Source of the DNA: Eledone cirrhosa | Lineage: Eukaryota | Reading direction: 5' to 3' | Assembly: GCA_964016885.1 (NCBI GenBank) | Contig: OZ024744.1 | Coordinates: 88,722,001 to 88,786,000 of the forward strand | DNA: 64,000 bases | In this document: piece after piece, positions 1 to 64,000 of the stretch | Numbering within the stretch: position 1 is the first letter of the stretch | Layout: every line of letters begins with the position of its first letter | Program-made: the position numbers and the translations under genes | Notes under the pieces: generated by a model | The model's input: the letters and a program-made list of their open reading frames with translations, nothing else | What the model was told of the DNA's origin: nothing | Database searches by the model: none

Positions 1-28
1 TTGTAGTAACATGTTTCGACATTCCTTA

Positions 29-75
29 TGTTCCGATGAATTCAGACTTGTCTGTGGAAGAAACAATTGTCAGCA
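29..75 (+). ncRNA. Degenerate minimal type-I hammerhead ribozyme motif at the 3' end of a Penelope-type repeat
   Basis: tgtt-CCGATGA-a-ttcagacttgtctgtggaa-GAAA-C-AATT-GTC-agca; core has U4>C, palindromic loop 3, short stem I; followed by (TA)n at ~123. Confidence 0.5.
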
Positions 76-149
76 AATAAATATTCTAAACTAAAATTTG
101 ATAGTTTTAACACTTTGTATCTATATATATATATATATATATTAGTGCT

Positions 150-320
150 TTGGAAACCATAAGTAGTCACTAATAACAGGGAGCACAACTCTCCTACCCC
201 GATGTCATCTCCAGGGATTCTGGTATTGAAATCCAGGACTTGGCAACGGCAATGAACGACAGACTCATGTGGAGATCAATTGTTGAGTTATTTCGGCTGT
301 GGCCACCGGATGATGATGAT
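150..320 (+). mobile_element. 3' terminal fragment of an RTE-like LINE
   Basis: Translates to SYPDVISRDSGIEIQDLATAMNDRLMWRSIV, the AMxDRxxWR C-terminus typical of RTE ORFs; ends in (GAT)n. Confidence 0.6.
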
Positions 321-330
321 ATATATATAG

Positions 331-527
331 GAAAAGAGTCAGGACCCCGACGCCTGAGCTCCGGCCGTCTCAACAGCTACATCCGAACTATCTGTTCGGA
401 TCTAACTGTTGAAACGGTGGCGCTCGGTCGTCGGGGTCCTGACACTTTTCATATTACCCACTCTACAACCCTTAGTATTGAGTACTCTAGTACGTTATGG
501 TCCACCTGGTATCTTACCATATCCTCT
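331..527 (+). mobile_element. Foldback mini-element family A (long hairpin plus unpaired tail) next to (TA)n
   Basis: 331-450 is an imperfect hairpin (gaaaagagtcaggacccc...ggggtcctgacacttttc); tail ccactctac...agtattgagtactct...ttatggtcca is shared with 37461-37657 and 38947-39138. Confidence 0.75.
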
Positions 528-550
528 TTGTTTTATATTGTTTTATAAAG

Positions 551-645
551 GTTAAGACACTCTTCCAGCTATATCAAGCGTTAACCTAATATATCCCGTC
601 CATATACTGTACCGATTGTGTTGTTATTTTTGTTTACCTTTTACA
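551..645 (+). repeat. 3' end fragment of the repeat family at 40650-40745
   Basis: gttaagacactcttccagctatatcaagcgttaac...accgattgtgttgttattt...gtttaccttttac matches 40649-40740; ends in (TA)n. Confidence 0.75.
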
Positions 646-803
646 TATATATATATATAATATAATATAATATAATGTATAATAAACAATACAATATAAT
701 TACCTCATTACCAGAGGTTTCCCGAATAAGACGAATCTCTCGTACTTACATAGAGCACTCTTCACTCCTATGACGTTTTCAATTTTCAACGGAAACTTCA
801 ATA

Positions 804-854
<51 letters not shown>

Positions 855-1165
855 CTTAACATTTTATAGAAAAGGGTTTCATTGGAACAAGTTTCTCGCA
901 ATTAATCATTCAATAAAAAAAAATCAATCATGCTTACAGTTCTCTAATTCTCCCAAAACTGAAAAAAAAAAAAACATTGAACTTTTGTAATAACGACGTC
1001 ATGTTTTGAAACAACTGTCATTACAACTCACGCACATTCTGTACTAGTGAACACCAATAGCCGTTTTATAATTGAAATGTCAGCAAAATTCAGTCTGTCG
1101 CATCGAGATGAAAAATAAAGAATATCTCTGTAACCGATTGGCATTTCATTACTTTATATATTTTT

Positions 1166-1207
<42 letters not shown>

Positions 1208-1629
1208 TTGTGTCATTTTTTTTTCCACTATCGAAATCTTTTGAACACCAATAAAGTTACTTTCTTGGATATTTCTATACTTTCTAAGAAGTAATTGTAA
1301 TTTTTCTTTTGTTTGTAGTTGTTGTATTTATCGGTAATTCTTTTCCAATATTTCATCTCAGTATTTTTAGGAAGACAGTTATTATAACTTTTCTTACCAT
1401 CTTATCTTAGTTTCATTAGATAGAAATAAAAAAAATTTATAAAAAAATTTATAAAAAAACTCTAAAGACTTTGCTTTTAGAGTGCTTTCCTATTAATTTA
1501 ATTAGAAAATACTTTTTTCAGAAAAATATTCTTAAGTCATTCGCAAGTAAAATATACCCTCCGTCGAAAAATAATATAATGAATAGAATAAAGTTTTAGA
1601 CTAAACTTTTAACTAAGCTTAAGTCTGAG

Positions 1630-3045
<1,416 letters not shown>

Positions 3046-3588
3046 AAAGCAATAAGAATCACGACGACAACGGGGGAGAAAAAATGAAAACAACTTCTTG
3101 CTGTTGTAACTCAAAATAAAATAATATAAAATACGATAAAATGAAATAAAATAAAATAAAATAAAATAAAATGAAATAATGTCAATAATTTTCGGTGATT
3201 TGTAAATATTTTGTCTTTGTGACATTTATTGTTGAATACAATAACTTTGAAGTGGGGGTTTATTGTTGCTGGTGTTCTTGTTATTGCTGTTGCTGTTTTT
3301 TTTTTTTCAGTATTACACTTCCTTCTCATGATGAAATCGATATATAACTTTACACGATACGACATTTTGTTTATTCTTTTTTTTTTTTTGGTGGAAGGAG
3401 GTGGGGGTGATGATGGGAGGTGTGTTAGGTAAGGATAACTTTCTATGTATTAAAACAAGTATAGAACGAAAATCAATTATGAAGTTGTTATATTTGGGGA
3501 GGGACATGTTGTCCTAAATATTGCCAGAAAATATATAGTAAAACACGCTGACTATGAGTGTGTTTTACTGTTTTTTCTGGCAATATTA

Positions 3589-3782
3589 AGGTGGATTGAC
3601 AGTATCGGCAGAGGGTCGGACACCATGCTTTGCAGCATAGAGTTACGTCCCTTGCCATTCTGAATTCAAATACCGCTGAGGTTAACTTTGCCTTTCATCC
3701 TTACGGGGGTCGATAAAATAAAGTACCAGTAATACACTGATGTAATTGCTGGCTTTGTGCCAAAAGTAGAAACAATATTAAG
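3589..3782 (+). mobile_element. tRNA-derived SINE family 1 inserted into the TIR element
   Basis: Head with A/B-box-like sequence, central gcctttcatccttacgggggtcgataaaataaagtacc domain; flanked by direct repeat caatattaag (3581-3590, 3773-3782). Confidence 0.8.
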
Positions 3783-3786
3783 ACAA

Positions 3787-5027
3787 CATGACCCTCTGCA
3801 AATATAAAAAAAAAGTCCAACACACTCATTGTGAGTGTGTTGGACTTTTATGCCGATATTTGGACAACATGACCCTTTGTAAATATAATAGTAAAACACA
3901 CTCCCTGTGAGTGTGTTTTACATGTTATTCTGGCAATATTACGACATGACCCTCTGTAAATATAACAATAGTTTAACACACTCACAGTGAGTGTGTTTTA
4001 CAAGTTATTCTGGCAATATTACGACATGACCCTCTGTAAATATAACAATAGTTTAACATACTCCCTGTCAGTGTGTTTTACTATTATTTCCGGCAATATT
4101 AAGGCAACATGACCCTCTGTAAATATAACAATAGTTTAACATACTCCCTGTCAGTGTGTTTTACTATTATTTCCGGCAATATTAAGGCAACATGACCCTC
4201 TGTAAATATAACAATAGTTTAACACACTCACTGTCAGTGTGTTTTACTATTATTTCCGGCAATATTAAGGCAACATGACCCTCTGTAAATATAACAATAG
4301 TTTAACATACTCCCTGTCAGTGTGTTTTACTATTATTTCCGGCAATATTAGGACAACATGACCCTCTGTAAATATAACAATAGTTTAACATACTCCCTGT
4401 CAGTGTGTTTTACTATTATTTCCGGCAATATTAAGACAACATGACCCTCTGTAAATATAACAATAGTTTAACACACTCACTGTCAGTGTGTTTTACTATT
4501 ATTTCCGGCAATATTAAGGCAACATGACCCTCTGTAAATATAACAATAGTTTAACACACTCACTGTCAGTGTGTTTTACTATTATTTCCGGCAATATTAG
4601 GACAACATGACCCTCTGTAAATATAACAATAGTTTAACACACTCACTGTCAGTGTGTTTTACTATTATTTCCGGCAATATTAGGACAACATGACCCTCTG
4701 TAAATATAACAATAGTTTAACATACTCCCTGTCAGTGTGTTTTACTATTATTTCCGGCAATATTAGGACAACATGACCCTCTGTAAATATAACAATAGTT
4801 TAACACACTCACTGTCAGTGTGTTTTACTATTATTTCCGGCAATATTAAGGCAACATGACCCTCTGTAAATATAACAATAGTTTAACACACTCACTGTCA
4901 GTGTGTTTTATTATTATTTCCGGCAATATTAGGACAACCTGACCCTCTGTAAATATAACAATAGCTTAACATACTCACAGTGAGTGTTTTACTGTTTTTT
5001 CCTGGCAACATTAGGACAACATGACCC
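3787..5027. repeat. 83-bp minisatellite, about 15 units, each with an internal palindrome
   Basis: catgaccctc recurs at 4108, 4191, 4274; unit contains aatagtttaacacact...agtgtgttttactatt. Confidence 0.95.
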
Positions 5028-5247
5028 CACCCCCACCCCCATCCCAATATGAAATATAACAAAATCTGTTTCAACATACGATTTCATATTTAAAAAAAGA
5101 ACCTTGCATAACATTGCCAATTATGAAGTAGATACTAAAAAGATATGACATGGACAATAATAATTACATCATTAAACTGACGAAAAAAAAATCAATAAGC
5201 CAATCAAATATTGAACGTCGTGTCCAACCACCTATGGCCCTGCACTT

Positions 5248-5435
5248 GTGGATTGGTAGTATCAGTAGAGGATCAGATGCCATGCTTTGCATCATAGAGT
5301 TGTGCCCCTTTACCGTTTGAGTTCAAATCCCACCGATATTAGCTTTGCCTTTCATCCTTACGGAGTCGATAAAATAAAGTACCAGTAATGCACTGGGGTA
5401 ATTGCTGGCCTTGTGCCAAAAGTAGAAACAGTTAT
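5248..5435 (+). mobile_element. SINE family 1
   Basis: gtggattggtagtatc...gagttcaaatccc (B box)...gcctttcatccttacggagtcgataaaataaagtacc...aaagtagaaaca. Confidence 0.8.
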
Positions 5436-5439
5436 ATAC

Positions 5440-7480
5440 ATTCTTTCTTTGCCCGAACATTTTCCCTGCTCATACCTTTTTCAGGTTATTTATTTGTATA
5501 TTTTATACTCCTGCACTATGGTGCTGATTGTATTTATGCCATTGGGTTGAGGTTTTAATATCTTTACTTTTCTCAGGTAGACTCTCCTTATTTTGTTTTT
5601 CATCAGTATGTGTCGTCAATCAATCAGATCTTTTTGGTTGGCAAATTCATCCAGTCACATTTATTGTCTTTACCTTTCTTAATCACAAGGATTCCATATT
5701 TGAAAACACCAAGCTCCATTTTTATGACATTACTAAATACTCTGTGAGACGACAAACTATTCCAGTTCAGTTCACCTTCATTCTTGTGATATATATTCAG
5801 GTGAACAGCAAATAGTTAATACATTTCTGCTCTTTTCCTAAATTATATCTGAATTTTGTCTTTCTTAATTCAAACGAAAGTAGGGTAAGATCAATGGCAA
5901 AAAATAGAGGTAGTAAGCTATCACCTTGGAAAATCTCCCAATCTATTTTGGCTTCTCTTGTTAGTTATGTTTTCTACCACGTCACGCTTAGCTTTATCAG
6001 TTCAGTAAAGTTTTTTGTCACTCTGAACATTTTGAATGTTATCAAAATCTAAGGGTGTGGTAACGTCTCATATGCCTTCTTTTAATTAATCCACTCTATT
6101 GCTAACCCAGGTTTTCTTCTTTTGCAGTTCCAGATTATCAACTGTAATTTTGTTGCTTGTGAATTCCTGCGATACATTTTCTTTTCGTTAGGATGTATAT
6201 TTTGGTCTTCTAGGTGAGCATAGATACATTCTACAAACATATTAACAGGTTTTATAGTAAAGTGAGATAAAATATTCATCTGTGGTTTGATACATCGACT
6301 CCTATCTTCTTTTCTTTCATGATTGGGTTTGATCGGCGTTTAGTTATCAATTTGAGATACAATCGTTCAAACATTTGATATGTTTGCTAGTAATTGCCTC
6401 AGAGTTATAACATTCTTCAGCCAGAACCCTTGCAGGTCATCTAGTCCTGGTTAGTTCCAATTAGATAGTTTTACAGCTTATTCCGCAATGATATCCAGAA
6501 TCATTATTATATCATTATTATATCATTATTATATCATTATTATATCATTATTATATCATTATTATATCATTATTATGGCAGTATCAGTAAATTGTCGGAC
6601 GCCATGCTTTGCAACCTAGAGTTACGGCCCTTTACGGTCTGAGTTCGAATACCGCCGAGGTTAACTTTCCCTTTCATCCTTACGAGGTCGATAAAATAAA
6701 GTACCAGTCACGCACTAGGGTCGATTTAATCGACCCCCCCCCCCCCAACCAAATTGCAGGCCTGTGCCTATATAAAAAAAAACCATTATTATATCATTAT
6801 TATATCGTTATTATATCATTATTATGGCAGTATCAGAAAAGTGTCGGACGCCATGCTTTGCAACCTAGAGTTACGGCCCTTTACAGTCTGAGTTCAAATC
6901 CCGCCGAGGTTAACTTTGCCTTTCATCCTTACGGGGTCGATAAAATAAAGTACCAGTAATTCACTCGTGTAATTGCTGGCCTTGTGCCAAAAGTAGAAAC
7001 AATTATTATATCAACCTGCTGTTTTGCTTGCCTCAGTTATTTTCCTACCTTGCCTATATACTTTACTTCCTTCTTCGTTGTGGTTAACTTTCTTGCTTTA
7101 TATATCATTCTAAAACTCTTTTCTTTTCTCAATGTCTGATACTTCATTGTTGTATCGTTCTGCTTCTTCCAGTTTCTCTTCTGACTGTTCTGTTGGAACT
7201 GTTCCATTATACTCTTGTACAGTTTTATCTCAGATTTCTATGTTGTCATTTTTTTATTCAATTCTTCAGGTATAACATTTCTTTCGTTGGTGAAAGAAAC
7301 TGTAGTTGGCTCACTGCTTGGCTTAAACTTTTTATGCTGTTCTCTATTTGTCTTTGACTGTTTTCGGTTTTCCTGCATTGTAGCTATCATCTTTGGCTGC
7401 AACCTCATTGTATATGTTATATACCTACATTAGAGTAATTAGTGATGTAGGTCCTATAAAATGGTTGAACTATTCTGGTT
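5440..7480 (-). pseudogene. Highly decayed R4/Dong-like RLE-LINE RT fragment, interrupted by two SINEs
   Basis: Minus strand retains IFQGDSL (~5917-5937) and a PGLD..GFWLK-like motif (~6415-6450); many stops. Confidence 0.6.
6577..7010 (+). mobile_element. Two tandem SINE family 1 copies (6577-6785, 6825-7010) flanked by (ATCATTATTAT)n
   Basis: Both contain ggcagtatc...gagttc(g/a)aat...tttcatccttacg.ggtcgataaaataaagtaccag. Confidence 0.85.
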
Positions 7481-7488
7481 GTGGTTCA

Positions 7489-7740
7489 TTGGCAGTATCG
7501 GTAGAGGGTCTGAAAACCCGCATAGAGTTACGCCCGAATAGACACCCGCATAGAGTTACGGCCCTTTCCATTCTGATTTCAAATCCCACCGAGGTTAACT
7601 TTGCCTTTTATCACTACGGGGGGGGGGGGGCGATAAATAAAGCTCCTGTAATGCACTGGGGTTGATTTAATCGATTTTCTCTTCCTCTAAAATTGCTGGC
7701 CTTGTGCCTATAATATAAACAATTATTATTATTATTATCA
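7489..7740 (+). mobile_element. SINE family 1 with (ATT)n tail
   Basis: Same head, central and tail sequences as the other copies. Confidence 0.75.
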
Positions 7741-7744
7741 TTTT

Positions 7745-9312
7745 TATTTTCTTTCATTATTGTTTCTGAGATATATGCAGAGTGTCTTCCTGACACCTAG
7801 GGCAAATAAATTCCCCGTGTGCATTGCTAAGTCAGTTAATACAGCACATTGATTATAATTATTAAAAAAACAGCAGTATACATATATACACATGTGCATA
7901 TGCATATATAAATACAAGGAGGGATATCAATCTTACAGAGATAGTGCTCTTCTCAATACGTGTGCAGTACCTGTCAAAACAATTGTTTGCGCCTCGTGCA
8001 GAGAGGGTAAACCAGGAATCATTCGCAGATATTGTTCTGTTCCTTTCTTGATCATTCCCAGCCCTCCCACAATCACTGGTATTGTTACGGCCTTGAGGTG
8101 CCACATTTTCTCAATTTCAATAAGCAGATCTTTACATTTTCGTAGCTTGTCAAATTCTTTTGTCGCGATATTGTGATCACATAGGATGCTCATATCTATG
8201 AACAAACAGACCTTATTATGTTGATCTTTTACAATGATGTCAGGTCTATTTGCTTTTATGTTCCTGTCAGTATGTACAGGAAAGTCCCAGAGAATTTTTA
8301 CTTTTTCTCCTTCAGTTACAGCCTCAGGGTGATGATTGTACCATTTGTCTTCAGCTTTGATTTTGTAATGCCGACATATTACCCAGTGTAGATGTTGGCC
8401 AACTCTGTCATGTCTATATTTGTATTCTACTGGTGCTAAAACTTTACATCCAGAGACTAAGTGATCCACTGTTTCAACCTCAGCATTGCAGAATCGGCAC
8501 TTTGGGTTTATTCCGTTTCTCATCACATTGGTCTGGTAATTACGAGTCAATAAGCCTTGATCTTGGGCAGCTAAGATGAAGCCTTCACTCTCCACCTTTT
8601 AGGCCTGAGCTACGTAGCCACTGATGGGTGTGCTTTTGGTCAACTTCAGCTTGTTTGCTACTGGCCACATATTTGCCATGCAGAGGTTTCTGCTCCAAAT
8701 TTGATGCTAATTGTCCTTGCCCTTTTGCTTTTGCCAGTGATTTTATGTGCCTAGCAGCAGCAGTTGCAACAGTTTCTTTAGTCTGTCCAGCCTGGGTATC
8801 AAGCATGAGATCAGTAGCATATTTTTTGCTCTCCTTCAAGATAGAATGAAGATTCTTACTTCTCTCATGCTTTTCAACAAGTTTCAGCATACAGTCGTTA
8901 GTTGTTTCAAGGTATTTGGCCAGTCCAATGATGGTGGTCTTGTAAGCAAGTTTAAATTGGATCAGGCCACGGCCTCCTTGAGTTCTAGGAAGGTAAAGAC
9001 GATCCACATCTGATTTTGGGTGGTGCATCCTATTACAGGTCAGTAGCTTACGGACTTTTGTGTCGATTCTTTTGATTTCACTCATATTCCGGTTCAACAC
9101 ACCGAAGCTATAAGTGACAACTGGGACTGTCAAGGAATTTATGGCTAGCACCTTGTTACGAGCATTTAGTTCTGATCTCAGAACTGCACGTACTCACCTG
9201 TAACATTCATTCCTTATCCTCTCTTTCATACTTGCATGATGTATGGCAGAGCCCTCATTAATCCCTAAGTATTTATAGGTTTGTTCCTGCTCGAGTTCCT
9301 TTATGATTGTTT
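7745..9312 (-). mobile_element. 5'-truncated R4/Dong-like RLE non-LTR retrotransposon (frameshifted)
   Basis: ORFs 8585-9151 and 7933-8595: RLYLPRTQGGRGL, CRFC-x-ETVDHLVSGC zinc knuckle, RHD, NRPDII, K..K..DL restriction-like endonuclease; flanked by (ATT)n. Confidence 0.9.
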
Positions 9313-9552
9313 CTTCTTCTTCTTATTATTATTATTGAATGCCATGGTTGACGGAGGCTCGGCTCTGTAAGGTATAGTAATTTTTAACCGTTAAAACAAT
9401 TGTAAATTGTTTAAAACTTGAACCAAATTGTTGATAAAGACACCCTCCTCCTCGTGAGAGGGGTCTTTCTGTCCGTTATTTGGCCCTTCGGGGTTAAATA
9501 ACCAGTTATTGGGGTTTTGTACCCAAAATTTCATTTTAAACAAAAAAACAAC

Positions 9553-11967
9553 ATGGCTACGAAAAAGAAATTTCATACGTCACTCCCACTCATTCCGTCT
9601 TCTTCCTCAATCATCACTACAGCAGAGAGAAGATTGTCTCTCTCCCTCCCTTCTTTAAATGTGTCTCTCTCCCTCCCTTCTCTTTCGCAAGCGACGAAAG
9701 AAAAGAAAAGTCTCGTGCAAAGCGTGCAAGGTTTCTCCACGACGACGACGACAGCGACGAAACAGGTGTGCGGGAAATACGAAAACCCAGTTCATTCGTC
9801 TGACGTCAGGAATAATAGCAGTAGCAGCCGTAATAACAACAGCAACAGTGACAATGAAAACAACAGTAGCAGCCGCAACAGCATCACCAGCAACATAAAC
9901 AACAACAGCATTAGCAGCAGCAACACCAACAACAACCACAGCAACAGCGGCGGAGGCAGTAGTCGTAGTACCTGCAGCAACAACAAAAGTACCAGCAGCT
10001 CTGACGACAACAACAACAGCAGAGAAAAACCAATCTCATTTGCAGGTATTGCGAAAAACTTGGAAACAATCCTCATAACAAATGAGGAATTAGAGGAAGC
10101 GAAGAAGATGGTGACAAAGAACGGACACCGAGCAATCTGCAAGGCTGCGGAAAAGTTTTTCGAGACCCAAGAGCACTGTACGGTCACGTACCGTACAGTA
10201 AGTACAAAATCCCGTAGGGTGGAAAGAGCCACAGAAGCCCAAATACAAAAAGCCTTGGGGTCTGTGTGGCAGCGGAAAACGCACATCACCCGAGGCAAAA
10301 AATATGCCACCGTAGACGTACTTTTTGCCACACCCCAGGAGGCAAAGGCCCAATCAGTAGTGACCCTAAGGAGCGAGGAAATGGTGTTGGTGCCCTCCTA
10401 CTGCGGGCAAAAAATTGTGAGGGTCAAACTGACCCACGTCCCCCCCCCCCCCCCCCCCGGAATGACCCCTTCTTGGCTGGCCGCGTCTGTCCTCGTCGGA
10501 ATCGAGGACAAAACAACTGTACTGCAAGTACAGAAAAAAGTAAGAGAAGATTGGGTCGGCTCCTCCATTGAGATGCTAATCCAAACCAACCAGGAGTGCA
10601 TCGAAGCTATCCCGGATGTGATAGACTTCGATAACGGCACTCAACTGCCCATAAGTGTTGAGGGCAAACGCCCGAAATGCTTTCGCTGTGGATCGAAGAC
10701 TCACCTCAGGGCCTTCTGCAACGAGAAGACCCTGAGAAAGGAGAAAACCCCCCTCCTTCCGAATCCGGCTCCACGGCTACCAGCAACAGGACAAGCGGCA
10801 ACCAGGAACGATAGGTCCGTGGCACCCATACCCACGCCACGGAAATCAAAAACAGCAGCAGCAGTGGAAATATTAACAACAACAACAGCAATACCAAATG
10901 CAGCTGCAACAGAGACTCCAGTGCAAACATCACCAACAACAACAAGTGAAAGAGTGGAGCTGGTACCCCTCCCCGACCTCACAGAATCAGACATGGAGTG
11001 TGAGGTGGGAGAGGGATGGCAAAAGGTCGCAAGAAGGCACAAACGCAGAAGCAGCGCATCGTCGCCTTTGAAAAGGGAGGAAAGAAATGAGAAAAGGGTA
11101 AAGTCTACTGCAAAGAGACCCACAGCAGCAACAACACCAACACCATCACCACCCACACTAGCGCCACCATCACCACCGGCGACAACCCCACCGCCAACAA
11201 CACCTTCAACACCACCACCACAAGCACCAACATCGCAAACACAACAACAAAACACACACACCCAGCAACAACGACAAGAAAATAGCAGAACCACACCCCA
11301 CCCCCAGAAAAACAAATGCACGGCAATAAATACACACAACAAGAAACTAATGACTTACATAATTGAACACACAGACATTTCACAACAGGACTACATAATA
11401 CCAGCACCAATCAAAACGCCAACTAACATAAGACTGCTAAAAATAGCACAGAAACAATACACAAATATTAAAACGAAATTCCCCAACGCAGTTGGTGATT
11501 TCAGGGACCTAGGAGGAACCATCAATCGAAGAGTATACTCAGACATTCTCTTAGAAGAGCCGACGACCAGCCGAAGGGACGATTCAACGGTCCCTTCACC
11601 AGACGATCAAGTGAAAAGGGTGGAGAAACTATCCCTCCTCTACCAAAAGTACGGTAAGTGGTCTTTCCCATCTTTTCCACTCTATTTTAAACATGACCTC
11701 ACTCAGAATAGGCAGCATAAATGCGCGTGGCTTGGGGTCGTCATGGAAGCAGGGTCACCTGCTCAACGACCTCAGGTCACTAAACATAGATGTAGTGGCC
11801 ATCAGCGAGACCAGAATCTCCGAAGCACGGGCCTTCGCACCGATCTTCGGCGGCTACGATGTGTACGCATCTCCCAGCCGTCCTGGATCCGGTGGAGGAG
11901 TTGCTGTACTTTTTCGGAGAGGTTTGGATCTCGCCATACGGGCCATCTTCCTGGACCCAGAGGGTAA
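9553..11967 (+). CDS. Tx1 ORF1 nucleic-acid-binding protein; out of frame near its end in this copy (homologous stop at 11655-11657)
   Basis: ATG MATKKKF; CFRCGSKTHLRAFC CCHC knuckle; N/S and P/T low-complexity tracts; copy 3 ends ..PKVR*. Confidence 0.8.
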   Translation: MATKKKFHTSLPLIPSSSSIITTAERRLSLSLPSLNVSLSLPSLSQATKEKKSLVQSVQGFSTTTTTATKQVCGKYENPVHSSDVRNNSSSSRNNNSNSDNENNSSSRNSITSNINNNSISSSNTNNNHSNSGGGSSRSTCSNNKSTSSSDDNNNSREKPISFAGIAKNLETILITNEELEEAKKMVTKNGHRAICKAAEKFFETQEHCTVTYRTVSTKSRRVERATEAQIQKALGSVWQRKTHITRGKKYATVDVLFATPQEAKAQSVVTLRSEEMVLVPSYCGQKIVRVKLTHVPPPPPPGMTPSWLAASVLVGIEDKTTVLQVQKKVREDWVGSSIEMLIQTNQECIEAIPDVIDFDNGTQLPISVEGKRPKCFRCGSKTHLRAFCNEKTLRKEKTPLLPNPAPRLPATGQAATRNDRSVAPIPTPRKSKTAAAVEILTTTTAIPNAAATETPVQTSPTTTSERVELVPLPDLTESDMECEVGEGWQKVARRHKRRSSASSPLKREERNEKRVKSTAKRPTAATTPTPSPPTLAPPSPPATTPPPTTPSTPPPQAPTSQTQQQNTHTQQQRQENSRTTPHPQKNKCTAINTHNKKLMTYIIEHTDISQQDYIIPAPIKTPTNIRLLKIAQKQYTNIKTKFPNAVGDFRDLGGTINRRVYSDILLEEPTTSRRDDSTVPSPDDQVKRVEKLSLLYQKYGKWSFPSFPLYFKHDLTQNRQHKCAWLGVVMEAGSPAQRPQVTKHRCSGHQRDQNLRSTGLRTDLRRLRCVRISQPSWIRWRSCCTFSERFGSRHTGHLPGPRG

Positions 11968-14900
11968 GCTGGTGGTGCTGGACGTGACCAGCGGAGACGG
12001 GCAAGCTTTCAGGCTAGTGGCCGTCTATGCCCCGACAGGAGCAGGGCGGCCTGATTTCTTCCGGCGTCTGGAGACCTTTCTTGGAACGTCGCGCTCTTTA
12101 GTGTTAGTGGGCGACTGGAACGGGATCTTAGATGCACGCTGGGACTGTGTGGGATTAGCGGATAGGGGTGGAGGGTGCAAGAGCCTCACCAACCTGCTCA
12201 GGCGTTTTGAACTGTCTGACAGGTACCGATTGGATTTCCCGAATGTGCCAATGTGGACTTGGACAAACCGCATAGGGTCATCCAGATCATATCTAGATAG
12301 AGTATTTTGTAGGGAAATAGATAGGTCTAGCATAGGCTGTCCACAATTCAAGATAGTCAGCTACACGGACCACAAATTCGTGACCTGTGTGCTTGACTTA
12401 GATAGGCTTCATAGACGAGGACCCGGCTACTGGAAGCTAAACGCGTCCTTACCAGCGCGCAAGGCCTACAGAGACCGGATTAGCGAACTAGTTAAGCGGG
12501 CGTTGACGGGGGCCATCGTCAACAACAAGTGGTGGTTTGCTCTGAAAAGAGCGATTAGAATAGAATCGATTAGGTTTAGTAAGGCTTTAGCAATAGAGAA
12601 AAATAGAGCAGAGGGAGAACTAGTTAAAAAATTAGACGAGGCGCTTAGCAAAGGCATTGCGACCGACGTGCTTGCGGCGAAATTGGCCCTTGACCAATTC
12701 TTCAATGCAAAGCACGAAGGCTGCGTTGTCAGAGCTAGGGTGCGTGCTCTCAGACACGAGGGGACGAAAGCCGTTCAATGGGCCCGAGTGGCGGAGGCGC
12801 GTCGTGGCAACAAAGCCACGATCCGGTCTTTGGTGGACCACGACGGGCGCATGCTACTCGATCCCGGGCAAATGTGTGAAGCTTTTCAGCGACACTTCGC
12901 TCAGCTGTTCGGGGGCAGCGGGGGGCCGGGTAGAGGGATGGACTTTAGTGTCTACCTCGACGGACTGCCGCGGCTCTCGGCCACTGAGGCGAAGTGTTGC
13001 GAAAAGCCGATAACAGCCGCTGAAGTAAGGGAGGCAATGACTGGCTGCACAAGGGGTAAATCGCCTGGTTTGGATGGTCTGCCCTATGAACTTTACGTAC
13101 AGGTGCCAGACTTGTTCGGAGGCCTCTTGGCGGACGTCTACTGCAACTGGCAACAGAACGGGAGAATTCCCAGTTCTGTGAGCCGAGGAGCGGTGGCACT
13201 GCTGAGAAAGGATCCGAACAAGGGGGATAACATAGACAATTTCCGGCCCATAACTCTGCTAAACACAGAGTTTAAGATTTTGGCCAAGGTGCTAGCAAAG
13301 AGGTTGGCGCTTGTCGTTGGTGGTCTGGTGGGAGAGGCGCAGACATGCGCCATTCCCGACAGATCCATCCACGACAACCTCCACCTCATGCGATACATCG
13401 TAGAGAGGGTAGCTAGGGAACCTGGCACGGGTGGGTCCTTGATCAATTTAGATCAGTCGAAAGCTTTCGATAGGGTCGACCATCGTTACCTAGCGGCAGT
13501 CCTGAGGGCGGCTGGCTTTGGGCCCGTCTTCAGAGGCTGGATCGCTGCCATGCACAGCGACATCTGCTCTGTGGTGAGAGTGAACGGTCACCTGTCGGAA
13601 CCGTTCAACATCATGCGCTCGGTCCGCCAAGGATGTCCCCTCTCGTCCCTCTTGTACGTATTGACTCTCGAGCCATTACTGCACAAACTGGAGACGTTGA
13701 GGGGAGTCCCGCGCGAACTAGGATGCGGAAGATCAGTGTCAGCATATGCGGACGATGTCACCGTAGTGGTGTCGAGCGCCAAACACATCGAGGCGATCGG
13801 CACTACACTAAGAGAATACGAAGCGGTGACAGGAGCAATGATCAACCAGGAAAAGTCAGTGGGCCTGCAGCTCGGCACCTGGAGAGGCAGGTCCATGCCG
13901 TCCAACAGCGTCGTCGGACGCTGGACGGACGGACCGGTTAAATTGCTAGGGGTCTGGTTCGGTCCGGACCTCCAGACGGACAAAAACTGGGACGAGGTGA
14001 CGAGCAGGGTGGCTTCTCTCACCCAGAAATGGGCGGAGAGGAAGCTATCCCTGAAAGGTCGAGCGGAGGTGGCTAACGCGTACATCGCGTCCGTCATCTG
14101 CTACCGTCTGACCGTCGTACCTTGTCCTAAGCCTCGCCTGACTGCGCTGGAGCGTTTGCTCTTTCGCTTTTTGTGGAAGGGACGCGCTCCGATGGTCAGG
14201 CGGTCCATCTGTTGTCAACACCCGCTACGTGGAGGGCTGGGCATGCCGTGGCTGATGATGCGCAGGCACGCGCTCAGGCTACGACATCTCCACCTCTTCC
14301 TCGACGGTGATCAGGTGTGGTCGCCGTTTGCTAGGCGCGTGTTTCCCCAGCCCGTTTCCTTGACGGAGCTGCAGTCCTGGGTCAAGCGAAGACCGAGAGG
14401 GAGCGCCTGGAGACTGGAATGTCTTCAGGCGCTCACAGCCCTCGACCAATCGGGCAATGTGATCGGTGGAAACTCCACCTCGGCGTTCTATAGAGGATTA
14501 GTGGAGGGGAAGAGCGATGACGTACTTGGGGAAACTCTAGGCGTCGACGAAAATCAACTAGCCAATCTCTTCGGAAGAACTTTCGGGCCAGGGCCTATGG
14601 ACAACTTCCAGAAATCTCTGGCCTGGCAGTGCTACCGAGGAGCCTTGCCAGTTCGGGATAAACTCTACAGGCATGGAGGTGCCGTCAGCCGGGCATGTCC
14701 GAGATGCGCGCAGGGCGACGAAACCGTCCTGCACGCACTCGTCCAGTGTCCGAAAATTGCTGACTTGTGGGTTTATGTCGAACACCTGCTGTCGCGTTTA
14801 GGACGGATCCGGCTATCATCTGAGTCCATCGTGAGGATTGCCCCGCCCTCCTCCTTTAGCCGGGAAGGGCAGGAAGTTTTTATCTGTCTGGTGGCCATGG

Positions 14901-15112
14901 CGAAAGAGATAGTATGGTGGACACGTTTGAAAGGGCTGAAGACGAGCACTTACCTCTTCGGTGATGCTCTGATTGACTTTTTCAAATTTCATTTGAAAAG
15001 GAAAATCAGAGTAGAGAAGGAAGTGCTCTCTTCCCAGCATTTTGTTGAAAGATGGGTGAGAGAAGCAAGAATGGCCCGAGTGAATGGGCCGACTCTGAGT
15101 ATATATCTGTAA
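11693..15112 (+). CDS. Tx1 ORF2: APE endonuclease + reverse transcriptase + C-terminal zinc finger, 1139 aa
   Basis: SINARG, ISET, GDWN, YLDR, TDH; SPGLDG, FRPITLLN, LDQSKAFDRV, QGCPLS, YADD; CPRC..ETVLHALVQC. Confidence 0.97.
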   Translation: MTSLRIGSINARGLGSSWKQGHLLNDLRSLNIDVVAISETRISEARAFAPIFGGYDVYASPSRPGSGGGVAVLFRRGLDLAIRAIFLDPEGKLVVLDVTSGDGQAFRLVAVYAPTGAGRPDFFRRLETFLGTSRSLVLVGDWNGILDARWDCVGLADRGGGCKSLTNLLRRFELSDRYRLDFPNVPMWTWTNRIGSSRSYLDRVFCREIDRSSIGCPQFKIVSYTDHKFVTCVLDLDRLHRRGPGYWKLNASLPARKAYRDRISELVKRALTGAIVNNKWWFALKRAIRIESIRFSKALAIEKNRAEGELVKKLDEALSKGIATDVLAAKLALDQFFNAKHEGCVVRARVRALRHEGTKAVQWARVAEARRGNKATIRSLVDHDGRMLLDPGQMCEAFQRHFAQLFGGSGGPGRGMDFSVYLDGLPRLSATEAKCCEKPITAAEVREAMTGCTRGKSPGLDGLPYELYVQVPDLFGGLLADVYCNWQQNGRIPSSVSRGAVALLRKDPNKGDNIDNFRPITLLNTEFKILAKVLAKRLALVVGGLVGEAQTCAIPDRSIHDNLHLMRYIVERVAREPGTGGSLINLDQSKAFDRVDHRYLAAVLRAAGFGPVFRGWIAAMHSDICSVVRVNGHLSEPFNIMRSVRQGCPLSSLLYVLTLEPLLHKLETLRGVPRELGCGRSVSAYADDVTVVVSSAKHIEAIGTTLREYEAVTGAMINQEKSVGLQLGTWRGRSMPSNSVVGRWTDGPVKLLGVWFGPDLQTDKNWDEVTSRVASLTQKWAERKLSLKGRAEVANAYIASVICYRLTVVPCPKPRLTALERLLFRFLWKGRAPMVRRSICCQHPLRGGLGMPWLMMRRHALRLRHLHLFLDGDQVWSPFARRVFPQPVSLTELQSWVKRRPRGSAWRLECLQALTALDQSGNVIGGNSTSAFYRGLVEGKSDDVLGETLGVDENQLANLFGRTFGPGPMDNFQKSLAWQCYRGALPVRDKLYRHGGAVSRACPRCAQGDETVLHALVQCPKIADLWVYVEHLLSRLGRIRLSSESIVRIAPPSSFSREGQEVFICLVAMAKEIVWWTRLKGLKTSTYLFGDALIDFFKFHLKRKIRVEKEVLSSQHFVERWVREARMARVNGPTLSIYL

Positions 15113-15426
15113 ACTAAAGGTGGAAAACTGGGAGAGGGCACTTGCCTTGGTGGTCAGGGTCATTGTGGCTTTTTACTGGGCTTTCTCCACAAATGTCCCT
15201 CCGAAGTCTCCCCCCTATTGGGGAATTTTTCATTGTTATTTTCATTGTTATTTTTGTTACATCCTCTGTTTTTGTTTTTTTACACGCAGAAATGCCCATT
15301 TGTACCGTCCTGCATTGTCCTGCACTGTCCTTAATGTCTACTTTATGTAAACCCTTGTGGTTAATAAAGAAATCATTATTATTATTATTATCATTATTAT
15401 TATTATTATTATTACTATTATTATTA

Positions 15427-15826
15427 GGGCGGTGGATTGGCAGTATCGGTAGAGGGTCGGACGCCATGCTTTCCAGCATAGTTACGTCCCTTTATGATCT
15501 GAGTTCAAATCCCGCCGAGGTTGACTTTGCCTTTCATCCTTACGGGGTCGATAAAATAAAGTACCAGTAATGCACTGGGTAATTGCTGGCCTTGTGCTTA
15601 AAGTAGAAACAATTATAAAGGGCGGTGGATTGGCAGTATCGGTAGAGGGTCGGACGCCATGCTTTCCAGCATAGTTACGTCCCTTTACGATCTGAGTTCA
15701 AATCCCGCCGAGGTTGACTTTGCCTTTCATCCTTACGGGGTCGATAAAATAAAGTACCAATAATGCACTGGGTAATTGCTGGTCTTGTGCCTAAAGTAGA
15801 AACAATTATTATTATTATTATTATTG
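15427..15826 (+). mobile_element. Two near-identical tandem SINE family 1 copies (15427-15616, 15619-15826)
   Basis: gggcggtggattggcagtatcgg...gagttcaaatcccgcc...aaagtagaaacaatt; inserted in the Tx1 (ATT)n tail. Confidence 0.9.
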
Positions 15827-15827
15827 T

Positions 15828-18800
15828 TCTTTGAATCTCAGTCATTGATGTTTTTTAACTGGAAGGTTTGTTGAAATGGACTAATTTTCTTTAACCATCC
15901 TTGGAAACTCTTTGATATAGTACCTAGTGCGCCTATGACAATGGGACGATCTTGATGTCATGGCAATTCCAAATCCTTTTTAACTCCCACTTTAAGTCCT
16001 GGTATCTTCTCCTTTTCTTGCACTCTCGTGTCGAATAGGCAGGCTACATCTACAATCAGGCACGATATTTTTTCCTTGTTCAAAACCACCAGGTCAGGCC
16101 TATTGTGTTCCAGTTTCTTGTCCGTCTGTATCCTAAAATCCCACAGCACCTTCACCTGATCGTTTTCTATCACCGACTCTGGCTTATGCTCATACCACTT
16201 CTCAGAATGTGGTAAGTTGTTTACTTTGCATAGGTGCCAGTGGATCACCCTGCCCATCACATCATGTCTCCAGATTTTATAGTGAGTCTGGGCTAGGTGT
16301 TTACACTCGGATACAATGTGAGCCACAGTCTTCTCTCTCTCTCTCCACAGATCCTACACAGTGAACTAGTCTCCTCCTTGTAAATATGGTGTTTCACCCA
16401 CTTCGTTCTGAGGGACTGCCCTTGCGCAGCCATTAGCATTCCTTCTGTAGCCTTTTAAAGGTCTCCTCTTTTTAACCAGTTCCATGTCTATGGATATCTA
16501 AATTCCGTTTTCTTAAAGAAGGTGCTATGAAGGGATTTTTAATGAAGGTTGCTCTTCCTCTTTGTTGTTATTTCCTCCTTGGACATCCCCTGGTCTATTG
16601 TCCTCTCCTTCAGTTCAATTTGAGCATTGGCTCCCTACTGTCAGCCACATATTTGTGAAGGTTGTTTTTCTCCATCTGAACACAGTCCTCTATGCTGATA
16701 AGACCTCTTCCACCTTCAGATCTCCTTAAGTAGAGTCTACCGACATCACTCCTCTTGTGGAACATGTTGTAGATAGTCAATAGCTTCCTAGTCTTCCTAT
16801 CCATTTCTTTTTGTTCGGCAACATTCCATTTCCGAATTCCCGCACTCTACCTAATAATAGACACAGCTCGGGAATTTACTGCACTTATGGCATTCCTACT
16901 ATTTAGATGTGATTTTAATATGTTCCTTACTCTCCTTATGTATTCAAATCTTATCAATTCCTTCATTTTTTTGTTCTTGATGTCATCTGCCTCCAGAACA
17001 CCTAAATATTTGTATCCCTCTTCAGTGCCATTTTCCTTTATCATCTCACCTGTTGGTACCTGGATTCCGTTGCTTCTGCTCAATTTAACCCTCTTCATCA
17101 CTAGGACTCCAAACTTATTAACACCAAATTCCATACATTGCTGAAAATACGGACAGTGTCAACAAGTACATCCAACTCCTTCTCACTCTTCCCAAAGAGT
17201 TTAAGATCGTCCATGAAGAGAAGGTGGTTGATGGTAAGCTCTCCTCTTCCCAACTTGTATCCTGCTCTCATTTTTCGCCACATGAAGGACAGGGGTATCA
17301 CGGCAAGGACAAACAACAAAGGAGACAAACTATCTCCCTGGAAGATACCTCTCTTGATCTTCACGCCTCCCAAGGATTCTCCACCTTATGTTTCCCAGGA
17401 CTTCATACTTTTGCTTAATAGCTCTCTGATATTATCTGCCACCTTGAAGATCTCTAGACTTTTGGTTATCCAAGAATGAGGTACCATGTCGAATGCCTTT
17501 TTGTCTTCTTCCTCCCAAACCACCAGTATTTGGATGTCAGCCAGGTCTTTGCTGCTGGGCCAGGGAGCACTTGCTGGGTGAGAGTCTTTCACATGACGTT
17601 CCAGTCTCCTTTTCACCGTTATTCGAACTTAGGTAGAGTCTATGGACATCACTCCCCTTGTGGAACATGTTGTAGATAGTCAATAGCTTCCTAGTCTTCC
17701 TATCCATTTCTTTTTGTTCAGCAACAATCCATCTCAGAATTCCCGCACTGTACCTAATAATAGACACAGCTCGGGAATTTACTGCACTTATGGCATTCCT
17801 ACTATTTAGATGTAATTTTAATACGCTCCTTATTCTCCGAATGTATTCGGATCTTATCAATTCCTTCATTTTTTTGTTCTTGATGTTATCAGCCTCCAGA
17901 ACACCTAAATATTTGTATCCTTCTTCAGTGTCAATTTCCTTTATCATCTCACCTGTTGTTACCTGGATTCCGTTGCTTTTGCTCAATTTACACCTCTTCA
18001 TCACGAGGACTCCACACTTACTAATACCAAATTGCAAACATATATCATTGCTGAAAATACGGACAGTGTCAACAAGTACATCCAACTTCTTTTCACTCTT
18101 CCCAAAGAGTTTAAGATCGTCCATGAAGAGGAGGTGGTTGATGGTAAGCTCTCCTCTTCCCAACTTGTATCCTGCTCTCACTTTTCGCAGTATAATGGTC
18201 AGGGGCATCAGGGCAAGGACAAACAACAGAGGGGACAGACTATCTTCCTGGAAGATACCTCTCTTGATCTTCACGCCTCCCAAGGATTCTCCAGCCGATG
18301 TTAACTCTGTTTTCCAGGACTTCATACTTTTGCTCAACATCTGTCTGATGTTATCTGCCACCTTGAAGATCTCTAGGCTTTTGGTGATCCAAGAATGAGG
18401 CACCATGTCAAATGCCTTTTTGTAGTCTATCCATCCCATGGCAAGACCAGTGTGTCTCCTCTTGCAATTCCTCATTACCATCTTATCAATAAGTAACCGG
18501 TCCTTTGTACCACGGGACTTCTTTCGGCATCCTTTCTGTTCGTACGGTAACAAGTTGGTTGTGTGGAGGTGATGGTAGATATCCTCAGACACAATGCTTG
18601 TCAACAGTTTCCACATTACGGACAGACATGTGATAGGTTTATCCTCAATGGCCGTATCTTTGTTCCAGGTATTATTTATTTCAGCATTCAGATCATTGTC
18701 TGCTTCGGATGGTTCCCCCGTTCTCTCAACCTCTTCACCTTCATTTCCCACTGGCTCGTTTGCCTGGCATACTCCACTCTCCATTTCCAACCTAATCTCT

Positions 18801-19230
18801 CTGCTCAGTTCCTCCAGTTCCAGCTCGCTTATCCACCCAATAGTTCTTATTACCCGAGCCTGCCCGGCCAATGTTTGTTCATCTAATTTAAATAGACCAA
18901 TCTCGTTCCAGATGTTATACATCCGTTTCCTATAGCCTTTTTCCTTGGGGTTACTCTTCAGGTAACATTGCATAACAGTTCTATTCAATTCTTTCGTCCA
19001 GTTGGTTCTGGTCCCTTTTCTTCTTCCTCTTCCTCAAACACCAGCAGTATTTGGATGACAGCCAGGTCCCTGCTGCTAGGCCAGGGAGCACCTGTTGGGT
19101 GAGAATCTGTCACATGACATTCCAGTCTCCACTTCACCGTTATTCGAACTGTTTAGGTTCGACATTTAAGCACTCATATCGAGGATTGGTGAATGTATGG
19201 TTACAAAACTACCTGTGATTTCATCACCCC
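15828..19230 (-). mobile_element. Rearranged, decayed R4/Dong-like RLE LINE with duplicated RT
   Basis: WIDYKKAFDMVPH, IFQ(G/E)DSLSP, HLLFMDDLKL each present twice; RHD and HNRPDLVV endonuclease at 15958-16326; N-terminus MQCYLKSNP..GYRKRM. Confidence 0.9.
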
Positions 19231-19690
19231 CGGTGATTTTAGCGTGGCACCATCACGCTGTAGACGAACATAAATAAACAAACAAACAAATAGATAAAAA
19301 CCTAAAAAAACAAAAATAACAAAAACAAACACACGTTTCATTGTAATGTTTGAATGTCTGACTTAGTTTTTCTTTCCTTTTTTTTCCCCTTTCTGTTTGT
19401 TTTTCTCCTTTGCGTTTTTCGTTTTACAAGGCCAGTAACATCGGTTACTAGTGTTGTTGTTGTTGCTGCTACTAAAGGAAGTAGGGGTTGTTGTGTTCAA
19501 AAATTTCGAAACCCGCGTCCGTTGTTGCGTTTGCTTCTGTCTGTGTTCTGTTCTATAATTTTTCGACTATAATTTTTTCTATAATTTTTTTCCCTTTCAT
19601 CGCTACGTGGCCGACACCACAAAGCACCTGCAACACACCGGGACAATTGCTGGCCCCGAGCCAAAAGCAGAAGTTTAGATTTTAAAGTTT

Positions 19691-20483
19691 AGATTTGACA
19701 TCGTTTAAACTAAACATTTTGAGAGAGTTTAGAGATATAACAACATAATTATTTTGGTGTTGTTGTTGTTGTTGTTGTTAGCTGTTTGACAGAGTCACTA
19801 ATCCAGTCTATTTATATCTTTTGATACCTTCCTCGCTTCTTTTCATGTGTAGCGGCACCACCACCCCTCTCTTAAGTAGTAAGGGAATAGTGGCGGTAGC
19901 GATGATACAGTGGCGCCGGTGGCGATGGGGCAGCAGAACTATAGGGATGGTGCCGGTCTGTATTTGGCAATATTATTTGTGGTAGAGGTGATGGTGATGG
20001 TGGCGGCGGCGGCGGCGGTGGTGCTGGCGGTGAGGTTATTTGGTTGTTGTTTTCTAGCCATTTTCTTTTCTGACTATAAAAACAATTATTATTATTATAT
20101 TATAGTTTCGATTTCACATCGTTTAAACTAAACATTTTGAGAGAATTTAGAGATACAACAACATAATTATTTTGGTGTTGTTGTTGTTGTTGTTGTTAGC
20201 TGTTTGACCGAGTCAGCAACCCAGTCTATTTATATCTTTTGATACCTTCCTCGCTTCCCTTCATGTGTAGAGGCATCACCACCCTTCTCTCAAGCAGTGA
20301 GTGAACAGCGGCGGCGGTGGTGATAGGACAGCAGCGCCATAGGGATGGTGTTGGTCTTTATTTGGCTAGATTGTTTGTGGTAGTGGTGTTGGTGATGGTG
20401 GCGGCGGCGGTGGTGGTGGTGGTGGTGCTGATGGTGAAGTTATTTGGCTGTTATTTTCTAGCCATTTACTTTTCTGACTATAA
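19691..20483. repeat. Diverged tandem duplication of ~400 bp (19691-20078, 20110-20483)
   Basis: Both units start gattt(g/c)acatcgtttaaactaaacattttgagaga and end tttctagccattt..ttttctgactata. Confidence 0.85.
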
Positions 20484-20724
20484 GATTTCTGGTACAAAAT
20501 TAAATATTAAATTAAATATTACATATTGGAGCCCTATGCCGTAATGTGATGCGCTGCCACTTCCAGAGAGTTAAGACTGATATCTTACGTTTCATTTGTA
20601 ATAAGAATTATTCTATCACAATAGTTTTAAATATGTAAAAAATCAAAAACTTACGGGAGCGATTCCATAATACCCTATCCACCATGTGCGTATCTTCCCC
20701 CCTATTATCATTATTATTATTATT

Positions 20725-21670
<946 letters not shown>

Positions 21671-24600
21671 GGCGACCTACGTAGTAAATCGTATCATCGT
21701 GAGCTCCGCAAAGGTTTGTTATTTTCAGTTGTTTAAAATTGCCATTTATGGAAAAAATTTATTGTTAACTGTATATAAGCGCACATACATCGGTTTCCGA
21801 AAAGGACACAAAAAAAGATTGGAGCCTTGTGCCCAAAATTTAAAATTTTATGATTATCAAAAAATTTCTTTTAAAAAATCATGGCTGATTCACCTCTGCA
21901 CCAAGCAGCTGAGAGCCTTCCTCACTAACTAACATCTCACACCGACGCCACCATTGTAAATATTACTACGTTTGCCAACACTAAAAATTTAAGCAGTAGC
22001 AATATTTTAAATTTGTCTCAGGCAGACATTCATTTCCCGCCATTACCAATGACTGCAGGTGTTAAAGCCTCCACCACCACCACCACCACCGCGACAACCA
22101 CCACTCGCACCATCACCGCGACAACAGAAACAAAAGAACAAAATAAATTAACTCGTGATGTCGAAATAAATTCAACCTAAATGAACTCTTCCACACCGAA
22201 CACCACTGACGCCACCACCATCACAACTGAAACTAAAATTAATAATAAGAAAAATAACGATAACAACAACAGCAACAATGACATTAAGAAAACCACCCTG
22301 AGTTTTGCCAGAGTAGCAAAACAGTGCGAAGCATTTCAGGTAACTCAGGAGGAATTAGAAGATGCCAAAAAAATGGTAAAGAAAGATGGGTACAGGGTCA
22401 GCCCCCCCCCCCCCCTCCACCTAATAAAATGGAGCATCGTCGCCTATGCACCGTGTCTTATTGCACAATTAATGTAAAATCGCGCCGAGTGGAACGGGCA
22501 TCCGAGTCCCAAATCCAAAAAGCTTTGGGACATGAGTGGGCAAGAAAAACCCACATCAGACGTAGGCAGAAGTATGGAACCGTGGACGTGTTCTTTGAAA
22601 CACCACAGGAGGCTAGAGAACACTCCATGGCCCCATTAAGAAGTGACGACTTCACACTCGTCCCAAGCTATTGTGGCCAGAGACTCGTAAAGATCAGGGT
22701 GACCCACGTCCCACCGGCCATCGAAATTCCCTGGCTAATAGCAGCTGTCCTCGCCGGCATCGAAGCCAACACCAAGATAATAGCAATAGCGAAAGAAAAG
22801 CAGGAGAACTGGTCCGGATCTGGGATTTAGCTCCTGATGCAAGCGGACCAAAAAAGCATTGAGGAGATACCAGAGGTAATAGACCTCACTGACGGCAGCC
22901 ACCTCACCGTAATTGTCGAGGGCAGAAGACCTAGGTGTGTCGTTTGTGGTGAAGGAACCCACCTAAGGGCTTTCTGCCCTCAGGCTAAAAGGTTGAGGTC
23001 ACATCTCCTACCCACCCCAGTGACTCAACCATCAACACCACCAGCAGCAGTAATGGCAGCAACAACTGTAGCAGCAACAACAGAAGCAACAATAACAGCA
23101 ACAACGCAGCAACAGTAGGAAAACCAATACCACCACCACCCAACGCTTCAGAACTAACGCCAGCGCCTACACCATCCACCACGCCACAACCAAAACTAAC
23201 GCCAGTGGAGGATTTTCCACTCCCCGGCCTATCACAACTGGAGACAGATAGTGACGACGAGGAGTGGGAAACGGTATCAGGAAAAAAGAAAAAAAGAAAC
23301 CAAAAAAGAAAAAATTCTCTTCCTTCCCCCTCCAAAAACAAAATACAGAGGGAAACAAATAAACTATGAAACAAAAAAGTTAGGACAGACATGCCACCAT
23401 CCACACCAGCATCACCAACCGCATCACCCCAAACAGCAACACCATCACCATCATTAACCCCAACACCACCATCACCTACACCACAAAAGTCACCAAAATG
23501 CGAAACAGAAACAAATCCACAACAAACGCAAACAAAACAAAACAACCAAAACGATACACACTACACAGCATTAAATTTGAAGAACAACCAATTATTACAC
23601 TACATGCAACACAACACCAGCATCACAGAAAAAGACTACACAACAACCCAAAAATTCACACCACCTCCACACATACAAATCACTCGCATCACACAGAAAA
23701 CGTACATGACAATAAAACAAAAACTCCCCAAAGACATCGGAGACTTCCGACAAGCACTCTCCGGAAAGATTTATAAGGACATCCTTCCTGAGGAGGCCAG
23801 AAGCAGTGAAAAGGGTGGAGAAACCGTCCTTCCTCTACGAGAAGTAAGGTAAGTGGTCTTTCCAAATCTTTCCACTCCATTTCAACATGACCTCACTCAG
23901 AATAGGCAGCATAAATGCGCGTGGCTTGGGGTCGTCATGGAAGCAGAGCCACCTGCTCAACGACCTCAGGTCACTAAACATAGATGTAGTGGCCATCAGC
24001 GAGACCAGAATCTCCGAAGCACAGGCCTTCGCACCGATCTTCGGCGGCTACGATGTGCACGCATCTCCCAGCCGTCCGAGATCGGGAGGAGGAGTTGTGC
24101 TTTTTCGGAGAGTTTTGGATTTCGCCATACGGCCATCTTCCTGGACCCAGATGGTAAGTTGGTGGTGCTAGACGTGACCAGCGGAGACGAGCAAGCTTTC
24201 AGGCTAGTGGCCGTCTATGCCCCGACAGGAGCAGAGCGGCCTGATTTCTTCCGGCGTCTGGAGACCTTTCTTGGAACGTCCCGCTCTTTAGTGTTAGCGG
24301 GCGACTGGAACGGGATCTTACATGCACACTGGGACTGTGTGGGATTAGGGGATAGGGGAGGAGGGTGGAAGAGCCTCACCAACCTGCTCAGGCGTTTTGA
24401 ACTGTCTGACAGGTACCGATTGGATTTCCCGAATGTGCCAATGTGGACTTGGACAAATCGCATAGGGTCATCCAGATCATATCTAGTTAGAGTATTTTGT
24501 AGCGAAATAGATAGGTCTAGCATAGGCTGTCCACAATTCAAGAAAATCAGCTACACGGACTACAAATTCGTGATCTGTGTGCTTGACTTGGATAGGCTTC

Positions 24601-27288
24601 ATAGAAGAGGACCCGGCTACTGGAAGCTAAACGCGTACTTACCAGCGAGCAAGGCCTACAGAGACCGGATTAGTGAACTAGCTAAGCGAGCGTTGACGGG
24701 GGCCATCGTCAACAACAAGTGGTGGTTTGCTCTGGAAAAAGCAATTAGAATAGAATCCATTAGGTTTAGTAAGGCTTTAGCAATAGAGAAAAATAGAGCA
24801 GAGGGAGAATTAGTTAGAAAATTAGACGTCGCTTAGCAAAAGCATCGCGACCGACGTACTTGCACGAAATTGGCCCTTGACCAATTCTTCAATGCAAAGC
24901 ACGAAGGCTGCGTTGTCAGAGCTAGGGTGCGTACTCTCAGACACGAGGGGACGAAGCCGTTCAATGGGCCCGAGTGGCGGAGTCACGTTGTGGCAACAAA
25001 TCCACGATCCGGTCTTTGGTGGACCACGACGGGCGCATGCTACGCGATCCCGGGCAAATGTGTGAAGCTTTTCAGCGACACTTCGCACAGCTGTTCGGGG
25101 ACAGCGGCGGGCCGGATCGAGAAATGGACTTTAGTGTCTACCTCGACGGACTGCCGCGGCTCTCGGTCACTGAGGCGGAGTGTTTCGAAAAGCCAATAAC
25201 AGCCGTTAAAGTACGGGAGGCAATGACTGGCTGCACAAGGGGTAAATCGCCCGGTTTGGATGGTCTGCCCTATGAACTTTACGTACAGATGCCAGACTTG
25301 TTCGGAGGCCTCTTGGCGGATGTCTACTGCAACTGGCAACAGAACGGGAGAATTCCCAGCTCTGTGAGCGGAGTAGTTGTGGCGCTGCTGAGAAAGGATC
25401 CGAACAAGGGGGATAATATAGATAATTTCAGGCCCATAACTCTGCTAAACACAGAGTTCAAGATTTTGGCCAAGGTGCTAGCAAAGAGGTTGGCGCTTGT
25501 CGTTGGTGGTCTGGTGGGAGAGGTGCAGACATGCGCCATTCCCGACAGATCCATCCACGACAACCTCCACCTCTGCGATACATCTTAGATGGGTAGCTAG
25601 GGAACATGGCACGGGTGGGTCCTTGATCAATTTAGATCAGTCGAAAGCATTCGATAGGGTCGACCATCGTTACCTAGCGGAATTCCTGAGGGCGGCTGGC
25701 TTTGGGCCCGTCTTCAGAGGCTGGATCGCTGCCAGCACAGCGACATCTGCTCTGTGGTGAGAGTGAACGGTCACCTTTCGGAACCGTTCAACATCATGCG
25801 CTCGGTCCGCCAAGGATGTCCCCTCTCGTCCCTCTTGTACGTATTGACTCTCGAGCCATTACTGCACAAACTGGAGACATTGAGGGGCGTCCCGCGCGAA
25901 CTAGGATGCGGAAGATCCGTGTCAGAATATGCGGACGATGTCACCGTAGTGGTGTCGAACGCCAAACACATCGAGGCGATCGGCACTACACTAAGAGAAT
26001 ACGAAGCGGTGACAGGAGCAATGATCAACCAGGAAAAGTCAGTGGGCCTGCAGCTCGGCACCTGGAGAGGCAGGTCCATGCCGTCCAACAGCGTCGTCGG
26101 GCTCTGGACGGACGGACCAGTTAAATTGCTCGGGGTCTGGTTCGGTCCGGATCTCCAGACGGACAAAAACTGGGACGAGGTGACGAGCAGTGTGGCTTCT
26201 CTCACCCAGAAATGGGCCGAGAGGAAGCTATCCCTGAAAGGTCGAGCGGAGGTGGCTAACGCGTATACCGCGTCCGTCATCTACTACCACCTGACCGTCG
26301 TACCTTGTCCTAAGCCCCGCCTGACTGCGCTGGAGCGTTTGCTCTTTCGCCTTTTGTGGAAGGGACGCGCTCCACTGGTCAGGCGGTCAATCTGCTCTCA
26401 ACACCCGCTACGTGGAGGGCTGGTCATGCCGTGGCTGATGATGCGCAGACACGCGCTGAGGCTACGACATCTCCACCTCTTCCTCGACGGTGATCAGGTG
26501 TGGTCGCCGTTTGCTAGACACGTCTTTCCCCAGCTCGTCTCCTTGAAGGAGCTGCAGTCATGGGTCATGCAAAGATCGAGAGAGAGCGCTTGGAGACTGG
26601 AATGTCTTCAGGCGCTCACAGCCTTCGGCCAATCGGGCAATGTGATCGGCGGAAACTCCACCTTGGCGTTCTATAAGGGATTAGTGGAGGGGAAGAGCGA
26701 ACACCTGTTGTCACGTGTAGGACGGATCCGGTTATCAGCTGAGTCCATCGTGAGAATTTCCCCGCCCTCTTACTTTAGCAGGGAAAGGCAGGCAGTTTAT
26801 ATCTCTCTGGTGGCCATGTCGAAAGAGATAGTATGGTGGACACGTTTGAAAGGGCTGAAGACGAGTACTTACCTCTTCGGTGATGCCCTCATTAACTTTT
26901 TCAAATTTTATTTGAAAAGGAAAATCAGGGTAGAGAGGGAAGTGCTCTCTTCCCAGCATTTTGTTGAAACATGGGTGAGAGAATCAAGTATGGCCCGAGT
27001 GAATGGGGCTACTCTGAGTATGTGTCTGTAAATTAAAGGTGGAAAACTGGGAGAGGGCACTTGCCCTGGTGTCAGGGTCACTCTGGTCTTTTAATGAGCT
27101 TTCTCCACAAATGTCCCTCGGAAGTCTCCCCCCTATTGGGGAATTTTTCTTTGTTATTTTATTACATCCTCTGTTTTTTTTACACGCAGAAATGCCCATT
27201 TGTACCGTCCTGTATTGTCATGTACTGTCCTTAATGTCTACTTTATGTAAACCCTTGTGGTTAATAAAGAAAACATTATTATTATTAT
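21671..27288 (+). mobile_element. Tx1-like LINE copy 2, decayed, with a different 5'UTR/ORF1 and an internal ORF2 deletion
   Basis: ORF1 remnants 22049-23852 (CVVCGEGTHLRAFC); ORF2 23887-27031 nearly identical to copy 1 but frameshifted; zinc-finger region deleted at ~26700. Confidence 0.9.
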
Positions 27289-27289
27289 T

Positions 27290-27976
27290 TGCATTTATCT
27301 TGCTTTATGTTTATACGAGTTATCACCAAGTCACAACCAGTGACCTCAAGAGACAACAAGGTCCGCCATGTTCAAGAAAGAACATACATATTCACACATG
27401 CATCCTTAGTGTTTAGACTTGTGATGTACTTATATTGACAGGATCTTCCTTAGTATATGGGCAGTTCCCATTAGTACTATCATTTGTATTTCTCCTATAC
27501 GCGGGTTTCCTGGGATTTGCGATAAGTAGTCGTTAGACCCCTTATGTATCATTCCCAGAGCGCCTACAACCACTGGTATTGTTTTAGTTCTCAATTTCCA
27601 CATTTTTCCAATTTCTATCTCCAGGTCCTTATACTTGCTCAATTTTTCAAATGTTTTTATAGATACATTCTTGTCTATTGGAACAGACATATCAATTAGC
27701 AGGCATACCCTCATTTGAAAGTCCTTCAATATTATATCAGGTCTATTTGCATCTATTTTTCGGTCTGTTTGGATGCTAAAGTTCCACAAGATTGAGATGT
27801 GATCTTTTTCAAGTATGGGAGGTGGTTGATGCTCCCACCAATTCTTTTGATGGGGCAGGTCAAAATGCTTACACATTATCCAATGTATGTATTGTGCAGC
27901 TCTGTCATGCCTGTTTAGGTATTCGGTTGGAGCTATAAGACTGCACATTGAAATTATATGGTCAATGGTCTCTGGT
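27290..27976 (-). mobile_element. 3' fragment of an R4/Dong-like RLE LINE
   Basis: ORF 27430-27948: RHD, NRPDII, EKLSKYKDL, IPVVVGALG; (ATT)n on both sides. Confidence 0.88.
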
Positions 27977-28208
27977 TGTTATTATTATTATTGAATGCCA
28001 TGGTTGACGGAGGCTCGGCTCTGTAAGGTATAGTAATTTTTAACCGTTAAAACAATTGTAAATTGTTTAAAACTTGAACCAAATTGTTGATAAAGTCACC
28101 CCCCTCCTCGTGAGAGGGGTCTTTCTGTCCGTTATTTGGCCCTTCGGGGTTAAATAACCAGTTATTGGGGTTTTGTACCCAAAATTTCATTTTAAACAAA
28201 AAAACAAC

Positions 28209-30309
28209 ATGGCTACGAAAAAGAAATTTCATACGTCACTCCCACTCATTCCGTCTTCTTCTTCCTCAATCATCACTACAGCAGAGAGAAGATTGTCTCT
28301 CTCCCTCCCTTCTTTAAATGTGTCTCTCTCCCTCCCTTCTCTTTCGCAAGTGACGAAAGAAAAGAAAAGTCTCGTGCAAAGCGTGCAAGGTTTCTCCACG
28401 ACGACGACGACAGCGACGAAACAGGTGTGCGGGAAATACGAAAACCCAGTTCATTTGTCTGACGTCAGGAATAATAGCAGTAGCAGCCGTAATAACAACA
28501 GCAACAGTGACAATGAAAACAACAGTAGCAGCCGCAACAGCATCACCAGCAGCATAAACAACAACAGCATTAGCAGCAGCAACACCAACAACAACCACAG
28601 CAACAGCGGCGGAGGCAGTAGTCGTAGTACCTGCAGCAACAACAAAAGTACCAGCAGCTCTGACGACAACAACAACAGCAGAGAAAAACCAATCTCATTT
28701 GCAGGTATTGCGAAAAACTTGGAAACAATCCTCATAACAAATGAGGAATTAGAGGAAGCGAAGAAGATGGTGACAAAGAACGGACACCGAGCAATCTGCA
28801 AGGCAGTGGAAAAATGTTTCGAAACCCAAGAGCACTGTACGGTCACGTACCGTACAGTGAGTACAAAATCCCGTAGGGTGGAAAGAGCCATAGAGGCCCA
28901 AATACAAAAAGCCTTGGGGTCTGTGTGGCAGCGGAAAACGCACATCACCCGAGGCAAAAAATATGCCACCGTAGACGTACTTTTTGCCACACCCCAGGAG
29001 GCAAAGGCCCAATCAGTAGTGACCCTAAGGAGCGAGGAAATGGTGTTGGTGCCCTCCTACTGCGGGCAAAAAATTGTGAGGGTCAAACTGACCCACGTCC
29101 CCCCCCCCCCCCGGAATGACCCCTTCTTGGCTGGCCGCGTCTGTCCTCGTCGGAATCGAGGACAAAACAACTGTACTGCAAGTACAGAAAAAAGTAAGAG
29201 AAGATAGGGTCGGCTCCTCCATTGAGATGCTAATCCAAACCAACCAGGAGTGCATTGAAGCTATCCCGGATGTGATAGACTTCGATAACGGCACTCAACT
29301 GCCCATAAGTGTTGAAGGCAAACGCCCGAAATGCTTTCGCTGTGGATCGAAGACTCACCTCAGGGCCTTCTGCAACGAGAAGACCCTGAGAAAGGAGAAA
29401 ACCCCCCTCCTTCCGAATCCGGCTCCACGGCTACCCGCAACAGGACAAGCGGCAACCAGGAACGATAGGCCCGTGGCACCCATACCCACTCCACGGAAAT
29501 CAAAAACAGCAGCAGCAGTGGAAATATTAACAACAACAGCAATACCAAATGCAGCTGCAACAGAGACTCCAGTGCAAACATCAACAACAACAACAAGTGA
29601 AAGAGTGGAGCTGGTACCCCTCCCCGACCTCACAGAATCAGACATGGAGTGTGAGGTGGGAGAGGGATGGCAAAAGGTCGTAAGAAGGCACAAACGCAGA
29701 AGCAGCGCATCGTCGCCTTTGAAAAGGGAGGAAAGAAATGAGAAAAGGGTAAAGTCCACTGCAAAGAGACCCACAGCAGCAACAACACCAACACCATCAC
29801 CACCCACACTAGCACCACCATCACCACCGGCGACAACCCCACCGCCAACAACACCTTCAACACCACCACCACAAGCACCAACGTCGCAAACACAACAACA
29901 AAACACACACACCCAGCAACAACGACAAGAAAATAGCAGAACCACACCCCACCCCCAGAAAAACAAATGCACGGCAATAAATACACACAACAAGAAACTA
30001 ATGACTTACATAATTGAACACACAGACATTTCACAACAGGACTACATAATACCAGCACCAATCAAAACGCCAACTAACATAAGACTGCTAAAAATAGCAC
30101 AGAAACAATACACAAACATTAAAACGAAATTCCCCAACGCAGTTGGTGATTTCAGGGACCTAGGAGGAACCATCAATCGAAGAGTATATTCAGACATTCT
30201 CTTAGAAGAGCCGACGACCAGCCGAAGGGACGATTCAACGGTCCCTTCACCAGACGATCAAGTGAAAAGGGATGTAAAAACCATCCCTCCTCTACCAAAA
30301 GTACGGTAA
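28209..30309 (+). CDS. Tx1 ORF1 with a frameshift inside a poly-C run (~29099-29112), possibly a sequencing error
   Basis: ORFs 28173-29207 and 29116-30309 join across the homopolymer, which is in frame in copy 1. Confidence 0.75.
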
Positions 30310-30344
30310 GTGGTCTTTCCCATCTTTTCCACTCTATTTTAAAC

Positions 30345-33300
30345 ATGACCTCACTCAGAATAGGCAGCATAAATGCGCGTGGCTTGGGGTCGTCATGGCA
30401 GCAGGGTCACCTGCTCAACGACCTCAGGTCACTAAACATAGATGTAGTGGCCATCAGCGAGACGAGAATCTCCGAAGCACGGGCCTTCGCACCGATCTTC
30501 GGCGGCTACGATGTGTACGCATCTCCCAGCCGTCCTGGATCGGGTGGAGGAGTTGCTGTGCTTTTTCGGAGAGGTTTAGATCTCGTCATACGGGCCATCT
30601 TCCTGGACCCAGAGGGTAAGCTGGTGGTGCTGGACGTGACCAGCGGAGACGGGCAAGCTTTCAGGCTAGTGGCCGTCTATGCCCCGACAGGAGCAGGGCG
30701 GCCTGATTTCTTCCGGCGTCTGGAGACCTTTCTTGGAACGTCCCGCTCTTTAGTGTTAGTGGGCGACTGGAACGGCATCTTAGATGCACGCTGGGACTGT
30801 GTGGGATTAGCGGATAGGGGTGGAGGGTGCAAGAGCCTCACCAACCTGCTCAGGCGTTTTGAACTGTCTGACAGGTACCGATTGGATTTCCCGAATGTGC
30901 CAATGTGGACTTGGACAAACCGCATAGGGTCATCCAGATCATATCTAGATAGAGTATTTTGTAGGGAAATAGATAGGTCTAGCATAGGCTGTCCACAATT
31001 CAAGATAGTCAGCTACACGGACCACAAATTCGTGATCTGTGTGCTTGACTTAGATAGGCTTCATAGACGAGGACCCGGCTACTGGAAGCTAAACGCGTCC
31101 TTACCAGCGCGCAAGGCCTACAGAGACCGGATTAGCGAACTAGTTAAGCGGGCGTTGACGGGGGCCATCGTCAACAACAAGTGGTGGTTTGCTCTGAAAA
31201 GAGCGATTAGATTAGAATCGATTAGGTTTAGTAAGGCTTTAGCAATAGAGAAAAATAGAGCAGAGGGAGAACTAGTTAGAAAATTAGACGAGGCGCTTAG
31301 CAAAGGCATTGCGACCGACGTGCTTGCGGCGAAATTGGCCCTTGACCAATTCTTCAATGCAAAGCACGAAGGCTGCGTTGTCAGAGCAAGGGTGCGTGCT
31401 CTCAGACACGAGGGGACGAAAGCCGTTCAATGGGCCCGAGTGGCGGGGGCGCGTCGTGGCAACAAAGCCACGATCCGGTCTTTGGTGGACCACGACGGGC
31501 GCATGCTACTCGATCCCGGGCAAATGTGTGAAGCTTTTCAGCGACACTTCGCTCAGCTGTTCGGGGGCAGCGGTGGGCCGGGTAGAGGGATGGACTTTAG
31601 TGTCTACCTCGACGGACTGCCGCGGCTCTCGGCCACTGAGGCGAAGTGTTGCGAAAAGCCGATAACAGCCGCTGAAGTAAGGGAGGCAATGACTGGCTGC
31701 ACAAGGGGTAAATCGCCTGGTTTGGATGGTCTGCCCTATGAACTTTACGTACAGATGCCAGACTTGTTCGGAGGCCTCTTGGCGGACGTCTACTGCAACT
31801 GGCAACAGAACGGGAGAATTCCCAGTTCTGTGAGCCGAGGAGCGGTGGCACTGCTGAGAAAGGATCCGAACAAGGGGGATAACATAGACAATTTCCGGCC
31901 CATAACTCTGCTAAACACAGAGTTTAAGATTTTGGCCAAGGTGCTAGCAAAGAGGTTGGCGCTTGTCGTTGGTGGTCTGGTGGGAGAGGCGCAGACATGC
32001 GCCATTCCCGACAGATCCATCCACGACAACCTCCACCTCATGCGATACATCGTAGAGAGGGTAGCTAGGGAACCTGGCACGGGTGGGTCCTTGATCAATT
32101 TAGATCAGTCGAAAGCTTTCGATAGGGTCGACCATCGTTACCTAGCGGCAGTCCTGAGGGCGGCTGGCTTTGGGCCCGTCTTCAGAGGCTGGATCGCTGC
32201 CATGCACAGCGACATCTGCTCTGTAGTGAGAGTGAACGGTCACCTGTCGGAACCGTTCAACATCATGCGCTCGGTCCGCCAAGGATGTCCCCTCTCGTCC
32301 CTCTTGTACGTATTGACTCTCGAGCCATTACTGCACAAACTGGAGACGTTGAGGGGAGTCCCGCGCGAACTAGGATGCGGAAGATCCGTGTCAGCATATG
32401 CGGACGATGTCACCGTAGTGGTGTCGAACGCCAAACACATCGAGGCGATCGGCACTACACTAAGAGAATACGAAGCGGTAACAGGAGCAATGATCAACCA
32501 GGAAAAGTCAGTGGGCCTGCAGCTCGGCACCTGGAGAGGCAGGTCCATGCCGTCCAACAGCGTCGTCGGGCGCTGGACGGATGGACCGGTTAAATTGCTA
32601 GGGGTCTGGTTCGGTCCGGACCTCCAGACGGACAAAAACTGGGACGAGGTGACGAGCAGGGTGGCTTCTCTCACCCAGAAATGGGCGGAGAGGAAGCTAT
32701 CCCTGAAAGGTCGAGCGGAGGTGGCTAACGCGTACATCGCGTCTGTCATCTGCTACCGCCTAACCGTCGTACCTTGTCCTAAGCCTCGCCTGACTGCGCT
32801 GGAGCGTTTGCTCTTTCGCTTTTTGTGGAAGGGACGTGCTCCGATGGTCAGGCGGTCCATCTGTTGTCAACACCCGCTACGTGGAGGGCTGGGCATGCCG
32901 TGGCTGATGATGCGCAGGCACGCGCTCAGGCTACGACATCTCCACCTCTTCCTCGACGGTGATCAGGTGTGGTCGCCGTTTGCTAGACGCGTTTTTCCCC
33001 AGCTCGTTTCCTTGACGGAGCTGCAGTCCTGGGTCAAGCGAAGACCGAGAGGGAGCGCCTGGAGACTGGAATGTCTTCAGGCGCTCACAGCCCTCGACCA
33101 ATCGGGCAATGTGATCGGTGGAAACTCCACCTCGGCGTTCTATAGAGGATTAGTGGAGGGGAAGAGCGACGACGTACTTGGGGAAACTCTAGGCGTCGAC
33201 GAAAATCAACTAGCCAATCTCTTCGGAAGAACTTTCGGGCCAGGGCCTATGGACAACTTCCAGAAATCTCTGGCCTGGCAGTGCTACCGAGGATCCTTGC

Positions 33301-33764
33301 CAGTTCGGGATAAACTCTACAGGCATGGAGGTGCCGTCAGCCGGGCATGTCCGAGATGCGCGCAGGGCGACGAAACCGTCCTGCACGCACTCGTCCAGTG
33401 TCCGAAAATTGCTGACTTGTGGGTTTATGTCGAACACCTGCTGTCGCGTTTAGGACGGATCCAGCTATCATCTGAGTCTATCGTGAGGATTGCCCCGCCC
33501 TCCTCCTTTAGCCGGGAAGGGCAGGCAGTTTTTATCTGTCTGGTGGCCATGGCGAAAGAGATAGTATGGTGGACACGTTTGAAAGGGCTGAAGACGAGCA
33601 CTTACCTCTTCGGTGATGCTCTGATTGACTTTTTCAAATTTCATTTGAAAAGGAAAATCAGAGTAGAGAAGGAAGTGCTCTCTTCCCAGCATTTTGTTGA
33701 AAGATGGGTGAGAGAAGCAAGAATGGCCCGAGTGAATGGGCCGACTCTGAGTATATATCTGTAA
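30345..33764 (+). CDS. Tx1 ORF2 APE-RT, intact 1139 aa
   Basis: Same motifs as 11693-15112 with few substitutions. Confidence 0.97.
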   Translation: MTSLRIGSINARGLGSSWQQGHLLNDLRSLNIDVVAISETRISEARAFAPIFGGYDVYASPSRPGSGGGVAVLFRRGLDLVIRAIFLDPEGKLVVLDVTSGDGQAFRLVAVYAPTGAGRPDFFRRLETFLGTSRSLVLVGDWNGILDARWDCVGLADRGGGCKSLTNLLRRFELSDRYRLDFPNVPMWTWTNRIGSSRSYLDRVFCREIDRSSIGCPQFKIVSYTDHKFVICVLDLDRLHRRGPGYWKLNASLPARKAYRDRISELVKRALTGAIVNNKWWFALKRAIRLESIRFSKALAIEKNRAEGELVRKLDEALSKGIATDVLAAKLALDQFFNAKHEGCVVRARVRALRHEGTKAVQWARVAGARRGNKATIRSLVDHDGRMLLDPGQMCEAFQRHFAQLFGGSGGPGRGMDFSVYLDGLPRLSATEAKCCEKPITAAEVREAMTGCTRGKSPGLDGLPYELYVQMPDLFGGLLADVYCNWQQNGRIPSSVSRGAVALLRKDPNKGDNIDNFRPITLLNTEFKILAKVLAKRLALVVGGLVGEAQTCAIPDRSIHDNLHLMRYIVERVAREPGTGGSLINLDQSKAFDRVDHRYLAAVLRAAGFGPVFRGWIAAMHSDICSVVRVNGHLSEPFNIMRSVRQGCPLSSLLYVLTLEPLLHKLETLRGVPRELGCGRSVSAYADDVTVVVSNAKHIEAIGTTLREYEAVTGAMINQEKSVGLQLGTWRGRSMPSNSVVGRWTDGPVKLLGVWFGPDLQTDKNWDEVTSRVASLTQKWAERKLSLKGRAEVANAYIASVICYRLTVVPCPKPRLTALERLLFRFLWKGRAPMVRRSICCQHPLRGGLGMPWLMMRRHALRLRHLHLFLDGDQVWSPFARRVFPQLVSLTELQSWVKRRPRGSAWRLECLQALTALDQSGNVIGGNSTSAFYRGLVEGKSDDVLGETLGVDENQLANLFGRTFGPGPMDNFQKSLAWQCYRGSLPVRDKLYRHGGAVSRACPRCAQGDETVLHALVQCPKIADLWVYVEHLLSRLGRIQLSSESIVRIAPPSSFSREGQAVFICLVAMAKEIVWWTRLKGLKTSTYLFGDALIDFFKFHLKRKIRVEKEVLSSQHFVERWVREARMARVNGPTLSIYL

Positions 33765-34026
33765 ACTAAAGGTGGAAAACTGGGAGAGGGCACTTGCCTT
33801 GGTGGTCAGGGTCATTGTGGCTTTTTACTGGGCTTTCTCCACAAATGTCCCTCCGAAGTCTCCCCCCTATTGGGGAATTTTTTTCATTGTTATTTTCATT
33901 GTTATTTTTGTTACATCCTCTGTTTTTGTTTTTTTACACGCAGAAATGCCCATTTGTACCGTCCTGCATTGTCCTGCACTGTCCTTAATGTCTACTTTAT
34001 GTAAACCCTTGTGGTTAATAAAGAAA

Positions 34027-34080
<54 letters not shown>

Positions 34081-34081
<1 letters not shown>

Positions 34082-35772
34082 CGGTCTGTTCGGACGCTTT
34101 TTGCTCGCTCCCAGTAAGTCGTTTTATTTACGTGTTATAATTATTATTTGTTTCATTTTTCTTGTTGTTAAAGGGATATAAGCCCTTGCACTTTGCCCTG
34201 TGAATGGGAAAGTATAATACTTGGGCCTTTTGGCCCAATTATTTGAACAAAATTTGAATATTTTACATTTAAAAAAAAAAAAGAAAATGGCTGAGCCACG
34301 CCCTCCAGCAATATGTCTGGTGTCGTGTGACAACGGCGCAAAAGTTGAGAGGAGGGTTACAGAAATTCATACAACAAACACCACCACAAACAACAAAGAC
34401 AACAACATTGAGAACACTAATTTTTAAAAAAATTACCAAAAACATAACCAACTACAACAGTGATAACAGCAACAAGACCAACAACACCGTTTGTAGCAGT
34501 AGCAACAGCAACAGCACCAACAACAAGACCAGTAGCAGCAGTGACGGCAGCAATAATGGTGCCGCTGAAAAAGGGGCCACTTCTTTCGCAGGTGTAGCTT
34601 AAAATATAGAGACAGTGCTAGTCACCGAGGAGGAGATGGCAGTCGCAAGAGCCATGGTGTAGAGAAACGACAATAGAGTTTCCCTAAAACCTCCACCCGA
34701 TTTCTTCAAAGACCAGCAGCTGCGCACACGGTGCCTTACTGCACCGTAAGCAACGTGTCACATCGGGTGGGGAGAGCCACGGAGGCTCAAATCCAAAAGG
34801 CCTTGGGGTGCGTCTGGGCGCTTAAAACCCACAGTCCTGGGTCAGTCTAATGTGATCGGTGGAAACTCCACCTTAGCGTTCTATAGATGATTAATGGAGG
34901 GGAAGAACGACGACGTACTTGGGGAAACTCTAGGCGTCGACGAAAATCAACTAGCCTATCTCTTCGGAAGAACTTTCGGGCCAGTGCCTATGGACAACTT
35001 CCAGAAATCCCTGGCCTGACAGTGCTACCGAGGAGCCTTGCCAGTTCGGTCGGAATAAACTCTACAGGCATGGAGGTGCCGTCAGCCGGGCATGTCCGGG
35101 CTGCGCGCAGGGCGACGAAACCGTCCTGCACGCACTCGTCCAGTGTCCGAGCATTGCTGACTTGTGGGTTTATGTCGAACACCTGCTGTCGCGTGTAGGA
35201 CGGATCCAGCTATCAGCTGAGTCCATCGTGAGGATTGCCCCACCCTCTCCCTTTAGCCGAGAAGGACAGGCAGTTTTTATCTGTCTGGGGGCCATGGCGA
35301 AAGAGATAGTATGGTGGACACGTTTGAAAGGACTGAAGACGAGCACTTACCTCTTCGGTGATGCCCTGATTAACCTTTTCAAATTTCATTTGAAAAGGAA
35401 AATCAGAGTAGAGAGGGAAGTGCTCTCTTCCCAGCATTTTGTTGAAAGATGGGTGAGAGAGGCAAGAATGGCCCGAGTGAATGGGCCTACTCTGAGTATA
35501 TATCTGTAAATTAAAAGTGGAAAACTGGGAGAGGGCACTTGCCCTGGTGGTCAGGGTCACTGTGGCTTTTTAATGGGCTTTCTCCACGAATGTCCCTCAG
35601 AAGTCTCCTCCGTATTGGGGAATTTTTCATTGTTATTTTTTTGTTACATCCTCTGTTTTTGTTTTTTACACGCAGAAATGCCCATTAGTACCGTCCTGTA
35701 TTTTCCCGTACTGCCCTTAATGTCTACTTTATGTAAACCCTTGTGGTTAATAAAGAAAGCATTATTATTATT
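34081..35772 (+). mobile_element. Tx1-like copy 4: third 5'UTR/ORF1 type joined to the ORF2 3' end by a large internal deletion
   Basis: ORF1 remnant (SFAGVA, EAQIQKALG) to ~34830, then cagtcctgggtca and aatgtgatcggtggaaac from ORF2; same 3'UTR; (ATT)n flanks. Confidence 0.85.
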
Positions 35773-35938
35773 GGTCGGACGCCATGCTTTGACGCATAGA
35801 GTTACGGCCCTTGCCATTCTGAGCTCAAATCCAGCCGAGGTTAACTTTGCCTTTCATCCTTACGGGGTCGATAAAATAAAGTACCAGTAATGTACTGGGC
35901 AATTGGGGGCCTTGTGCCAAAAGTAGAAACAATTATTA
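35773..35938 (+). mobile_element. 5'-truncated SINE family 1
   Basis: ggtcggacgccatgcttt...aaagtagaaacaattatt. Confidence 0.85.
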
Positions 35939-36209
35939 CTAAACAATTATTAGTAAACAGAGGCCAGCTAAGGAATTTGAAGGAGAGTGAGAGAGTGAAA
36001 GAGAGATAGACACGGGGGGGGGGGGGTGAGAAGAAATTTCTGCCGCTGATGCCTGCTGTCTTTTTTTCAAACTGTACTTCCTGGGATTTTCATTCTGTTG
36101 ATTTGGGCAGTCTTTATTTTTCTTCGTCCGCCATGTAACGTTCACAAAGACTGTCCATATGCTTAAACGAAGGCCTTATTAATTGAGACATATCAATCGT
36201 ATCATCTCA

Positions 36210-36283
<74 letters not shown>

Positions 36284-36341
36284 ATCTCTATCTGTCTATC
36301 TACCGACATATCAATATCAATATATATCTATTCATACATAC

Positions 36342-36382
<41 letters not shown>

Positions 36383-36461
36383 TGTATGCATATATATACA
36401 TATATATATGTATATGTGTATATATATATATATATGTTTATATATATATATATGTATATAT

Positions 36462-36510
<49 letters not shown>

Positions 36511-36515
36511 CAAAC

Positions 36516-36571
<56 letters not shown>

Positions 36572-36762
36572 GTATGTATGAATAGATATATATTGATATT
36601 GATATGTCGGTAGATAGACAGTTAGAAAGATGGAGACAGAGAGAATGAAAAGGAAAGCGAGAAAAAGAGATAGATAGTGAGAGAGAGATAGACAGATAGT
36701 GAGAGAGAGAGGGGGATGGATAGATAGATAGACAGATAGAGAGAGAGAGATGGTTAGATAGA

Positions 36763-36833
<71 letters not shown>

Positions 36834-36885
36834 TATATATATATACGATATTAACAAAGGGAAACTATATTTATAAAACCATATT

Positions 36886-36950
36886 TATTTCATTATACAT
36901 ATTTCAAGGATACCATGTTAAATTATGGTATGCCTTCATCAGACAAAATA
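36886..36950 (-). ncRNA. Minimal type-I hammerhead ribozyme, intact core
   Basis: tattttgt-CTGATGA-aggcatacca..tggtatcctt-GAAA-T-ATGT-ATA-atgaaata. Confidence 0.8.
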
Positions 36951-37032
36951 CAATATATATCAGTTTTATAAATAAGCATTGACGTACCCTTTCAAAATGC
37001 GACCATTACTTTTGGAGGACATCAGGATATTG

Positions 37033-37097
37033 TATTTTGTCTGATGAAGGCATACCATAATGTAACTTGGTATCCTTGAAATATGTATAATGAAATA
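37033..37097 (+). ncRNA. Minimal type-I hammerhead ribozyme, intact core
   Basis: CTGATGA 37041-37047, stem II, GAAA 37078-37081, AUA cleavage triplet, 8-bp stem I with two G-U pairs. Confidence 0.8.
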
Positions 37098-37224
37098 AAT
37101 ATGGTTTTATAAATATAGTTTCCATTTGTTAATATAGTATATCTACTCCAAATACTTGTCGAGTGCTTTATATCAGTTATAAAAATATTTACTTGTTGTA
37201 TCCCAACAATTTAAATAGAACTTT

Positions 37225-37368
<144 letters not shown>

Positions 37369-37414
37369 AATGAAAAGTATAGAAATTGTTGTAGCGAGAA
37401 GCTAACAGTATTCC

Positions 37415-37457
<43 letters not shown>

Positions 37458-37460
37458 TAT

Positions 37461-37657
37461 ATAGGAATAAGTATGACCCTGACGGCAGAGCTCAAGCTAG
37501 TTCGGCGGGTATTTCTGGACGTAGTCCAGAAATAGCCGTCGAAATTGCTTGAGCTCTGCCGTCGGTGTCATACTTATTCCTATTTCCCCCACTACTACTC
37601 TAAGTATTGAGTACTCTGGTGCGTTATGGTCCATCTGGTTCCTTACCACAATTCCTT
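37461..37657 (+). mobile_element. Foldback mini-element family A
   Basis: Hairpin ataggaataagtatgac...gtcatacttattcctat plus tail; (TA)n on both sides. Confidence 0.85.
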
Positions 37658-37659
37658 TG

Positions 37660-37704
<45 letters not shown>

Positions 37705-38138
37705 CTTATGTGTGTATGCGAGAAGAGTAGCACCGTATATCTTTAATTTTCCTTTCCTATCTCTGTTTCGTGACTCATCATTTTTACTGGCAGCCATAAT
37801 TACTTTGCGACAAGAGACCAGTTTTCTTGGTTCATATTATACCTAACGTTTTCTCTTTCTTTCCTTTTCTTTTCTAAACAGTCTCTTCTTCACATTATAC
37901 TAGTACCATTCCCGTATTTATTTATGTGTAATTTTAGCTTAATTGTGATGTGTACTTCACATCTTAACAACACTAATCAATAAATGAGTTATGTCCTTCA
38001 AATCACATTCTGTAGTCTTAAAACCGAAAGAACATGTCCAACGGTGTAGGCTTTAGATATAGAAAAAGTCGAGACAGTCACGGCTGGAATGCCTTTATAA
38101 CTCTTTCTTTTTTTTCTCAATCATGGTTTACATAGAGT

Positions 38139-38179
<41 letters not shown>

Positions 38180-38692
38180 AATGGATTCTGATTTAGGCAG
38201 AAGGCCAACAATTTTGCGGGAGGGGAAAGTCGATTAAATCGAACCCAGTGCATTACTGGTACTCTACTTTATTTTATCGACCCAGTAAGGATGAAAGGCA
38301 AAGCTAATCTTCGGTCGGATTTGAAATCAGAACGTTCAGAGCCGTAACTCTACGTCGCGAAGCAGAATGTCTGACATTCCACCGATTCTGCCAATACATC
38401 GCCGTAAACAACAACAATAATAATTGTTTCTACTTTTGACACAAGGTCAGCAAATACCCAGTGCATTACTGGTACTTTATTTTATCGAACCCCGTAAGGA
38501 TGACAGGCAAAGTTAACCTCGGCGGGATTTGAACTCAGAATGGCAATGGCCGTAAATCTATGCGTCATAGCATGGCGTCCGACCCTCTACCGATAATAAT
38601 TGTTTCTACTTTAGGCACAAGGCCAGCAAATAATCAGTGCATTACTGGTACTTTATTTTATCGACCCCGTAAGGATGAAAGGCAAAGTCAAC
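38180..38692 (-). mobile_element. Three tandem SINE family 1 copies in an (AAC)n/(AAT)n tract
   Basis: Reverse complement of the central domain at ~38250-38300, ~38465-38520 and ~38640-38690. Confidence 0.85.
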
Positions 38693-38888
38693 GCAACAAC
38701 ACAGTAAACAGTTTCTGATTATTTATGCTAGTGCCTATATGACTATTAAATGTTCATGCATGAGGTGTCATTGTGTATATTTCTTTGAACATTATTACAC
38801 TGGGTCTTGTGCTGGTCTTGTGCCAAAAGTAGAAACAATTATTACCAGTTACCTCCCTTTATATATTTCAGCGGTATTGACATCAAAG

Positions 38889-38946
<58 letters not shown>

Positions 38947-38950
<4 letters not shown>

Positions 38951-39138
38951 AATTGTGGTAAGGAACCAGATGTACCATAACGCACCAGAGTACTCAATAC
39001 TTAGGGTAGTAGAGTGGGAAATAGGAAAAAGTGTGACCCCCCGACGGCAGAGCTCAAGCCGTTTCGACGGCTATTTCTCGACTCAAATAGCCGTCGAAAC
39101 GGGTTGAGCTCTGCCGTCGGAGCCATACTTTTTCCTAT
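38947..39138 (-). mobile_element. Foldback mini-element family A, reverse orientation
   Basis: Tail on the left; hairpin gacggcagagctcaa..gtttcgacggctattt / aaatagccgtcgaaac..ttgagctctgccgtc. Confidence 0.85.
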
Positions 39139-39152
39139 ATATATATATATAT

Positions 39153-39610
39153 AAAGACAGTATAGAGAGAAAAATACACAGAGGTATGTGTTCAATTTTG
39201 GTCCAGTCACACCACCATGGGCTATATAGCGAGCATATTCTCTCTTTCCACCATGTGTGTTTACTAATTATCTAATATATTATTAGAAGTGTAGATCATA
39301 TTGTTGGTCCACCTGTTGATAAGCCTTCAATGGTATGAATCTTCACTTTATTTGTGGTGAAAAATGCTATAGAGCATGTCCAGGTATTTGTACTTTGTAA
39401 TTCATTATTTTAATCGATATGAATTCTCCGTTCCTTTCGTAGACAATATGTTTTTCCCCCTGATGGTATTATATCCTCTATAATTAAACACATATCTCTT
39501 TGTGTATTTTTCTCTATATATGCTGTCTTATAAAGAGCCGGGAATCTAATCCATGAGCTCATTAAATTATAGGGGATTAGCGTGAGTCTTTGACTCCGTT
39601 TTTAATTATA
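39153..39610 (+). mobile_element. Older foldback element (~50-bp arms 39153-39197 and 39482-39530) with a decayed hammerhead-like motif
   Basis: aagacagtatagagagaaaaatacaca.. pairs with ..tgtgtatttttctctatatatgctgtctt; ctgatgg-tattata..tataat-taaac-acat-atc at 39460-39496. Confidence 0.55.
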
Positions 39611-39631
39611 CATACATATATATATATATAA

Positions 39632-40146
39632 TAGTATTCAAAATATTAATGAATTAATACGTTCACATAATCAAAATATATGTTTTATTATATATATTTA
39701 GGAGGTACTGTGTTGTTTGTTCAGTACATCCTCATCAGATAAAACATATGAATTTATGTATGACATACCTCAACTGTATTAATGGTTCAATTCCAGAATT
39801 GGCAGTACTGGAATTGAACCATCTGACTGCCAAGACTGGAATTGAACCATCAACACAGTTGAGGTATGTCATACACCAATTCATGTATTTTATCTGATCA
39901 GGACGTACTGAAAAACAGCACAGTACCTCCGAAATATATATAATAAAACATATATTTTGATTATGTGAATGTTTCCATTTATTAATATTTTGAATAATAT
40001 TAATAACTCCAGAAAACTTCCTTGTAGAGTGCTTTTAATCTATTGTAAAACTATATTCATTGAGTAATCAATGAACCATATTTAATCTTTGATATATCTT
40101 TGGTACAGCTTTATAATATTATAGATATCTTACCACATGCTCTTAG

Positions 40147-40148
<2 letters not shown>
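39632..40148 (+). mobile_element. Foldback mini-element related to family B, a hammerhead motif in each arm
   Basis: Arms ~39632-39808 and ~39826-39999 plus tail; minus motif 39679-39748 has a 10-bp perfect stem I and CTGATGA but TAAA; plus motif 39886-39952 has CTGATCA and GAAA. Confidence 0.85.
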
Positions 40149-40194
<46 letters not shown>

Positions 40195-40618
40195 CTGGTC
40201 TACATTTTTCTCCTCTCCCTCCTCTCTCTCTCTCTCTCTCTCTATAACCCCTTCATTTCTCATCTCTCTTTCACCATCACTCACTCTCTCTCATGCTCTT
40301 CGTTCGATTTGTGGTTATATCTTAACCCCCTAAACATTTACTATACTAATAATATAAAACTGGTAACAGCTTTCTTCCGCATTGAGAATACTCAAATGTT
40401 ACGAATATTCATATACACTCATCACTTCAAACATTTCCAGTAAATGGCTAGACGCGCTCCTTCATCCACTTTTCTAAAAAAAACAAATCATACACAAAAC
40501 GCCAGCACCGACAGTTTTGCAAGAGATGTCACCATGAATGGACCTATTATTTTTATCTAAAGACATTTTTTCAAATTCCATCCCGCCCGTCCCCTTAATC
40601 TATTTTATTTCTTATTCT

Positions 40619-40745
40619 TTCTTCTGATGAAGGACTAGCCTGCGAAACGTTAAGACCCTCTTCCTGCTATATCAAGCGTTAACTTAATGTATACCTTCCA
40701 TATTTTACCGATTGTGTTGTTATTTCTGTTTACCTTTTACTTACA
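40619..40745 (+). ncRNA. Hammerhead-like motif followed by a repeat 3' end
   Basis: tctt-CTGATGA-aggactagcctgc-GAAA-CGTT-aaga; downstream sequence shared with 551-645; ends in (TA)n. Confidence 0.55.
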
Positions 40746-40779
40746 TATATATATATATATTTACCTGTTTACCTTTTAC

Positions 40780-40813
<34 letters not shown>

Positions 40814-41170
40814 GTAGATAAATCTACCAAGAGTTTACGGTAGTGTCCAATCCGTATGAAGAACTCAATGTATGTCGGATATCATGGAAAGAAGAGATGT
40901 AATGAAAAATCACTTTCGGTGAAAGATAAACGGTATACAGAGTCAAGATAAAATATTAAACAAATAATGAATAAAACAATGAAACAGTTCCTTATATTAA
41001 ACAAAAAAAGTTCATTATTTAACGATCGTTTCTAGGATATATATGTGTTAGAATTGGCATGCATATTCAACAGATCTATGTACAAAATTATACAAAATTA
41101 TACAAACTATCAAGATTAAATATACATACCAACACATATATACGCCGTCTTCAGAAATAATTCATAGGGG

Positions 41171-41205
<35 letters not shown>

Positions 41206-41529
41206 CATAGCGGATATGTAAATACATTCGTGAGTTTTATATCGAATAATATTCATATACGATTCGTTTGCAAGCCAACAGCCTCATTATGCTAGGTTTT
41301 ATAGATGACCAACGCCATGCTTTTGTTATAGCGGTGACAGAATGAAACAATCGACAATAATATTGGTTAATCTTGATAGTTTGTATAATTTTGTATAATT
41401 TTGTACATAGATCTGTTGAATATGCATGCCAATTCTAACACATATATATCCTAGAAACGATCGTTAAATAATGAACTTTTTTTGTTTAATATAAGGAACT
41501 GTTTCATTGTTTTATTCATTATTTGTTTA

Positions 41530-41537
<8 letters not shown>
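40814..41537 (-). mobile_element. Foldback mini-element family C with flanking DNA copied into its loop
   Basis: Arms ~40951-41119 and 41367-41535 are near-perfect inverted repeats; tail 40814-40950 is homologous to 62620-62750. Confidence 0.85.
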
Positions 41538-41583
<46 letters not shown>

Positions 41584-41591
<8 letters not shown>

Positions 41592-44500
41592 TGTATTTAA
41601 GAAAGCCACAACAATGCAAAGGGAAATCTCGAGGTAGGAAGTGAAATATAGATAGGAAAAACAGGTGAAAGTGAAAGTTGAGAGAGACAAAGATGAAAAC
41701 AAAACAAAGGTAGAAGGGTTACCGTAGTAGAGATTTTAATCCCAATATTTCGGGCTCACGCCCATCAACGGGGGAAAAGTTCCAAAAGGGGGGAAAACAG
41801 GCCAAGCGGAGAAAGTGTTGATGTCGTTAAGACAGGAATGCCGTTATGGGGAGAAAAATATTTAAAATTTAAACGAGGGAGAGAATGCGCGTGCGCGTGA
41901 TAAGCTGTGGCAAAAGCTACTGACCAAATGGGTTAAATCAAGAGGGTGCGTTAGCGTGTGAAAGCCTTAAGATATGTGTATGTAAATATATATGTGTGTG
42001 TGACTGTGTGTGTATAGGTGTAAGTGTGTATATGTGTGAGTGTGTGTGTGTGTGAAAGGTAGTGGGCTGTAGAAGTTGGAAATCAAAGGGTGTGAAAGGT
42101 GGTAGGTTGTAAAATATGTGTGCGTGTATAAATATAGAAGTGTGTGTGTGTAAGCGTATGGGTATACATGTGTGTGTGTAACTGTGTATGTATATGTGTG
42201 AGTGCGTTTGTGTGTGAAAGATAGTGGGCTGTAGAAGCTGGAAATCAAAGGGTGTGAAAGGTGGTAGGTTGTAAAAACATGTGTGCGTGTAAAATATAGA
42301 AGTGTGTGTGCATGCGTATGGGTATGCATATACGTGCGTGTGTGTGAATATAACAGGCCGTAGGCTGTGAATGGTCATTATGGTTAAATTAGCCATGTCA
42401 GCTCATTTCTCTCGGCCCGGTTGTTAAGTGGGGGTCTGAGGTTCTTAATAACAAGTGCTTCCTTTATCCTTAAGGATCCGATGCTGCGTTCAGTCGCTAG
42501 GACTGTGACCAAGGGTCTACCCTGTGGGTTTCCGCATTTGAGGATATGTTTACGGAAGGAAGATGCGTTGGTGTTGATATGTTCCTTGATACGAACATGT
42601 AGGGGTCGGATGGTGCTACCTATGTAAAACTTGTTACATTTATCGCATTGAATCTTATATACGACATAGGTGCGTAGGCAATCTGCCCCCCGTATCGGGC
42701 AGTTGCTGAGGGAACAAGTCCTATCTGCCTCGTAGGGTTTGTTGGAGAGGCATCTTCGCAGCGAAGGTCCTGTGTGGGCCAAATGTATGTCAAGTCCCTC
42801 CGTACGTATGGCCCTGCGGATGGCGTTCGTGGTACATTCACTCAGGTGGGGGATTTTAAAGAAGCACCTGCTAATATTAAGTTTTCTAGTGGGTGTCGGT
42901 CTACTGGGTCTGGGGTCTCTAATTCCGTTAATCAGTCGCTTGGGATAACCATTAGATCTGAGTAGATTACGGAATTGCGTGGTATGGGTGAGACCACCCA
43001 TCGGGTCGCTGCATCTGTTAGTGATCCGTGTCAGTTCATTTAGGACATAGCCTCTCTTAGCGTTGTTGGGGAGGGCTGAGTTATAATGCACAAATAGGTC
43101 CTTGCACGCTGCTTTGCGGTAGAAAGTGGTGTTTATGTCTCCATGTTCCGAGATGTTGATACGGAAGTCGAGGAGGGCGAGTGACCCGTCTTCTTCCGGG
43201 TGTTCGATGGTGAAATCGATGTGTTGGTCAGTATCGTTGAAGATTTGGTGAATTTCATTCGCCATCTCCCGGGAAGAAGTCAGTATCAGGATATCATCAA
43301 CGTATCTGGAGTAGAAGGCGACGGCGTTGGGTTGGCAGGTATTGAGTGCCTTGCGCTCCAGGTGGTCCATGTACGAGATCGCAAGTATGCCGGACAGACT
43401 AGAGCCCATAGGTAGCCCAGAGATTTGTTTGTACGTGTGGCCAAGGAAATTGAAGAGTGCATTATCCACAACGAAGGAGAGGAGTTGGTGGATGTCCGTG
43501 TGTGTGAGTCCGAAGCAGTGTAGGTTAGATGCTCGGACTCGTTCGGTCAACAGGTCGACAGCTGGGGATGCTGGTACGGAGGTATAAAGGGAGACCACAT
43601 CAAGACTGAAGGCATAACCGTTGTCCTTTCTGGTGTTGGGCGCCAGATGGTGTAGTCGCTCCAAGACTTCCATTGAGCTGCAGACGTGGGCTGGTAGTGT
43701 GTGTAGAATAGGTTTCAGTAGTGTGGAGAGCAGCCACGATATTTTATAGAGTGGGCCCTCCACGCTAGAGACAATGGGCCTGATTTTCAAATCGGGTCCT
43801 TGTTTATGTGTTTTGACCAAGTGGTAGAAGGTGGGTAATTAGCTGTTTCGAGTCATTATGTTGTTTTTTACCTTCTTTGGCAGTTTTCGTTGGACACAGA
43901 TGTTAGTCCATATGGTGTTAATGCCTTCCTCGATTAGAGTCGAGGAGGTCCCTGTGACTTTGGAGTAGAGGCTGTGGTCATTAAGATGTTGGAGAGCTAA
44001 GTTGTTGTAGGTCTCTCTCGAGATGACACAGAATTCTTTCCCCTTGTCAGAGGGAAGGTACACAAGGTTCCTGGATCTTAGGTTGGTGAGAGTATTAAAT
44101 TGTGCATTGGTGAGGTTGCGTTTGTTGTGTGTGTGTGTGTGTTGGGAAAGGATGTTAGAGATAGAATGTTTCAACCTGAGTAGTTTAGTGTCAAGTTCGT
44201 GGTTGGTGGGTGGGGGGTGGAGTGGGTTGTCGAGGTGATACGTGGGGAGTGTGGGGTGGGTTGTGGGGTTGTAATCGATCTCGGTGTTGTTTTGGATGGC
44301 GGTTAGCCATTTCAGTTGATAAGCTGTCCGACAGAAGTTGGTTTCGATGTCGAGTTTCAGTCTATCATCGAGACGCTGTGTAATGATGAACTTGGGTCCG
44401 AGGCGCAGAAGTTCGAGTTCGTCGTTGGTGAGGGTACCGGTTAAGTCGGTAACGAGGTGTGAAGCATCGTTGGTAGGTAGATCGATGTTGGGGGGTGTAG

Positions 44501-45428
44501 CGGAGGGTGTTGTACAGCTGTTGCCCCTGGTGTGGTTGTAGTCGGTCCGTCTGTGGGAGCGGATGTTGTCAATGTAGTATTTGTTTACAGTCCATTCGTA
44601 TTTACGTACAAGGCGCTGTTTATCAAATTTGACTCTGGTGTGGTAACACTGATCTATAGCTTTGTGTAATTCCTGGACTTGGTGGTCAGGGGTGAGGATT
44701 GGAGCTATACGATCTAAGTGCTCAGAAAGCGTTTGTATACGGAGTCGCAGTTGGTGGTGGTGGTGTCGTAGTATTTTCTTGATAAAAGTGCGTTGAATGT
44801 GGCGGATGGTGTTTTCGAAGGATGGTGATCGTAAACATTCGGGTAGATGTATATTCCTGATGGTGGTTGGAATGATGTTGTTCTTTAGGCAGCGTTTTAA
44901 GAAGGTAATTTGGCAACCGAGTTTGGCACGATTCTCCGATAGTCTGAATAGGTCCCTTATGGGTGCAAACAAGTCCTGGCTCAGGTGTAATGATAAGAGG
45001 GTGTTAAAGTTTGCTTGAAGCATTGTGAAATGTTGATTTAACCCATTTGGTCAGTAGCTTTTGCCACAGCTTATCACGCGCACGCGCATTCTCTCCCTCG
45101 TTTAAATTTTAAATATTTTTCTCCCCATAACGGCATTCCTGTCTTAACGACATCAACACTTTCTCCGCTTGGCCTGTTTTCCCCCCTTTTGGAACTTTTC
45201 CCCCGTTGATGGGCGTGAGCCCGAAATATTGGGATTAAAATCTCTACTACGGTAACCCTTCTACCTTTGTTTTGTTTTCATCTTTGTCTCTCTCAACTTT
45301 CACTTTCACCTGTTTTTCCCATCTATATTTCACTTCCTACCTCGAGATTTCCCTTTGCATTGTTGTGGCTTTCTTAAATACATATTTTTACACATTTCAC
45401 AATGCTTCAAGCAAACTTTAACACCCTC
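41584..45428 (-). mobile_element. Penelope-like element with inverted pseudo-LTRs, in (TA)n
   Basis: 41584-41941 is the reverse complement of 45033-45390; 45391-45428 extends into the ORF start (MLQANFNTL). Confidence 0.95.
42384..45023 (-). pseudogene. Penelope RT + GIY-YIG endonuclease ORF (~879 codons) with one in-frame stop at 43839-43841
   Basis: PSDKG, RPIVS, SLDVVSLYT, GLPMGS, RYVDD, VVYKIQCDKCNKFYIGST; the two ORF-track pieces are in the same frame. Confidence 0.93.
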
Positions 45429-45449
45429 ATATATATATATATATATATA

Positions 45450-45718
45450 ATGAAAGGGTAAAGAAATAACATGGTCGGCTGTACAAAAAGGGTTTTATTT
45501 ACAGTATTAACAATTGTTTCATTGATCAGGTGAGTCTAAAGGCCGCTGATCACTCGAAATTGCGTCACTCAACCTTAAATAACCTACATGAGAATTCTCG
45601 TAAACTCTAAGGAAACATCTTGTTGAGTCAAACAAAGCCGTACGTTAAAACTATCCACAATACAGAGTACTCACAACCTCTAACTGGAATACCTATAACG
45701 ATAACTTGTTATCCCATA
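45450..45718. repeat. Short insertion between (TA)n tracts with decayed hammerhead-like motifs
   Basis: Minus strand GAAACAATTGTTA near 45508-45520; plus strand ttgatca-ggtga..tcactc-GAAATTGCGTC; tail contains actct..gagtactc. Confidence 0.4.
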
Positions 45719-45739
45719 TATATATATAATTCATAGGGG

Positions 45740-45778
<39 letters not shown>

Positions 45779-46199
45779 CATAGCGGATATGTAAATACAT
45801 TCGTGAGTTTTATATCGAATAATATTCATATACGATTCGTTTGCAAGCCAACAGCCTCATTATGCTAGGTTTTATAGATGACCAACGCCATGCTTTTGTT
45901 ATAGCGGTGACAGAATGAAACAATCGACAATAATATCGTTTCTGGGTTTCTATGACTCGACTGACTTGTCATACACCCACATACACAGAAAATATAACAA
46001 AACAAGCATATACACGCATGCACATATACACACTCACACGCACACATTTTAAAATAGTCGAATATTCGAAGGTTCCAAAGACGCGCGTTCCAGTTGTTTT
46101 GACCAAAGGAGGCGCGTGCTCGTAATATTAACACACAAATGGCTGAATATTCCACATGCAGGTTTAATCTTAAAGTAATTCTGAGATTCAAGCTAACAA

Positions 46200-46342
46200 C
46201 ATTTGTGACCCTTTGTATTACAGGTACAACTAATTTATTTTTTCAGCTGGGTAGACTGGAAATGTCAAAATGTGCCACCGAGAAATGAACACACGATCTT
46301 ACAATCCTGAATAAAACACTCTAACTACTAAGCCATACGCTT
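46200..46342 (-). mobile_element. Decayed SINE family 2
   Basis: Resembles the reverse complement of 63088-63205 and matches 60550-60675. Confidence 0.5.
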
Positions 46343-46481
46343 TCAAATCTGAATGTAATGTCGTAAAACGAACTATAAATGTTTATCTATTTCACTTTCT
46401 CTTTTCTCTATCATTGCATTCATTACCAGTGCTGAAGTTGTTCTCTCTGTCGGAATCTAACAGATACTTTTCAAAGTCCAA

Positions 46482-46765
<284 letters not shown>

Positions 46766-48199
46766 TAGAGAACTACGCGGATGCCTGACCTGTTCTGGAT
46801 GTACAAACATGATGGGATGATCTAGCGTGGAAGAGTTATCCTTCTTGGCTGCTCGATTAAAGTTAACATGAAGCTCTGGCTAAAGAACGACAAGAAGTAG
46901 TAAACATATTAAAAATAGGTACAAGTTAAGACATTGGTCGGATTAAACAGACGACAGTGCTTAAACGTGCTACTTTATAATCTTTATACCATGAAGGGAT
47001 AAAAGGCATATTTTAATTCGGTGGATTTGAACTCAGAACGTAAGGTGTCTTAAGTAAAGACAGCTGGGCATTTTGCTCGATGTTTTTATATTCTTGCCCA
47101 CCAACTGCGCTTCAAAAAATTAGAAATAATATTTAGAAATGCATAAAAAAAATAAAGATCTGATCTTTAGAAAGGACGAAACAAACAATGTTTACATATG
47201 TTTTTCCATTGCTCACACATCGGAGAGAAGAGCCATTTATTTTATGATGACAGGAAGCAGGATTTGAACTTATAACATATAGAGCATGAACGAATACCGC
47301 AAAGCATCTACGCAAAGCATCCAAAGCTTTAACGATTCTAACAATTCGTCGCCTTGAAATGCAAAATATAGTGAAATAAACATGATTAAAGATGAAAGTT
47401 TAACATAAAGAGTAAAATTCAGAGTAAATCCAATATTGTTTGAGGAGTGCAATTGCACGACTACAATTAGACATTATATATATAAACGCGAGAAAGAACT
47501 AGAAAGAAAATTGTAAAGCGTCAATTCGGAATGTAGAACAGTGCGATGTATATTCACAAGATTCGTTAAAGCATGATGGATGAATAGCAAGCTAAAAACA
47601 AACAAATGGAAGAAACAACAATAAGACAAGTTGTAATTGGAAGCACAGTAAAAATAAACACGGCAGGGATTATATTCAAAGGGAGGATCAACAAAAACTG
47701 GAATTACGGAAGCAGAAAAGAAGATCAGACACTGATCTAAAGTAAGCGATGATGAAACAGTATAAGAATGGAGTGACCGAATAGTTTAGTGCACCACCAT
47801 CTTGATAATTCTATATCAGTGTATTGTGATACGTCTGCATGTAATCTACACAATTATAGATCACTGCATTTGTGATGTGCTATATTTACCAGATTGAATC
47901 TACAAAGAAGGACGTAAGGAGTTTTCAGTGATAGCAACACACTTGCTGCCATATGTAGAATTAGCAATGAATTTATACAACAATCATTGCAGAGAAGACG
48001 ATTTTGTGTATTTTGTGTATCCAGTTGAATAGAATACACTTTGCTGTGGAGTTAGATCAAGTTCCTTCGATTGGATACAGTGTAGAGTATTAATAGAACA
48101 TACATGTGCAGATATTAGGAAATCTATAAGCCAAATAATCTCTCTCTTTCTCTCTCTCTCTCTCACTTCTCCCCTCTCTATCGCTTTATTTCTCTCTCT

Positions 48200-48282
<83 letters not shown>

Positions 48283-48734
48283 GTGAGGTTTTTTTTTTAC
48301 AAAATGAAAAATAACCGAGGTGTCCTACACCAGTGAAAGTATAAAGAAAAAAGGATGAAATCAAAAATGCAGCTGGAGTCTTATTTTTAAAATTACGAGA
48401 TCCAACCACGAGACAGATACCACTTACCGCACATCTAGACATATGCGCAAGTAATAATTCCAAGTCTTCCTATTTTACCTTTGCGCTGACAATACAACAG
48501 AACAAATACGAATAAATAAGGAAAATATGTTTATTCAAAAATATAGACCAGCATTAAATATGGTTTAATATACATTATGTCAACACCAAAACATGCTAAC
48601 AATCCAAACAGACACATACACACACACATTACACCTTCTACTTTAGAAAATAAAAACCCGAACTAAATAAATCTTAACATACGTTTGCGCTGACAATAGA
48701 ACAGAACAAATACGAATAAGTAAGGAAAATATTC

Positions 48735-49045
48735 CTACTAACGGAATCATTTTCCTACACACACACACAAACACACACAATATATATTCTCTTCATCTTA
48801 ACATGCTAAACATACTCCCACACACACATAACACCCATACACATACACATACACATACACAACTCCCTCCCCCATTTCTACTAATAGAATGATTTTCCTA
48901 CACACATATACACACACACAAAATATATATATTCTCTCCATCTTAACATACTCCCACACACACACATATCACCCATATACACACACACACCAACTCTCTC
49001 CCCCATTTCTACTAATAGAATCATCTTCCTATACACACACACAAG
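48735..49045. repeat. Short tandem repeat, ~150-bp unit, about two copies
   Basis: ctactaa..gaatcattttcctacacaca recurs at ~48736, 48879 and 49009. Confidence 0.7.
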
Positions 49046-49729
49046 CACACAAATAAACATACATAACTTTACTTTCTTTATTTCAATAACAAATCTGAAT
49101 TCTGACACTCCAGCGAACCAACCATATTAACTGAACCAGAACAATTCTCCCATCCCATTTCTCTTGACCATTATCTTTTCCTTGTCATAAAATTCTCTAA
49201 AAGGTTACAAAATAAATTCCCAAATACGGGCGCGAAATTTAATGAACTTGTTCACGTGACAACCATAATTTCATTTATAACAAATCAAATTACATTTATT
49301 TTAAAAAAAAGCTTTCGTGAGCCCCCCTTTTTTAAGTAAAAAGAAGTTCAAACACTCATATATGAAAAAACAACCTGAGAACCCCCCTCCCTTGTTTGAA
49401 GAAATTTGTAACGCGAACTGGCGCGAAATTTATTATACTTATTGACCAACCAATCAAATTACTTCTCTAAAAACCTGCCGTTTTGAGCCACTTTTTTCCA
49501 TATAAAACAAGTAACATTCAGAGACCAACTAGATGTGAGAAAATCCACAGACCCTCCATCTCAACTCTACTTTTGAAAAGCGAAACGGGTAAAGGAACCA
49601 AATAAATATATATATATTTTTTTTTTAAATAAGACTTCAGTTGCATTTTCGATTTCATCCTTTTATATATATATATATATAAATAACAGATTAAAGTTTA
49701 AGTCTTCACATTTTTTATTATCTCTCTCC

Positions 49730-49789
<60 letters not shown>

Positions 49790-49818
49790 ATATATAATAT
49801 ATATATATATATATATAT

Positions 49819-49869
49819 AAAGGTAGCCACACTCATATATGTATCTGTGACTATGTCTAAATATATCCC

Positions 49870-49915
<46 letters not shown>

Positions 49916-49976
49916 GGGATATATATGCATATATTTAGGCATAGTCACAGATACATATATGAGTGTGGCTACCTTT
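49819..49976. repeat. Inverted repeat centred on a (TA)n tract
   Basis: aaaggtagccacactcatatatgtatctgtgactatg...catagtcacagatacatatatgagtgtggctaccttt. Confidence 0.9.
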
Positions 49977-50378
49977 CACGGTGTAGCACAATGAAAAACT
50001 TAATTAAATAAAAAATTATTAATCAGAGCTATATAAAATTGCAAGTTTGAAGAACAGTTAAATAAAATAAAATTTACCTAATTTTTCTTCTCCCTAATCC
50101 GTAGAAATCAACTAGATATATAATCATTTAAACGGAGCTAAGTTTAAAATGTAACTTCGAAGAAATAACAGATAAATGATACAGACTATCCCCCGCGACG
50201 AACAGTCAGATAAAATTTACACAGTCTTTCTTCTTAGACCGTAGAAATTAACTAGACAAATAATCAATTACACCCAGATCTAAATTATTTCACGGCGAAA
50301 CAATTACGCCAGCAAGCGACGTTTGTTGAACGTAAAAATAAAATAAATATTATTAATTGTAAGTCCCACACAACAAAC

Positions 50379-52890
50379 ATGGAGTCAACAACACGTGCTA
50401 CTGGTCGCCATGTTACTAGACTTCCTAGCAGCCAGGTCCAACAGTGCCTTGAAACAACTACGCCTGTAAGAAACTTGACACCACGTGTACCATCTAAGTC
50501 TACCTCGAATGCTGGGGAAAACACTATCGATAATAATAATAATCGAAGAAATAATAATAATAATCGAAGAAATTTGACACCACGTGTATCATCCGAGTCT
50601 ACTTCGAATATAGTGGAAAATACTATCGATAATGATAATAATCAAAAGTATAAACAATTGAAAATTTCCCTCAACGAAATCTTCCAGAGAGAAATTAATT
50701 CATGTATAAACATTTCTCTTGCTGAACGTTTTAAAACAACAATATTTAATAAAAATCCAAATAATGAAATATTACGTGTTATTGACGAAATAGGGGATGA
50801 ATATTTACGACGGATAAAAACCCCAACATTTTGGCAAATCAACTCCTGTTTATATGCCCTAGCAACGACAGTGAAGCATTATCTTGGTGATAGCAGAGAT
50901 ATTAACAAAAACAAAACACCACTAAAAATAACATCATATATAACTAAAATAGAAAAAAGATTGCTGACCTACGAAAAACCATAAGATATGTGACAATGCT
51001 CCTTATACCAGAATGGTTGACATTAACACAAACATTACTGGTCCCCAAGAACAAAGACACCCACTTTCTGCTCAAGAAATGTGAAGGATACATCAATGGC
51101 TCACAGGAGAACCTAACCCATAATTTCTTTGTGGGTGATCAGAAACTCTATGCCAACATCATGGATGGGATGAAGAAAAATCTTGACCTGGTTACACCAT
51201 TCTCAAAGGTCATAGGAATGGATAAATGCTCATATATGACTGTAAAGCGGGGAAAAACAACAACCCAATCTAGCAACATTTGTATCAATGGCCTAACTGT
51301 TTCACCAATATCTGATGAGGACTGCTACAGATACCTGGGGATAGATGAGAACATATCCTATAATGGTATCTGTAATAAGGAACACGTAACCAGGGAATAC
51401 TACTCCCGATTAAGAAAGATCTGGTCATCGGAACTCTCTGCGCACAACAAAACAGTGGCTCACAATGTGTTTGCTGTGCCTGTCCTAGCACCAACTTTTG
51501 AAATACTCAATTGGGTGATAGACGAAATCTGAGTGATTGATGTCAGAACTCGAAAAATACTAAACAACAACGGAAACCTCCACATCAACAGTAACGTAGA
51601 CCGCCTTTACTTGAAACGTAAGCAGGGAGGCAGAGGCCTAACATCAGTCCAGACACCATTTGAATGTCGCATCATATCCCTCCGACAACATCTACGAACC
51701 CGTCACTCGAGCAAGTCTATCTACATGAAACAGATAAGATCATGAGAGTTGGGTAGGAACACCTCGAGAGGTATTCCCTGTGTGATAATCAAAACTCACA
51801 CCCAGGGATGTCGCTCAGCAGTATCGCAGTGAATCCATGGATGAAAATTGCATGCTTATCAGCAAAAAGTCATGCATGGATATGTTGCCAGGAAGCTCCA
51901 GAGTGAGAGTAATATAGATAAGGAAAGTAGTCTATCTAGAAACAAAGACCGCTATATTGGCTCCCACTTTGAAGGATACGCTTTTGCAATCCAAGAACAG
52001 GAAATCAACACGAAATACCTGATTCATAAATGAGATAGGGATGCAGGCAAAACACTTAGATGTGATAACAAGTGCAGACTCTGCAGAATTAACATCGAAT
52101 ATGTCACCCATATCATAAGCAACTGTCCAAAGATGTCATCGTGGTACTATCTACCTATGAGGCATGATGAAGTGGCCAAAACACTGTACAATGCAATCCG
52201 TAGAAAAGATAGCCCCGATAATAAACACATTAAAAGCTACAGCAATGTGGAAGACATCCATGTACATAATATGAAAGAGTACTGGTGGAATGTTCCAGTA
52301 AAAGCCCTAGTAAAATGCAGGCATAACAGACCAGATATTATGATATGGGATAGGGAAAAGAAGGCATGCACAGTAGTGGAAGTTAGCTGCCCAGCAGATG
52401 CCAATATAATATCAAAGATTAGCGAAAAAGAGAATATTTATGCAGAACTAATGAGAAATCTGCAGATACTCCACCCTGATTATACCTTCAGATTTATGCC
52501 TGTGACTATTGGGGCACTAGGGTATGTTAGTAACTGCCTCAATACAAATCTTGAGAAGCTGGACTTCACAGGAACAGAAAGAACACAACTAGTTAGGAAA
52601 TTACAAGTACAATCCATTAATGGAAAGTAAAAATATGTAAAACATTCCAAAAATTGTGCATCTAATAACTGCATACACACGTACAGATACTAAGCATATA
52701 CACATGCACACATACAACTCAAAACATACACATCCACACATACAATAACATCCATATCTACACATGCAGACTTACAGACATATCTACCTAGTTGATGTTG
52801 TGTAAATTCCAATGGGAGAGTTTTGTGTCTATGTTAGAAACCGACTCTCTCTCCATTGGCAAAAATTTGTGAAATTATAACACCAGAAGA
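50379..52890 (+). mobile_element. Decayed, internally deleted R4-like RLE LINE followed by (CATA)n
   Basis: YRYLGIDE, RLYLKRKQGGRGL, FAIQEQ, RHDEVAK, HNRPDIMI, KENIY. Confidence 0.85.
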
Positions 52891-52921
52891 ACATACATAC
52901 ATACATACATACATACATACA

Positions 52922-52955
<34 letters not shown>

Positions 52956-53599
52956 AATACATACATATTTTCTGGCAGATTGCCAAGGAAAGACTCCAAA
53001 GCAAGTTGAACATCCCTACTGGAAGAGAATATCAAACGTAAGGTTATCTCTTTATCAAAAGGTTATGTTGTGAGAAAACTTCAAAGTGACAGTAATATAG
53101 ATTGCTGTAGTTTCTCCATCTTGAAAGTGTGTATTAGCTCTCATATTGAAGAATCTATACGCAATCCAGGAACAGGAAATAACAACAAAATAACGGATTT
53201 TTAAAAGAGATAGTGGTGCATTTATAACATATAGGTGTGACAACTGATGTAGAATTCATTAACACCGAAGAGTTGACTCACATCATAAACATATATCTGC
53301 AAATATAATCATGCTATTGTGAACCTGTGGAGCATGTTGTTGTAACCAAAACACTAAACATGCGAATGTCTGTTTATCTGTCCCTCTGTTTGTCAGTCTG
53401 CTGACATCTGAAAGCTATTGTCAGATTGAACACAAACATACAATAATCCATACAGGAATCGCAAATACAAGATTCTAAAAGCCTTCGCTAAGTACAAACC
53501 ACTACCTCGCTATGGATAACTGACGCTGCACACCAGGTCCGGACACGGAAGAGCCGAACTTCCACTGTCATCGCCTTCACCCCCTCCATCCCCCACACC

Positions 53600-53892
53600 C
53601 CACATCTCTCTCTATTATGAGCAAATGGGTTCCCACGTGCTGGCCGTCCCACGGCCCCAGCGGACAGAATGGAGAAGGCGTTTCCCCGAAGGATGGTAAT
53701 GGAGGTACCCAGAAGTCTCCACTGCTGGGGAAACCTGTCGGAGAATGACCGGTACTTGGAGAGTTTGCCCTCCTCAGCCCGAAGTGCCACAGAACCTGGG
53801 TTAGTCGCAGACTGCACCAGGTTGCCGCTGGAGAAAGTCTCGCTGCAAGTGACATCCAAATCGAGGGATTTGACACCACGGAACGGGAACTA
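53600..53892 (-). mobile_element. 3' fragment of a CRE-like RLE LINE
   Basis: DVTCSETF...AEEGKLSKY...ILRGNAFSIL resembles the CRE-clade endonuclease end (QRGNA). Confidence 0.6.
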
Positions 53893-54356
53893 GTTAAAAA
53901 GACGATAGAAAGGTTGCCACGGTCCCTTTAGCTTAATGGTTAAAGCGTCTGGCCAGGATCTGGGCGATACGGTGTTCTATTCCTCATAGCCACTGATGGC
54001 AATTATATTTTCGTCTTTTAAAGGTCTTCACTCTATTTTATAAACTATTTTATAGTCATTCGTAGATAGCCATTCGGGATAAAAAATAAACACAAAACAA
54101 AACAAGACGAAATAACTACATGGGACTATATGGGACAGGAAAATCGAATGCTACACACATATAAGTTAGGCAACCGTAGTTGAAATGAAGGAATGAATTA
54201 AATCAATACTGGTTCGAGGAGTAAGCCCTAGAACTAATATTAATACGATAGACGTGGTGAAGATGATTGGCCAGGTCGGTATCAAATCGCAAAAGGCTGG
54301 AACAAAGGCTTTGAATAGTAGAGTAGGAACAATATGTATATATATATATATATATA

Positions 54357-54865
54357 CTAGCCGAATTACCCGCGCCTTCTTGCTGCGTTTTACACATTTT
54401 TTTTTCTTTTTTTGTAAGAAAATGATGATTGATTTTAAATCATTGACATAATTTATGGAGAAAACTCTGTATTTCAATAATATTCAATGCAAAATTTAAT
54501 ACATGATAAATTTGAAAAAAATATTTTTTGTAATATATCAAATCAAAATTACATTATTAAATCTTATTCTTATTTTGTTTCTTGTAAATATTTTTTTTCA
54601 AAATATCAATTCAAAACTCTTGTGAATAGGCATCATATCTTGTCATTAACTTTCATATATATCGAAGGGAAACATTTTTCCCCGGGGGTTTTCAACGGGG
54701 GATTGTACCCCCAAGGAACCCTTTGATTAAAATGAAATATACTTATCCAAGTACACTGGGCAATGTAGTTTCAGAATATATATGGGGGGGGGGGTTCTAT
54801 CTCCAAAACGATAGGAGGAGTTCGGGAACAAACAAACAAACAGACAGAAACTTTATATATATAGA
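54357..54865 (-). mobile_element. Non-autonomous Helitron
   Basis: Minus strand starts TC (tctatatatataaag), has (GTTT)n, ends with a GC-rich subterminal segment and CTAG, inserted between A and T. Confidence 0.7.
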
Positions 54866-56254
54866 TATGTGAGTCCCTGATTCAATCGGGGCTAAACACA
54901 GTAAGTGAAGTACTCAATACATTAGTAGAGTATATACAACTCTGTCACAAGTCACAACCCTTTCCCTCCCTCTTTCTCGCTGCCTCAGTATCTATGTATC
55001 TATCTATGACACTCTTCCTCACTCCATCTCTCTCAGCTTTCTCTCCCGTCTCTCTCCCCCCCCCCCTTCTCTCTTCCCCCGTCTCAGTCACCTTCTCTTG
55101 TCACTCTCTCCTTCACTCTATTACACTCTCCCTCACTCCATCTTTCTCCCTCTCTTCCTCCGTCACACTCTCCTTCTCTCGTCACTCTCTCCTTCATTCG
55201 TCAATCTCTATTTCCCTTTATCATACTCTCCCTCACTCCATCTTTCTCTCTCCTGTCTCTCTATCTCTCTCTCGTCTCTCTCTCCCGTCCATCTCTCTCT
55301 CTCGTCCCGTCTCCCTCGTCCCTATCTCTCTCCCGTTTCTCTCTCTCTCTATCTCTGTCTCTGCACAATTCAAAACCGCTCTTTACCCACACTTTCTGTA
55401 TGATGTTACTTTCGGTGATTTTTTTTTTTTTTTGCTTCCATATTTAACAGGCACAAACACACACAGACATATAACATATACAAGCAAAACGCACACAAAC
55501 ATGCATGTAAACACACACAAACACACACAGACGCACAAACATGAAAACAAACACACACAAAAAACAGACAAACACATACAAAGATGAACACAAACAATCA
55601 CATAAACACACTTTTTAAAAAAATGCATAAATGCTTAACAAAATTTGTGAATTCACATTCATTTTTTTTTTTTAGAAATCAGAACTTCCTCGCTAAAATA
55701 TCGCCTCTCTAAAGCCGAAATTGAAGGAAACTTCTCAAAATTTAAAAGACACAAAATCCATAACAGTTCTTTAATATTATTGCAGCTTGCCGCATCTGTC
55801 AACGCAACAGCGCTGCCATTCTTAAATTCCCCACAAGAATGCTTCAAACCTCACCCTGCAAACAAACAAATATATAAACAAAAATAAAATATAATAAAAT
55901 AAAGTATAATAAATATATATTCATATCATATATTCTGCCTAAGAAACTTTTTTTTTTAAATACACAGATTTTACATATTTCTTGTGTGTATCTTTTAATG
56001 ATAACAATAATATAAATGTATGTGTATATATATATGTATGTGTATATATATATGTATATAAATGTATATACATGTATATATATATATATATATATAAATG
56101 AAATATATGTATATATATATATTACATTATATTATATTATGTATATATATATATATTACATATTTCTTGTGTGTATCTTTTAATGATAATAATAATATAA
56201 ATGTATGTGTATATATATGTATGTGTATATATATATGTATATAAATGTATATGC

Positions 56255-56312
<58 letters not shown>

Positions 56313-56342
56313 GAAATATATGTATATATATATATAAATGAA

Positions 56343-56373
<31 letters not shown>

Positions 56374-56451
56374 CATACAAGTATGCATGTATATTTACGT
56401 GTATGCATGCATATATAGATATATAGATATACTATACACACACACATACAT

Positions 56452-56487
<36 letters not shown>

Positions 56488-56554
56488 GTGTGTGTGTGTA
56501 AAATGGAAACAGAAATAACATCACAATCGGTACAGTATATGGATATATATACAG

Positions 56555-56642
<88 letters not shown>

Positions 56643-56786
56643 CGCCACGTATACAGGTAGAGTCGCTTACATATTCAATGTCTGTTTGTTAGTGTGTTTA
56701 TTAGACATTTTACTAGGCCCCATATTGATCAATAACAGCAATATCGAACCTTCAGCACCATGTTAGCTGTCACCAGAGGTCTTTGT

Positions 56787-56820
<34 letters not shown>

Positions 56821-56904
56821 TTATATATATATATATGTTTATATAATTTATTTTTTACATCTTTGTTGATGCCGGCTATGTTGCTGATGTTACTGATGCT
56901 GTAC

Positions 56905-58262
56905 TGATGGTGATGGTGGTGGTGGTGGTGGTGATGGTGGTGGTGGTTGTGGTGGTGGCGGTGGTGAACGTGGTGTTGGTGGTGGTTGTGGTGAACCTAG
57001 TGGTGGTGGTGGTGATGGTGGTGATGGTTGTGGTGGTGGCGGTGGTGAACGTGGTGTTGGTGGTGGTTGTGGTGAACCTAGTGGTGGTGGTGGAGGTGGT
57101 AATGGTGGTGCTGGTTTGATGGTGGTGGTGATGGTGGTTGTGGTTGTGGTGGTGGTACGTGATGGTGGAGGTGGTAGTGGTGGTGCTGGTTTGATGGTGG
57201 TGGTGATGGTGGTGATGGTTGTGGTGGTGGTGGTGAACGTGGTGTTGGTGGTGGTTGTGGTGAACCTAGTGGTGGTGGTGGTGATGGTGGTGATGGTTGT
57301 GGTGGTGGCGGTGGTGAACGTGGTGTTGGTGGTGGTTGTGGTGAACCTAGTGGTGGTGGTGGAGGTGGTAATGGTGGTGCTGGTTTGATGGTGGTGGTGA
57401 TGGTGGTTGTGGTTGTGGTGGTGGTACGTGATGGTGGAGGTGGTAGTGGTGGTGCTGGTTTGATGGTGGTGGTGATGGTGGTGATGGTTGTGGTGGTGGT
57501 GGACGTGGTGTTGGTGGTGGTGAACCTAATGGTGCTGGTGGTGGTGGTGAACGTGGTGGTGGAGGTGGTAGTGGTGGTGGAGGTGGTAGTGGTGGTGGAG
57601 GTGGTAGTGGTGGTGCTGGTTTGATGGTGGTGGTGATGGTGGTGATGGTTGTGGTGGTGGTGAACGTGGTGTTGGTGGTGGTGGTGGTGGAGGTGGTTGT
57701 GGTGGTGCTGGTTTGATGGTGGTGTTGGTGGTGATGGTTGTGGTGGTGGTGGTGAACGTGGTGCTGGTGGTGGTTGTGGTGAGCCTAGTGGTGGTGGTGG
57801 TGGTGGTGCGTGGTGGAGGTAGTAGTGGTGGTGCTGGTTTGATAGTGGTGGTGATGGTGGTGATGGTGATGGTGTGATGGTGGTGGTGAACGTTTTGGTG
57901 GTGTGATGGTAGTGGTGGTGGTGTGATGATGGTGGTGGTGTGATGGCGGTGGTGGTGTGATGGTGGTGTTGGTGGTGTGTTGGTGTCGGTGGTGGTGGTG
58001 GTGGTAGTGGTATTGGTGAACGTAGTGGTGGGGGAATGTGCTCGTGATGGTGGTTGTCGTCGTCGTCTTGGTCGTGTGATGGTGGTGGTGGTGGTGGTGG
58101 TGTTGGTGGTAGTGGTGGTGGTGGTGTTGATGGTGGTGGTAGTGGTGGTGGTAGTGGTGGTGGTGATGATGGGGGTGGTGAGAGTGATGGGGGGGGGGGG
58201 GGTAGTAGTGGTGGTTTACGTGGTGGTGGCGTGATGGTGGTGGTAGTGGTGGTGGTGTGAGT
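56905..58262. repeat. Degenerate (GGT)n minisatellite with a ~269-bp higher-order duplication
   Basis: Blocks starting 57116 and 57385 repeat; recurring gtgaacgtgg and gaacctagtgg variants. Confidence 0.9.
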
Positions 58263-58359
58263 GATGGGGTTGATTTCTTTTCTGTTTTATGAATTGCTAA
58301 ATTATTTTTTTTCTATTATATTGTATTTCGTTGCCCACTGATCCATCACTCTATTATAC

Positions 58360-58447
<88 letters not shown>

Positions 58448-58465
58448 ACACATATATGTGTGTAT

Positions 58466-58522
58466 ATAGGAAAAAGTATGACCACGACGGCAGAGCTAAA
58501 GCCGTTTCGACGGCTAATAGCC
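58466..58522 (-). mobile_element. Single arm of foldback family A
   Basis: ataggaaaaagtatgaccacgacggcagagctaaagccgtttcgacggcta. Confidence 0.75.
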
Positions 58523-58949
58523 TGTACATGATCTACAAAGGCTTTCAAAAATCGATATTAGAGCCTTTGGAGACATTAAAAATGTTTCGTTTAATTGTGT
58601 CAATTTTCGTGATTAAGTAAGACAAGAGTTACCTTTCGTCAATACAATAGGAACTCATTTTTGATGTTGTCAAACATTTTGTTTTGGGATTTTGATTATT
58701 ACAATTCGGCTCATTCGGATTTTACTTTACTCTTTGTACTTGAAACAAAAGGGTTTACTGTTGTCAAAAAAATTTATACCTAGACTGGATTTCTGTTGTT
58801 ACATGGGATAACGGACGACACCGAGCTCACATATTAATTATTTCGCTGGAATAGTGCCTAAGGTTTTCATGTTTACATAAAGTACGTTTTTCTTCTATGT
58901 ATTTAAATTTACTTTGTTTAGTTTAATGAGCTACATCGAAATCTACTTG

Positions 58950-58978
58950 AACCGTCCAAAAGACGGGTAGTTTAGCTA

Positions 58979-58980
<2 letters not shown>
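58950..58980 (+). mobile_element. Helitron-type 3' terminus
   Basis: Hairpin ccgtc-caaaa-gacgg followed after a short spacer by CTAG|T. Confidence 0.55.
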
Positions 58981-59059
<79 letters not shown>

Positions 59060-59144
59060 CATATATATTCGTATACACACACACACATCTATATATATGT
59101 ATATATATATATATACATACATATATATATATATGTGTGTGTGT

Positions 59145-59182
<38 letters not shown>

Positions 59183-59659
59183 GTGTATTTATATATATAT
59201 ATATGTGTGTATGTATACATATATTCCGTTGAATATATGTAATACTTTTTGTTTTTTGTTGTTGTTGATAGTGGTGGTGGTACTGGTGGAGTGGTAAGGG
59301 GTCTCCGTCATTCTTTTGGTGTCATGTTCAGAGCGTTGATGATGTGACACGGATGATAATAACGATAATGGTAGTGGTGGTGGGAGGGTGTGATGTTGTT
59401 GCTGCTACTGTTGTAACTACTACTACTGCGACTACTGCTGCTGCTACGGGTCATGGTTATTGCATTTGTTGGTAGTGGGGCTGAACACGGTGCTGAACAC
59501 ACTATTCAAGGGTTTGAAGAATGCATTATTCAAGACACTCTTGGCACACGCGTCACTTTGACTGCTCGGATCAACGGTACAGCCTTACAAGTGACTGAAC
59601 ATACCACAAACACGCGTACCCATAACGTAGTTCTCGGGGAGATTCAGCGTGAAACAATA

Positions 59660-59986
59660 TGACAAGGTTGGCCATTCAAACTACAGTTAAAACTCATTTT
59701 TTGCCAGCTGAGTCAGTTGAAGCAACGTGAAATAATTTGTTTTGCTCAATGACGCAGTCCGCTGCCGGGAATCGAACTCATATCCTTACGATCTTGAGCC
59801 GAATCCCTAACCACAAAGCCATGCTGCAAGGCGGCGTAATGGCAGAGTCGTTAGAACGTTGAATAGAATCCTTTGCGGTATTCGTTTCGGCTCTCTGCTC
59901 TCTTAGTTCAAATCCCGCCAAGATCATCTTTGCTTTTCGGTCATTCAAAGTCGATAAGAAAAGTACCAGCCTAATACTGGGGTCAA
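59660..59986. mobile_element. Head-to-head SINEs: family 2 (minus, ~59660-59825) and decayed family 1 (plus, ~59830-59986)
   Basis: gggaatcgaactc is a reverse B box; agttcaaatcccgcc is a B box followed by a gtcgataa..aagtaccag domain. Confidence 0.65.
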
Positions 59987-60259
59987 TTTTCCCTCTATTT
60001 CTCTTTCTCTCTTCCATTCTGTCACTCTCTCTCTATCTTTCTCTGGTATAAATCTGCTGTATTCAGACCTGAGAAGGTGATGTTTTCTGCCAGGTTTAAA
60101 AACGCCCTTACGGCTCTACCAGGAGTTACGGAAAACAATACAGTGTCATGTTAAGACTTTTATGAAACATTGAATCGACAATGGCTAAATGGAATGCACA
60201 CAACCACACACACACACACACACACACACACAGGATGAGAGAGAGAGAGAGAGAGAGAT

Positions 60260-60335
<76 letters not shown>

Positions 60336-60549
60336 CACACACATACACACACTCGCACATACTCACACACACTCACACACACACACACACATGTTGGACC
60401 TCTGTCGGTTTCAATGAGTGCTATTCCAGTTGATTCGTTGTTCAACGGAACAGCGTACTCAGAATATGAACGTTCAGATTATGCATCTATCTACATATAC
60501 ATGCATTGTCAGGGAGATTCACTGTAACGAGACAGAGTGTAACAAAGCG

Positions 60550-60675
60550 GGTCCCTTGAATTCTAGGTAAAACTCATTTATCCCAACTGAGTGGACTGCA
60601 ACAACATGAAATAAAGTGTTATGCCAGGAATTGAACTCATGACCTTACGATCGTAAACAGAATACCCTAACCAAT
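60550..60675 (-). mobile_element. SINE family 2 fragment
   Basis: gaaataaagtgt, ggaattgaactc, accctaacca. Confidence 0.6.
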
Positions 60676-60823
60676 GTATCACCCACTTACACACACATAC
60701 ATATTAACTATGTACGTGTGTATTTATGTATATATTTATATATATGTGTGTGTGTGTGCGTAAACACACACACATATATATATATATCATGTACATGCAC
60801 ATATATATATATATCATGTACAT

Positions 60824-60874
<51 letters not shown>

Positions 60875-60875
<1 letters not shown>

Positions 60876-61550
60876 CATCCAGCAACTCAGACACCCCAAA
60901 CCCAGGAATAAACCGAAACAGAAAACTCTACCATACATCTCCACACACAACCCCCTCAACAATGAACCATTCGACACCGTCCTCCAGAACATTCCTTTAC
61001 TAAAAAGAGATCCAAGAATGAATAAAATCCTCCAAACACACAACATCATAAAGAGCAAAAGACAACCTAAATCCACAAAAAACATCCTCACACAAGCTAA
61101 AATCCAACCAACCCTCACAATGAACCCCACAGTAAAAAAATGCGGAAGGCCCACTGTGGTATATGCATAAATCTAATAGAAGGTTCAACATTCCACTTTA
61201 AACAAGGACAACATTTCAGAGTTAAATACAACTTTACATGTGCATCTAAAAACCTAATTTATGTTTTGACCTGCTCAGATTGTCAAGAGCACTACATAGG
61301 ACAGACAAAAAACAGCCTCCGACAATGTATAACCGTCCATAAATCACAAATCAAAATACAGGAATACAGAAAGATTGCTTTTAGTGAACATATCGCCAAT
61401 TGTGCACCTAACCAACATCCAAACTTTAGAATTTTCCCCATTTACAAATTCATAGACAACGATTCTTTCATCCATGGTAATAATAAGGAAACGCACTTCA
61501 TTAACAAATTCCAACCTCTACTTAATGCACTAAACTTCGGGCTAAACTAA
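60875..61550 (+). pseudogene. 3' fragment of a second Penelope-like element (GIY-YIG domain), frameshifted
   Basis: LPYISTHNP; CGIC; NLIYVLTCSDCQEHYIGQT; KETHFINKFQPLLN; starts at (TA)n. Confidence 0.85.
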
Positions 61551-62296
61551 AACTGGAACGAACAATGAACCATAGTCCCAAAACCCTATGTTCTCTAAAG
61601 AGTTACCTCCATTACACCCTACCTAATCCTTTTTCTTATATAAATGAATTATCTCCTCTCCTCTCTTTCTCCTACCCGACCACCCTGAATTACCCCCCCC
61701 CCCTGCATATTAATTCTCTAAAAAGGGAAAACACATCCAATCTCAGGCAGACATTTGCCTCCATCATGGATCAACTTCTTTAAGCGTTCGTACCATAATA
61801 ACATTTTTTGAACTGCTTATCCTCAAAAACAATGCTTGTAAATAATACTATTCTTTCTTTCCCATTACCTTATCATGTTCCACATCACCCTTTTTTTTTA
61901 CTTCAAAAACCTTGTTTGTAAATAATATTATTCTTTCTTTCCCAATTCAATAACATGTCAACATTACCTTAACCAATACAAATCCCCCCCACCCCACCCC
62001 ACACACTTTTTTTTTCTCTCCCACTCACATAATTTGATAATGCATAAAATGCTGAAACCGGAAATTGATAATCATTAAATAAATAAATTAATATATAAAA
62101 GAATCAATGCTATTGTTAATTAATAAATAAATTATCTAATACCTTAACACTTACTTCACACAAAGTAAAATATTTTGTTTTAAACCCTTTCTAACCCTGA
62201 AAAAAGAGAAAAAAAGAAGGAAAAAAAAATATTTTTCTTCCTAATAATCGTTTTATATATATATTGAAACTCGTGTGCTCCTTCGATGCAATATAT

Positions 62297-62911
<615 letters not shown>

Positions 62912-62999
62912 CTTGGAGACAACAAAGAGGTACAAAAATATATTGCCAAATATACTATACATACTTATATATATACATATATATATATATGTGTGTGTT

Positions 63000-63067
<68 letters not shown>

Positions 63068-63087
63068 ATGTATAGTATATTTTAGTG

Positions 63088-63205
63088 AAGACGTGTGGCT
63101 GAGTGGTTAGAGAATTGGATTCACAATCTTGAGATTGTGAGTTCGATTCCTGGACCGGGCGATGCGTTATGGCCTTGAGCAAGACACTTTATTTCACGTT
63201 GCTCC
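63088..63205 (+). mobile_element. tRNA-derived SINE family 2 (CORE-like body)
   Basis: tggctgagtgg A box, gagttcgattcc B box, ccttgagcaagacactt. Confidence 0.75.
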
Positions 63206-64000
63206 TTCTACCTGGAGTTGCGACCGATAGATAGTATTAGCAACTGGAAAGACCGACGAAAACATTGTTTCCTCGGTCCGATTTGACGAAAGTCGATCGA
63301 TAGTATATTTGGCCATATACAGTATGTTTAATTGAAAAAGTATTTAGATGACGACTCACTATCAGTTTTAAAGTAGTGACTATGTCACTTACTTATATTC
63401 GGCAAAGGTAGGGAGAGAAACTGACAGTCTGTTTCTCGCTCTTTGGTGTTTATCAAAACCTGGCATTCCCCTGCCTTTGCCGAAAATTATAGAAGCTGGA
63501 TTCTTATAGAATTCCAGTAATAATAAGGAGTTGATTATACAGAGCGATTGCCGGTCCAGCAAAAGTTCGGTAATAATATTGGTGCCCTGAAATAGCGATG
63601 TATACATGAATGTATATATAACGTATATATATATATATATATATTTATTTCTTCCTCCCGTTAGACCTGTGCGAAATTCCTTCCTTGCTCACATTTCAAC
63701 CAGGTTTGATGGTCTTTATTCTCTCGTTCACGATTTCACCGAACTTAAATTCATAGAAATCTGGGACTTGTCTCTTTCTTCCTCACTTTCTGTTGCTTCA
63801 CCATTTTGTTTATTTACCCTCGCGTCCCCTTTATTTACGTGTCCCAACGACTTTTTTTAGCCGTTGCTCGCACCAACCGGAGGTATATGGTCTTTAAAGC
63901 GATGAAATGCCTATGATGGTTGGAAGATCACTGATGAAGGACAAACTTTTTTCATATGTAACCCATTTGCAACTCCGCAGCGCCCTTATTATCATATATA

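Follow-up and report, generated by a model that had tools for sequence, protein, structure and literature searches.

We analysed a 64,000-nucleotide stretch of Eledone cirrhosa DNA (hereafter, the window) that holds copies of a LINE retrotransposon; all features given below lie on the forward strand. Copy 1 (9337–15374) is a full-length, two-ORF element of subfamily A with ATT repeats on both flanks. Its ORF1 (9553–11657) matched no Pfam family. Its ORF2 (11693–15112, 1139 amino acids) contains an N-terminal APE endonuclease (PF03372), a reverse transcriptase (PF00078) and a C-terminal zinc domain (PF13966, zf-RVT). The 3′ UTR carries a small hairpin, CCCC-TATT-GGGG (15212–15223), which by eye is present in the UTR of all subfamilies, and an AATAAA signal (15363–15368) followed 6 nt later by the (ATT)n tail. 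Copy 3 (27996–34034) is 98.7% identical to copy 1. Copy 2, of subfamily A2, is decayed and has an ORF1 unlike that of copy 1. The window also holds truncated relatives, including a 5′-truncated copy of subfamily B1 (20725–21565, UTR from 21287).

The LINE family is young and large: over the first 150 residues, all 150 scored matches, the best 150 of 31,290 candidates, were 100% identical. It shows the traits of L1/Tx1-type elements, namely a separate ORF1, absence of LTRs, 5′ truncation and a simple-repeat tail. An (ATT)n repeat, ATTATTATT, follows 83 of 117 3′ ends; ATT runs also stand beside the 5′ ends of copies 1 and 3, and copies are arranged head to tail. A preference for repeat targets, as in the Tx1 clade, was thus found, and the tail may be partly made by the element itself. 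One short protein match, to an Octopus sinensis entry, points to a probable cephalopod host. The close protein matches include no named Tx1 reference, and the Tx1 label used here provisionally follows an earlier, sequence-only reading of the window together with the octopus-repeat literature. In the available excerpts, Kibi and Koshi are microsatellite-targeting L1-Tx1 non-LTR retrotransposons with (TC)n or (TTC)n targets (PMC4494074), and Octopus vulgaris has 13 recently active L1-Tx1 families (PMC13282606). The Eledone element shares with these L1-Tx1 elements its two ORFs, an APE-RT-zinc ORF2, microsatellite insertion and head-to-tail arrays (PMC4494074, PMC13282606) but, unlike Kibi and Koshi (PMC4494074), it targets (ATT)n.

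The sequence-only reading had proposed that the spacer between the two ORFs pairs with the start of the 3′ UTR. We found this pairing in copy 1, where RNAduplex gives −39.3 kcal/mol for 11653–11690 against 15110–15146. Dinucleotide shuffles average −17.8 (SD 3.5; z = −6.1), and none of 2000 reached the observed strength. When the element is scanned in 60-nt windows, none binds the spacer more strongly than the UTR start (runner-up, −31.7). Roughly 30 of 37 paired positions had been counted by eye; the pairing stands, and its extent is reduced by the model to a core of 27 pairs, 11653–11683 with 15118–15146. The 5′ strand (11653–11683) comprises a donor helix, a central helix and a proximal helix; the 3′ strand spans 15118–15159 and includes a donor-complementary word at 15139–15146. 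An outward extension had also been noted, and the model carries the pairing out to 11633/15159: 11633–11646 pairs with 15147–15159, the CUACCAA word included (11640–11646/15147–15153). Four U-G wobbles that work on the sense RNA only had been noted; the model places three G-U pairs in the core and a fourth in the CUACCAA extension. The antisense duplex reaches just −28.2. The innermost 7–8 nt, beside the AUG and the ORF2 stop, are predicted to be unpaired, so the helix encloses ORF2 closely but, contrary to the earlier claim, not to the base.

When the entire 3.8-kb RNA is folded, the helix is part of the minimum-energy structure. Its core is kept in copy 3 (30305–30335 with 33770–33798), as expected from the first inspection; at 98.7% identity, however, copy 3 provides no independent evidence. 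Copy 2, where the donor and spacer lie at 23848–23886 and the partner starts at 27029, was said to keep the pairing largely. It does pair, but more weakly (−39.4 versus −52.3 in 63-nt windows), and with flanks a local fold wins, the net gain of the helix being −4.6 kcal/mol. All helix energies come from models. A search of Rfam gave no match at the gathering score; the four weak matches within 9300–15500 are all far under the cut-off. The spacer had further been described as starting at the ORF1 stop. This is so in copy 3, whose stop (30307–30309) is in frame, but not in copy 1, where a 1-nt loss near 11620 leaves the TAA at 11655–11657 out of the ORF1 frame, which continues to 11967. The copy-3 spacing at the end of ORF1 was carried by 30 of 30 genomic loci examined.

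We compared copies of subfamilies B1, D, A2, E, F, G and H with subfamily A. ORF2 of B1 and D is 75% identical to that of A, and F pieces are about 55–80% identical. The full-length parent of the truncated B1 copy had been predicted to carry a different spacer complementary to its own UTR start. Nine of 20 fetched B1 loci reach the start of ORF2; the spacer is indeed different, and its best target is its own UTR start. The same holds more widely: in seven subfamilies, down to about 60–75% ORF2 identity, spacers and UTR starts differ and each matches its own. The A spacer, for instance, reaches −23.5 with the B1 UTR, compared with −52.3 for its own. For all eight representatives, a scan in 20-nt steps places the spacer's best target no more than 14 nt from the ORF2 stop; in each the sense duplex is more stable than the antisense one, and shuffle z values range from −2.5 (B1) to −6.6. 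The true matching of 5′ and 3′ strands of the seven subfamilies ranks first of 5040 permutations, which bears out the expectation that divergent subfamilies keep the complementarity. With two outgroups added, the strand's own 5′ partner was best for 9 of 9 3′ strands, and its own 3′ partner for 7 of 9 5′ strands. Because the subfamilies share ancestry, counts across them are not independent.

The proximal helix is rewritten between subfamilies. By eye, it reads UUUUCCACU/GGUGGAAAA in A, CCGUUUCUCA/UGAGAAAUGG in E, CCGUUCCUCA/UGAGGAGUGG in G and GUUUUCCUCCUA/UAGGAGGAAAAC in H, and UUAGC/GCUAA in B1 versus UUCAU/GUGAA in D. Automated alignment with MAFFT, which misaligns low-complexity spacers, recovered one double change each for A/E, A/G and E/G and none for B1/D, a pair that it misaligned. 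Four UTR words were predicted for H before its UTRs were inspected: one was exact, two were partly right and one was wrong. The exact word, GGAGGAAAA, is present in 5 of 7 H-type UTRs; 8 of 20 H loci carry an A-type UTR. Whole-RNA minimum-energy folds contain the helix in six of eight elements, B1 and D favouring a local alternative. Most elements gain −12 to −37 kcal/mol by forming the helix instead of local folds; for A2, copy 2 and one H/A recombinant the figure is just −4 to −5.

More distant relatives were found as tandem elements at about 40% identity on contigs filed in a bacterial bin, which we take to be animal contamination. Their ORF2 is about 16–20 codons longer, and the 3′ strand of the helix is ORF2 coding sequence. 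In the main outgroup family, all ten distinct strand pairs join the stretch equivalent to the UTR start to the ORF junction (−44.5 to −53.7; z between −3.4 and −5.0); they include one G-C to A-U double change, and sense is stronger than antisense in each. The purine-rich side is the 5′ strand, swapped relative to the Eledone cirrhosa subfamilies. In L218, a single copy 48% identical to the main outgroup family, scanning located the best junction-to-end match at the equivalent place (−43.3). The modelled helix is at the equivalent place in two outgroup families, at about 40% identity and in another host. Among relatives at 24–33% identity, none of the ten scored showed a helix at the stop (z −1.8 to +1.2); these were L255 and nine metagenome loci, the ORF2 start being uncertain for several, after setting aside one locus with short flanks and the 27 of 37 metagenome loci that have no closed ORF of 950 codons. 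A search of IMG/VR returned no relative.

Could the complementarity have no RNA function, being a chance match of a pyrimidine spacer with a purine UTR, or a DNA inverted repeat kept by conversion? CU-rich spacers do pair fairly well with foreign UTRs (the B1 spacer gives −42.6 with the A UTR versus −48.6 with its own), the z value of B1 is the lowest in magnitude, and the alignment turned up no double change for B1/D and just one for each pairing of A, E and G. On the other hand, the shuffles preserve composition and the helix is still stronger, the permutation rank is the best obtainable, and the sense strand wins in every one of the representatives and outgroup pairs. The purine-rich 5′ strand of the main outgroup removes the composition argument. 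Such an origin is already largely refuted, and we give it hardly any weight; the helix has very probably been selected at the RNA level, on the sense strand.

What does the helix cover? A motif resembling a 5′ splice donor, ACG/GTAAGT (11651–11659), overlaps the family's ORF1 stop in copy 1 and is fully paired in the helix. Each of the seven subfamilies has the motif RG/GTRA at the end of ORF1, and so does the main outgroup family, where it lies 14 nt before the AUG. Its ORF1 phase is 2 in A, A2 and H, 1 in D, E and G, and 0 in young B1; kept in three phases, it is more than just the stop codon. Among about 310–330 GTs it scores highest in B1 and D, and it ranks in the top 1–3% in the others. 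The whole donor is paired in A, E and G, and mostly its exon side in B1 and D.

Candidate acceptors lie at the other end of ORF2. The ORF2 stop is TAG, and so provides an AG, at 142 of 163 ORF2 ends (170 ends minus 7 that have no stop at the expected place). A and A2, the window's own families, end ORF2 in TAA. In A, A2 and H there is a pyrimidine tract with CAG (15262–15289) which is missing from D, E, F and the G copy compared; in A and A2 the CAG at 15287–15289 is the only good UTR acceptor.

Two bases past the ORF2 stop of copy 1 is a second stop codon (15115–15117), and a stop in this frame is retained across subfamilies. Of the 36 distinct UTR starts, 28 have a stop within two codons at offset 2, as TAA, TAG or TGA, and these account for 126 of 163 copies; the other offsets give 0 and 1. 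Where the second stop is TGA, it too lies inside the helix. Offset 2 is the frame that ORF1 would enter once a phase-1 donor is joined to the stop-AG. Young B1 is the main exception, its phase-0 donor being accompanied by an offset-0 stop at codon 3. Joining donor to stop-AG would end ORF1 within two codons in six of eight representatives, phase-0 B1 included, but not in F2 or H. The lineages behind this regenerated stop are related and perhaps amount to three independent cases.

These elements combine a spacer/UTR complementarity that is rewritten lineage by lineage, a donor motif within it and a second stop in the frame that splicing would make. The helix needs the end of ORF2, which is made when the acceptor appears, and it pairs the start of the intron, donor inside, with sequence past the acceptor. 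We therefore read the helix as a possible clamp that would hide the conserved donor and keep ORF2 from being spliced out, and put the probability of this reading at about 0.5. The donor would be free during transcription of ORF2. Once the end of ORF2 emerged, the spliceosome and the 3′ strand of the helix would compete for it. An mRNA carrying only ORF1 would result if the donor were spliced to the AG that ends the ORF2 TAG or, in A, A2 and H, to the alternative CAG acceptor some 180 nt past the start of the UTR; zipping of the helix would displace U1 and leave a full-length RNA, template for ORF2p and for copying. It is the long-range rather than local nature of the helix that would provide the timing. 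As modelled, the helix geometry is inhibitory to splicing.

Several observations weigh against a clamp. The window's own A and A2 have no stop-AG, and splicing to the CAG would there add 20 codons to ORF1, with a stop before the poly(A) signal. Where the stop-AG exists, its pyrimidine tract is middling (rank 6–21 among 112–129 YAG sites), and F2 and H regenerate no stop through it. The single copy of L218 has the helix without a donor at the junction. The folds of B1 and D prefer their local alternative, and the small gains of A2, copy 2 and the H/A recombinant leave the helix little advantage. Modelled donor accessibility falls modestly when the UTR is added, and rises in F and H.

The donor could serve another purpose. 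U1 might guard or retain the nascent RNA with no splicing involved, and the helix might evict U1 after ORF2, licensing 3′ end formation and export. The donor is conserved and no single acceptor is, which fits; in the available excerpts, a 5′ splice-site motif left unused prevents export (PMC4380460, PMC9074902), and U1 suppresses premature termination in the copia element EVD (PMC5580714). ORF2, however, contains no AATAAA or ATTAAA in A and 0–3 in the others, leaving little for U1 to protect, and the frame-specific second stop would go unexplained. We regard such a checkpoint as improbable.

A role in translation fares better, though we still consider it somewhat unlikely as the main function: the helix would govern the restart on ORF2 after ORF1 and tie it to RNAs that contain the ORF2 end, the donor being otherwise employed or idle. 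Here the wider distribution of the helix counts, since it is found in nine of nine families and the donor in eight of nine. The helix spans the ORF1 stop region and, in A, B1, D and E, stops 7–12 nt short of the AUG. It covers the AUG in both outgroups, where modelled accessibility drops from 0.9 to 0.0 (L223) and from 0.45 to 0.02 (L218). The stop and start of L218 overlap as TAATG inside the helix, the arrangement of SART1 (PMC5972666, in excerpt), and the outgroup 3′ strand, as coding sequence, would be melted by ribosomes. The local alternative folds of B1 and D span the AUG, and a tombusvirus offers a precedent over about 3.5 kb (PMC3234231). Conversely, translational control leaves two features unaccounted for: the retention of the donor in three phases and the frame-specific second stop. 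Modelled AUG accessibility hardly shifts in most own-genome families, and it does not shift in L249, for which the 3′ window left out part of the partner. The donor-less helix of L218 and the buried AUG of both outgroups keep this explanation alive. It is also compatible with the splice clamp. Tentatively, and with the balance leaning slightly against it, we would join the two: the whole reverse transcriptase gene would be a regulated intron, competition between the 3.4-kb clamp and U1 would set the ratio of ORF1-only to full-length RNA, and the helix would later gate the ORF2 AUG.

The sequence-only reading had offered three roles, namely control of ORF2 initiation, donor masking and cis-preference, and masking has the most sequence support. 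Cis-preference, in which the helix would deliver ORF2p to its own 3′ end, aid reverse transcription or shape the particle, has nothing specific in its favour, although cis-preferential use has been put forward as an advantage of the tombusvirus interaction (PMC3234231). Helix or not, newly made ORF2p would come off at the ORF2 stop, which is already within about 260 nt of the 3′ end, and 5′-truncated copies show merely that copying begins at the 3′ end; this role is most unlikely.

Known systems provide partial parallels, as far as the excerpts of the cited papers go. In the tombusvirus PRTE-DRTE interaction, pairing over about 3.5 kb drives stop-codon readthrough; there too a junction before the polymerase gene pairs with a 3′ region, and a check for full-length RNA was proposed (PMC3234231). 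PRTE-DRTE acts in a cytoplasmic virus (PMC3234231), whereas the LINE helix has about 27–50 bp and lies over a nuclear splice motif. ORF1 phase and spacer length vary among subfamilies, giving no fixed ORF1-ORF2 frame for readthrough or frameshift, so that the likeness to long-distance translation elements of plant viruses seen at first inspection extends to kilobase-range pairing but not to a fixed-frame mechanism. In SART1, UAAUG coupling depends on structure just downstream of the stop-start, and human L1 reinitiation invokes ORF2 sequences (PMC5972666). These RNAs are likewise bicistronic, with structure near the junction affecting ORF2, but the excerpt of PMC5972666 mentions no pairing with the ORF2 end.

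The closest parallel to splicing is the Arabidopsis Ty1/copia element EVD, in which splicing produces a subgenomic shGAG RNA with a stop just past the junction (PMC5580714, in excerpt). As in EVD, a conserved U1-type donor lies at the end of the structural gene, and its use would fix how much structural protein is made relative to polymerase. The parallel in the new stop is partial: six of eight TAG-ending representatives would have one right after the predicted junction, and A and A2 would reach one only after the 20 codons via CAG. EVD is an LTR element that loses a short intron and then terminates early (PMC5580714), whereas the putative intron of the LINE is the entire ORF2; and splicing is demonstrated in EVD (PMC5580714) but predicted in the LINE, with control by a 3.4-kb helix.

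The excerpts of PMC4494074 and PMC13282606 mention no spacer/UTR helix or splice signals for L1-Tx1. Judged from titles and the starts of abstracts, with most subscription papers and Repbase outside the scope, the literature yielded no description of such a LINE helix. The model would address how LINEs make much ORF1p and little ORF2p while keeping their intron-less RNA intact. If it is true, LINEs would share long-range RNA control with viruses and subgenomic splicing with copia elements, and the swapping of ORF1 modules at the ORF1/ORF2 junction would be explained. It specifies exact RNA junctions, and the natural compensatory variants of the short helix are ready-made mutants.

Two other ideas were rejected. 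A micro-intron fusing ORF1 to ORF2 does not serve as a general mechanism: a GT..AG cassette of 28–47 nt is present only in B1, D, F and H, is missing in A, A2, E and G, and, checked by hand, preserves the reading frame in young B1 and F2 alone. Avoidance of AG in the distal UTR was dropped since GA is as depleted as AG.

If ORF2-less RNAs were copied back, spliced genomic copies might exist, and their absence from our searches for A counts against the clamp. Two patterns were used: the exact predicted donor-CAG junction gave 0 matches, and a degenerate non-GTA continuation after the A donor, a pattern that misses next bases fitting GT or a third-base A, also gave 0. The fetched loci, selected because they contain ORF2, included no exon-end pattern leading into a UTR. 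On contigs of unrecorded kind, which are uninformative on splicing, no donor-to-UTR joint was among the 15 listed of 1073 joints, nor did any of the 21 listed of 77 loose ends depart from the donor.

Subfamily A itself is a chimera. Its ORF1 is 90% G-type up to the exact G donor and then, from just past a CAG, the sequence is 94% A2. At this founding junction (11610–11612) G-type ORF1 runs to the G-type donor and continues as A2-type post-CAG sequence, with AG shared. The junction resembles a copied splice product and may be one, although the 2 nt of microhomology also fit a template switch. Spliced human L1 RNAs can be retrotransposed, giving SpIREs, and the founding junction of A may have arisen in this way; the excerpt of PMC5860796 describes L1 splice sites but no programmed, RNA-clamped switch for skipping ORF2. 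A second comparison places the breakpoint of subfamily A at the same position.

Subfamily A of this Tx1-type LINE is a composite. At window positions 11610-11612, a G-type ORF1 runs up to exactly the G splice-donor-like motif and is joined to the A2 sequence that follows CAG (loci L086, L184, and L077). The junction may derive from a splice that joined tandem copies and was then retrotransposed.

Tandem copies were found in the same genome. Young-subfamily elements formed head-to-tail arrays with a period of ∼5840 bp at G000:C1:423365098-423418069 and G000:C4:157083597-157101577; the elements probably belong to subfamily D, whose confirmed loci lie elsewhere. The arrays of subfamily A had a period of ∼6050-6090. 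In one bacterial genome bin, many of the contigs (L218-L258) are made up of tandem LINE arrays, an indication that this bin is contaminated with host DNA.

In the outgroup, the distant relatives filed in that bin (L219-L258), a second donor (GTAAGT or GTGAGT), a pyrimidine tract and YAG lay directly 3′ of the ORF2 stop, forming a cassette of 34-40 nt. This cassette resembles the GT..AG cassettes of 28-47 nt held in the ORF1/ORF2 spacers of subfamilies B1, D, F, and H. Both kinds may be micro-introns or landing pads for a factor.

As judged by eye, the UTRs of all subfamilies keep a CCCC-TATT/TATC-GGGG hairpin (window 15212-15223), a candidate recognition site for ORF2p. The second ORF2 ends of L160, L164, and L168, known from their 3′ parts alone, had more divergent UTR starts, and in two of these 3′ parts a donor-complementary word lay ∼35 nt past the stop. 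At one position of the proximal spacer/UTR helix, inspection by eye gave U-A in H, A-U in A, and a U.U mismatch in loci joining an H-type 5′ part to an A-type UTR (L203, L207, L209, L210, L212, L214, L215, and L216). The U.U state could represent an intermediate of compensatory change.

Other elements share the window. The ATT tail of copy 3 carries an insertion (34081-35766) in which a further 5′ end, with the beginning of an ORF1 of a different type, is joined at ∼34849 to an A-like ORF2 3′ part. The Tx1 copies interrupt pieces of another non-LTR element (7933-9085, 15830-18973, 27430-27948, and 50379-52630), with an RT match at 17537-18970 and a C-terminal motif that we take to be Dong/R4-like. 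A Penelope-like element occupies 42384-45023 on the minus strand, with an RT and, slightly below the cut-off, a GIY-YIG match. Finally, tandem SINE-like units of ∼190 bp lie within ATT tails at 15428-15825 and 35775-35935.

What the first reader, a model, noticed from the sequence alone, without database searches (positions are those of the whole stretch)
41157..41363. A ~207-bp copy of flanking DNA sits inside the loop of a foldback element
Seen: 41157-41363 equals 45726-45936 apart from (TA) tract length. Only the right arm, (TA)n tracts, the Penelope element and the 45450-45718 insert lie between them, and 45726 onward continues as unique DNA. Inference: before the later insertions this sequence bordered the target (TA)n, so integration copied element, then host flank, then inverted element. 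That would be a direct record of template jumping and a route for local duplication.
Basis: partly seen in the sequence, partly recalled or inferred. Interest (0 to 1): 0.7.

Follow-up and report, generated by a model that had tools for sequence, protein, structure and literature searches.

The report
Flank copy inside Penelope-derived hairpin insertion
A short jumping-gene insertion that forms a hairpin carries, at its apex, an exact copy of about 200 bases of the DNA next door, most likely copied while the insertion was being joined up; such side-copies are known for other retrotransposons, and this is a clean single example for the poorly understood Penelope type.

Summary
41157-41363 equals 45726-45936 except for (TA)14 versus (TA)16, and there is no third copy in the window. 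The 'foldback' is a short, ORF-less, asymmetric inverted repeat built like Penelope-like (PLE) terminal repeats in (TA)n: a long arm with tail and a hammerhead-like motif (40814-41161, minus) and a short arm (41367-41535) identical over 169 nt. The copy sits at the arm-to-arm junction. In the only relative (62301-62755) the arms join there directly, with no flank. The copy's first 5 nt complete the hammerhead's stem I, an inferred microhomology. Best reading (0.62): during one two-ended insertion, the first cDNA end primed on the opposite broken end, copied about 200 nt of flank, and switched back. That supports template switching. It does not show that the reverse transcriptase did it, or that the 45449-45715 insert came later. 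Only 1 of 10 loops tested matches flanking DNA. Similar events are reported for L1, and host DNA between PLE repeats for rotifers. The window looks like octopus DNA. New variant of a known kind; interest 0.42.

The parts
40792..40813 (.). (TA)n target remnant left of the element
40814..41161 (-). Long arm of the ORF-less PLE-type element; its 3' end faces the left (TA)n; 40814-40950 is the tail that the short arm lacks
   Evidence: 137-nt overhang; alignment to relative 62431-62755
41014..41161 (-). Type I hammerhead-like motif: CUGAAGA core 41154-41148, 115-nt stem II region, GAAAC with palindromic helix III, 7-bp stem I whose 5' strand (41161-41155) overlaps the flank copy by 5 nt
   Evidence: fold z -5.2; not found by Rfam; cleavage untested
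41157..41363 (+). Copy of right-flank DNA at the arm-to-arm junction (the finding)
41364..41366 (+). Three junction bases that match neither the flank nor the long arm at that register
41367..41535 (+). Short arm, identical to the reverse complement of 40951-41119; lacks the hammerhead core and the tail; 3' end faces the right (TA)n
41537..41584 (.). (TA)n tract
41585..45428 (-). Near-intact C-terminal-endonuclease PLE with the same asymmetric plan: inverted terminal repeats 41585-41941 / 45033-45389 (356 of 357 identical), tail on one side only; reading frame 42384-45050 with one in-frame TAA at 43839-43841
45449..45715 (-). Undated PLE-like 3' fragment between two (TA)n tracts; 3' end resembles that of the fragment ending at 40744; hammerhead-like helix III present, core not intact
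   Evidence: no second copy in window
45716..45727 (.). Short (TA)n remnant directly before the source segment
45726..45936 (+). Source segment: host flank, continuous with DNA beyond 45936; includes an older 18-nt duplication (45726-45743 / 45773-45790) across (TA)16
62301..62755 (+). Only relative in the window: short arm 62301-62432, long arm 62431-62755; arms joined directly; 48-nt loop is the element's own hammerhead 5' half

Best explanation
One insertion of a short non-autonomous PLE-type element into a (TA)n tract, with a templated filler at its internal junction. Shown: the anatomy, the identity of the copies, and the position of the copy at the family's arm-to-arm junction. Inferred steps: (1) a PLE endonuclease, supplied in trans, breaks (TA)n, and both DNA ends are extended, giving a long arm with tail on the left and a short arm on the right, 3' ends outward. 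(2) The long-arm cDNA ends at the edge of hammerhead stem I; instead of joining the short arm it pairs through 5 nt with the exposed bottom strand of the right-hand end, just past the TA tract. (3) It is extended about 200 nt into host flank, perhaps to the limit of resection, and is released. (4) It re-primes at the start of the short arm, with 3 extra bases, and fill-in copies the short arm, (TA)n and the flank again. (5) The 3.8-kb PLE, and probably the 270-bp fragment, then landed in the remaining (TA)n and moved the copies from about 460 bp to 4569 bp apart. The copying enzyme was either the PLE reverse transcriptase acting on DNA or a host end-joining polymerase; the sequence cannot separate them, and I put it near even.
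For: Copies identical outside the TA tract and arms identical over 169 nt, so both are recent and compatible with one event. The relative's long arm also starts at the edge of stem I, and its short arm starts and ends at nearly homologous positions, so the short arm is normal family anatomy and the copy fills the normal junction. Arms are near-identical within each element (169/169; 127/130) but gappy and far less alike between elements, so they are remade from one template. The first 5 nt of the copy complete a 7-bp stem I; chance 0.2-1.2% from base composition, and four other hammerhead-like arms show stems I of 6-11 bp. 9 of 9 hand-picked TA-bounded inverted-repeat elements have one arm flush with TA and the other with an overhang, the published PLE tail pattern (PMC8557442, PMC3846280). 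A second element has a 17-nt direct copy of its own arm at the same kind of junction (39807-39823 = 39835-39851). A PLE protein cuts and extends both strands and starts at two sites in vitro (PMC11167929).
Against: A single case: 1 of 10 loops matches flank DNA. The microhomology is inferred from a predicted helix, was noticed after the fact in AT-rich DNA, and rests on no family consensus. The right junction has at most a 4-nt overlap interrupted by 3 extra bases. Rfam found no hammerhead family in 35000-50500 at E<=5; the relative's fold is not significant (z -1.26), and its similarity is strong globally (128 vs shuffle max 76) but marginal locally (41 vs 38). The order of the 45449-45715 piece is undated. 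The element shows no similarity to the neighbouring PLE's terminal repeat (27 vs shuffle max 29), so its mobiliser is not identified.
Confidence: 0.62

Rival explanations
1. Later repair: the foldback inserted normally, its hairpin apex broke afterwards, and host repair patched the break with nearby flank DNA.
For: Perfect 169-bp inverted repeats with short loops are break-prone (general knowledge, no call). Templated fillers from DNA near breaks are described for end joining (PMC2943611 passages; PMC11724301 abstract). TA tracts here carry other small flank copies with no element junction.
Against: The copy starts at the first base after a (TA)n tract, the likely insertion edge, and sits at the arm junction with no visible loss of either arm compared with the relative. 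That advantage shrinks if the 45449-45715 piece is older.
Confidence: 0.15
2. Long target-site duplication plus a second insertion: the short arm inserted with a 207-bp staggered cut, and a long arm inserted separately into the left (TA)n, fusing to the start of the duplicate.
For: Topologically the segment is a direct repeat around everything between the copies. Very long duplications are reported for truncated L1 insertions in cultured cells (PMC2912911 passage citing Gilbert et al.).
Against: It needs two independent insertions of identical sequence that together rebuild the standard long-arm/short-arm plan seen in 9 of 9 elements. PLE duplications described in A. vaga are 8-10 bp.
Confidence: 0.09
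3. RNA route: a read-through transcript of element plus flank self-primed or was jumped onto by the reverse transcriptase and was written back into its own locus.
For: Self-priming on read-through transcripts with template jumps was proposed for PLE captures in A. vaga (PMC3846280).
Against: It needs a transcript of this flank and a return to the same site; the copy starts at the TA edge rather than at an arbitrary transcript position.
Confidence: 0.06
4. Assembly or library artefact at a hairpin surrounded by (TA)n.
For: PLE tandem and inverted structures are known to trouble assemblies (PMC8557442 passage). The two copies are identical outside a microsatellite.
Against: Both ends of the copy lie in unique sequence with overlaps of 5 nt or less, too short for a mis-join, and they coincide with the element's own junction.
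Confidence: 0.05
5. The 207-bp segment is a dispersed repeat that inserted twice.
For: The window is a very small part of a repeat-rich genome, so absence here is weak evidence.
Against: No third copy, no end feature at 45936, and a locus-specific older 18-nt duplication inside both copies.
Confidence: 0.03

Closest known systems
Canonical C-terminal-EN Penelope-like elements with inverted pLTRs and a tail (PMC3846280, parts 1-4 of 5 read; PMC8557442, passages read)
   Same: Head-to-head inverted repeat, tail on one end only, (TA)n target, hammerhead-like motif in the repeat.
   Different: No ORF; tail 137 nt rather than 30-40; stem II region 115 nt; host flank copied into the junction.
Adineta vaga Pen1/Pen3a capture of host DNA between pLTRs (PMC3846280)
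   Same: Host DNA lies between PLE terminal repeats.
   Different: There the spacers are 0.9-1.5 kb or whole genes, the gene moved to a new site, and the text read does not trace a spacer to the adjacent flank; here the source is the neighbouring flank and the result is a local duplication.
L1 insertions with genomic DNA templated from near the integration site (PMC11702581: passages, section 7, legend passages of supplement file 1)
   Same: Extra sequence copied from beside the target into a retrotransposon junction; polymerase left open by the authors.
   Different: Different retroelement class; experimental cell clones rather than a germline assembly; L1 twin priming gives non-overlapping arms (recalled), whereas here the short arm duplicates the long one.
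Synthesis-dependent microhomology-mediated end joining (PMC2943611, passages)
   Same: Prime on a short repeat, copy, release, re-anneal; leaves a direct repeat across the junction.
   Different: The examples in the passages read are short; 200 nt is long for this route (recalled), and one end here is retroelement cDNA.
Non-LTR retrozymes and dispersed minimal hammerheads (10.64898/2026.07.22.740005, part 1 of 5; PMC4209133, passages)
   Same: Short non-autonomous PLE derivatives with type I hammerheads; pairs on opposite strands 100-700 bp apart were noted in Schistosoma.
   Different: Retrozymes are tandem direct repeats; this is an inverted, asymmetric pair with a complete hammerhead core in one arm only.

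Membership tests
Non-autonomous PLE derivative (pLTR-only insertion) | Inverted arms with 3' ends outward and a tail on one end only | tested here: met
   137-nt overhang on the left arm, 1 nt on the right; orientation taken from the hammerhead-like motif
Non-autonomous PLE derivative (pLTR-only insertion) | Type I hammerhead motif with short palindromic helix III in the repeat | tested here: inconclusive
   Own descriptor: best hit of the window, stem II score 16; 4 real hits score >=9 versus 0-1 in each of 8 shuffles, but total hits (8) lie within the shuffle range 1-10; Rfam negative; stem II far longer than the published 7-8 bp
Non-autonomous PLE derivative (pLTR-only insertion) | Insertion in (TA)n | tested here: met
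   TA tracts at 40792-40813 and 41537-41584
Non-autonomous PLE derivative (pLTR-only insertion) | Sequence homology to the pLTR of an autonomous PLE | tested here: inconclusive
   No similarity to the one full PLE in the window; the rest of the genome could not be searched
C-terminal-EN PLE (element 41585-45428) | Single frame with RT followed by GIY-YIG endonuclease, flanked by pLTRs | tested here: met
   RVT_1 E 4e-12, GIY-YIG E 3e-4, just under the curated cut-off; 37% identity over 899 columns to a full-length relative; repeats 356/357
C-terminal-EN PLE (element 41585-45428) | Clade (Neptune, Nematis, Poseidon, Hydra) by RT phylogeny | not tested
   No named reference set held; a Cys-rich linker is visible but its spacing is not the CX2-5CxxC
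MITE / foldback DNA transposon | Terminal inverted repeats at both ends | tested here: not met
   One arm is internal by 137 nt
Non-LTR retrozyme | Tandem direct units, each with a hammerhead | tested here: not met
   No such tandem array here; arms are inverted and only one has the core
Integration-associated templated insertion | Filler at the element junction identical to DNA beside the target | tested here: met
Integration-associated templated insertion | Empty allele shows one copy of the flank and no intermediate allele exists | not testable with these tools
   No eukaryotic genome or read collection on hand
Reverse-transcriptase template jump | The element's RT, not a host polymerase, copied the DNA | not testable with these tools
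   Needs biochemistry or repair mutants

The most novel reading that the evidence does not exclude
This genome holds several abundant families of ORF-less, asymmetric hairpin PLE derivatives whose two arms are remade at every insertion. Their arm-to-arm junction is a jump point where the PLE reverse transcriptase itself switches onto the opposite broken DNA end and back, so PLE activity at (TA)n tracts routinely makes local duplications of 20-200 bp and the junctions record the missing steps of the PLE cycle.
Probability: 0.2. Interest if true: 0.68.

Novelty: new variant of a known kind. Interest (0 to 1): 0.42.

Why it matters
How PLEs make their inverted terminal repeats and one-sided tail is still open (PMC8557442, PMC11167929). 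A junction that holds a traceable, oriented copy of the flank fixes the order and strand of copying for one event, and it points to a cheap genome-wide test: thousands of such short hairpin insertions could be read the same way. As a source of local duplication, one 207-bp non-coding copy has no shown effect.

Tried and rejected
Rfam scan of 35000-50500 at E<=5: 65 matches, all below gathering score, none a hammerhead. Loops of 10 hand-picked inverted repeats searched against the masked window: only the target loop matched flank DNA; the others matched their own arms, a sister element or copies of a larger repeat. Six-frame reading and tblastn with 27 PLE proteins found no coding remnant in the copied segment, the 45449-45715 piece or two unexplained loops. 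The idea that the copied segment is a decayed member of the same family: local alignment gave only a simple-sequence match. An 11-of-12 match between 45935-45946 and the long arm, at the point where copying stopped, was reached by 15 of 400 control positions; kept as an unproven lead. The automatic stem I search mis-paired the relative, the full PLE and the 45449-45715 piece; the relative was redone by hand (7 bp with the short-arm letters, 6 of 7 with the long-arm letters), the other two were not. Folding the loop as DNA gave no stable hairpin. MITE and retrozyme labels were rejected (membership table). No genome scan was run: the open collection holds only bacteria and archaea, and the viral and metagenome collections stayed unchecked, so the empty allele and genome-wide copy number remain open. 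Literature searches gave no report of adjacent flank copied into a PLE inverted junction; most subscription papers are outside that library, and supplements of the PLE papers were not read and may hold such cases.

Full report
Observation. The two segments are identical in 179 of 179 positions outside an internal TA tract of 14 versus 16 units, and the neighbouring letters differ on both sides. The unique 161 nt occur nowhere else in the window at permissive settings. The arms around the first copy are a perfect 169-nt inverted repeat. The finding is real and the coordinates are exact.

Setting. The window is repeat-rich animal DNA with 68 merged (TA)n tracts. The only named hits of the 3.8-kb element between the copies are from Octopus bimaculoides, at 53-55% identity, so the host is probably an octopus; the species is not determined. 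That element has RT followed by a GIY-YIG domain, one in-frame stop and inverted terminal repeats, with a tail on one side that repeats the start of the unit. This is the published PLE plan (PMC3846280; PMC8557442). Recently active Penelope families are listed for O. vulgaris (PMC13282606, part 1 of 3 read).

What the foldback is. It is not symmetric. The left arm runs 137 nt further out, to the TA tract at 40813, and further in, through 41161. Read on the minus strand it holds a hammerhead-like motif: core at 41154-41148, a long stem II, GAAAC with a palindromic helix III, and a 7-bp stem I. It is the best hit of my descriptor; hits with stem II score 9 or more number 4 in the window, all in foldback arms, against 0-1 in each of 8 shuffles, although total hits do not exceed the shuffles. 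The region folds with z -5.2. Rfam did not recognise it, so the ribozyme is a prediction. The 37 nt at the left of the loop are therefore element, not spacer. I picked 9 TA-bounded inverted-repeat elements by hand, leaving out palindromes centred on a TA tract and weak or internal pairs; 9 of 9 have one arm flush with TA and one with an overhang of 39-194 nt, the largest inflated by an adjoining fragment. I read them as short non-autonomous PLE-type insertions; for the target family no autonomous partner was found.

The relative. 62301-62755 aligns to the long arm along its length (global score 128, 200 shuffles max 76; local score only 41 vs max 38). Its long arm also starts at the edge of stem I, its short arm starts and ends within a few bases of the same positions, and the two join directly with a 2-nt overlap. 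Its 48-nt loop is its own hammerhead 5' half. So the short arm is normal anatomy and the flank copy fills the normal arm-to-arm junction. Arms are 169/169 and 127/130 identical within elements but much less alike between them, so they are remade from one template and are not an ancient palindrome.

Junctions. On the left, the first 5 nt of the copy are also the outer 5 bp of stem I. If the element ended there, as the relative does, this is a 5-nt microhomology; chance is 0.2-1.2% by composition, before allowing for having noticed it afterwards. On the right, the copy ends in 4 nt that match the long arm just inside the short arm's start, followed by 3 extra bases. The copy begins at the first base after the short TA tract at 45716-45727. 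Removing the PLE and the 45449-45715 piece brings the copies from 4569 to 458 bp apart.

Mechanism. Most likely one insertion in which both ends of a break in (TA)n were extended, as a PLE protein does in vitro on both strands from two start sites (PMC11167929, parts 1-2 of 4 read). The long-arm cDNA primed on the exposed bottom strand of the right end, copied about 200 nt, let go and re-primed on the short arm; fill-in then copied the flank a second time. The anatomy is shown; every step is inferred. A second element has the same jump-out-and-back shape on a small scale, a 17-nt copy of its own arm at the junction. Whether RT or a host polymerase copied the flank cannot be read from sequence; authors who saw L1 insertions with nearby genomic DNA left the same question open (PMC11702581).

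Against. It is one case; 1 of 10 loops matches flank DNA. The 45449-45715 piece cannot be dated and has a decayed motif, so adjacency at the time of insertion is assumed. One weak point for later arrival: with it in place, the same 5-nt word at 45447-45451 would have been the nearer landing site. TA tracts here also carry small flank copies with no element junction (16 of 18 inside the copied segment; 18 of 19 at 40726-40744 / 40765-40783; an inverted one at 49820-49872 / 49923-49975), so repair or slippage at TA tracts can make such copies without an RT jump. Later repair of the hairpin (0.15), a long target duplication plus a second insertion (0.09), an RNA route (0.06), artefact (0.05) and a dispersed repeat (0.03) remain.

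Novelty. Templated flank at retrotransposon junctions is known for L1, host DNA between pLTRs is known in A. vaga, and opposed hammerhead pairs were noted in Schistosoma (PMC4209133). Nine searches did not return a PLE case traced to the adjacent flank; the library lacks most subscription papers and PLE supplements were not read. Verdict: real, most likely an integration-time templated duplication, a new variant of a known kind, interest 0.42. The boldest reading, routine RT-driven flank capture by a class of hairpin PLE derivatives, has probability about 0.2 and would deserve about 0.68.

Noticed in passing
window 36845-37227, 39630-40147, 39154-39615: Further asymmetric hairpin elements between (TA)n tracts; the first two have hammerhead-like motifs with 30-nt stem II regions in both arms. 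The loops of 36845 (70 nt) and 39154 (284 nt) match nothing else in the window.
   Followed up: partly
window 329-538, 37463-37660, 38947-39135, 58452-58516: A separate family of short near-perfect hairpins with a one-sided tail of about 80 nt, always at (TA)n; 58452-58516 is a lone arm. My descriptor found no hammerhead in them.
   Followed up: partly
window 39807-39823 and 39835-39851: 17-nt direct copy of the element's own arm at the arm-to-arm junction.
   Followed up: yes
window 40726-40744 / 40765-40783; 41157-41174 / 41200-41217; 45726-45743 / 45773-45790: Small direct duplications of flank across (TA)n tracts, 18 of 19 and 16 of 18 identical.
   Followed up: partly
window 49820-49975 and 36287-36626: Inverted copies of flank centred on TA-rich tracts, 94% over 53 nt and 98% over 58 nt.
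   Followed up: no
window 41585-45428: The full PLE unit starts and ends within a few bases of the repeat/tail boundary, as if cut to unit length; it also holds a 162-nt tandem duplication at 42027-42329.
   Followed up: partly
window 40200-40744 and 547-663: 3' end of another PLE-like element with a compact hammerhead-like motif near 40626-40655 directly left of the foldback; its last 116 nt recur at 547-663, 88% identical.
   Followed up: partly
window 60875-61560: Decayed GIY-YIG-type PLE fragment after a (TA)n tract (tblastn E 1.5e-6).
   Followed up: no
window 9320-15426 and 27976-34080; partial copies 20734-21618, 23805-27295, 34849-35772: Two 6.1-kb direct copies, 98.7% identical, with frames of 800-1200 codons, plus older partial copies; most end at (ATT)n; not identified.
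   Followed up: no
window 3590-3780, 5248-5436, 6576-7009, 7547-7761, 15426-15812, 35773-35938, 38243-38692: Dispersed repeat of about 190 bp, 75-96% identical, often in tandem or beside (ATT)n/(AAC)n; resembles an octopus SINE (label recalled, no call).
   Followed up: no
window 3773-5027: 83-bp minisatellite, 15 copies, starting at the end of one of those repeats.
   Followed up: no
window 50400-53360: Decayed non-LTR-like coding sequence seen by eye, with a partial second copy at 53061-53355; family not tested.
   Followed up: no
window 48277-49663: Segment between TA tracts with 43-nt inverted ends (88%) and internal direct repeats; loop matches nothing outside itself.
   Followed up: partly
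window 56908-58257: 1.35-kb degenerate (TGG)n array with higher-order repeats.
   Followed up: no
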